64,000 nucleotides of DNA. It comes from Eledone cirrhosa. Taxonomy: Eukaryota. Positions 1-64,000 of this stretch are shown piece after piece. The stretch covers positions 65,906,001 through 65,970,000 of the forward strand of contig OZ024747.1 in the NCBI GenBank assembly GCA_964016885.1, read 5' to 3'. Made by a program: the position numbers and the translations under genes. Positions within the stretch are counted from its first letter, which is position 1. Each line of letters opens with the position of its first letter. Below the pieces are notes generated by a model. That model was not told the DNA's origin. It was given only the letters and a program-made list of their open reading frames with translations, and did not search any database.

Positions 1-150
1 TCTTCTCATAATATTTCCCATCTCAACATGTCTGTATTGATTCGAAATTCACTAATAGATTAGTCAAATTTACGAATTCACTCCGAAACATTTTACAATA
101 ACCTATATGTTTTGTTTGTCTTAGTTCAATAATTCTTAAAGGAATCCATT

Positions 151-151
151 C

Positions 152-247
<96 letters not shown>
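151..247 (+). repeat. (TATC)n microsatellite, upstream target of Tx1 copy 1
   Basis: Pure TATC run ending directly at element sequence (…tatct|gggcccgcg). Confidence 0.95.
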
Positions 248-2860
248 GGGCCCGCGTGACAGAGGCCAACAGTGGAACTAAATCCACCATCCGGTCTTTG
301 CGAGACCTGGATGGACGGGCGATTCTTGAGCCTAAGCAGATGTGTGAGGCCTTTCAAAGGCACTTTGCCCGACTGTTCGGGAGGGGCGGGGAGCCGGTTG
401 GGAACGTGGACTTCGGTCCATACCTCGACGGCCTGCCGCGCCTCTCGGACAGGGAGGCGAAGTCCTGCGAGGAGCCGATTTCGGCGGCTGAGATAGAGGA
501 CGTGCTGAGCCAATGCGGCAAACGCAAATCCCCGGGTCTCGATGGTCTTCCTTACGAATTATATCTAGCTATGCCGAACTTGTTCCCCGATCTCCTCGAG
601 GCGGTCTACTGCAATTGGCAACAGAACGGGAGAATTCCCTGTACTGTGACCAAGGGCGTAGTCACGCTAGTGAGGAAGGACGAGAACTAGGGGGACGATA
701 TAAATAATTTCAGGCCCATAACTCTGCTAAATACAGAGTTACAGATTTTGGCCAAGGTGCTAGCAAAGAGGTTGGCGCTTGTCGTGGGCAACCTGGTGGG
801 AGATGCGCAGACATGCGCTATCCCGTCCAGGTCCATCCATGACAACCTCCACCTCATGCGATGCATCATAGAGAGGGTTGGGAACGAACCCGGCTTTGGT
901 GGGGCTCTGATCAACTTGGATCAATCTAAGGCGTTCGATAGGGTCGACCATGGTTACCTGGATGCGGTGCTAGCGGCGGCAGGCTTCGGACCCGTTTTCA
1001 GGGGCTGGATCACTGCTATGCACAGCAGCCGCATCTGCTCTAGGGTCAAGGTGAACGGCTACCTCTCGGAGCCGTTCAAAATCGCGCGGTCCATCCGACA
1101 AGGGTGCCCTCTCTCCTCCCTTCTGTATGTGTTGACTCTCGAGCCACTACTGCGGAAGTTGGAGTTGTTGCAGGGCATCCTTTTGGAACCGGGATTGCGG
1201 AAAGCGGTGTCGGCCTACGCCGATGACGTGACAGTAATGGTGTCGACGGCCTCCGAAATCGAGGCGGTCGGCACCTTACTGGAGGAGTACGAAAAGCTCA
1301 CAGGGGCTAAGCTGAACCGGGACAAGTCGATCGGTTTGCAACTCGGCACGTGGAGGGGCAGACCGATGCCCTCCGATGGCGTCGTCGGACGCTAGACGGA
1401 GGGCCCGGTGAAGTTGCTCGGGGTCTGGTTCGGACCGGACCTCCAGGTGGAGAAAAACTGGGCGGAGGTTACGAACAGGGTGTTTGCACTGACCCAGAAG
1501 TGGGCCAGTTGCAAACTATCCCTGAAAGGTCGGGCGGAGGTGGCGAACACCTACATAGCGTCCGTCATCTACTACCGCCTGACCGTAGTGCCCTGCCCAA
1601 GGGAAACCCTCACCAAGATGGAGCGCGCGCTCTTCCAATTCCTTTGGAAGAGGCGGGCTCCTATGGTGAGGAGATCCATCTGCTGTCAACACCCTTCGAA
1701 TGGAGGGCTGGGGATGCCGTGGCTAATGATGCGTAAACACGCATTAAGGCTACGGCACCTCTACGTATTCCTCACCGGACAACCGGTGTGGGCCTCGTTT
1801 GTGAGACGAACCTTTCCCAGACTCGTCTCACTCACCGAGCTGCAATCCTGGGTCAAGCAAAGACCGAGAAAACTGAGCGCCTGGCACACTGAGTGTGCCC
1901 AGGCGCTCACCGCCCTCTGGCAGGCGGATCCGGTTATCAGTGGAGACTCCACCGCAACATTCTATAGAGGGCTGGTACGCAGCAGGTGCGACGACGCCCT
2001 CGGAGAAGCCCTAGACATGGAGGAGGGCGAACTGGCCAGCCTGTTCGGTAGGACATTCAGCCCGGGACCTATGGACAACTTCCAGAAGTCCCTGGCCTGG
2101 CAGTGCTACCGAGGGGCTTTACCCGTTCGAGAAAGGCTCTACAGACACGGGCGCCCGGGTAGGGACCCCGCCAAAAAGATCTGTCCCAGATGCGTGTGCG
2201 ACGAGGAAACCGTTGCACACGCATTGGTACACTGCTCGGGCGTAGCCGATCTATGGGGCTATGTCGAACAACTGCTGTCAAGGGTGGGACCGATCCGGTT
2301 GACCACCGAGTCTATTGTAATGATCAAACCGCCTCCCCCCTTCAAAGATGAAGCAGAGGCGGTGTTTCTGTGCGTAATAGCCATGGCGAAAGAGGTTGTA
2401 TGGTGGACGCGTCTGAAAGGACTGAGGTCAGGCACCTTTCTCTCTGGCCAACAACTGGTCCGTTTCTTCCGATATCATTTCGGAAGAAGGATCAGGATGG
2501 AGAGAGAGGTGCTGCACCCCAGCCGTTTCTATGAAAGATGGGTGAAAGTGGCGAGAATGGCCCGTGTGAATGGGCCTTCACTCTACATCAGACTATAGGT
2601 GAGGAAGATGAAAGACCAAGGGAGCACCCCTTCTCTGTGCTCCTGAGGAGAAGGGTTGCACAATTTTTTCGGGGGTGTGTGCGACCTCCCAAGGCGCCTC
2701 CTCTCTATTGAGGATTTTGTTAAAAATTTTATTTTTTGTTATATCTTATTTTATTTTTATATTTTGTTATTGCCTCCTCCTTATTGAGGACGCCTTTTGT
2801 GTAAACTCCCCCCTTTGTACTTGTCCCACTTTTGATGCCCTAGTGGCAAATAAAAGAAAC
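248..2860 (+). mobile_element. Tx1/L1-clade non-LTR retrotransposon copy 1, 5'-truncated (starts inside ORF2)
   Basis: ORFs 256-690, 748-1395 and 1408-2598 are one frame broken by TAG stops. RT motifs KSPGLDG, DQSKAFDRV, RQGCPLS, YADD; C-terminal CPRC..EETVAHALVHC. AATAAA near 2849, then TATC. Confidence 0.93.
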
Positions 2861-2878
2861 ATATCTATCTATCTATCT

Positions 2879-3076
2879 TCGTACTCCTGGAGTTGAGGGT
2901 TGCACATTTTTTGGGGGGTATGTGTTACCCATATAAACTGTCTCCCCCTATTGGGGAAAATCGACTAACTTTTTAAATTACATTTGTGATAACATTTTAC
3001 ACGTTTTTATTGTATGTAAACTTCCCCCTTTGTATTTGTCCCCTTCTTTTGTGCCCCTGTGGCTAATAAAGAAACA

Positions 3077-3077
<1 letters not shown>
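2879..3077 (+). mobile_element. Tx1 3'-UTR-only fragment (copy-3 type)
   Basis: Near-identical to 19527-19725; TATC on both sides. Confidence 0.88.
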
Positions 3078-3114
<37 letters not shown>

Positions 3115-3117
3115 AGT

Positions 3118-3199
3118 ATTTTACACGTTTTTATTGTATGTAAACTCCCCCATTGTACTTGTCCCACTTTTGATGCCCTGGTGGCAAATAAAAGAAACA
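3118..3199 (+). mobile_element. Tx1 3'-tip fragment (chimeric)
   Basis: Terminal ~80 bp with AATAAA between TATC runs. Confidence 0.8.
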
Positions 3200-3212
3200 T
3201 ATCTATCTATCT

Positions 3213-6200
3213 GGAAATTGTGAACTGTAAACTTTCATTTTTGTACCATTTTGTAGAGAGACTGCCAGGTCAGACTTTGATCTGGTCAGTCTCTCAAAAT
3301 ATTCTACGCCTTTAGGCGAAATCGTGTTGTAAAAATTTAATCTTTCGAAAAATTTCGAAAAATCCTATTTTGATAAAAATGGCTGAAGCATCTTCACCAA
3401 AATTCGAAGGAGGAAAGGGGAAGATAAGCTTATAGCTTCCCCCTGCCACTGTCACAGTAGCAGAGGTAAAAAAGAAAGGGCAGCCAGAGGAAGGATTTTC
3501 TCCACCTGTTGACCGACAACTTGACGTTGCCATGGCAACAAACCAAAGAACCAGCGGCACCAGCAACAGCAACAACAACAACAATGCGACGGACGAAAAC
3601 AACACCAATAACAATAACAACAACAACAACAACAACAACAACAATAACTGTGATAACAACAACAATGATAACAACAACACCACCAACTACAACAGCAACA
3701 CAAACAAAAAAAATTTCTCCTTCGCCGAGACGGCAAGGAAAACCCTCGACTATCTGCCAGTAGATATAACCAAAGCGAAGGAGCTACTGGCAGATGCCAA
3801 AAAATATATAGTGTACGGGGAAAATGGTTCATTCACGATCCATTCCCCCCCGGAACTAAAAAGCCAGAGACCCCTAAACACTGTCATGTTTAGGACAATC
3901 TCGAATAAAAGCAAAAAACCAGCTCAATCATCACAGAGTGAGATAGAGCTGGTTTTAAAAGACGTCATGAAGGACATCACCTTCATTCAGACGTATACAG
4001 TAGATGTGATGGTTATTTGCGAGGCCCGGATCAGCAACGTGCGACAGCTGGCCCCCACCTTTGATGACTTTGAGATGCACGCATCTCTCTGTCAGCCCGG
4101 AGGTGGGGGTGGGGTTGTCGTTCTGCTGCAAAAACATCTGGGTCTCGCAACACAGATGGTACATTTGGACCCGGAGGGTCGACTAGTGGTTCTGGACCTT
4201 GGCAGTGGTAAAGGCGGAGCGTTTAGGTTGGTAGCCGCCTACGGCCCTTTCGGGTCAATGCGGTCGGACTTCTTCCATCGTCTGGAGACTTTTCTAGGGA
4301 CGTCCCGCTCCTTGCTATTAGTGGGGGACTGGAATGGTATCCTAGATGCACACTGGGACTACGTAGGGGCCTGTCCCGATAGAGAGGGGTGTAATAGCCT
4401 CAAAGGGTTAATCGGTCGATTTGACCTGGCCGATAGATATCGACTAGATTTTCCGACTGCGCCAACCTGGACTTGGGCAAATCGTAGCGGATCATCTAGG
4501 TCGTACCTAGATAGGTTCTTAGTTAGAATTAAGGATAAGGACTTTTTAAGTTGTCCAAAAAATGCGCATGGTTGGCTATTCAGACCACAAGTTAGTGACC
4601 TGCATGGTCAACCTTGACAGAACTCATAGACAGGGATCCGGTTACTGGAAGCTCAACTTGTCCTTACCGGCAAGTAAGGCTTACAGGGACCGGATTAGCA
4701 CTTTAGTTAAGGAGCGGTTGACGGGCGCCATCGTCAACAGCAGGTGGTGGGGATCTCTCAAAAGAGAGATTAGAGTAGTCTCTATAGAATTTAGTAAGGA
4801 GTTAGCCTCAAATAGAAATAGGAAGGAAAGGGAGTTGGTAGATAGTGTAGAGAGGCAATTAGAAGCGGCGACGTGGCCAGAGTGCTAGCGTTGAGAACGG
4901 CCCTGGGCCAGTTCTTCGACGCGAAACACGAAGGCTGCATCGTCCGAAGCAAAATACGTGCTCTGGGAAACGAGGGGACCAAAGCTGTTAGCTGGGCCCG
5001 CGTGACAGAAGCCAAAAGAGGGAGCAGATCCACTATCCGGTCTTTGCGAGACCATGATGGACGGGTGATCCTTGAACCTAAGCAGATGTGCCGGATTGTT
5101 CGGAAGGGGCGGGGAGCCGGTTGGGGATGTGGACTTCGGTCCATACCTCGACGGCCTGCCGCGTCTCTCGGACAGGGAGGCGAAGTCCTGCGAGGAGCCG
5201 ATTTCAGCCGCTGAGATAGAGGACGTGCTGAGCCAATGCGGCAAACGCAAATCCCCGGGTCTCGATGGTCTTCCATACGAACTATATCTAGCTATGCCGG
5301 ACTTGTTCCCCGATCTCCTCGAGGCGGTCGACTGCAACTGGCAACAGAACGGGAGAATTCCCTGTGCTGTCACCAAGGGCGTAGTCACGCTAGTGAGGAA
5401 GGACGAGAACTAGGGGGACGATATAAATAATTTCAGGCCCATAACTCTGCTAAATACAGAGTTACAGATTTTGGCCAAGGTGCTAGCAAAGAGGTTGGCG
5501 CTTGTCGTGGGTAACCTGGTGGGAGATGCGCATACATGTGCTATCCCGTCCAGGTCCATCCACGACAACCTCCACCTCATGCGATTGGGAACGAACCCGG
5601 CTTTGGTGGGGCCCTGATCAACTTGGATCAATCTAAGGCATTCGATAGGGTCGACCATGGTTACCTGGATGCGGTGCTAGCGGCGGCAGGCTTCGGACCC
5701 GTTTTCAGGGGCTGGATCAATGCCATGCACAGCAGCCGCATCTGCTCTAGGGTCAAGGTGAACGGCTACCTCTCGGAGCCGTTCGAAATCGCGCGGTCCA
5801 TCTGACAGGGGTGCCCTCTCTCCTCCCTTCTGTATGTAATGACTCTAGAGCCACTGCTGCGGAAGTTGGAGTTGTTTCAGGGCTTCCCGTTGGAACTGGG
5901 ATTGCGGAAAGCGGTGTCAGCCTACGCCGATGACGTAACAGTAATGGTGTCGACGGCCTCGGAAATCGGGGCGATCGGCACCTTACTGGAGGAGTACGAA
6001 AGGTTTACAGGGGCTAAGCTGAACCGGGACAAGTCGATCGGTCTGCAACTCGGCACGTGGAGGGGCAGATCGATGCCCTCCGATGGCGTCGTCGGGCGCT
6101 GGACGGAGGGCCCGGTGAAGTTGCTCGGGGTTTGGTTCGACCAGACCTCCAGGTGGAGAAGAACTGGGGTGAGGTAACGAACAGGGTGTTTGCACTGACC

Positions 6201-7563
6201 TAGAAGTGGGCCGAGTGCAAACTGTCCCTGAAAAGTCGGGCGGAGGTGGCGAACACTTATATAGCGTCAGTCATCTACTACCGCCTGACCGTTGTGCCTT
6301 GCCCAAGGGAAACGCTCGCCAAAATGGAGCGCGCACTCTTCCAATTCCTTTGGAAGAAGCGGGCTCCTATGGTGAGGAGATCCATCTGCTGTCAACACCC
6401 TTCAAAAGGAGGGCTGGGGATGCCGTGGCTAATGATACGTAAACACGCATTAAGGCTACGGCACCTTCAGGTATTCCTCTCCGGTCAACCGGTGTGGGCC
6501 CCGTTTGTGAGGCGAGCCTTTCCCAGACTCGTCTCACTCACCGAGCTGCAATCCTGGGTCAAGAAAAGACCGAGAAAACTGGGCGCCTGGCACACCGAGT
6601 GTGCCCAGGCGCTCACGGCTCTCTGGCAGGCGGACCCGGCTGTCAGTGGAGAATCCACCTCGTCATTCTATAGAGGGCTGGTGGTTAGCAGGTGCGACGA
6701 CGCCCTCGGAAAAGCCCTAGGCATGGAGGAAGACGAACTGGCCAACCTGTTCGGTAGGACATTCAGCCCGGGACCCATGGATAACTTCCAGAGGTCCCTG
6801 GCCTGGCAATGCTACAGAAGGGCTCTGCCCGTTCGAGAAAGGCTCTACAGACACGGGCTCCCGGGTAGGGACCCCTCGAAAAAGATCTATCCCAGATGCG
6901 TGTGCGACGAGGAAACCGTTGCACATGCATTGGTACACTGCTCGGGCATTGCCGATCTGTGGGGCTATGTCGAACAACTGCTGTCAAGGGTTGGACCGAT
7001 CCGGTTGACCACCGAGTCTATTGTAACGATCAAGCCGCCTCCCCTCTTCAAAAACGAAGGAGAGGCGGTGTTTCTGTGCGTAATAGCCATGGTGAAAGAG
7101 GTTGTATGGTGGACGCGTCTGAAAGGACTGAGGTCAGACACCTTTCTCTCTGGTCAACAACTGGTCCGTTTCTTCCGATATCATTTCGGAAGAAGGATCA
7201 GGATGGAGAGAGAGGTGCTGCACCCCAGCCGTTTTTATGAAAGAGGGTGAAAGTGGCGAGAATGGCCCGTGTGAATGGGCCTTCACTCTACATCAGACTA
7301 TAGGTGAGGAAGATGAAACATCAAGGGAGCACCCCCTCTCTGTGCTCCCGAGGAGAAGAGTTGTACACTTTTTTCGGGGTGTGTGCGACCCCCAAGGCGC
7401 CTCCTCCCTATTGAGGATTTTGTTATAAAATTTATTTTGTTATATTTTATTTTATTTTTATATCTTGTTATTGCCTCCTCCTTATTGAGGACGCCTTTTG
7501 ATGTAAACTCCCCCATTGTACTTGTCCCACTTTTTGATGCCCTGGTGGCAAATAAAAAGAAAA
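3213..7563 (+). mobile_element. Tx1 copy 2, internally deleted (ORF1/ORF2 fusion), defective
   Basis: 5' UTR, ORF1 ATG at 3379 (TAG at 3433, poly-Asn tract). Jumps in frame near 3995 into the APE domain (LVGDWN, SYLDR, YSDH). RT and CCHC follow with stops and frameshifts; ORF2 stop at 7303; TATC at 7565. Confidence 0.92.
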
Positions 7564-7920
7564 TTATCTATCTATATGTTGTTGTTTGTTGTTGTTGTTA
7601 TTGTTGTTGTTGTTGTTTTTCTTCTTCATCATCATCATCATCACTATCATTAACCAGCTGTCCATTCATCAGCTGACACCCAAATACACATACACGCAAT
7701 CATACACACATAGCCGTACTCACAGACATATACACACACAATCACACACGTACGCATACATACTCTCACATACAACTGCTCATTATATAATGGCCAATTT
7801 CAAATGTAACTGTTCAGAGTTTAATCCCCAAAGAAGAAAAATAAATTGTTTTGGGCTCGTCCTTTGCTAGCTAGAAGAAGTTCCCTCTGTTTCGTCAGGC
7901 TCCAGCTTTGCAATCTTGAA

Positions 7921-8240
7921 TTGAAGAAACCTCGATTAGCCTAGTTTGTGTAATGGGATACGTATGGTTATGAGTGAACCACAGCCTCAGGTTCTCGAAG
8001 CCAAAATACTCACTGGATGTGGTAAGGGAGACATCGTATTTATACCTAGAATACTGCTAATACAAACAGATGTCCCCTTTCGATTCAAACGATTGCAATT
8101 TCCTGTAAGAGTCAGTTAGGCAATGATCATTAACAAGTCAGAAGATCAAACACTGCAGACTGTCGGTCTCCATCTAGAGGAGGGCTGTTTCTCACATGGT
8201 CAATAATTGTACACAGGTTGTTCCAGAGTAGGAAGCATCC
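7921..8240 (+). pseudogene. Helitron RepHel PIF1-like helicase C-terminal relic
   Basis: Manual translation from 7925: RNLD*PSLCNGIRMV…LEAKILTGCGKGDIVFIPRI…FKRLQFPVRVS*AMIINKSEDQTL..VGLHL…FSHGQ*LYTGCSRVG, the PIF1/Helitron motif IV-VI pattern. Not in the ORF track because of stops. Confidence 0.85.
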
Positions 8241-8298
8241 ATATATGCTCCAAAGAATAAAGTTAAAACATTACCGTTTAAACATTATTATTATTGTT

Positions 8299-8410
8299 AA
8301 TCCCGCCGAGGTTAACTTTGCCTTTCATCCTTATGGGGTCGATAAAATAAAGTACCAGTAATACACTGGGTAATTGGTGGCTTTGTGCCAAAAGTAGAAA
8401 CAATTATTAT
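8299..8410 (+). mobile_element. tRNA-derived SINE, 5'-truncated
   Basis: aatcccgccgaggttaactttgcctttcatcc…gtcgataaaataaagtaccag body, repeated many times in the window. Confidence 0.85.
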
Positions 8411-8424
8411 TGTTGCTATGGAGG

Positions 8425-9222
<798 letters not shown>

Positions 9223-9659
9223 CTGTGAAAGCTATTCTATTTTCTAATTTCAAACCTGCTCACTGTTTCAAAACATACTTACTTATAAATATATATATAT
9301 ATACATAATGATGTTGTTGACTGCAATTCGATTTCGAGTAATGCCATAGCTTGATACTTAAGCATGAATATCAAGGGCGTGGCTTATTAATCCTGCTAGG
9401 GACTTGCCTATGGCCAGCAATACCATGCATCGCAAAAAATGTCACATATCAAGCAATGCCAGTGCTTGAAGCTTTTGTAAGTGAGGAAAGGCTTTGCACG
9501 GGGACAGTCCCACTCACTGAACATCGAATGCATTTGCCCCCCAAAAAGAACTGGTCTACATCATTGGATGCAAAGGAAATCGTAAGTCTTATATTAAAGC
9601 GATTTTTCCCTAGAGACTAGGAGTCTCTTACGCCACGAAAAAAAAAAATTATTGGATAG

Positions 9660-9842
9660 CCATTGACTCTCCTGAGTTCCTCAGCCCTTTGACGGGTTTT
9701 GTTTTCATCCTGCAGGGTGTCCAAATTCACCCTCTTTCCCAAGCAGGCTTGGTGGGGTTGCCCGTTTAGTCGCCAACGACCCGGCCATGCACAGGTTGTA
9801 CTGGATTACATGTTACCTGTAGCGCTGAAGAGTGACCTGGCA
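9660..9842 (-). mobile_element. Dispersed repeat, RTE-like 5' region (copy of 12376-12545)
   Basis: Reverse complement aligns with 12376-12545 (ccaggtcactct…gtaacatgtaa…ggcgactaaa…ggacaccctgcagga). Confidence 0.6.
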
Positions 9843-11033
9843 TATACATACATACATGTGTTTGTGTATTGTCTACAAGCTGTAACTCTTGATTCGCCTT
9901 GTGTAGCATGAGAAGACAAACGTTAATATTGCTTGTTGACTGTAACTAGTCTGTAATGTAAAACATACTTTGTTCAGTGGAAGGTCAGGCGGTTTTAGAA
10001 TACTTTCCCACTTCATACACTTTCTAAATACCAAAATATTTACAGAAATATCTACCCACCAAAATATTTACAGAATTATCGCCTCTTTGTCAATGAAAAT
10101 TCTCTTTGCATCTAACATACGACCTTTCATAAAGTCACGATGGTTCACGTTGACTACATACTCACTCATACACACATATAGACGCATACAGACGCCCCAC
10201 CCCCCATACACATAAATATATATCATATAGATATGTGCCCATGTGTGCATATAGATATGCACACATACATGGGCATATTGTTGTTATGATACTATGGTTA
10301 GATACTGCCCGTTTCAGATGGCATCTTACTTTTCATTACTTGCTCTTGTGTCAGCGTTCACCAAGGATAGGTAGAGCCAGCTCCATTCAGTGAATCCATA
10401 GCATCACAAACAGAGAAAGAGAGGCTGCCTATGCATGATGATCACAGATGTCAGGTACAGATATTGTCAATTAGACACGATTTCAATGGCAGACACAGCA
10501 TATGCAGGCTCCAACAAGTACAACTACAGAATGGCGAAGAGAAGTCTTGCATGCACGGCGATCACTAACGTCGAATGTGAATATTGTCAGCCTTTCACGA
10601 TTCCAAAGGCAGACAGCATATATGCGAGGACTAGGTATTAACTGAGGTGTCCAGTGAACCGTTTGCACCATCCTGGGAAGGACTCTGATATGACTGCATG
10701 GTAGATGAGTTCACCTCAAAGCGGCAGAGTATGTGACCAAATCAACAGAGATAAATTTTGAGATGGTGTTGTTGGAAGGAATCGATCTGACGGCAAGGAT
10801 TCATCTTTTAACTTCTCTAAATATTGGTATTCCACATTTACCAACGGTCCAAGATATAAATATATTTGTCTGTTGTTATAGTATCATGGCTGACTTTGAT
10901 TACTTGTTTCATGACTGGTAAACATTATGGTTATATTTCTTCATATATATTTTTATTTCCACTTTGATGCTTGCATTATTCTGTTCATTTTGTATTTGTT
11001 CCAGTTCATGAGAGGCGTATATATATATATATA

Positions 11034-11092
<59 letters not shown>

Positions 11093-11291
11093 ATATATAC
11101 ATTTGTGTGTATGTTCGTATGTATATGCACATACATACATACATACATACATACATACATACATACATACATACATACATACATACATACATACATACAT
11201 ACATACATACATACATACATACATTCATACATAATACGTTGGTGTATTTGCAGCAACATATCTTTTATATTGTATATTTTGTAGCCGTTGC

Positions 11292-11344
11292 AGTGTTGCA
11301 GTTATGTATTGTTTAAACTTTAAACAATACATAACTGCAACACT
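11292..11344. repeat. Perfect 26-bp hairpin palindrome
   Basis: agtgttgcagttatgtattgtttaaa-c-tttaaacaatacataactgcaacact. Confidence 0.9.
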
Positions 11345-11501
11345 TTAAACTTTAAAGCGATTGATAAACAATAGGAAAAAATGATGAGTAAAAAAAATGT
11401 CAAATTAGCTTAAAAGGGTCTATGTGTTTTGTTGGTTTAGGTTTTATCTGTGAACTGTATACGTATATATGTATACATACATAAATTATATATATATATA
11501 T

Positions 11502-11547
<46 letters not shown>

Positions 11548-11909
11548 TGATAGGTAAATAGTGGTTAGATAGATGGATAAATCGAAAGATAGGTGAAATA
11601 AATACATAAATAAATGGGCAGACAGACGGATTGATGGATAGATAGCCAGAAATATATAGATATATGATAGATACGTATTTAACCGCCTATCTACCAACTT
11701 ACACACACACACACACATATATTTAAATATATAGTTCAGTATTAAAATCTGATCCAAGCCATTTTATACTAATTCGCTATTTCGTCTCTGTCATTTTTGT
11801 CGTTTCGTTTCTCACATTGTTTTAAGCAGTACATAACTGTAACGACTACCAAAGCCACGCATATAAGTATATACATATACATACATACATATATATATAT
11901 ATGTATATA

Positions 11910-12180
11910 TATAAAATAAAATAAATAGGTCAAATATTTAAAATTTGGCTTCGTTTATTAAAGGTTTAGTGCTATATATATCTTCAGGCAGTCCGAATTG
12001 GTGTGGTATTGACGGAGTTAAACACCTTAACAACATGTGTACCCGTCTCTACCACACCAATTCGGACTACCTGAAGAGGTCACGGCCAAAGATGGCTGTC
12101 ACCGAAATATATATAGCAGTAAACCTTTAATAAACGAAGCCAAATTTTAAATATTTGACTTATTTATTTTATTTTATATT
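11910..12180. repeat. Penelope-like inverted pseudo-LTR relic
   Basis: ~11910-12008 is inverted at ~12048-12180; the right arm carries a hammerhead ribozyme. Confidence 0.75.
12066..12120 (+). ncRNA. Minimal type I hammerhead ribozyme
   Basis: actac-CTGAAGA-ggtcacggcca aaga tggctgtcacc-GAAA-tatata-TA-gcagt. Core intact; stem III palindromic; stem I has one mismatch that the inverted arm shows as actgc. Confidence 0.78.
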
Positions 12181-12288
12181 ACTCCGGAGTAACCAAACCA
12201 ACCTGCGCACTTCGTCGAGTGCTCTAATCTGCATTCTGAGGTGTCGGTAAACAACCAACATATACTCAAAATATATGTATATATATAT

Positions 12289-12375
<87 letters not shown>

Positions 12376-12376
<1 letters not shown>

Positions 12377-12840
12377 CAGGTCACTCTTGAGTGCTACTGG
12401 TAACATGTAACCCAGTACAACCTGTCGCACAGTCGTGTCGTCGGCGACTAAACCGGCAACCCTACCAAGTTTACTTGGTGAGGAGGGTGATTTTGGACAC
12501 CCTGCAGGACAAAAACAAAACCTGACAAAGGGCGGAAGAACTCATAAGAGTCAACAGCCATTCAAAAGTGTGTAAACATGTATATACACATGTACAGCGT
12601 GGTTAAACCACTGGGAGTGAAGGACCCCTAGCCTTTGTCAGGGCATTCTTCTAAGAGAAGGCAACTCAGGAAACTGGGATAACTCCGATATAAAACCTGC
12701 GGCTCAGTAGTTACCCATGATGTTGATCTTTTCTTCTTTTCGGGTTATAGCTACTGTCGCTCAGAGAGTGGGATTGGCTCATTGCACAGTCTTTCCTCAC
12801 TTTAAAAACTATCTTCACGCACAGGCATTGCACGATAGAA
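12376..12840 (+). mobile_element. RTE-like non-autonomous element / 5' region
   Basis: Second copy of 9660-9842, plus an RTE-5'UTR-like tract (gggcattcttctaagagaaggcaactc…aaaacc). Family call from memory. Confidence 0.5.
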
Positions 12841-13793
12841 TTAATTAATAATTATTAATAGTGGTATATCGTTCAATGGCCATACTCGATAACGAGGGGG
12901 AAGCCATCATCATTATGTATGTATGCACGCGCGCACACATACATACATATTATATATATATAATATACGCATCTCCCTCTCTATATATACATATCCATAC
13001 ACAAACACATGCACACATACACATACTCATATATATTATATTATACACGAAGAATGCTAAATTAAGAAAAAATAAAATAAAAATACATGAATTAAATCCT
13101 AAGCTTTCAAATACTATATATAGAAGAAAAAAAATTGCAGAGTATGCATGCCTGCAAACTAGATATCACAAACTAAGATTTAACATATTTGTGTAAGCAA
13201 GAGACGAAAATAAGTAAAGGCGGTGTAAATAAAAATAAATCCGCCCCGTCATAAAATTACCATATCAAACTAGAGGAATTAAATGGACGCCACATATTTA
13301 AAGGAATGTATGCAACGGTAATTATAAAAATACAATGGTAAATAATGGTAAATAATAAAAAATAACTAGTGAAATTTAAGTCAAGCGTAGCTATTATTCG
13401 AGATAGATTGATAAATCGATAGATAGACAGAAAAATAGGTGAATAGGCAAATAGATAAATAGATGGAAGGCAAATGTATAGGTATGTAGATAGATGAATA
13501 GGTAGATTGATAGCTGGATAGACAGAAAGCTAAGTAGATAGCTAAATAGATGGACTGATAAATTAATAGATGGTCAGAAGGCTAGATAGATAGATAGGCA
13601 GATAGATGGTTATATAGAAGTGTAGAAAGATAGGTAGATAGATAGATATTTATCCCTCGATTCCATTCGAAGTAGAAAGCTACATTGACGATATTTTGCT
13701 GTTTAAACAGCTTACTTGTGTTGAGTTTTCCGCACTATCCTACGAAATCTTATATACTCGCGCTTCAAACTCGATATTCGATATAACTTTGTT

Positions 13794-13794
<1 letters not shown>

Positions 13795-13891
<97 letters not shown>
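13795..13891 (+). repeat. (TATC)n target of Tx1 copy 3
   Basis: Pure TATC run abutting the element 5' end. Confidence 0.95.
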
Positions 13892-14109
13892 AGACGTGTG
13901 TAACTTCGCGCAGAAGTTTCCGTTAATTTATGTAAGAAAAAAACGTGAGTTTTTAGTTAAATTTTATATCATTGTGTAACTTGACCCCCCGTCTGGACCT
14001 TCAGGTGGTGGGTCAACTCATTTTCGCCCCTACAGGGGCGGAATATCCATTTGAAAATTTTTTTCTCCATCGAATCTTGGAAAAAATATTGTAAAATTTT
14101 GATTACGTT

Positions 14110-16026
14110 ATGAACGCTGCGTCCAGCGATAATGGTGGTGGAGAGGCGGTAAGACTACAAAGCTCGCAGTCAACAACGTCTTCTTCACTAGATACTATAG
14201 AGATGGAAAGGCGAAATGAAAATGGAAAAACGAATTCATATCCAAACAACACAAATGACACCAAACAATTCAATGACAACAAAAATAACAGCAACACCAA
14301 TAATAATGATAAAAGCAACAATGATAACAACAACAAAGAAAAAAATAAAGACAACACCAATAACACCAGCATCAAAGACAACAACAACACCAAGGAAAAT
14401 ACGAATAATACCAACATCGGTGACAACAAGAATAACAACAACAATAACAACAATAATGACAACACCAACAACACGGATTCCACAAAGAAACCAAAATCTC
14501 CTTTGCAGAGAAAGTTCAAAAAAAGGAAGAATTGATATATCTCGACATAACAAATGCTGAACAACTTTTAAAGGACGCTAGGAGATATGTCACTTTCGAA
14601 AAAAATGGTGCTTTCAGCATCAATTATCCGGTAGAAATTTGCAAGGAAACTGCTCTTAAAACGATAGTTTTTAGGACAGTTTCCAATTCTACCCGAAAAC
14701 CAGTCCAATTGTCACATAAAGAAATTGAATGGTTTTCAAAAATTCAATGAATGATATTGCATTCATTCAAAGAAGCAAACTTTTTGGGAGTATTTCGGTA
14801 CTCATGAAGGATCAATTGACGGCCCAAAATTACTCTGTGTCGCCAATTGTATCCAACCTGTACACCTTTTTCCCTACATACATGGGAAAAAGGACACAAA
14901 AGATCAGAATCACGAGTGTCACACCAAAGGTGAACATATGGTGGATACTGTGCGGCTTCATCAATTTTGATGAAGCCAGAATACTGTCAGTAGGAAAGTC
15001 CCCCAGAGATGTATTCAATAGGACTAGCATTGAAGTTCTGGTGCAAATGAGCCCAGAGCGAATAGCTATGATCCCACAACGTGTACTCCTGGACGGACTC
15101 ACCTACATAAACTTTTCGGTTGAGGGTAGGCGGCCTTCATGTTACCATTGCTTTAGCAGGGGTCACCTGAGGGCTTCCTGTCCTAAATTAATGAATAAAA
15201 AAAGGCTCTTCTGCCGACACCCATCAAAACAACACAACCACCAACACCACCACAACAACAACAACACCAACACACAAAAATAACCACAACAAACACAGTC
15301 CACCCAACCCAAGCCCACTCCACCTAAAACCACTGCAAAATCACACACAGACACAACAGCTCCCCAAGACATACCTCTCCTCAATCACACAGACGATACA
15401 ACAGATGAGGCTATCTCGCCATCACCCAGTGAAGACGAGGGAGAACCCCATCGCTCGAAAAGAAAGAAAAGACATCACAAAAGCAAAAAACCAGCAAACA
15501 CTACCACAAACATACAACCACCAACACAAACAACAAAAACATCACAAACAAAACCCCCACCTCCTGAAAACAAAATACCTACAACAAAACGAAAGCACAC
15601 ACAAGAACTGCAGACAAAAACAAACACAACACAAGAAAATTACACTTACACTTACATAAACACTGAAAACAAAACACTAATGGAGACCATCACGAAGACC
15701 CTTCGGTGAAAACTGAAGGGAAAACTTTCGCCAACTCTATTAAAAATAGCAAAAAACTGAACCTAAAACTGATTAGGGTCCCTATACAAACTTATAGGTC
15801 CCTAAAAGAAACATTTGAGAAGGATGTGGGGAATTCCTGCGTGAAACCACTCAACCGCGTCCTTCTCAAATGTCTCCCCACCCCAGACACCCCCATCCCA
15901 CCAGACCCCACCCCACCAGACATCTCCGTCCCCACCCCGCCGGAAACCACCACCCATCCAGACAACCCCTCCAACACCCCCATGAAAATCGTGCGGCCTA
16001 GTCCCCAGGAAACGAAGGGTGAGTGA
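14110..16026 (+). pseudogene. ORF1 gag-like protein of copy 3
   Basis: Asn-rich N-terminus, conserved FRTVSN…F.PTYMGKRTQK domain, knuckle CYHCFSRGHLRASC, Thr/Pro/Gln linker, KP.NRVLLK C-terminal domain; split by frameshifts. Confidence 0.85.
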
Positions 16027-16059
16027 TCTCTTTTCCTCTTTTAACTTTTCAGCACCAAC

Positions 16060-19000
16060 ATGGCCAATATAAGAGTTGGATGTGTGAACGTACGCGGCCT
16101 GGGGATGCCCTGGAAACAGGGCAAACTCTTAAACGACCTCAGGTCGCACAGTATGGATGTGGTAGCCATTTGCGAGTCCAGGATCCACAGCGAGCGACAG
16201 CTGGCCCCCATCTTCGATGACTTTGAGATCTACGCATCTCTCTGTCAACCGGGGGGTGGGGACGGAGTTGCCGTTTTGCTGCGGAAACACCTGGGCCTCG
16301 TAACACAGACGGTACATCTGGACCCGGAGGGTCGACTGGTGGTCCGAGACGTTGACGGTAGTGAAGGTGGAGCCTTCAGGCTGGTGGCCGCATATGCCCC
16401 ATCCGGGACACCGCGGCCAGACTTCTTCAAACGTCTAGAGACTTTTCTGGGAACGTCCCGCTCCTTGCTTTTAGTGGGGGACTCTTTTAGTGGAATCCTA
16501 GATGTACCTTGGGACTATGTGGGAGCATGTCCCGATAAAGGGGGGTGTAACAGCCTCAAACAGTTAATCGACCGATTTGACCTGGCCGATAGATATCGAC
16601 TAGATTTTCCGACTGCGCCACTGTGGACGTGGAGTAATCGTAGCGGAACATCTAGATCGTACCTAGATAGGGTTCTAGTTAGAAATAAGGATAGGGACAT
16701 GTTAAGCTGTCCACAAATGTTCATGGTTGCCTATTCAGATCACAAACTAGTGACCTGCATGGCCAACCTTGATAGAACCCATAGACAAGGACCCGGCTAC
16801 TGGAAGCTGAACTTGTCGTTACCGACAAGCAAAGCCTACAGTAGACGGATTAGCACTTTAGTTAAACAGCACTTGACAGGGGCCATTGTCAACAACAGAT
16901 GGTGGTACTCTCTCAAGAGGGCAAGATTAGACTCGATAGTTTTTAGTAAAGAATTAGCGTTAGATAGAAATAGAACTGAGAAGGAACTGGTAGATAAAGT
17001 AGAAGAGGCAATTAGAAGTGGCAACGTAGCCAGCGTGTAAGCAACGAGAACGGCCTTGGACCAGTTCTTCGACGCAAAGCACGAGGGCTGCGTTGTCAGA
17101 AGCAAAATACGTGCTCTGGGAAACGAGGGAGCCAAAGCTGTTAGCTGGGCCCGAGTGACGGAAGCAAACAGTGGCAACAAGTCCACGATTCGGTCTTTGA
17201 AGGACCAAAACGGACGCGTGATACGTGAGCCGAAGCAGATGTGTGCGGCTTTTCAGCGGCTCAACTGTTGGGGGAGGGGGGGCCGGGAGAGGCTATGGAT
17301 TTCGGTCCATACCTCGATGGCCTACCGCGACTCTCGGACAGCGAGGCAAAGTTCTGCGAAAAGCCGATTTCAGCCACTGAGATAGGGGACGCGCTGAGCC
17401 AATGCGGCAAACGCAAATCTCCAGGTCTCGACGGTCTACCCTACGAATTTTACGTAGCAATGCCGGACTTATTCTCCGGTCTCCTGGAAGCGGTCTACTG
17501 CAACTGGCAACAGAACGGGAGAATTCCCAGTTCTGTAACCGGGGGCGTGGTCACGCTAATCAAGAAGGACGAGAATAAGGGGGATGACATAGGCAACTTC
17601 CGGCCCATAACTCTGCTAAACACAGAGTTACAGATTTTGGCCAAGGTGTTGGCAAAGAGGCTGGCGCTTGTCGTCGAGAACCTGGTGGGAGAAGCACAGA
17701 CATGCGCAATCCCGACCAGGTCCATACACGACAACCTCCACCTCATGCGATACATCATAGAGAGGGTAGGGTGTAAACCCGGCTTCGGTGGGGCCCTGAT
17801 CAACATGGATCAGTCTAAGGCTTTCGATAGGGTTGACCATCGTTACCTGGATGCGGTGCTCGAGGCGGCATGCTTCGGACCCGTGTTCAGGGGCTGGATT
17901 CCTGCAATGCACAACAGCAACATCTGCTCAAGGGTCAAGGTGAACGGCTACCTCTCGGAGCCGTTCCATATTACGCGATCCATTCGACAGGGATGCCCTC
18001 TCTCCTCCCTTCTGTACGTACTGACTCTCGAGCCACTACTGCGGAAGTTGGAGCTATTGCAGGGCATCCCTCTGGAACCGGGACTACGGAAAGCGGCGTC
18101 GGCCTACGCCGACGACGTGACAGTAATGGTGTCGAGCGCCTCGCAAATCGAGGAAGTCGCCACCTTACTGAAGGAATACGAAAGTTTCACAGGAGCGAAG
18201 CTGAACCGGGACAAGTCCATCGGTTTGCAACTCGGATCGTGGAGAGGCAAACCGATGCCTTCCGATGGCGTCGTCGGACGCTGGACGGAAGGACCGGTAA
18301 AGCTGCTCGGGGTCTGGTTTGGTCCGGACCTCCAGGTGGAGAAGAACTGGAACGAAGTGACGGCCAAGGTGTTTGCACTCACCCAGAAGTGGGCCGAGTG
18401 CAAACTATCCTTGAAAGGTCGAGCGGAGGTGGCGAACACTTTCATAGCGTCCGTCATCTACTACCGCTTGACCGTCGTGCCTTGTCCAGCCAAAACGCTC
18501 GCCAAAATGGAACGCGCGCTCTTCCGATTCCTTTGGAAGAGGCGGGCTCCTTTGGTGAGAAGATCCATCTGCTGCCAACACCCTTCTAACGGAGGGCTGG
18601 GGTTGCCGTGGTTGACGATGCGCAAACACGCGCTCAGGCTGCGGCATCTCTACGTATTCCTCACCGGACAACCGGTGTGGGCCCCGTCCGTGAGGCGAGC
18701 CTTCCCACGACTCGTCTCGCTGACCGAGCTGCAGTCCTGGGTCAAGCAAAGACCGAGGAAAATGGGCGACTGGCACATCGAATGTGCTCAGGCGCTCACA
18801 GCCCTCTGGCAGGCGGACCCGGCGATCAGTTGAGACTCCACTTCGTCATTCTATAGAGGGTTGATCCGCAGCAAGTGCGACGACGCGCTCGGTGAAACTC
18901 TAGGCGTAGAGGAAGATGAACTGGCCAGTCTATTCGGTAGGACCTTCCGCCCGGGACCGATGGACAACTTCCAAATGTCCCTGGCCTGGCAGTGCTACCG

Positions 19001-19486
19001 AGGAGCTCTACCAGCTCGAGAAAGCTCTACAGACATGGGCGCCCGGGCAGGGACCCTGCAAAAAAGATCTGTCCGAGGTGCGTGCGAGACGAAGAAACCG
19101 TCGCGCACGCATTCATACACTGCTCGGGCGTCACTGACCTGTGGGGCTATGTAGAACGACTATTGTCGCGGGTGGGACCAATCCAGTTGACCACCGAGTC
19201 CATTGTCATGATCAAACCGCCACCCTCCTTCAAAAACGAAGGAGAGGCGCTTTTCCTTTGTGTGATAGCCATGGCGAAAGAGGTTGAATGGTGGACAAGG
19301 TTGAACGGGCTGAGGTCAGACACCTTTCTCTCCGGCCAACAACTGATTCTTTTTTTCAAATACCACTTTGGAAGAAGAATCAGGATGGAGAGAGAGGTGC
19401 TGTACCCCAGCAAGTTTTATGAAAGGTGGGTGAAAGTGGCGAGAATGGCCCGAGTGAATGGGCCTTCTCTCTATATCAGCCTGTAG
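16060..19486 (+). pseudogene. ORF2 APE endonuclease-reverse transcriptase of copy 3
   Basis: MANIRVGCVNVRGL (APE start), SYLDR, YSDH, GYWKLN, YADD, CPRC…H…C; stops at 17040 and 18833 plus frameshifts. Confidence 0.93.
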
Positions 19487-19754
19487 GTTGAAGAAAAGGA
19501 GGAGGAGAGGAAAGGAGTACAAACTCTTCGTACTCCTGGAGACGAGGGTTGCACATTTTTTCGGGGGTATGTGTTACCCATATAAACTGTCTCCCCCTAT
19601 TGGGGAAAATAGACTAACTTTTTAAATTACATTTGTGATAACATTTTACACGTTTTTATTGTATGTAAACTTCCCCCTTTGTATTTGTCCCCTTCTTTTG
19701 TGCCCCTGTGGCTAATAAAGAAACATATCTATCTATCTATCTCTCTTTCTGTCT

Positions 19755-25629
<5,875 letters not shown>

Positions 25630-28600
25630 GACTGGACGTGTAAAATCTTCTATACAAAAACAGAATTTATTGTGTGAAAATTTATATTGTTTGATAGATT
25701 AACACCCAGGCTGAATTGTCAGTTGGGGGGTAATTTCTGTTTTAGTTTGAAATTTAGTTTGAAAAATGTTCAAAAAATTTAATATTTTTGCTATCGATAA
25801 TGGCTAGCTTAGTAGAAACAACGCCACCGAACGCTGACAAAGAAAGTAGAGAGAGAAATGCAGAGAGTAACGTTACCGCAACTTCTGCCTACATAGACGT
25901 CACCATGGAGACAAATAGTGACAACAAAGTTTTCTTTTGCCAAGAAGCCGAAAAATGAAACTTACAAGATGAACCACGCAGCTTAGAACAGACATCAAAA
26001 ACCACAAAAAATGAAACAATAGACACAACTACAAACGGAAAAATCGACAACCACAACAACAACAACAACACAAAAGAAAAAACTTTTACAGAAATAGTCA
26101 CAAATAATAATAACGTTACCTTTAACTCCGCATGTATTGGCGTCACCATGGAAGCCAATATGAACAACAAAAATAAAAACAAGATCGAACCACACAGTGT
26201 ACTACAGACACCAAAAACAACAGCAAATAAAACCATTGACACAACTACAAACGGAAAAACCGACAACCACAACAACAACAATAACAACAACACCAAACAA
26301 ACTTTTGCGCAAACAGTCATCAAGAAACAAGAGTTCAAAGATCTCGATATCTCCAATACGAAACAGATGCTCTCCGAAGCAAAGGAGTTTATCACTTTCG
26401 GTGAAAACGGTGGATTTCAGAAAACTCACCCCCAGAAATTCGTCTGGAAACATTTCGAAGGACAATTACCTTCAGAACTGTTTCAAATGAAACAAAACGA
26501 CCAGCATTCCTCAGTCAAGGGGGAAATTGAGGCAACCTTGAAGGATATATTGCCAAACATTGACTTTATGCAGAGGGTCAAACAGTACGGGAGATTTTCA
26601 GTACTCCTCAAAAGCGAGGCCCTTGCAAAAAGATACTCAGTGACACCAATACTGTCACCAAAATACACCTTTTCCCTACATACCTGGGAAAAAGGACACA
26701 AAAAATCAGAATTACAAACGTACCACCAAATATTAATATTTGGTGGATATTGGCAGGAATTTTAGAGGAGAGAAAAGACACCATTCTCTCCATGAAAAAA
26801 TCAAAAAGACATACGTGGTCTGGTACAAATTTGGAGATTCTGGTGCAAATGAGCCCGGAACGAATCTCCAAAATACCAGAAAAAGTGCTGGTGGACAACA
26901 ACAGCCACATAAGCATTTCGGTTGAGGGACAAAAACCACATTACTTTCGTTGCAATAGCACCACACATCTAAAGGCCTCCTGCCTTTACAAACACGCTCA
27001 ACCAAAACAATAAAAAGAAAACACTGTTACCAACACCAACACCAAAACAACCACCACCACAACAACAACAACAACACACAAAACAAACAAACACACCAAA
27101 ACAAACAGCCACTCAACCAACAACAACAGAAAAAAACCAGACAACACCCCTGAAAAACACAGCCCCACCTCATCCCGCTCCATCAAACACTATCATAAAC
27201 ACACACACCGAGATAACACCACCACACAACATACCCCTACCTCACACTCCTGACGAGGATTATTCATCAACAGATGAGGCTGCTTCTCCTTCTTTAAGTG
27301 AAGAAGGAGAGCCTGGGAAATCCAAAAAACAAAAAAAGAGACACCACAAAAACCCCAAAACTCCAATCACAAACACCAACACACAACCACAGACACAAAC
27401 AACTACACAAACAATACCACAGGCAAACATCCCCCTACCAGCAAAACCAACACCAACACCACCCCAAACACAAGCACCCACCATAAAAAGAAAACCCCGA
27501 ACGAACAACAAACAATAACAACACAACAAAAACACAAACAACAATACGCATACATCATCACAAACAACAAGAGTTTGATGGAGGTCATCTCCCAAAACCC
27601 CAAGGTGGAGACGGAGGGCAAAACTTTTGTTAAAGCAGAATCGTCTCCACACCTTAAACTTATAAGAATTTCTTTGGAGACCTATAGTGACCTGAAGAAC
27701 AAATTTTTGCAGGACGTGGGCAACCCCTGCCAGAAACCCATCAACCGCGTCCTGTTAAAATGTTTCCCCACCCAACCCAGCACCCCTCCAGCACCCAAAT
27801 GGAGATTGAACAACCCGATCTAAAGGAAACGAAAAGGTAAGTCCATCTTTTCGTCCTTTTTCGCCAACTCTTCTCCACCAACATGGCTAGTTTACGAGTT
27901 GGAAGTGAAAATGTGCGTGGCCTAGGGATGCCCTGGAAACAGAGCCAACTTTTAAATGACCTTAGGTCATACGGTATGGAAGTGATAGCCATCACCGAGT
28001 CCATCATCCACAACAGGCAGCAACTAACTCCCATCTTCAGTGACTTTGAGATCTACGCATCTCTCTGTCAGCCAGGAGGTGGAGGGAGAGTGGGTGTCAT
28101 GTTTCGGAAAAACCTGGACGTCAAAGTACAGCAAGTACACTTGGACCCGGAGAGTAGACTGGTAGTCCTAGACGTGAACAGTATTGGAGGTGGAGCCTTC
28201 AGACTGGTGGCCGTTTATGCCCCGACCGGGCATTTGCAATCGCCAGACTTCTTTAAGCGTCTAAAGTCTTTTCTGGGAACGTCTAGCTCCTTACTTTTAG
28301 TGGGGGACTGGAATGGTATCCTAGATGCACGATGGGACTATGTGGGAGCATGTCCCAGTAGAGGGGCGTGGGAACAGCCTCAAAAATTTAATCGGCCAAT
28401 TCCAACTGGCCGATAGATATCGACTAGATTTCCCGACTGCACCACAGTGGACGTGGGCAAACCGCAGCGGGACATCTAGATCGTATTTAGATAGGTTTTT
28501 CATTAGAGAGAAGGACAAGAAGATGTTAAGCTGTCCACAAATGCATATGGTTGCCTATTCAGACCACAAACTAGTCATCTGCATAGTCAACCGTGATAGA

Positions 28601-29781
28601 ATACATAGACAAGGACCCGGATACTGGAAGCTGAACATGTCGCTACCGACACGTAAAGCCTACAGTGAACGGATAAGTAGATTAGATAAGCAACAATTGA
28701 CGGGAGTCATCGTCAACAACAGATGGTAATACTCCCTCAAGAAAGCAACTAGAGTAGGGTCGATAGACTTTAGCAGAGAGTTAGCCTTAGAGAGAAACAA
28801 AACAGAAACAGAACTAGTAGCCATGGTATAGGAGGCGCTTAGGAGTGACAACGAAACTAGAGTGACAACGAGAACAGCACTGGACCAGTTCTTCGACGCG
28901 AAACACGAAGGCTGCGTGGTCAGAAGTAAATCACGTGCTCTAGGAAACGAGGGAGCGAAAGCTGTTAGCTGGGCCCGAGTGGTAGAGGCGAAAGTGGCAA
29001 CAAGTCCATGATTCGGTCTTTGAAAGACCAAAACGGACGCGAGCTACTTGACCCCAAGCGGATGTGCGCGGCCTTTCAGCGGCACTTTGCGCAATTGTTT
29101 GGGCAGTGTGACGGTGCGTCGAACGGGGCAATGGACTTCGGTTCATAATTCGACGGCCTGCCGCGTCTCTCGAGCATGGACGCCGAGTTCTGCGAAAGCC
29201 CGATCACGGCAACTGAGATACGGGATGCTCTGGGCCGCTGCAGCAAACGCAAATCACCCGGTCTAGATAGTCTACCCTATGAGTTTTACATAGGCATGCC
29301 GGACTTGTTCTCTGGTGTGCTTGAGGCCGTCTATTGCAACTGGCAGAACGGGAGAATTCCCAGTTCTGAAGGCAGGGGCGTAGTAACGCTGATCAGGAAA
29401 GACGAGAACGAAGGGAACGAACTAAGCAACTTTAGGCCCATAACTCTGCTCAACACAGAGTTAAAGATTTTGGCCAAGGTGTTGGCAACGAGGTTGGCGT
29501 TTGTCGTCGAGAACCTGGTAGGGAAAGTGCAAACGTGTGCAATCCCGACCAAGTCTATACACGACAACTTCCACCTCATTCGATACATCATAGAGAGGGT
29601 GGGTGTAAACCCGGCTTCGGTGGGGCTCTGATCAATTTAGATCAGTCTAAGGCGTTCGATAGTGTCGACCATCGATACTTGGAAGCAGTTCTCAAGGCGG
29701 CCGGTTTCGGACACGTCTTCAAAAGCTGGATCACCACAATGCACACCAACATCTGCTCGATGGTCAAGGTGAACAGCTACC
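25630..29781 (+). mobile_element. Tx1 copy 5, 3'-truncated inside RT
   Basis: ORF1 from ATG 25800 to ~27840; ORF2 from 27883 (MASLRVGSENVRGL); ends after …VKVNSYL at a palindrome. Confidence 0.92.
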
Positions 29782-29784
29782 TAC

Positions 29785-29969
29785 CATTTTATAGACTACA
29801 TGCCCATCTCACAATCCACGATTGCCTGGTGAACCATGCTAGAACATCACAGCTTGTCGTTCTTTAATTCGAATTAAAGAACGACAAGCTGTGATGTTCT
29901 AGCATGGTTCACCAGGCACCCAATTTGAATCATCGTGGATTGTGAGATGGGCATGTAGTCTATAAAATG
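29785..29969. repeat. Spacer-less palindrome at the breakpoint of copy 5
   Basis: Centre …taattc|gaatta… at 29870/29871; ~85 bp arms, with a short insertion in the right arm. Confidence 0.9.
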
Positions 29970-30559
29970 CGTTTCCTGGATTGTGAGAGTGGTGGTGTGT
30001 ACGAGGACAGTGGTGCTGTTTTGCTTCTCATTTGTAATATTTTTGATATTCTTGGTGTTTCTCCACACACGGGCTTCTATATCGTACAGGTGTGTGTAAA
30101 TAAAGCTTAACCAGTTCACCCCCATGATGCTCTTGATTGCCTGCTTTGACTGCTTGTTTTACTTGTAACAATCTGCCGCACTATAATCTTGTATAAATAG
30201 GACACGCGTGCATGCCACACGTGTGACTGTTGCATACACTGGCTACTCCAAACTTTCCTTTTGCTTTATCTTAGTAGACTGCCAATGTTTTATTTTAATT
30301 TTAATTTTGTCCTTTAATATGACTGTAATCTTTGTATGTAAATTACCATGCTATATTATTATAATGGAAGTCAACCCACTGTGGGTCAATATATACATAT
30401 GTTTCTATATGTCTCTTGTGTTGAAAAGGAGGTCAAGTATGTTAAAAATCACTGAATAATTGCTCCGAAGACTCCAAACCTCGGTTTGGAAGAAACAATT
30501 GTAAGCAGATAAATGATTTAAACAGAACTTTGTTTCATGTAATCTCTCTCTATATATAT

Positions 30560-31330
30560 ATATCTTTACACACGGTACTGGACGGAATTGCTTCCACATC
30601 ATTTATTCACATCTCGGGAACAATTTTGAATAGCGCCAGTTCGTAATTTGAACTCGGGAATTTTATATTCTCCGAGTGAAAAGATCCTTCTGACGAGAGT
30701 TTATCTTTACAATGGTGGGCCGCAAGGACTGTCCATTTATTTTTGAGACTCGAAACCGATTCGGTAAAGGTAACCATAGTGAGTACAGCGAATCTTTAAA
30801 AATTTATTTTGAAACTTTTTCTTATTTGCTAAACCTTGATTATATATGTTCTGGCTCGTTAATTTATTAACCTGCCATTGAACCACATTGGCATATGGTT
30901 GGACAATACATGTGTCCCTAGACGCTTTTTGCGTGTAGGGATATATACTTTATTATTATTCTCCTCTTGGTCGAGAAAAAAATTTGGTCGTTCTGACTGC
31001 TGCTAGTTATAGTGGTAGTAGACTGACCACCCTGCCTTTGCTTCTATCTTTACACACGGTACTGAACAGAATTGCTTCCACATCATTTATTCTCATCTCG
31101 GGAACAATTTTGAATAGCGCCAGTTCGTAATTTGAACTCGGGAATTTTATATTCTCCGAGTGAAAAGATCCTTCTGACGAGAGTTTATCTTTACAATGGT
31201 GGGCCGCAAGGACTGTCCATTTATTTTTGAGACTCGAAACCGATTCGGTAAAGGTAACCATAGTGAGTACAGCGAATTTTTAAAAATTTATTTTGAAACT
31301 TTTTCTTATTTGCTAAACCTTGATTATATA
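30560..31330 (+). repeat. Direct duplication of ~290 bp (30560-30847 and 31045-31330)
   Basis: Near-identical blocks from tatctttacacacggtactg to aaaccttgattatatat. Confidence 0.9.
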
Positions 31331-32278
31331 TATATATATATATATATAATTATATATATACATACACACACATACACACACACACACACATACACACACA
31401 AACACACACACAGAAACACACACACACACTCTCTCTCTCTCTTTCTCTCACACACACATATATATATGTTTGTGTGTGTGTTTGCGTATTTATGTATATA
31501 ATATTCGCCAATACATTCAGGTTGTATTTTCGTGTAAAGTTTACAAACTTATTGATTGATAGATTTAAATACATCGAATTACATCTAATCTCTAGCTACG
31601 ATATATATGTACACACACAAATATACACATGCACACACAGGCGCACACACACACTCAGAGGAAAGCGAGGGAGATATGCTGAAAGAGCAAGTCTAGAATG
31701 CAGGGCTCATTGTTTAATCTAGCAGACCCTACTGTGCTTTGTAAAACATCAGGTAGAGGTCATTTTATTGTCTTAGGAGATGTATTAAGGTAGGTAGATC
31801 ATCGTTGTTGAAAATTAATTAGCCCTGTGCTCCCAGATACATACCATTGATCGATAGAGATAATACCACATTAGCTTCAAGCCGATGTCGCTAAACTTTC
31901 TCACATTTCTTCATCACTTCATTAATTTAAGATAATCAACGTGTTTCACCTCAGCTACTGCTTCAATTTTAGAAATGACAGACAGATTTAACAATGTGAA
32001 CTTATGACTGAGACACCTGCCAGCAGGCTACATATAATTGACCATTGTAATTCATTAGGAAAATTACTATCAATGTCGGAATTTGATGTATTATTAGACA
32101 CTAGAGTTGTCACGTTGATGGAATCACTTAAGATCTCTCAAGGGAAATAAGGCTACTAACGACACCATGCATACTACACTTTTTGATAATGGTTCCCGAA
32201 ATCTTAACTTAGGACAACATTTCAGGAGGTCACTACTTAAAGATGCACGCCTCTAACGATCATTATTAACAAATCAGG

Positions 32279-32855
32279 TGCGGTGGATTGGCAGTATCGG
32301 TAGAGGGTCGGACACTATGCTTTGATGTATAGAGTTACACCCCTTGTCATTCTGCGTTCAAATCCCGCCAAGGTTAACTTTGCCTTTCATCCTTACGGAT
32401 CGATAAAATAAAGTACCAGTAATGCACTGGGTAATTGCTGGCCTTGTGCCAAAAGTAGAAACAATTATTAACAAATCTTCAGATTTTTATATGTGAAAAG
32501 GAAAAGGAGCAAATATATTAAAATTACATCAACCATAATATATATTATTGGTATTTATTAGTGAGAGGGCGGTGGATTGGCAGTATCGGTAGAGGGTCGG
32601 ACGCCATGCTTTCCAGCATAGTTATGTCCCTTTACGATCTGAGTTCAAATCCCGCCGAGGTTGACTTTGCCTTTCATCCTTATGGGGTCGATAAAATAAA
32701 GTACCAGTAATGCACTGGGTAATTGCTGGCCTTGTGCCTGAAGTAGAAACAATTATTAACAAATCTTCAGATTTTTATATGTGAAAAGGAAAAGGAGCAA
32801 ATATATTAAAATTACATCGACCATAATATATATTATTGGTATTTATTAGTGAGAA
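32279..32855 (+). repeat. Tandem duplication of SINE plus flank (~290 bp unit x2)
   Basis: Two SINEs (32279-32470, 32569-32757), each followed by the same ~95 bp flank aacaaatcttcag…tagtgaga. Confidence 0.88.
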
Positions 32856-33109
32856 CGAAGAGGGTTTTTACCTACTAGAAACATCTACCAAATTTCCTTC
32901 AATTATCATCTTAAGGTTTTAAAAAAGAAGAATATAATTCTAGAAGTATTGTGTGAGTAAAATTCGAAATCATCACTGTTGGACTGTTTAGATCATAGTC
33001 TTTTGAACGGTACGTCACCATTCTCCTAATAGCTTTGGTTCCATGGCTAATGCAGCTTTCGTGTTGTCTCTTTCAACGAGACTTTAGTTGTCTCCCTTTC
33101 TAGATAGAC

Positions 33110-35540
33110 GTACTCGTGGGGTTTGGAGGCCGCGCGAAAACAGGCAAGGCGGTGCTGGTCGAGCTGGCGCGTGAGCCTGTCTGAGGCCAGGCTGCACTGG
33201 ATGGCATCCCATACGCTTTAGGGGGACTTGACGTCAGCAGGGGGAGAAGGAGGAGGGACGTCTACTGGGCTAAGTCTCAGCCTGTCCCACGTCTCACAGG
33301 CGACCTTACGTTCTCTGAACACAGAGGGTTCTATTGTGTTTTGGAGAACCCTGATGACGAGGACGCGGCATGAGGTTACCGATGAAAGAAACGGCGGCAG
33401 CGACAGCAAGATCGAGGACCGGAGGGCAAGGCCGCCAAATCTGACAGGTAAAGTGGCCTGTTGCCATCCAATGTCGTCAAACCGGACGTTGCATATCTCC
33501 TCAGCTGCCGCTCGGATACAAGTATCGAGGTCAGCGAGGAGAGATGCGTGGCTGTAAAACGGAGCGCTGCGAAGGATGTAGAGGAGCTTCGGCATGGCGA
33601 AGCAGTTCCTCAACAGGAAGCGAGCTGGGTGGCCGTCGAGCAAGCCCAGTCGGCTCGTGAGGGTCTGGAGTTGTTGGCGCCTAGACCTGATGGTGGAGCG
33701 GATGGCCAGCGAGTGGATCAGTGACCCGAGGATGCGGACATCCTCTTTGGGGGTCACCTGTACTTGGTGGAGAATGGACCGCCCGCCCAAGACGGAGGCT
33801 GCAAGGCTCTGAGCATCATAGTTGACATCCACTACCTCCGACTTGGACGAGTTAACCTGGAGGCCGATTCCCGCCAGGGCAGGAACCACCGATTGAAGGT
33901 CATGGCAGACAGTCCCCAGGGGCCTACCCAGCGTAGCATCGTCCAGGTACAAAACGTTGAGAGGGGCCGTGATACTCTGGTCAATGTGGTCTATGCCAAT
34001 GGCAAACAAGAGAGGGCCCAGAGGGTTGCCCTGTTGGACCTCAGTGGCCGAAGTTATGACCGTGTCAGCAGCAAGGAGCATGCTCGGGGCTCCATATGAC
34101 AAGTAGGCCAGTGGGTAGGTGGAGGAGCCTCGGCTGAGCCAGACATTGAGCAGATCGTCCCGGCGTATGCAGTTAAAGACATTCCTCATGTCAAGCTTGA
34201 CAATGAGGTGCCTGGAGTCCTTCAATGCCGGTTCCGGTGGGCAGCTATTGAAGAACAGCCTGGTTGCATGTGTCTCCCCCTCACAGCCACCTGACACGCC
34301 GACACCCAGTTGCACCGGACTGTACTCCTCGCCCAGTTCAGGTGTTATGGACCTGCAGACCACCTTAGTAGCCAGCCTCCGGAAGACATTGCCCACAGCG
34401 ATGGGGCGAATGCCACCCTCTTTCTTCCTGAGAGCGGTCAGGCTAGCCGAAAAAAAGAGGCCTCGGGCGTGAGAATCCAGGGCGCCATGGATAAGCCTAT
34501 TAGTAAGTGCCACAATAGCATCCAGAAGGCGGCGCCCGGCCTCAATGGAGAGGGGGGATAGCAACTCTTTGAGGTGGCCTGGTCGCAGACCATCAGCATC
34601 TCCGCTGCTGCTAGCTGGGAAGGGCTTGATGGCAGACATGATGTCTGCGTCGGAAGCCACAAGGAGTAGGTGGGGATCGGGTGGGGGTATGGGTCGGAAG
34701 TCAGCGGGTGGCTCAGGGTGCTTGAGTCGCAGGGCCGCCAGGACCTCCTCGGTGGGTTGGAGGACAGTGTCTTCTGAGGAAACCACTTGACTGCGGCTCT
34801 GACATCACCCATGAAAAGTTTAGCGTTTACGCGGTCACGCAAACGCTTGGCGCTGGCCTCTGGTGTGGAGTATTGGAGGCACCCAAGAGCAGGGGTTGTG
34901 GCGTCCTTCGGCACGCTTGGAATGGGCGCTTGCCCAAAGGACGAAACATTGGCCTTGACTAAGGCTGCTGTCGACCGGCCACCTCGGTCAGTGCCAGAGC
35001 TGGGGAGGCCGAGGGCAAGTGGGAGAAATAGAAGAGGCGCTCCCAGTCGCTGGCTCGATTGGAGTCCAGAGCACTCTCGATCGAGGAAGCGAGGGCATTG
35101 GCTACCCGGGCCGCTCTCGGGATCCTGAGCGGAATATTCCGGAGCCGCCTGAGCCGAGCGATGTTGACCAGCGAGGCTTGGGCATCAGGCAAGCTCGCTG
35201 TCTCAACTGGCGGAGTGCCAGACGGTCGTGGCTGGGCAGACGAGGGGAAGAGACAGTTTCTGCATCTCCACGGTGCGAGGGCACTGGAAGCTCGACGCGT
35301 CAAGCCAACACAGGTGAGGTGGTGGAAAGGGCCGCACCCAGAACAGTTACTGCCCCTTTTCCGTCTGTTCGTGGTGCTGCAAGTGCTGCAGATGTCGACT
35401 GGTGAGGATGGAGGATGCGGCGTGGAGCAGGGGACTGGCGAACCAAGCGGCATCAGGGGTGAATGGCTAATTGTCACCAGCCTAGGTGCTAGGCACAATT
35501 GCTCACCTACATCAGATATGGAGGCGACAGAAGACAAGAT
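33110..35540 (-). mobile_element. CRE-clade non-LTR retrotransposon, 3'-truncated, with N-terminal PHD finger
   Basis: ORF 33218-34786: LKHP, DGLRPGHLK, KKEGGIRPIAVG.VFRRL, QLGVG, VQQGNPLGP, YLDD, LLRNCFAMPK, LPVRFGGL, the CRE-type RT signature. Upstream frame has a C4HC3 motif. Confidence 0.82.
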
Positions 35541-35556
35541 AAAAGAGAAGGACACA

Positions 35557-35635
<79 letters not shown>

Positions 35636-35885
35636 AATTAGAAAGTTAGCAAATAAATGAATGAATGGATGAATGTACAAAAAGAAAACAGGGGATTGTT
35701 CCCAGCGGAATGACCTAAAGGTTGTTATTGTCACTGATGCTGGAGTTGGCTTCCTCTTGTTAATGGTGGTGGTAGTTATTGCTGGTAAGATGTTGGTGTA
35801 TACATATATGTTGTTGTTGTTATTGTCACTGCCGCTGTCGAATCCTTCCTCTTGTTAATGGTAGTGGTAGTTGATACCAGCTGCA

Positions 35886-36060
35886 GGTATGAGCCTCGCG
35901 AGTTGGAATGGCTCTTCCAGCGCGTCTCCCTTACCATCCTCCGAGGAAACACCTTCGCCATCCTGTCCGCCGGGGCTGTGGGGAGGCCAGCACGTGGGAC
36001 TCCATTTGCTCACCATACAGATTAATAGGCAAAGTTATAAACTATTGTAAATAAATAATC
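35886..36060 (+). mobile_element. CRE-clade 3'-terminal fragment
   Basis: Translates EPRELEWLFQRVSLTILRGNTFAILSAG, like the QR.S..I.RGN C-terminus of CRE RLE proteins; AATAAA near 36050. Confidence 0.65.
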
Positions 36061-36180
36061 TATTCTTATGGTTCTTGTGAGGAGCCAACTTTAGCAACAT
36101 CTTAAAGTTACTCAGTTGTTTCTCATGCTGCTTCTGCCGCTACACAAACGTGTAAGTACTTGCTCGAGACTGTATATACG

Positions 36181-36224
<44 letters not shown>

Positions 36225-36225
<1 letters not shown>

Positions 36226-36905
36226 ACCAAGTATTCACACTGACTGAGGTCTTCGAGAAATCGTGGGAGTATTGCTAAGAGGTGTATGCTCTTTTCGTAG
36301 ACCCCCCAAAAGACATATGACCGCGTTCTACGGGACTTGTTGTGGAAAATCCTGCAGGAGTGTGGGATCGATGAACAGCTTCCTATCCTGAAGTCCCTAA
36401 AAGAATGCCCTAGTACAGACCTTAGTACTTTACTTAATATAGAGGGTTTTTCATCTAGTCTACTAAAACCCCTACCTAAGCACAGGAATCTTGGGCAATG
36501 ATTGAAAAAATACGATCACGGACACAAGCGGCCGAAATCGGGTTCCTCCGGACGGTTTTTCGAGGAAATTTTCTCGATACGGCGAGTAGCTGAAGATCAG
36601 GGAATCACTCCAGGTAGAGCCGGTACTTCTCTGAATTGAGAGATCACAGCTCCAATGCTGCTGACATGGTGAGAATATCTCAGGAAAGAATCGTTGGACA
36701 GATTTTTACGGGAAAGCCAGCCTGCAAGGGAACCACGGGTAGACCCCAAACAAGATGGTTGGATAATATCCATGAGGTCGGCTTGTCTCGCTTAGGAATC
36801 CAGCTGGATCTTTTGGAGACATTTACTTCTGAAAGGACCCGATGGAAGGCGTGCATGCGAACTCTGCCCATACGACCACCTTCCTGGAAGAAGTGGGTAT
36901 ATAAA
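36225..36905 (+). mobile_element. RTE-clade LINE relic, internally deleted
   Basis: IFTL.EVFEKSWEY…FVD…YDRV.RD.LWKILQE.G, then SRTQAAEIGFLR…VEP.LL.IERSQL…GRPQTRWLDNI; (TAAA)n tail. Confidence 0.75.
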
Positions 36906-37096
36906 TAAATAAATAAATAAATATATATATATATATTTATATATATATATATGAATGTATATATGTATGTATGTATGATGTATGTATGATGTATGTATAT
37001 AGTTAAAAGAATAGAGGTGTAACACACAAGTTATTATATATTGGTAAACGGAATAGAAAATGCTGACAAATTGTTCACAGTTGAAAAATGGTTTAA

Positions 37097-38076
37097 TCTA
37101 TATATATAAAACTGTGGTTGTCTGTCTGTCTATCGATTTTTGGCACTCTTAGAATCTCTCACGGAATTGCACCGAAATTGCTATACTTGTACATTGAGCC
37201 CTAGCGAAGACATCGGAAAAAAAAATTTCAAATTGACCCACCCTATGTGACGAAATCGAATATAATGTATCGATTTTTGAGCGTAAGTTATCAGTTATTT
37301 CCCTTTGTTCTGTTTACATTGAGCGTCTTACGTAAAAAATTATGCTGGCTTTCTCAGCGTTTAAAATGACATTAACACAATACACGAACGAACAGTTGTC
37401 GAGCCAGCAAAATATTGACCTGCAAAATTCATCAGTTCGAACACTAAGCTTCCGTTTGGCTTCATTTCCATTTAAAAGCATTTTAAAACAATATTTTTAC
37501 TTGAAAACAAGTCTATTTAAAGACTACGTAAAACAAGCAAATATTTCGTCGTTAGGCGTGCAGACAGACAGTCGTGCAGACAGATAGTCGTGCAGAGAGG
37601 TGATATACGCGTGCAGACAGATAGTCGTGCAGAGAGGTGATATAGGCGTACAGATAGACAGTCGTGCAGAGAGGTGATATAGGCGTGCAGACAGACAGTC
37701 GTGCAGAGAGGTGATATGGGCGTGCAGACAGACAGTCGTGCAGAGAGGTGATATAAGCGTGCAGACAGACATAACTGATAATTTGGTTACGCTAATGTTT
37801 TTCTCTGCGTTGCAGTGTTTACATTTTCGATCTTTGTTAATAAATAACCAGTGCAGTTTCTATCCCCAGCATCCTCTTTTGTTATAACATTCGGGTTATC
37901 GTTATGTTTTCTTAACTTCATAAGGCATATTGTTGGTTGAGGGAATATTAATCAAAAACACCACATGCAAGTCTGCACAGTAGACACTACAGTTTTTAAG
38001 CCAAGAAAGAAACTTAACATTGTAACTTTAACACAGCTACTGAGCGACCCCGAGCAACGCCGGGCTTTACTGCTAG
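37097..38076 (+). mobile_element. Non-autonomous Helitron
   Basis: A|TCtatatatataaaa 5' end, GC hairpin cccgagcaacgccggg at 38048-38064, CTAG|T 3' end; A/T target without TSD. Confidence 0.8.
37555..37770 (+). repeat. ~37-bp minisatellite inside the Helitron
   Basis: aggcgtgcagacagacagtcgtgcagagaggtgatat repeated about 5 times. Confidence 0.85.
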
Positions 38077-38126
38077 TAAGGAATAAAAGAGTATTAGTAA
38101 TTGTATGGGTTAGTATTCAGTTGTGG

Positions 38127-38205
<79 letters not shown>

Positions 38206-38585
38206 CATACATATATGTATATATGTTTGTATATATGTATGTATATATGTATGATGTATGTATGTATATATGTATGTATGTTTGTATGTATGTATAAACA
38301 TGTGCAGCTCACTTTGTTCATTACTCCTACTTGGAGTTTTTTTCGTGAATGATGCAAGTCTATTTTTAGTTTTTTTTGTCAACATCTCTAAATTTATTTA
38401 CTAAATTTATTTAAGTGTTGTTGTTATTGGTGTTGTTGAGAATTGATAGTTAATTAAATCATGGCCGTAGAACTACGACCGAAAATATTATTTAGAAAAG
38501 TCTATTTCCAAATCTAACTAATTTATTGCTCATAAAAAAATGTAAGCAGTAGCTACGGGCAAAATATAATGAAGATTGAGACATC

Positions 38586-40143
38586 TTAAAGGAAGAAGCA
38601 CTTATAACAGTTAGTCCAACTAAATTTTTTTCCTACATTGGTTTTAACGTTGAGTGAGAAGGGAGGAGAGAACCAGATAGTTTGTCTATTGTTGCGCTTA
38701 CTTTTCTTAATGGTGTTGTTGCTAGTGGGAGAGTAAGTGATAGGTTGTGAGAAGCCGCTGTTAGCTAACTCCGTGTTATAGTAGGGTGCCGCCCAGTCAA
38801 AGATAGCTTTATTAGAGGAGAGGTTTGAGATTCTAGTACTGATATTCTTAACGAAGTTTCTAAAAACAGTGGGAGGGTGGCATGAGTCCTTGTGAATGTA
38901 ATTGAGTTTCTCGTTTAGCTTATGGAAGGGTCTGTGGGTGTGTGTGCGAAGGTCTAAATTAATGTCTAAGAAATCTACGCTAGAGAGGTTGGTGGCTACT
39001 GTTATCCTAAGTCCTAACTCATTCAAGGTAGAAGCTAAGTCTTTTTTAAACCGGTCGAGGTCGTGACCACTTTTATGGCTCGATAAAGTCAGTCCATCGT
39101 CGCGGTATATTCCCGTGTGGAAGTCCGGGAATCTAACACGTAATATGTCTAAGATAAATAGGCCAACCAAGTCACATACGTCAGCACTGTCAAACGATCC
39201 CATGGAGACGTCGAATAGGTCTGAAGTTGTAGACTTCTTTGCCCAGGCTACTCCGTCGTTGAAGAGGAGAGTTTTCTGGCAGTGAGCGATGATTTCCCTA
39301 TCTAAACCATCGACGGTGGTATAGGTGGTAGCGAAGTTCAACACTTTGTTTAACAGGGTCTCTGAGATCGACGGGTAAAATTCGACAATGTCAAACTGTG
39401 TGAACTTCGCTTTTTGGGGATTTTAAGGAGTTAAACCACTTAATTACGGAGTCGTTGTTCTCCCACTGGGGTAGGTTGGACTTGGTCCTAATGGTCTTAA
39501 CTATGTTTCTAAGTATGGCCTTACTGACTAGTCTCATATCTGTGCGTGCCGGGTTTATTAGTCTACATGTGGGGTTAGAAGTAAAGTCTACCTTGTGATT
39601 TTCAGGGTGAGGAATGCCTCCCGCTTAGCTAGAGATTGTAGCTTCTTATCTACCTTAAGGTCGGCGACAAGTTCCTTGGCTTCTGTATTAATGTCGTGGT
39701 AGGCCATAGGGTTAGCTTTCTTATATTTGGAAGTAATAGCGTTATGGGCCAGGTGGCGGAAAGTGGTGTGTCGACTTCGTAAATATTATTAGTTTTGTTG
39801 GAAAGAACGAAGCTGTTATTAGAAGACCTACATTTCTTAATATCATTTCTGAGTTTCGTTTGAAAGGTGTTAGTGTGTTTGCGAAAGGAAATGTTTAGTG
39901 TGTTTTCGAAAAGTCAAGAAGGTCCGTCTCGAAAGGAGCAAGTTCAGTTACCTTAGGAGGGTAGGCTCTAGATTTCAGGCTGAAGGTGTTGTTGGTGCCT
40001 GTAATTTTGCCGTCAAAAGCTAGGGCTCGCCATCTTAAGCGTCTGACGACATCTTCCGCTTTTTGTAGGAGGAGCTTTTGTTAAACATGGTTGGAGGGAG
40101 CTGGAATGTTCTTCAGGGAGTAATCCAGTTCGTATAAATCCAT
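38586..40143 (-). mobile_element. Penelope-like element (Naiad-type) RT, disrupted, GIY-YIG missing
   Basis: MDLYELDYSLKNIP…RRLRWRA N-terminus; SMGSFDSADVCDLVGL, IYRDDGL, VDFLDINLDL, SCHPP, WFSPPFS.NVKTNVGK. Confidence 0.85.
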
Positions 40144-40393
40144 ACTGACGTTGATGAGACGGAAAATTGTGTAGGATACGAGGATATAGAGAGCGCTCTC
40201 AGGGTAGTAAGCCAAACTCGCACGTGGTGAAGAATCTGCTAAAAGCCAAACTTCTACGTAGTGAAGAGAATCTGCTGACCGGTGCTGGAGACGTAAATAG
40301 TGGTGGAACACTGGAAGGTAATATCCGTAGTGGTAGAGCACTCAGTCCATGGGACGAGTTAGGTAGAAGTGGTTGCACAATAGTTAGTTCACC

Positions 40394-40439
40394 ATACCGA
40401 GAACAATTGTTTCACCTTAGCGGATCCTCAGCTCGGAAT
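40394..40439 (-). ncRNA. Minimal type I hammerhead ribozyme upstream of the Penelope-like ORF
   Basis: Minus strand: attccgag-CTGAGGA-tccgctaaggt-GAAA-caattg-TT-ctcggtat. Perfect ccgag/ctcgg stem I and palindromic stem III. Confidence 0.85.
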
Positions 40440-41794
40440 AGGCATGGTTATAGGAACAGGAAGGGCAACCGTATGAACGCGCATGCGCAGAACCCCGGTC
40501 ACTTCACACAGGCAATACTAGACTGCGTGCGAGAGGTGTAAGGGAGATAACTGCGAAAGTCCGAAAAGTTTCTAGATTGAAAATAAAATTACAAAGAATC
40601 AGTCCGGAACCTTGTAGTTATCAATAGGTGTTTGGCGACGTGTGGACAACGTGTTTAGGCAATCACTATTGGTTAATCTCTTTAGAATAGTTATTCGTTC
40701 GTCAATACATAAGCCACACGTCGGATTTCCCGTTGCGTATGGCTTGGACTTAGTGATGGATTTCCATTGAATGGAGTAGTCTATACTTGAGTCCTTGAGG
40801 GACTATACGTGGCTCGCGAGTTTCGTGGATGAACGTCTGTCCGGGTACCTGAAGGTAGACTGGTGGTTCAGGAAAGTTCCTTAAATCGGCCCTCCGCCAT
40901 GCTCACATAGGATTTGACCTCCTGTGGTTCGTTTGGTCGGTTGGAAGTGACCACATCTTCATAAATTGTCTATTTTTCAATGTAATGCAATGATACGAAG
41001 GAAAATATTATTGTTAGTTGGAACTGTCACCCGTTTCGCCAAACGAATATACATAAGTTGAGAATATAAGCGCTGTGTATATATGTCGTTGTAGTATGTC
41101 AAGTAGTTTTAACGGTCTATTCATATGTGAAAAGTTTAGGCATTAATATTTCTGAAATGTAATGTAAAAAGAAATCCACCATTGGGACTAGATTCTTTCA
41201 TTGTTGAAGCACGTATATCATTAGTTCTATGATAGTCTGTCATAAAAATTATACCAAAAAACAATTTGACTTGTCAACCACCACATGAAACCTCTTTATT
41301 ATGACATATATCTAAAGACTTGTTGATTCAACCAATGTTAAGTGAACACAATGGTTGATTCAAGATTAACAGAGTCTGTATAATGGACTGTCTACTTTAC
41401 TAATCACACAATTGATTCGTTTCTCGGGTTGTGCTACCAAAGATATATTAAAAAACAACATCCTTGAGTGGTTATTCAAAAGCTATGGAGTAAGATGGAA
41501 TACAAAAGCGTTCCATCCATGAAACCTTAACATTTAAACTTGACGGGTTAAAAGAAGATAGAAATAATACTAGAGAATGATGGGGAGAGAAAAAGAAAGT
41601 GAAAGAATATACCCCAGTATTGCATTGGTATTTTATTTATCACTCTCAAATCAAAAGGATGGAAGGCGGGATTTGAGCCATAACGAATATCACAAAACAT
41701 TCAATGCGACATTCGAACGATTCAATAAATTAATCATATAAAGAAAACGATAGAGAAATAATACGATTATTCGGATTACTATTCTCCATATTTA

Positions 41795-41975
41795 GGGTGG
41801 TAGATTGGCAGAATCGTTAGAATTTTGGACAGAATTCTTTGGTGGTCTTTACTGTGTTCTTTTTTAAAATACCGTTAAAATTAACTTTGCCCTTCATCTT
41901 TCCAGTGTCAAGAAAAACTGCAAGTTTTCTACGGAGTTGATTTAATCGATTTTCCCCTCCTGCCAAATGTTGGCT
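41795..41975 (+). mobile_element. Diverged SINE copy
   Basis: gtagattggcagaatcgttag…ttaactttgcccttcatc…tttaatcgattttcccctcc. Confidence 0.6.
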
Positions 41976-42803
41976 GTCGTGATTTTGCTTTCTGTTTGTT
42001 CACTCAATACTTTTTATTGTTATCACTATTTTATCATCATACCACGAAGATTTACTTGCTCATTATCAATCTACATTTTCACTTTTAAAATTCTTGTCAT
42101 ATTTAAATTTCCTAAATTTAACTCTTTTATTTTTGCATGATGAATGAATTGTCAGCGAAATTCAGTTATCATGACTTTGAAAATATCGTCACCACAGTGC
42201 AGATAGCTATAATAATAGTTGACAACTATAAATGATAGTTGAATAAATCATGTAAAGCACCCCTAGAGATGGAAAAAAGTGAATAGAGACATCTTTGGAG
42301 AATCGAAACTCGTATCATTCGTATGCCGGGCAAATGCGTTAAACCATTTCATAAAATGGTCCCTGACCGATAATTACAGACTCTTTAGAAGATTTAAGTA
42401 TGAAGCCAGAAGCATTTAATTAATTTTCTAAGCATTGAGAAATTTGAAATTTGAAAATATGGTTGCTATAATGTATAAATTTGTAGTTCTTGAAACTGAG
42501 ATATAGAAGAGATAATCTCTTTTAAGCTAGAGGTCAAGATAATATTTAAAGGCCATTTATAACCAACAAATCATCAAAACAGAAGTATAGAAACCATAAA
42601 TGAACATCATAAATAGAATATTGCTAGTGATAAATAGGTTCTGTCATAAATAAAATTGTGTTCGTTATAAATCTCTCAACCAATCTATCTCTTAACCCAT
42701 AACTCATGGTGGAGTCTTAAGGGCGCTGTAGTGACATACGGCGTTTCTTAATTTTATTTTAAACCTGGAGCAACCATCCCTTACCCATGTCTGAACACAA
42801 CAA

Positions 42804-42889
<86 letters not shown>

Positions 42890-42899
42890 GAGAAATATG

Positions 42900-43065
42900 T
42901 ATAGAGGAAGAACTGACTTTAGTATTGGATTGATATCTTTTTTTATCGACCCCGAAAAGATGAAAAGCAAAGTTGATCTCATTCTGATTTGAATCCAGAG
43001 CATAGAGGGCTTGAATAAATACCACAAAGAATTCTACCCGACGTTCTTACGGCTCTGACAATTTC
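42900..43065 (-). mobile_element. Diverged SINE copy, reverse
   Basis: tttatcgaccccgaaaagatgaaaagcaaagttga is the reverse complement of the SINE body. Confidence 0.6.
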
Positions 43066-43179
43066 CCTTTCTTCTTTATAATGATGCTCTGCCATAAATT
43101 GAATTTTGTTTGTTATATAGAGGTTCAATTAGGAATAAAATTTTGTTCGTTATAACAATTTGTTATCTATTTAATCAAG

Positions 43180-43400
43180 GGCGGTTGATTGGCAGTACGG
43201 TATAGTGTCGGACAACATACTTTGCGACATATAATTACGTCCCTTTACGTTCTGAGTTCAAATTCCACTGAGGTTAACTTTGCCTTTCAAACTACGGGGT
43301 CGATAAAGTAAAGTACCAGTAACGCACTGGGGTAAATTTAATCGACTTCATCCTTCCCTTCGAATTGTTTGTCTTGTGCCAAATACAGAAACAATTATTT
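43180..43400 (+). mobile_element. tRNA-derived SINE, full length
   Basis: Same family as 8425-8652. Confidence 0.8.
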
Positions 43401-44309
43401 ATTTAAACAATGTAATAATCCGTGTCAAGCTGGTAAGCATGGTAGACTAGTAAAAGGTATTGAATGCCCCTCAAATATCAGAAACAACCAGAGAGAGAGA
43501 GTGTGTGAGAGAGAGAGAGAGAGAGAGAGTGAGATCTTCGAAAACTATCATGTTTGGTGGGTCAATCTACTAACCATAAATAAGATCTAATATACAGAAT
43601 CTACGAAAAGATTCAACAAGAGAAACATTTAACTGCTCTATAGTAAATTGTCTTTTTTTTTTACCGTTTTCTTATCTTTGCTTCCTTTGTTTCTGTCTGT
43701 GATTCTCTCATGTTTTTCTTCTTAATTATAAGGTGTATTAGATACCAGCTTCACATGAATGTTTAAATTGATTAAATAAATAAATAATTAAATATGAAAT
43801 TCAGGAGAAAATGAAATGTGGTCATGATTAAAATATTAGACCACGATAAAACGTAAACATTTGAAAGAAATTTGACATTCTCCACCTAGGATCATTTAAT
43901 TCCATTTCCACCTCTTATATTGTTTTGTTTCTTGCCTTTGTTTAATTTAATTTAATTTACTTTTGTTTCTGATTCTACCTAGCATTGCATTGAACAATAC
44001 ACAGCAACAATCACTTCAAAACCTACAAAATAAAAACAAGCTTCTTGGACATCATTTAAACGAGGAGTGTGCAACATATTCCATTGCCCGACCACTTTTG
44101 AACATCGGAACAACTATTAGGACCATTAATATTTATTAAGCATTATTCCAAAGATTCACCAGAACTTCTTTCCATAACATGGAACTGGGAAATTATAAAC
44201 CATATAAGCCTATCAGTGAAGCCCTTTAGTATAGGTCAACCAACAGAATATCGTATTACGGTTACGAAAAAAATTCTAAATAAGCCTACAAGGTAAAAAT
44301 TAAAAACGG

Positions 44310-44379
44310 TCATCGCGGGCCACTCTTACTGGTCTGGCGGGCCGGATTGTGGTCCGTGGGCCGCCTGTTGCACACTCCT
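44310..44379. mobile_element. Possible hAT/MITE terminus
   Basis: gcgggccggattgtggtccgtgggccgcctgttgcacactcctg resembles hAT-Charlie subterminal GGGCCG repeats ending in a CAGG terminus; partner end not identified. Confidence 0.45.
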
Positions 44380-44796
44380 GATTTAAACTATGCTGCAAAA
44401 TCAAAAATATAATCATTTATTATACGCACAATATTTATATTATTTATATCACCTACAAATCAATTGAGTGAAAATAAATAATTTCTAATTATGATATAGA
44501 TATTACCGGACTGATGCACCAGAAATGCACACGAAACTGAAGTTAAATAGCTTGAAAGGGAGTCAATTAAATGAACCAGTGTTATTAAAACCATCACTGT
44601 TCAATTGAATAACAACAACAACACCAATAATGGTAATCTCTGTAAGAATGATATCCCTCCATGGATGAGTGTGTGTGTGTGCGTGCACGGATATCTTGTA
44701 TTTATATGTATGTATATGTATGTGTATATGTATATATGTGTGTATGGGTATGTATGTATGTATGTATGTATGTATGTATGTATGTATGTATGTATG

Positions 44797-45476
44797 TTCT
44801 TCTGGTTTTATAATTTCACAAAGTTTTACCAATAGAGAGAGAGTCGGTTTCTAACATAGACACAAGACTCTCTCATTGGAATTTACACAACATCAACTAG
44901 GTAGATATGTATGTATGTCTGCATGCATGTGTGTGCAGGTGTGGATGTCATTGTATGTGTGGTTGTGTATGCTTTGAGTTGTATGTGTGCATGTGCATAC
45001 GCTTTGTATCTGTATATGTGTATATGCAGTTATTAGATGCAAAATTATTAGAATGTTTTACATATTTTTACTGTTCCATTAATGGATTGTACTTGTAATT
45101 TCCTAACTAGTTGTGTTCTTTCTGTTCCTGTGAGGCCCAGCTTCTCAAGATTTGTATTGAGGCAGTTACTAACATATCCCAGTGCCCCAATAATCACAGG
45201 CATAAATCTGAAGGTATAATCAGGGTGGAATATCTGCAGATTTCTCATTAGTTCTGCATAAATATTTTCCTTTTCGCTAATCTTTGATATTAAATTGGCA
45301 TCTGCTGGGCAGCTAATTTCCACTACTGTGCATGTTTTCTTTTCCATGTCCAATATGATTATATCTAGTCTGTTATGCCTGCATTTTATTGGGGTTTTTA
45401 CTGGAACATTCCACCAGTACTCTTTCATATTGTGTATATGTATGGCTTCCACATTACGGTAGCTTTTAATGTGTTT
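44797..45476 (-). mobile_element. R4/Dong-like RLE element copy A, 5'-truncated
   Basis: Near-identical to 45501-46180; flanked by (TATG)n on both sides. Confidence 0.9.
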
Positions 45477-45500
45477 TGTATATGTATGTATGTATGTATG

Positions 45501-48500
45501 TTCTTCTGGTTTTATAATTTCACAAAGTTTTACCAATAGAAAGAGAGTCGGTTTCTAACATAGACACAAGACTCTCTCATTGGAATTTACACAACATCAA
45601 CTAGGTAGATATGTATTTATGTCTGGATGCATGCATGTGTAGATATGGATGTTATTGTATGTGTGGATGTGTATGTTTTGAGTTGTATGTGTGCATGTGT
45701 ATATGCTTTGTATCTGTACATGTGTATATGCAGTTATTAGATGCAAAATCTTTGGAATGTTTTACATATTTTTACTGTTCCATTAATGGATTGTACTTGT
45801 AATTTCCTAACTAGTTGTGTTCTTTCTGTTCCTGTGAGGCCCAGCTTCTCAAGATTTGTATTGAGGCAGTTACTAACATATCCCAGTGCCCCAATAATCA
45901 CAGACATAAATCTGAAGGTGTAATCAGGGTGGAGTATCTGCAGATTTCTTATCAGTTCTGCATAAATATTCTCCTTTTCACTAATCTTTGATATTATATT
46001 GGCATCTGCTGGGCAGCTAATTTCCACTACTGTGCATGTTTTCTTCTCCCTGTCCCATATCATAATATCTGGTCTGTTATGCCTGCATTTTATTGGGGTT
46101 TTTACTGGAACATCCCACCAGTACTCTTTCATATTATGTACATGGATGTCTTCCACATTGTTGTAGCTTTTAATGTGTTTATTATCGGGGCTATCTTTTT
46201 TACGAACTGCATTGTATAGTGTTTTGGCCACTACATCATGCCTCATAGGTAGATAGTACCGCGATGACATCTTTGGGCAGCTGCTGATGACATGGGTGAT
46301 ATCCTCGATGTTAGTTCTGCAGAGTCTGCACTTGTTATCACATCTCGGTGTTTTGCCTGCATCCCTATCTCTTTTGTGAATCAGGTATTTCGTGCTAATC
46401 TCCTGTTCTTGGATTGCAAAAGCGTATCCTTCAAAGTGGGAGCCAATATAGCGGCTGTTGGTCCAAGTTTGACTACTTTCCTTATCTATATTACTCTCAC
46501 TTTGGAGCTTCCTGGCAACATATCCATGCATGAATTTTTGCTGATAGGCATGCAGTTTTTCATCCATGGATTCACTGCGATACTGCTGAGCGACATCCCT
46601 GGGTGTGAATTTTTGATTATCACACAGGGAATATCTCTCAAGGAGTTCCTTCCCAACTCTCATGATCTTATCTGTTTCATGCAGATAGACTTGCTCGAGA
46701 AGCGGGCTCCTACGCTTCGAGGTTCGTAGATGTTGTCGGAGAGATATGATGCGACATTCAAATGTTGTCTGGACTGATGTTAGGCCTCCCTGCTTACGTT
46801 TCAAGTAAAGGCGGTCTATGTCACTGTTGGTGTGGAAGTTTCCGGTGTTGTTCAGTATTTTCTGAGTTCCAACATCAACTGCTCGGATTTCGTCTATCGT
46901 CCAATTGAGTATTCCAAACGTTGGTGTTAGGACAGGCACAGCAAACACATTGTGAGCCACTGTTTTGTTTTGCGCAGAGAGTTCCGATGACCAGATCTTT
47001 CTTAATCGGGTGTAGTATTCCCTGGTTACGCGTTCTTTATTACAGATACCATTATAGGATATGTTCTTATCTATCCCCAGGTATCTGTAGCAGTCCTCAT
47101 CAGATATCGGTGAAACAGTTAGACCATTGATGACAATGTTGCTAGATTGGGTTGTTGTTTTCCCCCGCTTTACAGTCATGTATGAGCATTTATCTTGGCC
47201 AAACTCCATTCCTATATCCTTTGAGAACGTTGTAACCAGGTCAAGATTTTTCTTCATCCCATCCATGTTCTTGGCATAGAGTTTCAGATCGTCCACAAAG
47301 AAGTTATGGGTTAAGTTCGTACTTCTGTCCTCCTGTGAGCCAATGATGTATCCCTCACATTTCTTGAGCAGAAAGGACAAGGGGTTTAATGACAAGATGA
47401 ACAATATCACAGAGAGACTGTCCCCCTGAAATATACCCCTGCAATATTTTATTTTATCAGTGAAAATAGAGTCCTCCCTCTCTGTTTTTAACCTTAGGAT
47501 AGTAGCCCAAGAAGAAGACAGCCTCTCTATGGCTCTGACAATAATGTCTGGGACTTTAGCAAGTTGGAGGGCCTCTATCATCCAAGAGTGAGGAACAGAA
47601 TCGAAACCTTTCCTGTAGTCCAGCCAGACTGTAGTCATATTCCTCCTAAGTTTTCGCACCTCCGACATCGCAGTTTTGTTGATTAGGAGTTATTCAGCAC
47701 ATCCCCAAACCCTTTTCTTTCCAGCTGCTTGTACATCTGTGATGATGTTATTATTTTCACAGTGATCTTGGAGGAATAGGTTCAGGCAGGCTGTATACAT
47801 CTTATACATCAGGTTCTGGCATGCAATGGGTAGGTAGTTTTTTGCCAAGTGGGTGTCTTTGTTCTTGGGGACCAGTAACGTTTGTGCTAATGTCAACCAT
47901 TCTGGTATAAGTGTATCTCCCTTAAGAACTTGTTGGTAGAGGTCAGTAAGATACCTCCGATAGAATATTAGTTTTTTGTACCAGTAGCCGACAATCATGT
48001 CTCTTCCTGGTGTTTTCTTATCTTGGAGTTTTCCTATCACAGTCTCAAGGGTACCCTCACTTATTTCGTATGTTTTTGTTGTAGTGTAGGAGCAATAGTT
48101 CTTTCGGATTTCTCTTAGCCACACTGCATCTTGGTTGAAATTCTTCTTTTCACCCCATATTTTTCTCCAAAAGGAATCTATGTCTTTCTGGGATGGGGCC
48201 TCAGTGACACTTATTATTTTGCCCTTCATATCTCTATAGACTGATGTTTGGTTTCGTCTGAATCTTTTATTAAGCATTATTCTCTCATCTACCTTCTTCA
48301 GGTATCCGCGTTTTTCGCTAACAGCTCTCAATTCTTGTTTGAGGGTGATCAACTTATATTGGAGAGTTCTGGTTCTACTGTTACCAAACATCGTCTCTAT
48401 TTTATTTTTCACTCTTTGTTGGTGAGGAGTGAGGTTTTTTTTGTGTTTGTTTGCATGTAAGGGGCATTGTCACATGTCCTATGTTTTTCGTAGGTCAGCA

Positions 48501-49605
48501 CTCTTTTTTTCTATTTTAGCTATATATGATGGTATTTTTGGTGGTGTTTTGTTCTTGTTAATATCTCTGCTATCACCAAGATAATGCTTCACTGTCATTG
48601 CTAAGGCATATAAACAGGCGTTGATTTGCCAAAATGTTGGGGTTTTTATCCGTCGTAAATATTCATCCCCTATTTCGTCAATAACACGTAGTATTTCATT
48701 ATTTGGTTTTTTATTCACCATTGTCATTTTAACACGTTAAGCCAGAGAGATATTTATACATGAGTTAATTTCTCTCTGGAAGATTTCGTTGTGGGAAATT
48801 TTCAATTGTTTATACTTTTGATTATCATTATCGATAGTATTTTCCACAACAGTCGAGGTAGACTCGGATGGTATACGTGGTGTCACATTTATTCGATTAT
48901 TATTATTTCTTCGATTATTATTATCGATAATGTTTTCCCCAGCATTCGAGGTAGACATAGATGGTACACGTGGTGTCAAATTTCTTACAGGCATAGTTGT
49001 TTCAAGGCGCTGTTCGACCTGGCTGCTAGGACGTCTAGTAGCATGGTGATCTGTAGCACGTGTTGTTGATTCCTTGTTTGTTATGGGGGACTTACAATTA
49101 ATAATATTTATCTTATTTTTACGTTCAACAAACGTCGCTTGTTGGCGTAATTGTTTCGCTGTGAAATAATTTAGCTCTGGGTGCATTTCGTCCCAGTGTA
49201 GCTTCATTCTATTCATATAGCCATTTTATAACAATTAAATAAATCATTATTAAGTTCGCAACTCCAAGAGAAATGCGATTTATAATTTCGGTTTCTTCTG
49301 TAGCTACAACTGAATAAAGTTTGATTACCTTCTTTGTTATTTGTCTTCGATACTTCCTTAATTTTGTTGTTGATGTTGTGTTCAGCCATGCTGTTTGTAG
49401 CAAATCCTTGTAAAATGTATTATGTATTTAGTCGGATATCTCTACGAATTCGAATAAAAGGTGTCTTCAGAAGGGATAGTTAGAAGAATAACCAGTTATT
49501 CAACCTGGCTGTAGTTGTGGCATTACTGTCGGAGATAGTATTCATCTTAAATTTAATAAATAGTCTCCCACGCCAAAATATGCGACTGATCGCGTTGACT
49601 GATGG
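45501..49605 (-). mobile_element. R4/Dong-like RLE non-LTR retrotransposon copy B, near full length
   Basis: One reading frame in pieces (49403 to 45737): WLDYRKGFDSVPH, GIFQGDSLS, FVDDLK, RLYLKRKQGG, CRLC…H…C, RHD, RPD…EISCP RLE motif, IIGALG. Confidence 0.9.
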
Positions 49606-49634
49606 ATATGTATGTATGTATGTATGTATGTATG

Positions 49635-49733
49635 TTCTTCTGGTTTTATTATTTTATAAATTTTCACCAGAGAGAGAGAGATTCGGTTTCTAAACAAGAC
49701 TCTTTCATTTGAACTTAGACATCAACTAGGTAA

Positions 49734-49829
<96 letters not shown>

Positions 49830-49848
49830 GTGCGTGTGTGTGTGTGTG

Positions 49849-49901
<53 letters not shown>

Positions 49902-50745
49902 TATATGCAGGTATGGGACTTATTGGTTGTCTGAATCTGTATCTTTCAATTTATATGTGTTAATGTGCATATGTTTCTGTATCTATACAGGTGTTTATGC
50001 AGTTATTACATTGCTGAATTTCTGTAATGTTTTACATATTTTAATAGTTCCCTTAATAGACTGCACTTGCAACTTCTTAAATAACTGTGCCCTTTCTGGT
50101 TCTGTGTTGCCCAACTTTTCAAGATTTGTACAGAAGCAGTTAGTAATATCAGAGCCTTAATGATCACAGGTACAAACCTAAAGGATTATGCAGGGTAGAG
50201 TATTTGCAATATTTTTATTAGTTCAGCGTGTTAAATATGTCGCCGACATGGCTGTTTCAAGAGACTGTTTAGGTATTTCCCTTGTTTCTTGTTGCTGGTC
50301 GAACTGGTTACGAGAAACCATAGTAATATCGTGGCCTGTTACACTTATTGATTGTATGGCCGGTCTAGGAGACTGCTCACTTAGTTTTGTTATTTGCAAG
50401 GGTTTCACACTTTCAATATTGTTTTGAATAATGTTTATGCTATTTTTATGTCCAACAAACTTTGCTTGTTGGCGTAATTGTTTAGCTGTGAAATAATTTA
50501 GCTCTGGGTGAAGTTCATCCCTGTATAGCGTCATTCTGCCAATTTAGCCAAGAAAGCGATCTTTTTTTGCTATATTATAGCAAGAAAAATGTGATTATAG
50601 TTTCGGTTCCTTCTGAAACTACGACTAAAAATATTTATTTTACTTTCCTCGTTGTTGTTATTTTCGATTCAGTATTGTTGATCTTGATGTCGTGTCCACC
50701 CATTATGTTTGTAGCAAATCCTTGTAAAGTGAATACAATATTTAA
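49635..50745 (-). mobile_element. R4/Dong-like copy C, diverged, large internal deletion
   Basis: Same 3' end at (TATG)n. The C-terminal tip (~50000-50220) is joined to the N-terminal DELHPELNYFTAKQLRQQA region. Confidence 0.8.
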
Positions 50746-51409
50746 ACGGTTTAACGAAAGTTTGTCACGTTTTTGGTTAGCTCGCATGTAGGACCTCATG
50801 TGGGTGTTTCTCTATGACCCCACTGAAAAGAATTTTAAAAGCTTTACACCGGAGAATAGAGAAGATGTACGGAATGAGTCATTCCAACTCACGTGGCTTA
50901 TTCTTGCGTATGGCTAACTCTGTCTTGATAACACTGAGTAGGGAGGTGGTTTGGGGACTCAGAACACTAGAAGTTGACACCGTTGTGGTTTTGACAAGAA
51001 GAAGTCAGTTTCACTCATAATTTAAATTCATTTAATTGCTTTCCCTTATAGAAGTCAGATGCTAAATAATATTATTTGTTTTTAATAACGAAATAAATGA
51101 AATTCTTTGTCTTCGTGAAAATGTTATTATTATTTTTTATTGAAACAAATCAAAACAGGGTTGCAATTTTAAAATCCATTACTGAATATCACGGATATTA
51201 CTTTTCACCCGAATGATTAATGTTTTCAATATAAACATTGTTTCATTAAAAGTATTTTATCACCACCGCAACCACTAGAACTACAAAAACTGACGCGAAA
51301 ACACACAATGTGCACAACATCGATCTCGGAGATCACCAAGATAAATCAAGACTGCATAGGATAGAGGGTGGAGTTCTTAACCCAAATGGACAAAAAAAAA
51401 AATATATAT

Positions 51410-52420
51410 ATATAGAGGCCATTCCTGATGTTATTGACCTCGACGAAAGCACCCACCTACTCATGGCCGTCGCGGGTAGAAAGCCAAGATGTCTCATGTG
51501 TGGGCACAAAACCCATCTAAAGGCCTTCTTGGATGCACGCTGAGACTGTGTGGGAGTAGCAAAAAAGGTAGGAGGATGTAAAAGTCTCGCCAACCTGCTC
51601 AGACGGTTCCAACTGTCCGACAGGTTCCGTCTGGATTTCCTGAATGTGCCTGTGTGGACATGGACAAACCGCATCGGGTCATCCAGATCGTATCTAGATA
51701 GGGTCTTCTTTAGGGATATAGATAGAACTAGCATAGGATGTCCACTTTTCAAGATAGTTCGCTACATAGACCACAGATTTGTTATCTGCGTGGTCTATTT
51801 AGATAGGTTGCATAGACAGGGACCTGTCTACTGATAGCTGAAGGCGTCGCTCCCGGCACGTAAAAACTACAGAGACCGGATTAGCGAATTAGTTAGACGG
51901 GCGTTGATGGGGGGCAGTCGTCAACAACAAATGGTGGTTCGCCTTGAAAGGGGCGATCTAAGTAGAAGGTTATAGTGATAGAAGAGAATAGACACGAGGG
52001 AGAACTAGTTAGAAAACTAGACGAGACGCTTAGAAAAGTCATTGCGATCGACGTGCAAGTGGCGAGATTGGCCCTCGCCCAATTTTTCAACGCTAAGCAT
52101 GAAGGTTGCGTTGTCAAACCTAGGGCGCGTGCACTAAGACACGAGGGAACGAAAGCTGTTCAATGAGCCCGTGTGGCGGAGGCGCGGCGTGGCAACAAAA
52201 TTACGATCCGATATTTGGCGCACCACGACGGGCGCATGTTAGCCTATCCCGAGTAGATGTGTGCGGTTTTTCAACTGATTGGGAGCAATGGCGGGGAACT
52301 GAAACGGTATCTTGGCTGCACGCTGAAATTGTATGGGAGTAACTGAAACGGGTCTACCTTCCAAGTTTTGCATTGCCAAGCCAAATATGGTCTACGCTGT
52401 CCTCGAAGCTGTCTATTGTA
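51410..52420 (+). mobile_element. Old degraded Tx1 relic
   Basis: ORF1 knuckle (AGRKPRCLMCGHKTHLKA) joined by deletion to APE (SSRSYLDRV) and AKHEGCVV; no TATC flanks left. Confidence 0.8.
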
Positions 52421-52437
52421 TTTTTTATTGATGTTGT

Positions 52438-52572
52438 TGGCATGACTGAATGGTTAAGAAGTTCACTTTGATCCCACGGCGTGGCATCTTAGGCACGTGT
52501 CCATTACCGTAGCCTCGGCGCGACCCAAGCCTTGTGAGTGAAATTGGGTAGATAGAAACTATTTGGAAGCCT
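52438..52572 (+). mobile_element. Second SINE family (CORE-like), degraded
   Basis: tggttaagaag…cccac.gcgtggcatcttaggca…agcctcgg…aagccttgtgagtgaaattgggtaga; resembles octopus SINEs from memory. Confidence 0.55.
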
Positions 52573-52933
52573 ATCAGAAACATTATAACTCTAGTTAAGA
52601 GGGTCAGCTTTTACTCACATTGTGAGAATTATATTAATTCATAAAGATATGATAAATAAGAGTTAGATGTTATTAAAGAATGTTGTTAAAAACGAAGGAA
52701 AACATTTTTTTTTAATTAGTGAGAAGTAACAAACTTATATAGATTGTAAGGAATTTAGATTCATAACAGGAAATTAAAATAGTTTATATGTATACTTATT
52801 AGTATAAATTTTAGGAAAAGATAGCTGTAAAAGGGAAATGAAATTATGCAGTTCTTAGTAGTAGAATATTAATTATAGGTTAACTAATTTTAAAAAAATA
52901 TTATTATAATAATTTGTAAAATATAAGTGTATA

Positions 52934-53132
52934 TTAATTAGGTTGATAATATTTGAAAGTTTTTCTAATTCTATGATTACATGATATAATTAATTCTTGT
53001 CGCTTATTTAATAGGATATCCTTAGATTTCATTATTTCAAAAAGTTCCTGGGAACATAATCTACATTCATATCTATTATTTTGATAAGGAGTGGCCCTTT
53101 TGAGCACACACCAGGTCAAGTTATAATCGATA
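52934..53132 (-). pseudogene. Penelope-like (Naiad-type) GIY-YIG C-terminal fragment
   Basis: W.VLKRATPY…CRLC..E…LLNKRQELIISCNH motif. Confidence 0.75.
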
Positions 53133-53501
53133 TTCTTTTTATAGATCTATATTCCTTATGTTTTAAATAAGATTGATATTTTTCACTAACACATTTATAG
53201 TAAAATTTTATTCTCCTTAGATTTTAACATTAGCATTATTCTTTAATAACATCAAATTTTCGTGTACCTTTCACCGGCTTGACCTATTTTCATCCCCAAA
53301 GTAATCTTTTCATTCAAAATACTCTTTCCATTCAAAACTGAAGTCTACATTCCTCTACCCCTAAATTAAATTTATACTACTACTATTCTATCAACTTGAC
53401 CGCTTACTACTTTTCTATTGGTCAATTCAAAACCTGTTCCCAAACAGACCTATTATATTAAATCTTTGTTGTTTTTTTTTCAATAAACAAATATCATTAT
53501 T

Positions 53502-53613
53502 TCAAATCCCGCCGAGGTTAACTTTGCCTTTAATCCTTACGGGGTCGATAAAATAAAGTACCAGTAATACACTGGCTAATTGCTGGCCTTGTGTCTAACG
53601 TAGAAACAATTAT
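53502..53613 (+). mobile_element. SINE, 5'-truncated
   Basis: Same body as 8299-8410. Confidence 0.85.
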
Positions 53614-53920
53614 TTCTGTAGACAGCATATATATGTGTAGGTATGTATATTCCCTATGATAGTTTGTAAAACTTTTACATAGATCTATATGATATACATA
53701 CCAACACACACATATATATCCTAGAAACGATCGTAAAATGAGGAATTTTTTAATATAAGGAACTGTTTCTTTGTTTTTATTCATTGTTTTTATTAATTTA
53801 TCTTGACTCTGTTTTCCTGTGTTTTTCATCGAAAAAATTTTGAATACACTTCTCTTTTCATGATATTTGGATTACATTGAGTTCCTCATACGGATTGGAC
53901 ACTACCGTATATTTTGGTAG

Positions 53921-53986
<66 letters not shown>

Positions 53987-54083
53987 ATGTATATATGTAT
54001 ATATATATATATATACACATATATATATATACCTATACAAATATATATATATATAAATATGTGTGTGTGTGTGCGTGCGTGTT

Positions 54084-54125
<42 letters not shown>

Positions 54126-54598
54126 TTCGGATTCATAGAAACACTTTAGACGTATATCGTTTGATTTGTCCAGGTGTATCTTTTAACCTGTTAGTTCTTT
54201 CGTTACTTTGGTATTGTGTTGTTGGGTTTTGCCTACCGCAAATTTCAATTTGTCAAGCTATTTAAACGTATGTTATTACTCTAAGGACCTACCCTTATTG
54301 AGTGCTTTGGTAACTCATTCCTATTGTAGGTCGACTTTGCTTGCCCACAGCCAAAGCTTCGATTTTACTAAGCTTCCACTTGTATATATATATATATATA
54401 AATATATGTATTGGAGATCGAGTGACGCAACTTCGAACGATTAGCGGCCTCTAGATTCACCTTATCAATGAAACAATTGTTAATACCTGAAATAAAGCCC
54501 CTTGTTGTACAGTCGACCATGTTACTCTTCAATCTTTCACTATATATATGAAGGAAAATAGAGAAATTAATGTGAGCAAGAAGCTAACAGTATTTCAT

Positions 54599-54708
54599 AA
54601 TCCCGCCGAGGTTGACTTTGCCTTTCATCCTTACGGGGTCGATAAAATAAAGTACCAGTAATGCAGTGGGTAATTGCTGGCCTTGTGCCTAAAGTAGAAA
54701 CAAGTATT
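54599..54708 (+). mobile_element. SINE, 5'-truncated
   Basis: Same body as 8299-8410. Confidence 0.85.
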
Positions 54709-54884
54709 TCATAATATATAAGTGACTATAACGTCAAAAGGGAAAATAATTAACGTAAGATTTTGGAAAATAATTCAAACTCAATTAAAAAAAAATCAAG
54801 ACAGAGATTTTATCAACAGATTTTGTGAAATTCAGGGGAAAAAACCAATAGAGTCTTAACTCAGAATAAAATAAAGTTTAAAAA

Positions 54885-54957
<73 letters not shown>

Positions 54958-54967
<10 letters not shown>

Positions 54968-55598
54968 GAGATCAATATCTCCAGAGGTACTAAGTATCCC
55001 TGGAAATATATAGGGTGTCTATAATACAGTGGTTGTTCTATAGTATTAATTTGACATACTAGAACTATAAAATTGGGATAAGCGGAGCAAGTAAGATTCA
55101 AACAATTTTTTAAAATAAATTAAAAAAATTAATTTTAATATTTACCTATTCCATTTGCTTTTACCGACGGTAATGTATATTTCCAGGGATACTTAGTACC
55201 TCTGGAGATATTGATCTCCTTTTATATATTCTTCGTTATGTAGAGAACAAATCCGTTGTTTTATTTAGCTGCTATTTTTAGTGGCGTGATAGACAACACG
55301 TCTATGTCTACTTCCGCTTCTACTAAGAGCTGGTTCATGCACAGGTCAAATTTACGGCCTCATTCGATCCTGTGTTAGCTGGCAGGTGGCAATATATTTT
55401 GCCGTTCCTGGGACTTTTGTCCTAGGTAGGGAAAATGCTTTCTGAAGATCTAAACATTTCCATTAGAAATCCCTAGGATTTCCAATCTTTTGTTCAGTGA
55501 AACCGTCGGTAAGAGCAAATGGAATAGGTAAATATTTAAATTATATTTTTTTATTTATTTTAAAAATTTGTTTGAATCTTACTTGCTCCGCTTATCTC

Positions 55599-55602
<4 letters not shown>
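54958..55602. repeat. Interleaved inverted repeats A-B-A'-B' (Penelope-like pseudo-LTR relic)
   Basis: A 54958-55010 is inverted at 55176-55228; B 55071-55171 is inverted at 55502-55602. Confidence 0.8.
55437..55516 (+). ncRNA. Type I hammerhead ribozyme with long stem II
   Basis: gcttt-CTGAAGA-tctaaaca…gaaatcc cta ggatttc…tgttcagt-GAAA-ccgtcgg-TA-agagc. Confidence 0.75.
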
Positions 55603-55678
<76 letters not shown>

Positions 55679-55716
55679 ATATATTTGTATATGTATATAT
55701 ATATATATATACATAT

Positions 55717-55787
<71 letters not shown>

Positions 55788-56045
55788 AACACACACACAC
55801 ACACATATATATATGTTTTTCAGCCAATTTTTAGTTTCGAAATATATAGAATATATTCCTCAATTTATCTTAGAAATATCTGAATACCTCGCTACTCCTC
55901 CACCTCTAAAGATCTAATAAAAATGAAGCAACTCTTTAGTTCTGTTGCCATATTTTCCATTCTGTCGAGAAATACGCCCCCACACAAACATACACTCACA
56001 CGTGCACACGCGCACACACACATATGCAACCAAATATCTACCGAT

Positions 56046-56046
56046 C

Positions 56047-56120
<74 letters not shown>

Positions 56121-56169
56121 GATCTATCTATCTATCTATCTATCTATCTATATATCTTTCTATCTATCT
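56046..56169 (+). repeat. (TATC)n target of Tx1 copy 6
   Basis: Direct reading. Confidence 0.93.
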
Positions 56170-57122
56170 GAAAATGGGCGACTGGCACATCGAATGTGCT
56201 CAGGCGCTCATAGTCCTCTGGCAAACGGACCCGGCGATCAGTGGAGACTCCACTTCGACATTCTATAGAGGGTTGGTCCGCAGCAAGTGCGACGACACGC
56301 TCGGAGAAACTCTAGGTGTAGAGGAGGACGAACTGGCCAGTCTGTTCGGTAGGACCTTCCGCCGGGACCGATGGACAACTTCCAAAAGTCCCTGGCCTGG
56401 CAGTGCTACCGAGGAGCTCTACCAGTTCGAGACAAGCTCTACAGACACGGGAGCCCGGGTAGGGACCCTTCGAAAAAGATCTGTCCGAGATGCGTGCGCG
56501 AAAGGGAAACCGTCGCACACGAATTTGTACACTGCCCGGGCGTTACCGACCTGTGGGGCTATGTAGAACGACTATTGTCGAGGGTGGGACCAATCCAGTT
56601 GACCACCGAGTCCATTGTCATGATAAAACCGCCACCCTCCTTCAAAAACGAGGAGAGGCGGTTTTCCTATGTGTTATGGCTATGGTGAAAGAGGTTATAT
56701 GGTGGACGAGGTTAAAAGGGGTGAGGTCAGACATCTTTCTCTTCGGCGAGCAACTGATTCGTTTTTTCAAATATCATTTTGGAAGAAGAATCAGGATGGA
56801 GAGAGAGGTGCTGTACCCCAGCAAATTTTATAAAAGGTGGGTGAATGTGGCAAAGATGGCCCGAGTAGTTGGGCCTTCTCTCTATATAAGCCTGTAGGTT
56901 GATGAAAAAGAGGAAGAGAGGAAGGGAGTACTCACTCTTGGTGCTGCTGGAGATGAGGGTTGTAAATTTTTTCAGGGTGTGTACAACCCCTGTGTAACAC
57001 CTTCCCCCTATTGGGGATTTTAATTGTTATTTGTATTAATAGTTTTATTTTCATATACCTGTATGTAAACTCCCCATTTGTATTTGTCCCCTTCTTTTGT
57101 GCCCTTGTGGCTAATAAAGAAA
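56170..57122 (+). mobile_element. Tx1 copy 6, heavily 5'-truncated
   Basis: KMGDWHIECAQAL…CPRC…GPSLYISL* (56897), 3' UTR, AATAAA, TATC. Confidence 0.92.
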
Positions 57123-60004
57123 TTTATCTATATATCTATCTATTTATCTATTTTCTATCTATCTATCTTTCTATCTATCTATATATTTATCTATCTATAT
57201 ATATATATCTACCTACCTACCTATCAACCTATCTATTTTCTATCTATCTACCTACTTCCCTGTGGCAAAGAAATAAATATATCTATCTACCTACTTCTAT
57301 CTATCTATTTATGTATCTATCTATCTATCTATCTTGATAGAGTAAGACACGGTTCACATCGGCTCGGCTATTCCATCGGGATTTACCCTTACTATAGTAA
57401 GTACCGGATAAATTTTTCAGTGCAACACATTTGGAACACTAACCCCTGTTATTTAGGGAAACATTTTTGCATTTACCCCCTTTTTAGGGGGTAAAATAAA
57501 TATCTATTTTTTTGCCGAAAAATTTCTTTCTTGGCAGCATGGCGGAAAAGATGGCAGACATGTCTGCCATTAGCTCTGCCACGCCCCCAAGTCTGAAGAA
57601 CAAAAAATAATTACAACAAAATTAGACAACGAAACAAACAAGGAAAATGAAAAAACAAATGTTAAGGAAAATGAGCAAACGGAAAACAAACAAACAGAAA
57701 ATAATACAAATAACAACAGGGCAACTTTCGCCCAGAAAACAAAACAATCCATAACATACACACCAATCGACTTAACTGCCGCCAGAGAAAAACTGGCCGA
57801 AGCGAAAAGACAAATAGTCTTGGGGGAGAACGGAATGTTTTCCATTAACTCCCCCCCAGAATTCAAGAAAGCCAGAACAGAGAGCACAGTTCTCTTCAGA
57901 ACTATACTGAACCAAACAAGAAAGCCAGCACAGCCCAGCCAAATGGAAATAGAGTTGGTCCTAAAAGACTATATGAAGAATATTCTCTTCATACGAAAGG
58001 ACCGACTCTATGGCAGCATTTCGGTCTTAACAAAAGACAAGGAAACGGCGGAGAAGCTTTCCCTAAGCCCACTCTCATCGACAACATACAGCTTCTATCC
58101 CTCCTACATGGGTAGAAGAACACAGAGAGTAAAAGTAAAAACAATGCTGCCCACAATAGACTTCTGGTGGGCTATTGCTGGCTTCATAGACATGGGCGAT
58201 GACACAATGCTGTCAATGGGGAAGGCAACTGGAGATGCGTTCCTGGGAATGGGCCTCGACATACTAGTCCAAATGAGGCCCGAAAGAATAGCACAAATCC
58301 CGGATCGCATCTGGCTGGATGACCTTACCCCAATAGATATAATTGTAGAGGGGAGAAGACCAGCATGCTATTTATGCATGGAAAGGGGACACGTTAAGGC
58401 TAACTGCCCGAAACGTATCCCCCAAAAAGGACTATTGCCCACACCCACCACAAACAGTACACCAACACCACCCACCTCCAAAAATACACTAATACCACAC
58501 ACAGCAAACAAAATACAGACACCACCAACCACAAACACAACACAAACATCACCACCACCAGCACCAAACACAAGCACGACACAAAAATCACCACCACCAA
58601 CCACAACACAAACATCACCACCACCATCACCAACCACAAGCACGACACAAACATTACCACCACCACCACCACCACAAAACCCATTCCAAACAAATAATAA
58701 AAAAAAACAGTAACAAATCTACCCCTCCCGCAAAAAAAACAACCACACAACACGTCCCTCCCACCTAGCGCTGAAGAGTTTCCCCCAACTTCTGAAGAAG
58801 AAGGAGGAGAAGCCTTCAGACAAGTTAAAAGAAAAAAAAGAAAACACACACCCAGCACACCACAAATAACCCACACACAAACACCAACTCCAATCAAAAA
58901 CACCCCACCCTCAACAAACAAAAATAAATCTGCGCCTCCCCTCTCCGAAACATTGACAGCATCACAAAAAAAGACGTTGCAATACACATATATAAATAAA
59001 GAAAACAAAAAACTGGTTAAATTAATAAACAATAACCCTATGGTGCAGACCGAAGGGCCAAACTTTATCTCAACAGAGAACTTCACCCATTTAAAAATGA
59101 TAAAGGTCCCTCTGGACCTTTATCGTTCCTTAAAAGAACAATTTAGACGGGACGTGAGCCCCCCCCCCCCTGTTTAAAACCGTTAAATCGCGTCCTCTTG
59201 AAATATTTCCCCATAACCGCCCCTCTCCCTGACACAACTCCAAATACCCCAACCCCACCACACACGGGTACCCCCACACCACCACAAAACATCCCTCCAC
59301 CCAACACACCTGATGCCATGGAAATTACACAACCCGGAGAGGTAGGTGCTTTTCTTTCTTCACTTTCAACACCAAAATAGATCAATTGAGAGTTGGCTGT
59401 TTGAACGCGCGTGGCCTGGACTCAGCTTGGAAGCAAGCAAAGCTTCTAAATGACCTCAGGTCACAAAGTATAGATGTGATGGTTGTTTGCGAGAGTCGGA
59501 TCAGCAGCGTGAGACAGCTGGCGCCCGCCTTCGATGACTTTTAGATGCACGCATCTCTCTGTCAACCCGGAGGCGGGGGGGGGGGGAGTTGCCGTACTGC
59601 TGGATAAACGTCTGGCTCTCGACGTACAGATTGTTCACTCGGACCCGGGGGGCGGGGGGGGGGGGGCGATTACTGGTGCTGGACGTCGGAGGCGGTGAAG
59701 GCGGGGCTTTCAGACTGGTCGGTCTTTATGCCCCCTTCGGGGCTGAAAGAGCCGACTTCTTTCAGCGTCTGGAGACTTTTCTAGGAACGTCGCGTTCCCT
59801 TCTTTTAGTGGGGGACTGGAATGGAATCCTAGATGCGCGTTGGGACTATGCAGGGGCATGTCCCGATAGAGGGGGTGTAGCAGCCTCAAGGGGTTACTCG
59901 ATCGATTCGACCTGGTCGATAGATTTCGACTAGATTGTCCAACTGCGCCAACCTGGACCTGGGCAAACCGAAGTGGACAAGCTAGATCGTACCTAGATAG
60001 GTTT

Positions 60005-62830
60005 TTGGTTAGGAGTAAGGATAGGGACGTATTTAGTTGTCCAGAATTGATCATGGTTGGCTATTCAGATCACAAATTAGTGACCTGCGTGGTCAACCTT
60101 GATAGAACGCATAGACAGGGTCCCGGTTACTGGAAGATGAACTTGTCCTTGCCGGCAAAGAAAGATTACAGGAACCGGATTAGTAGCTTAGTTAAGATGC
60201 GGTTGACGGGAGCGATCGTCAACAGTAGGTGGTGGGTATCTCTAAAGAGAGAGATTAGAGTAAGTTCGATAGGTTACAGTAAGGAACTAGCGGCGAATAG
60301 AAATAGGAAGGAAAGGGAGTTAACAGATAAACTAGAAGAGGCGATTAGGAGCGGAGACGTAGCCAGAGTGTTAGCGGCGAGAACGGCGTTGAGCCAGTTC
60401 TTTGACGCGAAGCACGAAGGCTGCGTTGTCCGAAGTAAAATACGTGCTTTAGGAAACGAGGGGACCAAAGCTGTCAGCTGGGCCCGCGTGACAGAAGCCA
60501 AGAGTGGGATTAAATCCACCATTCGGTCTTTGCGAGACCAGGATGGACGGGTGATCCTTGAACCTGAGCGGATGTGCGAGGCCTTTCAAAGGCACTTTGC
60601 TCGACTGTTCGGAGGGGGCGGGGGGCCGGACGGGGATGTGGACTTCGGTCCATACCTCGACGGTCTACCGCGTCTTTCGAGCGGCGAAGCGGAGTGCTGC
60701 GAAAGGCCAATCACAGCCACTGAAATCGGGGAAGCGCTCAGCCAATGCAGCAGACGCAAATCCCCGGGTCTCGATGGTCTACCATACGAACTTTATTTAG
60801 CTATGCCGGTCTTGTTCTCCGAACTCCTCGAGGCTGTCTATTGCAACTGGCAACAGAACGGGAGAATTACCTGTTCTGTGACCAAGGGCGTGGTCACGCT
60901 AGTGAGGAAGGACGAGAGCAAGGGGGACGACTTAAGTAACTTTAGGCCCATAACTCTGCTGAATGCAGAGTTACAGATTTTGGCCAAGGTGTTGGCGAAG
61001 AGGTTGGCGCTTGTGGTGGGTGGTTTGGTGGGAGACGCGCAGACATGCGCTATCCCGTCCAGGTCCATTCACGACAACCTCCACCTCATGCGATACATCA
61101 TAGAGAGGGTTGGCAACGAACCCGGCTTTGGTGGGGCCCTGATCAACTTGGATCAATCTAAGGCGTTCGATAGGGTCGACCATGGTTACCTGGATGCGGT
61201 GCTAGCGGCGGCGGGCTTCGGACCCGTTTTCAGGGGCTGGATTTCTGCCATGCACAGTGGCAACATCTACTCTAGGATTAAAGTAAACGGCTACCTCTTG
61301 GAGCCGTTTCAAATCACCCGGTCCATCAGACAGGGGTGCCCCCTCTCCTCCCTTCTGTACGTATTGACTCTCGAGCCACTGCTGCGGAAGTTGGAGTTGC
61401 TGCGGGGCATACCCCTGGAACCGGGATTGCACAAAGCGGTCTCGGCCTATGCCGACGACGTAACAGTAATGGTGGCGGACGCCTCGGAAATCGGGGCGAT
61501 CGCCACCCTACTGGAGGAATACGGAAGGCTGACGGGGGCTAGGCTGAACCAGGACAAGTCAGTCGGTTTGCAACTCGGAACGTGGAGGGGCAAACCGATG
61601 CCGTTAGACGGTGTCGTCGGGCGGTGGACGGAGGGCCCGGTGAAGCTGCTCGGGGTCTGGTTCGGACCGGACCTCCAGGTGGAGAAGAATTGGGGCGAGG
61701 TGACGAGCAGGGTGTTTGCGCTGACCCAGAAGTGGGCCAAGTGCAAACTATCACTGAAAGGTCGGGCGGAGGTGACGAACGCTTACATAGCGTCCGTCAT
61801 CTACTACCGCCTGACCGTCGTGCCTTGCCCCAAGGAAAAGCTCACCATCATGGAACGCATACTCTTCCAGTTCCTCTGGAAGAAGCGGCCTCTCATGGTG
61901 AGGAGATCCATCTGCTGCCAGCACCCTTCGAAAGGAGGGCTGGGTATGCCGTGGCTGTTGATGCGTAGGCACGCATTGAGGCTACGGCATCTACAGGTAT
62001 TCCTCAACGGTCAGCCGGTGTGGGCCCCGTTTGTGAGGCGAGCCTTCCCACAGCTCGTCTCGCTCACCGAACTGCAATCCTGGGTGAAGCAAAGACCGAG
62101 AAAACTGGGCAACTGGCACACCGAGTGTGCCCAGGCGCTCACGGCTATCTGGCAAGCGGACCCGACTATCAGTGGAGAATCCACCTCGACATTCTATAGA
62201 GGGTTGGTGGCTAGCAAGGGCGACGACACCCTTGGAGAGTCGCTAGGCATGGAGGAGGACGAACTGGCCAGCCTGTTCGGTAGAACTTTCGGCCCGGGAC
62301 CCATGGACAACTTCCAGAGGTCCCTAGCCTGGCAGTGTTACCGGGGGGCTCTGCCCGTTCGAGAAAAGCTCTACAGACACGGGCGCCCGGGCAGGGATCC
62401 CGCGAAAAAGATCTGTCCCAGATGCGTACGCGACGAGGAAACCGTTGCGCATGCACTGGTACACTGCCCGGGCGTTGCCGATCTGTGGGGCTACGTCGAA
62501 CGACTGCTGTCGCGTGTGGCGCCGATTCGATTAACCGCCGAGTCTGTGGTGAACATCAAGCCGCCTCCTCCCTTCAGAAATGAAGCAGAGGCGGTCTTTC
62601 TGTGCGTAATAGCCATGATGAAAGAGGTTGTGTGGTGGACGCGCCTGAAAGGTCTGAGGTCGGGTGACTTTCTCTCCGGCCATCACCTGGTTTACTTCTT
62701 CCGATACCACTTCGGAAGAAGGATCAGGATGGAGAGAGAAGTGCTTGGCCCCAGACAGTTTTATGAAAGGTGGGTGAAAGAAGCGAGAATGGCCCGTGTA
62801 AATGGGCCTTCTCTCTATATTGTTCTGTAG
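60005..62830 (+). CDS. Uninterrupted 941-aa portion of ORF2 (APE end, RT, CCHC)
   Basis: YSDH, GYWKMN, KSPGLDG, DQSKAFDRV, RQGCPLS, YADD, CPRC..DEETVAHALVHC. The N-terminal APE part upstream is disrupted. Confidence 0.85.
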   Translation: MVRSKDRDVFSCPELIMVGYSDHKLVTCVVNLDRTHRQGPGYWKMNLSLPAKKDYRNRISSLVKMRLTGAIVNSRWWVSLKREIRVSSIGYSKELAANRNRKERELTDKLEEAIRSGDVARVLAARTALSQFFDAKHEGCVVRSKIRALGNEGTKAVSWARVTEAKSGIKSTIRSLRDQDGRVILEPERMCEAFQRHFARLFGGGGGPDGDVDFGPYLDGLPRLSSGEAECCERPITATEIGEALSQCSRRKSPGLDGLPYELYLAMPVLFSELLEAVYCNWQQNGRITCSVTKGVVTLVRKDESKGDDLSNFRPITLLNAELQILAKVLAKRLALVVGGLVGDAQTCAIPSRSIHDNLHLMRYIIERVGNEPGFGGALINLDQSKAFDRVDHGYLDAVLAAAGFGPVFRGWISAMHSGNIYSRIKVNGYLLEPFQITRSIRQGCPLSSLLYVLTLEPLLRKLELLRGIPLEPGLHKAVSAYADDVTVMVADASEIGAIATLLEEYGRLTGARLNQDKSVGLQLGTWRGKPMPLDGVVGRWTEGPVKLLGVWFGPDLQVEKNWGEVTSRVFALTQKWAKCKLSLKGRAEVTNAYIASVIYYRLTVVPCPKEKLTIMERILFQFLWKKRPLMVRRSICCQHPSKGGLGMPWLLMRRHALRLRHLQVFLNGQPVWAPFVRRAFPQLVSLTELQSWVKQRPRKLGNWHTECAQALTAIWQADPTISGESTSTFYRGLVASKGDDTLGESLGMEEDELASLFGRTFGPGPMDNFQRSLAWQCYRGALPVREKLYRHGRPGRDPAKKICPRCVRDEETVAHALVHCPGVADLWGYVERLLSRVAPIRLTAESVVNIKPPPPFRNEAEAVFLCVIAMMKEVVWWTRLKGLRSGDFLSGHHLVYFFRYHFGRRIRMEREVLGPRQFYERWVKEARMARVNGPSLYIVL

Positions 62831-62967
62831 GTGAAGAAGTGAAGAGGAAAGGGGGAGCGCCTCCTCTCTGGGCTTCCCCCGCGAAAAGAGTTGCACACTT
62901 TTCGGGGGTATGTGCAATCCCCAACACGCCCCCTCCCTTTTGAGGACTTTTTATTGTTATATTATTA

Positions 62968-63065
62968 TTTGACTTTGCCTTTCATCCTTACGGGGTCGAT
63001 AAAATAAAGTACTAGTAATGCACTGGGTAATTGCTGGCCTTGTGCCTAAAGTAGAAACAATTATT
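62968..63065 (+). mobile_element. SINE fragment nested in the 3' UTR of copy 7
   Basis: SINE body with a possible TSD ttattgttat (62951-62960 and 63064-63073). Confidence 0.8.
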
Positions 63066-63160
63066 ATTGTTATTCCTTTTTTCTTTACTCGATTTATGTA
63101 AACTCCCCCACTGTGTAAATGTCCCCTTCTTTTGTGCCCTCGTGGCAAATAAATAGAAAT

Positions 63161-63217
<57 letters not shown>

Positions 63218-63219
<2 letters not shown>

Positions 63220-63418
63220 GCACAACACGCTCCTCGAGTTGAGGGTTGTTCTATCGACGGGGTATTAAACAACCCATTTGTGGCGCCTCCCCCCTATTGG
63301 GGATTTCGATTGTTGAAATTGTTTGTTTTTATAATTTTTACACGACTGTATGTAAAATCCCCGGCATGTCTTTGTATTGTCCCCTTTTCTTGTTGCGCCC
63401 TTGTGGCTAATAAAGAAA
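63218..63418 (+). mobile_element. Tx1 3'-UTR-only fragment (copy-4 type)
   Basis: Near-identical to 25303-25503; TATC on both sides. Confidence 0.9.
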
Positions 63419-63705
63419 TCTATCTATCTACCTACCTACCTACCTACCTACTTATCTATATCTATATGTATGTATGTATTGTTTCGTCTTTTCTGGGACT
63501 GCCAATATATAATTTTTACTAAGAAAACCTTTTCCACATGGCATTATTAATTCGTATATTGTTTTTTATTTTACTTTCATTTGGTAGTATTGGAAATATT
63601 GCAAAGTGTTTCCCCCCTCCAATCAACACACATTTTACAGAAATCGAGTTTAGCTTTTTGCAAAAGGTATAGCATATTTTTGTAAACTTTATTCCTTCAC
63701 ATGAC

Positions 63706-63970
63706 ATTGTTGTTATTGTTGTAGTTGTTGTTGTTGTTGCTGTTGCTGTTGTCGTTGTTGTCGTCGTGGTTGTTGTTTTTGCTCCTTATGTTATCAGTAC
63801 CATAACCATCACCATCACCATCCTCTCAATCATCACTATCATCACTATCATCATAATTATCATCATCACCATCATCACCATCATCACTATCATCACTATC
63901 ATCACCATTATCATCATCACCATCATCCTCGTTATCATCACCATCCTCTTTATCTCCTCCTCCTCCTCAC
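63706..63970. repeat. (GTT)n and (CAT/CAC)n microsatellites
   Basis: Direct reading. Confidence 0.85.
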
Positions 63971-64000
63971 ACAGACACCAACATCCCCACTGACACACAC

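What the first reader, a model, noticed from the sequence alone, without database searches (positions are those of the whole stretch)
16019..19486. All of ORF2 is bracketed by conserved splice sites: a LINE whose polymerase gene may be an intron
Seen: every copy with an intact ORF1/ORF2 junction has a canonical donor at the end of ORF1, although the surrounding sequence has diverged: G|GTGAGT (16019), AG|GTAAGT (21804), AG|GTAAGT (27837), AG|GTAGGT (59342). All six ORF2 ends stop at TAG followed by GT and preceded by a pyrimidine-rich tract (e.g. ccttctctctatattgttctgTAG|G at 62830; also 2598, 7303, 19486, 25268, 56897). A GAA/GAG-rich, splicing-enhancer-like stretch follows each. Inference: splicing would excise ORF2 exactly and give an ORF1-only mRNA that keeps the 3' UTR, setting the ORF1p:ORF2p ratio. 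Established analogy: the spliced gag mRNA of copia-type LTR elements. I do not know of this arrangement in Tx1/L1 elements. Caveat: donor phase relative to ORF1 differs between copies, and the acceptor also encodes GPSLY..L*.
Basis: partly seen in the sequence, partly recalled or inferred. Interest (0 to 1): 0.9.

Follow-up and report, generated by a model that had tools for sequence, protein, structure and literature searches.

The report
Conserved splice donor in a LINE
A family of jumping genes keeps a splice-donor sequence at the very end of its first gene in nine diverged lineages, which likely lets part of its RNA splice out the whole polymerase gene to make extra RNA-binding protein, though no spliced RNA has been seen.

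Summary
All ten motifs are at the stated coordinates. The elements are Tx1-like LINEs in microsatellite-targeted tandem arrays. The donor is the strong half. G|GTRRGT lies 28-46 nt before ORF2 in 9 of 9 lineages of this genome; six of them were found without using the motif. Their ORF1 proteins are about 30-35% identical, and only 23% of fourfold sites are invariant. The donor occurs in all three ORF1 phases, so stop codons or protein do not explain it (post hoc p about 0.003). The acceptor is the weak half. TAG is kept in 8 of 9 lineages, which is unremarkable. In favour: splicing to the TAG gives ORF1 a new stop within one codon in 8 of 11 variants (3 of 5 independent states). None of 52 filtered genome hits joins the donor to the ORF2 end; one ambiguous copy joins it to a nearer CAG. 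The read test was inconclusive. Best reading: a copia-like ORF1-only spliced mRNA, not always exact (0.45); main rival: U1 binding without productive splicing (0.25).

The parts
13893..19724 (+). Copy of lineage A (young variant), near full length, frameshifted; (TATC)n on both sides
14110..16026 (+). ORF1 of copy A (broken here), ends QETKGE*
16018..16024 (+). Donor motif G|GTGAGT, phase 1 of ORF1, 41 nt before the ORF2 ATG
16025..16059 (+). Pyrimidine-rich spacer ending in CCAAC before the ATG; holds a CAG only 34 nt from the donor
16060..19486 (+). ORF2 of copy A (endonuclease, reverse transcriptase, zinc domain; broken here)
   Evidence: intact relatives
16149..16151 (+). CAG homologous to the 3' end of the joint in genomic copy L368 (possible spliced retrocopy)
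19463..19488 (+). Candidate acceptor zone: pyrimidine codons, CAG ending 19479, stop TAG ending 19486, then GT TGA (a stop in phase 1)
19487..19719 (+). 3' UTR: purine run, hairpins, U-rich tract, AATAAA at 19714-19719
13945..13950 (+). Second donor-like GTGAGT in the 5' UTR of copy A
19755..25502 (+). Copy of lineage B, head to tail behind A
19773..19779 (+). Second donor-like G|GTAAGT near the 5' end of copy B
21803..21809 (+). Donor AG|GTAAGT, phase 2; its TAA is the ORF1 stop; ORF2 ATG at 21849
25245..25270 (+). Candidate acceptor zone of B: AAG ending 25261 (phase 2 of ORF2), stop TAG ending 25268
25630..29782 (+). Copy C (B-like), ORF2 match stops at 29782; start approximate
27836..27842 (+). 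Donor AG|GTAAGT of copy C
57336..63161 (+). Copy of lineage D; start approximate
59341..59347 (+). Donor AG|GTAGGT, phase 0; ORF1 runs on 12 codons to TAG at 59378-59380
59377..62830 (+). ORF2 of D; the start position reads ATA, not ATG, in 30 of 30 copies
62807..62832 (+). Best acceptor of the element in lineage D (rank 1 of 263 AGs), no competing AG
2575..2600 (+). ORF2 end of a lineage E copy that begins before the window; CAG at -7, TAG|G TGA
7280..7305 (+). ORF2 end of the second lineage E copy, which has lost its ORF1/ORF2 junction by an internal deletion
56874..56899 (+). ORF2 end of a 5'-truncated A-type copy (match from 56170)

Best explanation
These Tx1-like LINEs keep a U1-matching 5' splice-site sequence at the end of ORF1 in nine lineages, and it is likely used in a fraction of transcripts to splice out ORF2 and make an ORF1-only mRNA, as Drosophila copia does for Gag. 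Shown: the motif, its conservation across nine lineages and three reading phases, and its position always at or before the ORF1 stop, so the stop would leave with the intron. Inferred: U1 binds it; the partner acceptor is the ORF2 stop TAG or the AG 7 nt before it; the 3' exon supplies a new ORF1 stop within a few codons, which would leave ORF1p almost unchanged and give no decay-triggering junction; incomplete splicing leaves the full-length RNA for ORF2p and retrotransposition. Lineage G, which ends in TAA, would use another acceptor or not splice. The purpose, raising the ORF1p:ORF2p ratio, is inferred by analogy only.
For: Donor positions -1, +1, +2, +5, +6 are invariant in 9 of 9 lineages and are the only invariant columns of the 32 printed around the site, against 41 of 180 invariant fourfold sites. 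Four positions not fixed by a stop codon give p about 0.003, and about 0.005 for the six lineages picked blind (post hoc). ORF1 proteins are 29-35% identical to the J one. Phases 0, 1 and 2 all occur. The site is the best or tied-best U1 match among 259-345 GTs in five of six lineages and second-tied in G. 20 of 25 old copies found by ORF2 protein alone carry it exactly. Only 2 of 32 distant two-ORF elements have it near the ORF1 stop. Splicing to the TAG gives a stop within one codon in 8 of 11 variants and within three in 9 of 11; both exceptions get one from the AG at -7. Background for any YAG is 9.5%. Young A changed to phase 1 by losing a G, matching its GT TGA 3' end, while old A is phase 2 with G TGA. 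One copy (L368) lacks about 130 nt from the donor to a CAG. Precedent: conserved U1 site and subgenomic Gag RNA in Ty1/copia (PMC5580714 passages).
Against: No spliced RNA was seen. Lineage G keeps the donor but ends in TAA|A; H has TAG|A/T and a weak tract. The stop-codon AG ranks 16-33 of about 260 in J, A, B and H. The stop match falls to 3 of 5 independent states, p = 0.21, and T followed by purines is often a stop in a purine run. In young A the better-scoring CAG at -7 would add 47 codons. 0 of 52 filtered genome hits join the donor (or the J 5' UTR donor) to the ORF2 end: B 5 and 21, G 6, J 2 and 1, A 17. This is weak, because an RNA without ORF2 needs ORF2p in trans. L368 is precise only if its parent had the extra G; its nearest relatives include both states. 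A similar AAG|GTGGGT persists about 60 nt before the ORF2 stop apparently through coding alone (R-W-V).
Confidence: 0.45

Rival explanations
1. The motif binds U1 snRNP but is rarely spliced. U1 would protect the full-length RNA from premature cleavage or help its processing, and the spacer is simply the one place free of coding constraint.
For: Only the donor is universal. A second donor-like motif lies near the 5' end of A, B, D and J. In H the donor is paired into a hairpin with its own complement. U1 suppression of premature termination is described for plant copia (PMC5580714 passages). No ORF2-less retrocopy was found.
Against: ORF2 holds only 0-2 AATAAA/ATTAAA per lineage, while the last 1900 nt before the donor hold 1-5, so there is little downstream to protect. 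It does not explain why the site is always at or before the ORF1 stop, nor the phase-matched stops after the ORF2 end.
Confidence: 0.25
2. The motif is some other nucleotide-level element that resembles a donor: a protein-binding site or hairpin for ORF2 reinitiation, or part of an internal promoter for an ORF2 RNA.
For: It sits at a fixed short distance before ORF2 with a pyrimidine spacer. Lineage D starts ORF2 at ATA overlapping the ORF1 stop. A structure affects ORF2 coupling in SART1 (PMC3894237 passage). A human L1 donor is thought to be kept because it lies in a RUNX3 site (PMC5860796 passage).
Against: The hairpin beats arm-shuffled controls in only 3 of 11 representatives. ORF2 lies in different frames relative to ORF1 across lineages (spacers and phases), which rules out a shared frameshift or readthrough. 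The invariant letters are exactly those of the U1 consensus (recalled).
Confidence: 0.15
3. No function: the motif descends from an ancestral Arg-stop context (xGG TRR GT) and survived by chance; the acceptor is a by-product of the codons PSLY..L*.
For: In phase-2 lineages +2 to +4 are the stop codon, and the A/G changes at +3 and +4 are stop-codon swaps. TAG retention is at background. All lineages share one ancestor (tree).
Against: The motif persists in J, J2, H, young A (phase 1) and D (phase 0), where it is not a stop context, and through a 14-codon insertion just upstream in G. Neighbouring columns are fully scrambled.
Confidence: 0.1
4. The donor splices mainly to acceptors near the start of ORF2, giving ORF1-ORF2 fusions or truncations; or the spacer serves as acceptor for the 5' UTR donor, giving an ORF2-only RNA like human SpORF2.
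For: L368 joins the donor region to a CAG about 30 codons into ORF2, in frame if phase 2. A and J have a good tract and a CAG just before the ATG. SpORF2 exists in human L1 (PMC2896524 passages).
Against: B, C, G, H and E have no AG before the ATG. Fusion frames differ between lineages. The one J 5' UTR donor variant found was not spliced.
Confidence: 0.05

Closest known systems
Drosophila copia and plant Ty1/copia subgenomic Gag RNA (PMC5580714, passages seen)
   Same: Conserved U1-matching donor at the end of the structural gene. In Drosophila copia the intron is about 3 kb and termination falls in the 3' end; here it would be about 3.5 kb. In EVD splicing creates the Gag stop codon.
   Different: Those are LTR elements with one gag-pol frame, and splicing was shown. 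Here a non-LTR element has two separate ORFs, the acceptor is lost in one lineage, and splicing is not shown.
Human L1 splicing: SpIREs and SpORF2 (PMC5860796, PMC2896524, passages seen)
   Same: A LINE with conserved cis splice sites; spliced RNAs can occasionally retrotranspose; a 3' UTR polypurine motif.
   Different: In the passages read the donors lie in the 5' UTR and remove promoter or ORF1 sequence, and are treated as harmful or kept for a RUNX3 site. Here the donor is at the ORF1 stop and would remove ORF2.
Microsatellite-targeting Tx1 families Kibi, Koshi and crocodilian Tx1 (PMC4494074, passages seen)
   Same: Insertion into simple repeats; endonuclease-RT ORF2.
   Different: Targets here are (TATC)n and (ATT)n rather than (TC)n, (TTC)n, (TTCC)n or (TTTC)n. 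I did not search that paper for splicing.
SART1 UAAUG translational coupling (PMC3894237 review, passage seen)
   Same: A signal at the ORF1/ORF2 boundary of a non-LTR element that affects ORF2 output.
   Different: Acts in translation with an overlapping stop-start; here there is a 28-46 nt spacer, except for the ATA/TAG overlap in D.

Membership tests
L1 superfamily, Tx1 clade | ORF2 with N-terminal APE endonuclease, RT and C-terminal zinc domain | tested here: met
   PF03372, PF00078 and PF13966 hits on three intact ORF2s, PF13966 below cut-off in one; best solved relative is human L1 ORF2p, E 1.5e-54
L1 superfamily, Tx1 clade | ORF1 with RNA-binding domains and a CCHC knuckle (feature recalled) | tested here: inconclusive
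   C-x2-C-x4-H-x4-C invariant in 4 of 4 ORF1s; Pfam zf-CCHC only E 0.12; Atlas leads to CCHC and ZCCHC3-like clusters at 0.89-0.93
L1 superfamily, Tx1 clade | Sequence-specific insertion into simple repeats | tested here: met
   5' flanks: (ATT)n in 15 of 15 G, 12 of 12 J, 2 of 2 H; (TATC)n in 3 of 3 A, 4 of 6 B (tandem neighbours included)
L1 superfamily, Tx1 clade | RT phylogeny inside Tx1 rather than L1 proper | not tested
   No labelled Tx1 reference sequences were in hand
Copia-type subgenomic splicing | Conserved U1-matching donor at the end of the structural ORF | tested here: met
   9 of 9 lineages
Copia-type subgenomic splicing | Conserved partner acceptor | tested here: inconclusive
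   TAG in 8 of 9 lineages, TAG|G in 7 of 9, TAA in G; competing AG at -7 in A, B, E
Copia-type subgenomic splicing | Spliced RNA detected | tested here: inconclusive
   No run on record as RNA; 15 of 1108 joints shown, none at the predicted sites
Ty1/copia elements | LTRs and a single gag-pol frame | tested here: not met
   Two ORFs, APE endonuclease, AATAAA and simple-repeat tail; it may work like copia but is not a member
U2-type GT-AG intron | Branch point 18-40 nt before the acceptor | not tested
   No host splice-site model was available; by eye no motif common to all lineages in the alignment
SpIRE (spliced retrotransposed copy) | Genomic copy with a precise GT-AG deletion | tested here: inconclusive
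   1 ambiguous candidate (L368) among 52 filtered hits

The most novel reading that the evidence does not exclude
A non-LTR retrotransposon family treats its whole polymerase gene as a facultative intron, with donor phase and the downstream stop codon co-evolving across lineages, to make a dedicated ORF1 mRNA: a strategy convergent with copia.
Probability: 0.4. Interest if true: 0.82.

Novelty: new variant of a known kind. Interest (0 to 1): 0.62.

Why it matters
How LINEs set the large excess of ORF1p over ORF2p is usually put down to weak ORF2 translation from one bicistronic RNA; the review passage read calls ORF2 initiation an open question. A donor kept by selection at the ORF1 stop points to a second control layer, at splicing or U1 binding, in a family that is still very young in this genome (many identical intact copies). 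It is cheap to test, since the junction coordinates are explicit. Thousands of sense-strand copies with a strong donor could also trap host exons. Even if ORF2 excision fails, a universally kept U1-like site in a LINE needs an explanation.

Tried and rejected
RNA evidence: no RNA holder listed. Four runs of unrecorded kind were laid on window 13900-25490. All are contigs; only 15 of 1108 joints were shown, none at 16018^19487 or 21803^25269. X4 has a flatter depth profile than X1-X3, but the tool says contig depth cannot rank parts of a gene, so I draw nothing from it. ORF1 search found no relative. Hairpin around the donor as the conserved feature: 3 of 11 significant, rejected as general. 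Frameshift or readthrough into ORF2: frames differ, rejected. Short intron from the donor to the spacer AG (34-36 nt in A, J): out of frame and absent in B, G, H, E. A compensating 3' UTR acceptor in G: strong in 25 of 26 G ends but also in 16 of 17 old H ends, so uninformative. A copy with GGGAAGTG (L045 and duplicates) first looked like a lineage without the donor, but it appears to be one duplicated decayed G/H-type copy. HUSH evasion: the passages read say splice sites around stuffer sequence did not protect (PMC8770142), so not pursued. My acceptor and donor scores are simple hand-made weights, not trained on this genome. Pattern searches need an exact 18-24 nt match and so miss older copies; I did not count the unspliced matches, and first-look candidates (938-2119 for D, A, B) are only a rough scale. 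Earlier findings of the scan: none returned.
Full report
What is there. The window lies on contig C7 of a 3.0 Gb genome. The closest named ORF2 relative is from Argonauta hians, 62% identical, so the host is probably an octopod (inference). The window holds seven ORF2-bearing copies of one LINE family on the plus strand, mostly head to tail in (TATC)n. Intact genomic copies have an ORF1 of 548-698 residues with a CCHC knuckle and an ORF2 of 1139-1148 residues with endonuclease, RT and zinc domains. Both ends sit in simple repeats, (TATC)n or (ATT)n by lineage, like the Tx1 families Kibi and Koshi (PMC4494074, passages). I call them Tx1-like; the phylogenetic test was not done. An annotation of Octopus vulgaris lists 13 recently active L1-Tx1 families and has no occurrence of 'splic' (PMC13282606, passages).

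Observation. The donor phase is 1 in A (27 of 30 closest copies), 2 in B (30 of 30) and 0 in D (30 of 30).

The donor. I collected six more lineages without using the motif. G, H and J came from protein searches; E, M and J2 came from walking upstream of distinct 3' ends. All six have G|GTRRGT 28-40 nt before ORF2. Over nine lineages, positions -1, +1, +2, +5 and +6 are the only invariant columns of 32 printed, and +3 and +4 are always purines, while 41 of 180 fourfold sites of ORF2 are invariant. In phase-2 lineages +2 to +4 are the ORF1 stop, so I count four free positions: p about 0.003, or 0.005 for the six blind lineages (post hoc, positions treated as independent). The motif survives where it is not a stop context: phase 1 in J, J2, young A and H (11 of 11 H copies), phase 0 in D. 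It is the best or tied-best U1 match of the element in J, B, A, D and H, and second-tied in G. Of 25 older copies found by protein alone, 20 match exactly. Of 100 distinct ORF2 starts in all own-genome loci, 74 match, but 19 of the 26 misses came from searches built to find non-matches. Among 32 distant two-ORF elements from metagenome contigs (drawn from 80 loci, best segments mostly 23-33% identical), 2 have the motif near the ORF1 stop, and 1 of 29 ends ORF2 in TAG|G. So the arrangement belongs to this family and is not general to L1/Tx1. One single copy (L285) lacks anything like the motif, and lineage K is known from one copy with GTTAGT that was selected for that mismatch.

The acceptor. 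TAG is kept in 8 of 9 lineages and TAG|G in 7. That is background: 39 of 67 two-fold purine sites agree in at least 5 of 6 lineages. Lineage G, with unbroken ORF2 frames in 16 of the 20 stretches, ends TAA|A and still has the donor. On a simple score the stop AG ranks 1 of 263 in D but 16, 17, 25 and 33 in J, A, B and H. In A and B the AG 7 nt upstream ranks 2 and 3. So an acceptor zone at the ORF2 end is credible in the window's (TATC) lineages, weaker in J and H, and absent in G. The 3' UTR also folds: 8 of 41 predicted pairs show a change on both sides in six window copies, which offers another constraint on this region.

Coupling of the two ends. The donor always lies at or before the ORF1 stop, so splicing would remove the stop. 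Counting codons to the first stop after the ORF2 TAG, in each donor's own phase: young A 0, old A 0, E 0, M 0, H 0 and 0, J 1, J2 1, D 3, intermediate A 10, B 27. The last two are phase 2 and reach ORF2's own stop after one codon through the AG at -7. Background is 9.5% for one codon or fewer. Taken as independent, 8 of 11 gives p = 0.009; collapsed by ancestry it is 3 of 5, p = 0.21. Within A, old copies are phase 2 with G TGA, intermediates are phase 2 with GT TGA, and young copies lost one G and are phase 1. This is suggestive only. It was noticed after the fact, purine runs make stops easily, and in young A the stronger CAG at -7 would add 47 codons.

Traces of splicing. Exact-match pattern searches that excluded the normal junction returned 5 (B donor), 21 (B acceptor), 6 (G), 2 (J), 1 (J 5' UTR donor) and 17 (A) hits. 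None of the 52 joins a donor to the ORF2 end. One, L368, a 5'-truncated A-type copy about 94% like the window copy, lacks the stretch from the donor to the CAG at window 16149-16151. That is a precise GT-AG removal if its parent had the extra G, and a deletion with a 2-nt overlap if not; its closest relatives show both states. An ORF2-less RNA needs ORF2p in trans, so absence is weak evidence; all SpIREs make up about 2% of full-length human L1s (PMC5860796, passage). The read test was inconclusive.

Mechanism. I commit to partial splicing from the ORF1-end donor to the ORF2 end, giving an ORF1-only mRNA (0.45). Rivals: U1 binding without productive splicing (0.25), another element such as a reinitiation or promoter signal (0.15), inheritance without function (0.10), other acceptors (0.05). 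In plant copia one donor does both of the first two jobs (PMC5580714, passages), so they need not exclude each other.

What is known. Ten literature searches listed no paper whose title or abstract start describes an ORF2-excising intron or a conserved ORF1-end donor in a LINE; one search returned no paper at all. The library lacks most subscription papers, and the 2006 L1 splicing paper was not held, so an ORF2-removing splice in human L1 is not excluded. TART has introns in antisense transcripts (PMC1636488, abstract and outline). No supplements were read.

Verdict. The feature is real. The donor is conserved well beyond chance; the exact bracket is not universal; splicing is unproven. New variant of a known kind, interest 0.62.

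Noticed in passing
window 59371-59387; L056-L085: Lineage D has no AUG at the ORF2 start: ATA overlaps the ORF1 TAG in 30 of 30 copies, suggesting non-AUG or stop-coupled initiation.
   Followed up: partly
window 13945, 19774, 57397; L335 about 1130: A second GTRAGT lies within about 65 nt of the 5' end in A, B, D and J, whose 5' UTRs otherwise differ; none seen in H.
   Followed up: partly
L333, L334 (C1:423365383-423418069): Lineage J forms an array of ten head-to-tail units with a period near 5840 bp; most of the 150 scored hits score identically and many have an open ORF2, so it is probably very recent.
   Followed up: partly
window versus L247-L264, L333-L347: Target switch within the family: (TATC)n for A, B, D, E; (ATT)n for J, G, H, matching the two main branches of the ORF2 tree.
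   Followed up: partly
L345, L347, L395, L398, L393: In lineage H the donor is followed 7 nt later by its near-perfect complement, forming a 9-10 bp hairpin; L393 has lost most of this stem.
   Followed up: partly
L120, L131, L135: Three B copies share a 7-nt deletion between the AG at -7 and the stop AG, not a GT-AG event.
   Followed up: no
window 3436-4617: A lineage E copy with an internal deletion that fuses mid-ORF1 in frame to ORF2 near codon 31, close to the 3' end of the L368 joint.
   Followed up: no
window 19426, 56837, 62770: A donor-like AAG|GTGGGT about 60 nt before the ORF2 stop in five of six lineages, from the codons R-W-V.
   Followed up: no
window 45048-49225 (-): Another non-LTR element: RT (PF00078, E 6e-18) with a C-terminal motif recalled as a restriction-like endonuclease; its 3' part is duplicated at 45048-45554.
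   Followed up: no
window 33218-35184 (-) and 38586-39422 (-): A further RT element (PF00078, E 1e-11) and an RT-like frame without a Pfam hit, Penelope-like by recall.
   Followed up: no
window 62969-63066, 8312, 32374, 32661, 53518, 54612: A 98-nt piece of a short repeat (288-bp unit at 32280-32854) sits inside the 3' UTR of copy D and recurs at 93-97% identity.
   Followed up: no

What the first reader, a model, noticed from the sequence alone, without database searches (positions are those of the whole stretch)
44745..50745. Second, unrelated microsatellite-targeted array: R4/Dong-like elements in (CATA)n
Seen: three tandem minus-strand copies end identically (…ccagaagaa|catacatacata at 44797, 45501, 49635). 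The 5' ends of A (truncated) and B also abut TATG/CATA runs. An RLE-type element thus builds the same architecture as the APE-type Tx1 family on a different tetranucleotide, suggesting niche partitioning of microsatellites. Established: Dong (R4 clade) targets TAA repeats. CATA specificity may be new.
Basis: partly seen in the sequence, partly recalled or inferred. Interest (0 to 1): 0.7.

Follow-up and report, generated by a model that had tools for sequence, protein, structure and literature searches.

The report
Dong-like retrotransposons stacked in CATA repeats
Three dead copies of a known kind of jumping gene (a Dong/R4-like LINE) sit head-to-tail, each ending in a run of the DNA repeat CATA, which suggests this lineage inserts into CATA repeats instead of the TAA repeats reported for its relatives; this is a modest variation on a known theme and is not yet proven.

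Summary
Three minus-strand copies share a 14-nt 3' end followed by (CATA)12, (CATA)5 and (CATA)7. C1 (44797-45476) is 5'-truncated. C2 (45501-49606) is full-length but broken: one ORF with a Myb-like N-terminus, RT, CCHC and PD-(D/E)xK endonuclease, no APE. C3 (49635 to at least 50749) is a 74%-identical subfamily with a ~3-kb internal deletion. Synonymous excess (dN/dS 0.35 and 0.28) argues for separate insertions, not tandem duplication.

The two CATA runs at 5' ends are also the 3' tails of the neighbouring copy. The only independent 5' flank (C3) has no CATA, unlike the neighbouring Tx1-like family, which has free (TCTA)n 5' flanks. Targeting is therefore likely (about 0.65) but unproven; template jumping or a looser CA/TA preference remain open.

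Microsatellite targeting by Dong (TAA) is known, cephalopod Dong-R4 is abundant, and ACAY is already the target of the APE-type Waldo. I did not find CATA for an RLE element in the papers searched (Repbase unchecked). R4-clade placement rests on domains; no named references were available for a tree. Verdict: new variant of a known kind, interest 0.38.

The parts
44668..44748 (-). Degenerate CATA/CA/TA compound microsatellite downstream of the last tail; probable remnant of the original host target
   Evidence: Sequence; 7 CATA units in 58 nt, 0 of 10,000 mononucleotide shuffles reach this (a weak control for an alternating repeat)
44749..44796 (-). (CATA)12, tail/target tract of C1
44797..45476 (-). 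Copy C1: 5'-truncated (680 nt), C-terminal half of the endonuclease plus 3' UTR; PD motif changed to LD, two adjacent stops near the C-terminus
   Evidence: 94.4% identical to C2 over 700 nt; dN/dS 0.35, binomial P=0.022
45477..45500 (-). (CATA)5 (45481-45500) plus a 4-nt junction; tail of C2 and 5' flank of C1
45501..49606 (-). Copy C2: full-length (4,106 nt), inactive RLE-type non-LTR retrotransposon
   Evidence: covers full-length relatives from about residue 8 to the end
45501..45736 (-). C2 3' UTR: CA/TA-rich stretch, then two predicted hairpins ending at the conserved terminus; TATAAA (AATAAA in C3) ending 10 nt before the end
   Evidence: fold z -2.9 (C2) and -3.6 (C1), but -0.3 in C3; alignment
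45737..49389 (-). Single ORF (ATG at 49389), broken by a frameshift near 49222, a stop at 48737, two stops or offsetting frameshifts at about 48440-48481, and a stop at 47690
45962..46330 (-). CCHC knuckle, RHD, PD-x14-E and K-x3-Y restriction-like endonuclease motifs (C454/C457/H466/C471, R483-H484, P540-D541, K572, Y576 of the 650-aa piece)
   Evidence: conserved columns; motif definitions in PMC4838377 and PMC12857005 passages; CCHC/RH aligns to R2
47072..47665 (-). Reverse transcriptase core (continues into the piece upstream of the 47690 stop)
   Evidence: Pfam RVT_1 E=6e-18; best PDB sequence hits are R2 proteins, E=6e-20
49118..49311 (-). N-terminal three-helix, Myb/SANT-like segment (split by the frameshift); no zinc finger
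   Evidence: 58-69% identical to residues 8-79 of P0128; three helices in models of relatives; best VIA Z 6.1, inconclusive
49390..49606 (-). 217-nt 5' UTR starting with two TCAGT motifs (initiator-like; resemblance recalled, untested)
49607..49634 (-). (CATA)7; tail of C3 and 5' flank of C2
49635..50749 (-). Copy C3: divergent subfamily (73-74% to C2), ~3.0-kb internal deletion at a 6-nt microhomology (50233-50238), (TG)82 expansion in its 3' UTR (49737-49900), ATG at 50703; true 5' end unmapped and no CATA upstream
   Evidence: dN/dS 0.28 over 112 codons, P=7e-5

Best explanation
An R4/Dong-like non-LTR retrotransposon inserts into (CATA)n tracts by target-primed reverse transcription. Shown: the protein has RT, a CCHC-PD-(D/E)xK endonuclease and a three-helix N-terminus; every copy ends at the same base, in the same phase, in CATA; the three copies come from different source lineages. 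Inferred: the Myb-like domain and endonuclease nick the (TATG)n strand. The RNA runs past a poly(A)-like signal into a few CAUA units, which pair with the nicked strand and prime cDNA synthesis. Each insertion therefore leaves a CATA tract at its 3' end, and that tract is a fresh target. Order inferred: C3 first, in or at the edge of a host CATA/CA/TA microsatellite, then C2 (complete) and C1 (truncated) into the tract behind it. All three are now dead. 'Tail' and 'target' are not alternatives in this model.
For: Domains: (a model of relative P0128 matches R2 structures best, E=9e-35). Separate origin: C1/C2 dN/dS 0.35, P=0.022; C3/C2 0.28, P=7e-5. Two 5' ends of different kinds (one truncated mid-ORF, one complete) both meet a CATA run, background 6.8e-4 each. 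A CATA-rich degenerate tract continues beyond the last pure tail. C3 looks more decayed: 4 disablements in ~735 nt against 5 in ~3,650 nt, counted by eye, P=0.049, which fits sequential insertion. Relatives at about 52-53% identity also appear stacked: 4 near-identical C-terminus-complete ORFs on an 18,187-bp contig, and 3 ORFs of two subfamilies on a 10,378-bp contig; this is 2 of 8 same-length groups examined, with the shared contig inferred from equal length. Literature: R4/Dong insert into rDNA or microsatellites (PMC7998251 passage); tandem copies arise by sequential insertion at a specific target (PMC4494074 passage on SINEU).
Against: The only 5' flank that is not another copy's tail (C3) has no CATA, and C3's 5' end could not be mapped (UTR alignment reached by 100 of 300 shuffles). 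One locus, three copies. No flanks from other copies or relatives could be read: the only long related loci were contaminant-like contigs at 29-34% identity; L001 is cut inside the ORF and L002 has no microsatellite. Six of the 8 contig groups were uninformative (pieces of one copy, or megabase contigs). The age difference between C3 and C2 is marginal and would mean nothing if C3 moved as an already broken RNA. A longer (CATA)23 tract at 11130-11221 is empty (neutral, since targets exceed copies).
Confidence: 0.65

Rival explanations
1. Relaxed preference: the endonuclease favours CA/TA-rich alternating repeats or a short TATG-like motif, and priming by the CAUA tail then writes a clean (CATA)n. 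CATA tracts, including earlier tails, are good targets but not the only ones.
For: C3's outer flank lacks CATA. The downstream flank is a mixed CA/TA/CATA tract, not pure CATA. Weakened specificity is documented for another RLE lineage, the crocodilian Utopia families (PMC4640811 passage).
Against: Both inner 5' junctions meet pure CATA runs, although (CA)n, (TA)n and (TG)n tracts are far more common in the window, including a (TG)82 inside C3 that carries no insertion.
Confidence: 0.17
2. CATA is only an element-encoded tail. The array came from one event at an ordinary site, with the RT jumping from the 5' end of one RNA to the 3' end (tail included) of the next.
For: Predicts exactly this pattern: CATA at all 3' ends and both inner junctions, none at the outer 5' end. 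End-to-end template jumping is known for R2 RT (Bibillo and Eickbush 2004, seen only as cited in PMC4494074).
Against: Needs two successive jumps among RNAs of three lineages, one 26% divergent and internally deleted. C3 looks older (P=0.049) and has a (TG)82 expansion. It does not explain the CATA-rich flank beyond the last tail.
Confidence: 0.13
3. The array is a tandem duplication, an unequal crossover product or an assembly artefact of one insertion.
For: C1 is 94% identical to the 3' end of the adjacent C2, and there is a weak 3-nt similarity at C1's 5' junction.
Against: Synonymous excess between C1 and C2 (9 of 22 changes at 20% of sites) and between C3 and C2 (29 of 69) shows divergence under selection in active lineages. 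Copies that are 94% and 74% identical are not mis-assembled duplicates.
Confidence: 0.05

Closest known systems
Dong elements (R4 clade; Bombyx Dong, DongAg, DongBg, Darwinula Dong1/2)
   Same: Single ORF with RT and RLE, Myb/SANT-like N-terminus without zinc fingers, microsatellite insertion (PMC7998251 and PMC3812793 passages)
   Different: [quoted passage not shown] Not compared by sequence: no named Dong protein was retrievable.
Cephalopod Dong-R4 LINEs
   Same: Size: 1,129 recent O. vulgaris insertions cover 4,732,901 bp, about 4.19 kb each, against 4,106 nt for C2 (PMC13282606 Table 1); 51 families and 92.7 Mb in its supplement; R4-Dong almost confined to cephalopods among molluscs (PMC10294476 passage)
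   Different: No target sequence is given in the parts read. The host of the window is not known; its resemblance to an octopus genome is recalled, not tested.
Waldo (WaldoAg1/2, WaldoFs1)
   Same: Target ACAY microsatellites, which include the CATA phase (PMC3812793 passage)
   Different: Waldo is APE-type; this element has a C-terminal RLE and no APE. If both are true targets, this is convergence.
R2 (R2Bm, R2Tg)
   Same: Closest solved structures by sequence and by fold; same RT-CCHC-RLE layout and TPRT model
   Different: R2 has N-terminal zinc fingers and targets 28S rDNA; no zinc finger in 25 of 25 long relatives, and no rRNA match around the array.
Togen and HERO families; Kibi, Koshi and crocodilian Tx1
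   Same: Other non-LTR families that target microsatellites: (TG)n for Togen, unspecified for some HERO; (TC)n, (TTC)n and (TTCC/TTTC)n for Tx1-clade families
   Different: Different repeat units and clades. They show that switching microsatellite target is common, which lowers the surprise.

Membership tests
R4 clade (R4/Dong/Rex6) | Single ORF with a central non-LTR RT | tested here: met
   RVT_1 E=6e-18; C2 is collinear with intact single ORFs of 1,083-1,208 aa at 36-49% identity
R4 clade (R4/Dong/Rex6) | C-terminal CCHC knuckle plus PD-(D/E)xK restriction-like endonuclease | tested here: met
   C-x2-C-x8-H-x4-C-x11-RHD...RPD-x14-E-x15-K-x3-Y read; conserved in the alignment; a strict pattern matched 19 of 25 long relatives; two spacings are slightly longer than the consensus quoted
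R4 clade (R4/Dong/Rex6) | No AP endonuclease | tested here: met
   No Exo_endo_phos in the C2 pieces or in 6 of 6 full-length relatives, while 3 pieces of the neighbouring family do match it
R4 clade (R4/Dong/Rex6) | No N-terminal zinc finger | tested here: met
   0 of 25 relatives longer than 1,120 aa match a C2H2/CCHC pattern in their first 430 residues
R4 clade (R4/Dong/Rex6) | Divergent N-terminal Myb/SANT-like domain (PMC7998251) | tested here: inconclusive
   Three-helix model of relative P0167, mean pLDDT 82.7. Top VIA rows are GT-1 (Z 6.1, rmsd 2.1, 55 aligned) and Zeste (Z 5.8), with many Myb/SANT rows and the R2 N-terminal region at Z 4.5, all under Z 8. Foldseek found nothing at E<=0.001; Atlas Myb_Rap1 score 0.80 is a lead only
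R4 clade (R4/Dong/Rex6) | RT phylogeny groups with named R4, Dong and Rex6 | not testable with these tools
   No hit carried an informative name. The tree of 34 rows has only unnamed relatives; it separates C2 from the window's APE-type RTs by very long branches and cannot assign a clade
Dong family in the strict sense | Insertion in (TAA)n | tested here: not met
   3 of 3 copies end in (CATA)n. Filed as Dong-like, not Dong
Nematode R4 / R2 | Insertion in rDNA | tested here: not met
   No rRNA family among 6 weak Rfam matches in 44500-51500
Waldo | ACAY microsatellite target | tested here: inconclusive
   The tracts are ACAT repeats, but targeting itself is not proven
Waldo | APE endonuclease | tested here: not met
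Target-specific non-LTR family (general) | Target sequence on both flanks of independent insertions | tested here: inconclusive
   3 of 3 3' flanks and 2 of 3 5' flanks are CATA, but both positive 5' flanks are tails of neighbours; 0 of 1 outer 5' flank
HERO or NeSL clades | RT phylogeny and N-terminal domain set | not tested
   No reference sequences available

The most novel reading that the evidence does not exclude
A Dong-like RLE lineage has switched from (TAA)n to (CATA)n, converging on the target of the unrelated APE-type Waldo. In this genome unrelated LINE families divide the microsatellites among themselves (TCTA for the Tx1-like family, CATA for this one, possibly TG for a CRE-like element at 33.1-35.6 kb). 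Each insertion regenerates its own target, so the elements build self-extending arrays and help make the genome microsatellite-rich.
Probability: 0.3. Interest if true: 0.6.

Novelty: new variant of a known kind. Interest (0 to 1): 0.38.

Why it matters
If CATA targeting is real, a TAA-targeting and a CATA-targeting Dong-type protein form a natural pair for asking which part (Myb-like domain, endonuclease or RNA tail) sets target choice in RLE retrotransposons. That question bears on retargeting R2-type proteins for gene insertion. It would also give a concrete reason why Dong-R4 can be very abundant in microsatellite-rich genomes while avoiding genes. A specialist would find a new repeat unit plausible rather than surprising, since many target switches among microsatellites are on record.

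Tried and rejected
Flanks of relatives: the one scan of bacterial and archaeal genome contigs gave 7 loci from 113 candidates. L001 (34%) is cut inside the ORF, L002 (29%) has no microsatellite, and L003-L005 fall on very long branches; L006 and L007 were short matches and were not used.

Named references: a search for longer relatives returned none (it covered only 1,989-5,000 aa). Cluster look-ups of 19 hits gave no informative names, and C2's own protein is not in the collection.

Ribozyme in the 5' UTR: no Rfam match other than low-complexity miRNA/scaRNA hits far below their cut-offs; UTR fold z -2.0. C3's 5' end: UTR alignment not better than shuffles. Conserved 3' hairpins: supported in C1/C2, not significant in C3 (63 of 200 shuffles as good). 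Foldseek on the N-terminal domain: no match at E<=0.001.

Octopus sequences in supplements of PMC9115989: no occurrence of 'Dong' or of short end motifs in the files held. File 5 yielded 93 characters, files 6-8 were not searched, and two archives were too large, so a published octopus Dong consensus and its tail may exist unseen.

Literature for a CATA target: (CATA + non-LTR retrotransposon + microsatellite + target, whole words) found 0 papers; searches gave none naming it in the listings or passages read. Kojima and Fujiwara 2003/2004, Xiong and Eickbush 1993, Fell et al. 2025 and Repbase were not read, and the target could be recorded there.

Tandem duplication was considered and rejected.
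Full report
Observation. The window is AT-rich, microsatellite-dense eukaryotic DNA; its host is not known, and the likeness to an octopus genome is my recall only. Between 44797 and about 50750 lie three minus-strand copies of one retrotransposon family, head-to-tail. The terminal motif occurs at 44797, 45501 and 49635 and nowhere else on either strand, the last 14 nt are identical, and the ends are followed in the same phase by (CATA)12, (CATA)5 and (CATA)7. These are three of the four CATA-type runs of five or more units in the window; the fourth, (CATA)23 at 11130-11221, is empty. Outside the array the chance that a position is followed by (CATA)5 is 1.6e-4 and that it is closely preceded by one 6.8e-4. 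The association is real.

Anatomy. C2 (45501-49606, 4,106 nt) is a complete element: a 217-nt 5' UTR, one ORF from ATG 49389 to the stop at 45737, and a 236-nt 3' UTR. The ORF is broken in at least five places and is collinear with intact 1,083-1,208-aa relatives at 36-49% identity; the best hits to its 650-aa C-terminal piece are 52-54% identical and unnamed. It carries an RT and, at the C-terminus, the CCHC, RHD, PD-x14-E and K-x3-Y motifs of a restriction-like endonuclease (motif definitions from passages of PMC4838377 and PMC12857005). R2 proteins are the closest solved structures by sequence and, for a model of relative P0128 (mean pLDDT 82.3), by fold (E=9e-35). There is no APE and no N-terminal zinc finger in 25 of 25 long relatives. 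The N-terminus folds as three helices whose best matches are Myb/SANT-like, at Z 6.1 or less, which is inconclusive. This is the layout described for R4/Dong (PMC7998251 passages). C1 is the last 680 nt of a sibling, 94.4% identical to C2. C3 is a divergent subfamily (73-74%) that has lost about 3.0 kb at a 6-nt microhomology and has a (TG)82 expansion in its 3' UTR.

Separate insertions. C1 and C2 differ by 9 synonymous and 13 non-synonymous changes (dN/dS 0.35, P=0.022); C3 and C2 by 29 and 40 over 112 codons (dN/dS 0.28, P=7e-5). Divergence under selection means different source elements, so the array is not a duplication or a mis-assembly. C3 has more disablements per base than C2, marginally (P=0.049; counts made by eye). 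Among relatives, four C-terminus-complete ORFs 98-99.9% identical share an 18,187-bp contig length, and three ORFs of two subfamilies a 10,378-bp one. That is 2 of 8 groups examined; the other six were pieces of one copy or megabase contigs, and the shared contig is inferred from length. Stacking may thus be a habit of the family.

Target or tail. They show that new copies met old tails, which random insertion would almost never do, but they do not show a host tract on both sides. The one outer 5' flank, above C3, has no CATA, and C3's true 5' end cannot be mapped. On the other side, the pure tail of C1 runs into a degenerate CATA/CA/TA tract (44668-44748) that looks like an older host microsatellite. 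So the architectures are alike but the evidence is not equal.

Mechanism. Most likely (0.65) the protein nicks the (TATG)n strand, an RNA carrying a few CAUA units past its poly(A)-like signal pairs with the nick, and TPRT inserts a copy that renews the tract for the next insertion. Domains, junction phase and separate origin are shown; nicking, pairing and order are inferred from the R2 model and from recall of read-through priming in other site-specific elements. Rivals: a looser preference for CA/TA-rich repeats (0.17); a templated tail with end-to-end template jumping, which predicts the missing outer CATA but needs two jumps across three lineages (0.13); duplication or artefact (0.05).

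Known context. Dong elements target (TAA)n; Waldo targets ACAY, Mino AC, Kibi TC and Koshi TTC (PMC3812793 passage). Togen targets (TG)n and some HERO families target microsatellites (PMC4640811 passages); crocodilian Tx1 families target (TTCC/TTTC)n (PMC4494074 passages). Dong-R4 is abundant and recently active in Octopus vulgaris at about 4.2 kb per full copy (PMC13282606, parts 1-2 of 3 and one supplement search) and is noted in cephalopods in passages of PMC8967140, PMC10294476 and PMC9115989 (supplement file 2 part 1), none of which gave a target in the parts seen. Passages of PMC6274825, PMC13580325, PMC5035012, PMC3124438 and PMC2861651 added no target for this family. A whole-word search for CATA with non-LTR retrotransposon, microsatellite and target found 0 papers. 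The primary Kojima and Fujiwara papers, Fell et al. 2025 and Repbase were not available, and unseen supplements of PMC9115989 may hold an octopus Dong sequence. No named R4/Dong/Rex6 protein could be fetched, so the tree shows only that C2 sits among unnamed relatives, far from the window's APE-type RTs.

Verdict. A real array of dead, Dong-like RLE retrotransposons tied to (CATA)n. It works like Dong but fails the TAA criterion, so it is filed as R4/Dong-like. The repeat unit is known as a target for another endonuclease class; its use by an RLE element may be unreported. Targeting is probable but not proven, and niche partitioning is untested. New variant of a known kind; interest 0.38.

Noticed in passing
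window 33090-35633 (-): A third, GC-rich retroelement with an RT ORF (33218-34804, RVT_1 E=1e-11) and a Cys/His-rich upstream frame; its motifs recall CRE-clade elements (recalled, untested). Its 5' side abuts (TG)41 at 35552-35633; the 3' end appears cut off near 33090. Possibly a third microsatellite-associated family.
   Followed up: partly
window 246-29782 and 56171-63418 (+): APE-plus-RT family in several copies 74-92% identical, ending in an AATAAA-like motif followed by (TCTA)n, with free (TCTA)n 5' flanks; short extra 3'-end fragments are stacked at 2842-3197 and 63140-63418.
   Followed up: partly
window 38586-39422 (-): 278-aa frame with a YRDD motif that resembles a Penelope-like RT (recalled); no Pfam match at E<=0.01.
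   Followed up: no
window 8312, 8519, 32374, 32661, 43274, 53518, 54612, 62969: A 60-100-nt core repeated at least eight times at 84-97% identity, SINE-like; two copies form a 288-nt tandem at 32280-32854.
   Followed up: no
window 51527-52274 (+): Old fragment of the APE-type family (64-69% identical to the others) just beyond the array.
   Followed up: no
window 48810-48986: An 84-nt internal duplication (81% identical) in the variable region of C2's ORF that makes it longer than its relatives there.
   Followed up: no
window 45610-45736 and 44906-45032: The 3' UTR itself holds about 130 nt of degenerate CA/TA/CATA repeat, perhaps a captured older target tract; in C3 it has expanded to (TG)82.
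   Followed up: no
L001 854-2314; L002 1496-3295: Short contigs in bacterial assemblies (a cyanobacterial MAG and Streptomyces narbonensis) encode relatives at 34% and 29% identity; probably eukaryotic contamination.
   Followed up: partly
window 54889-55769: Inverted pair of about 280 nt (80% identical) bordered by long (TA)n runs, MITE-like.
   Followed up: no
window 8877-8959: ARAGORN calls a tRNA-Thr in a low-complexity stretch; probably spurious.
   Followed up: no
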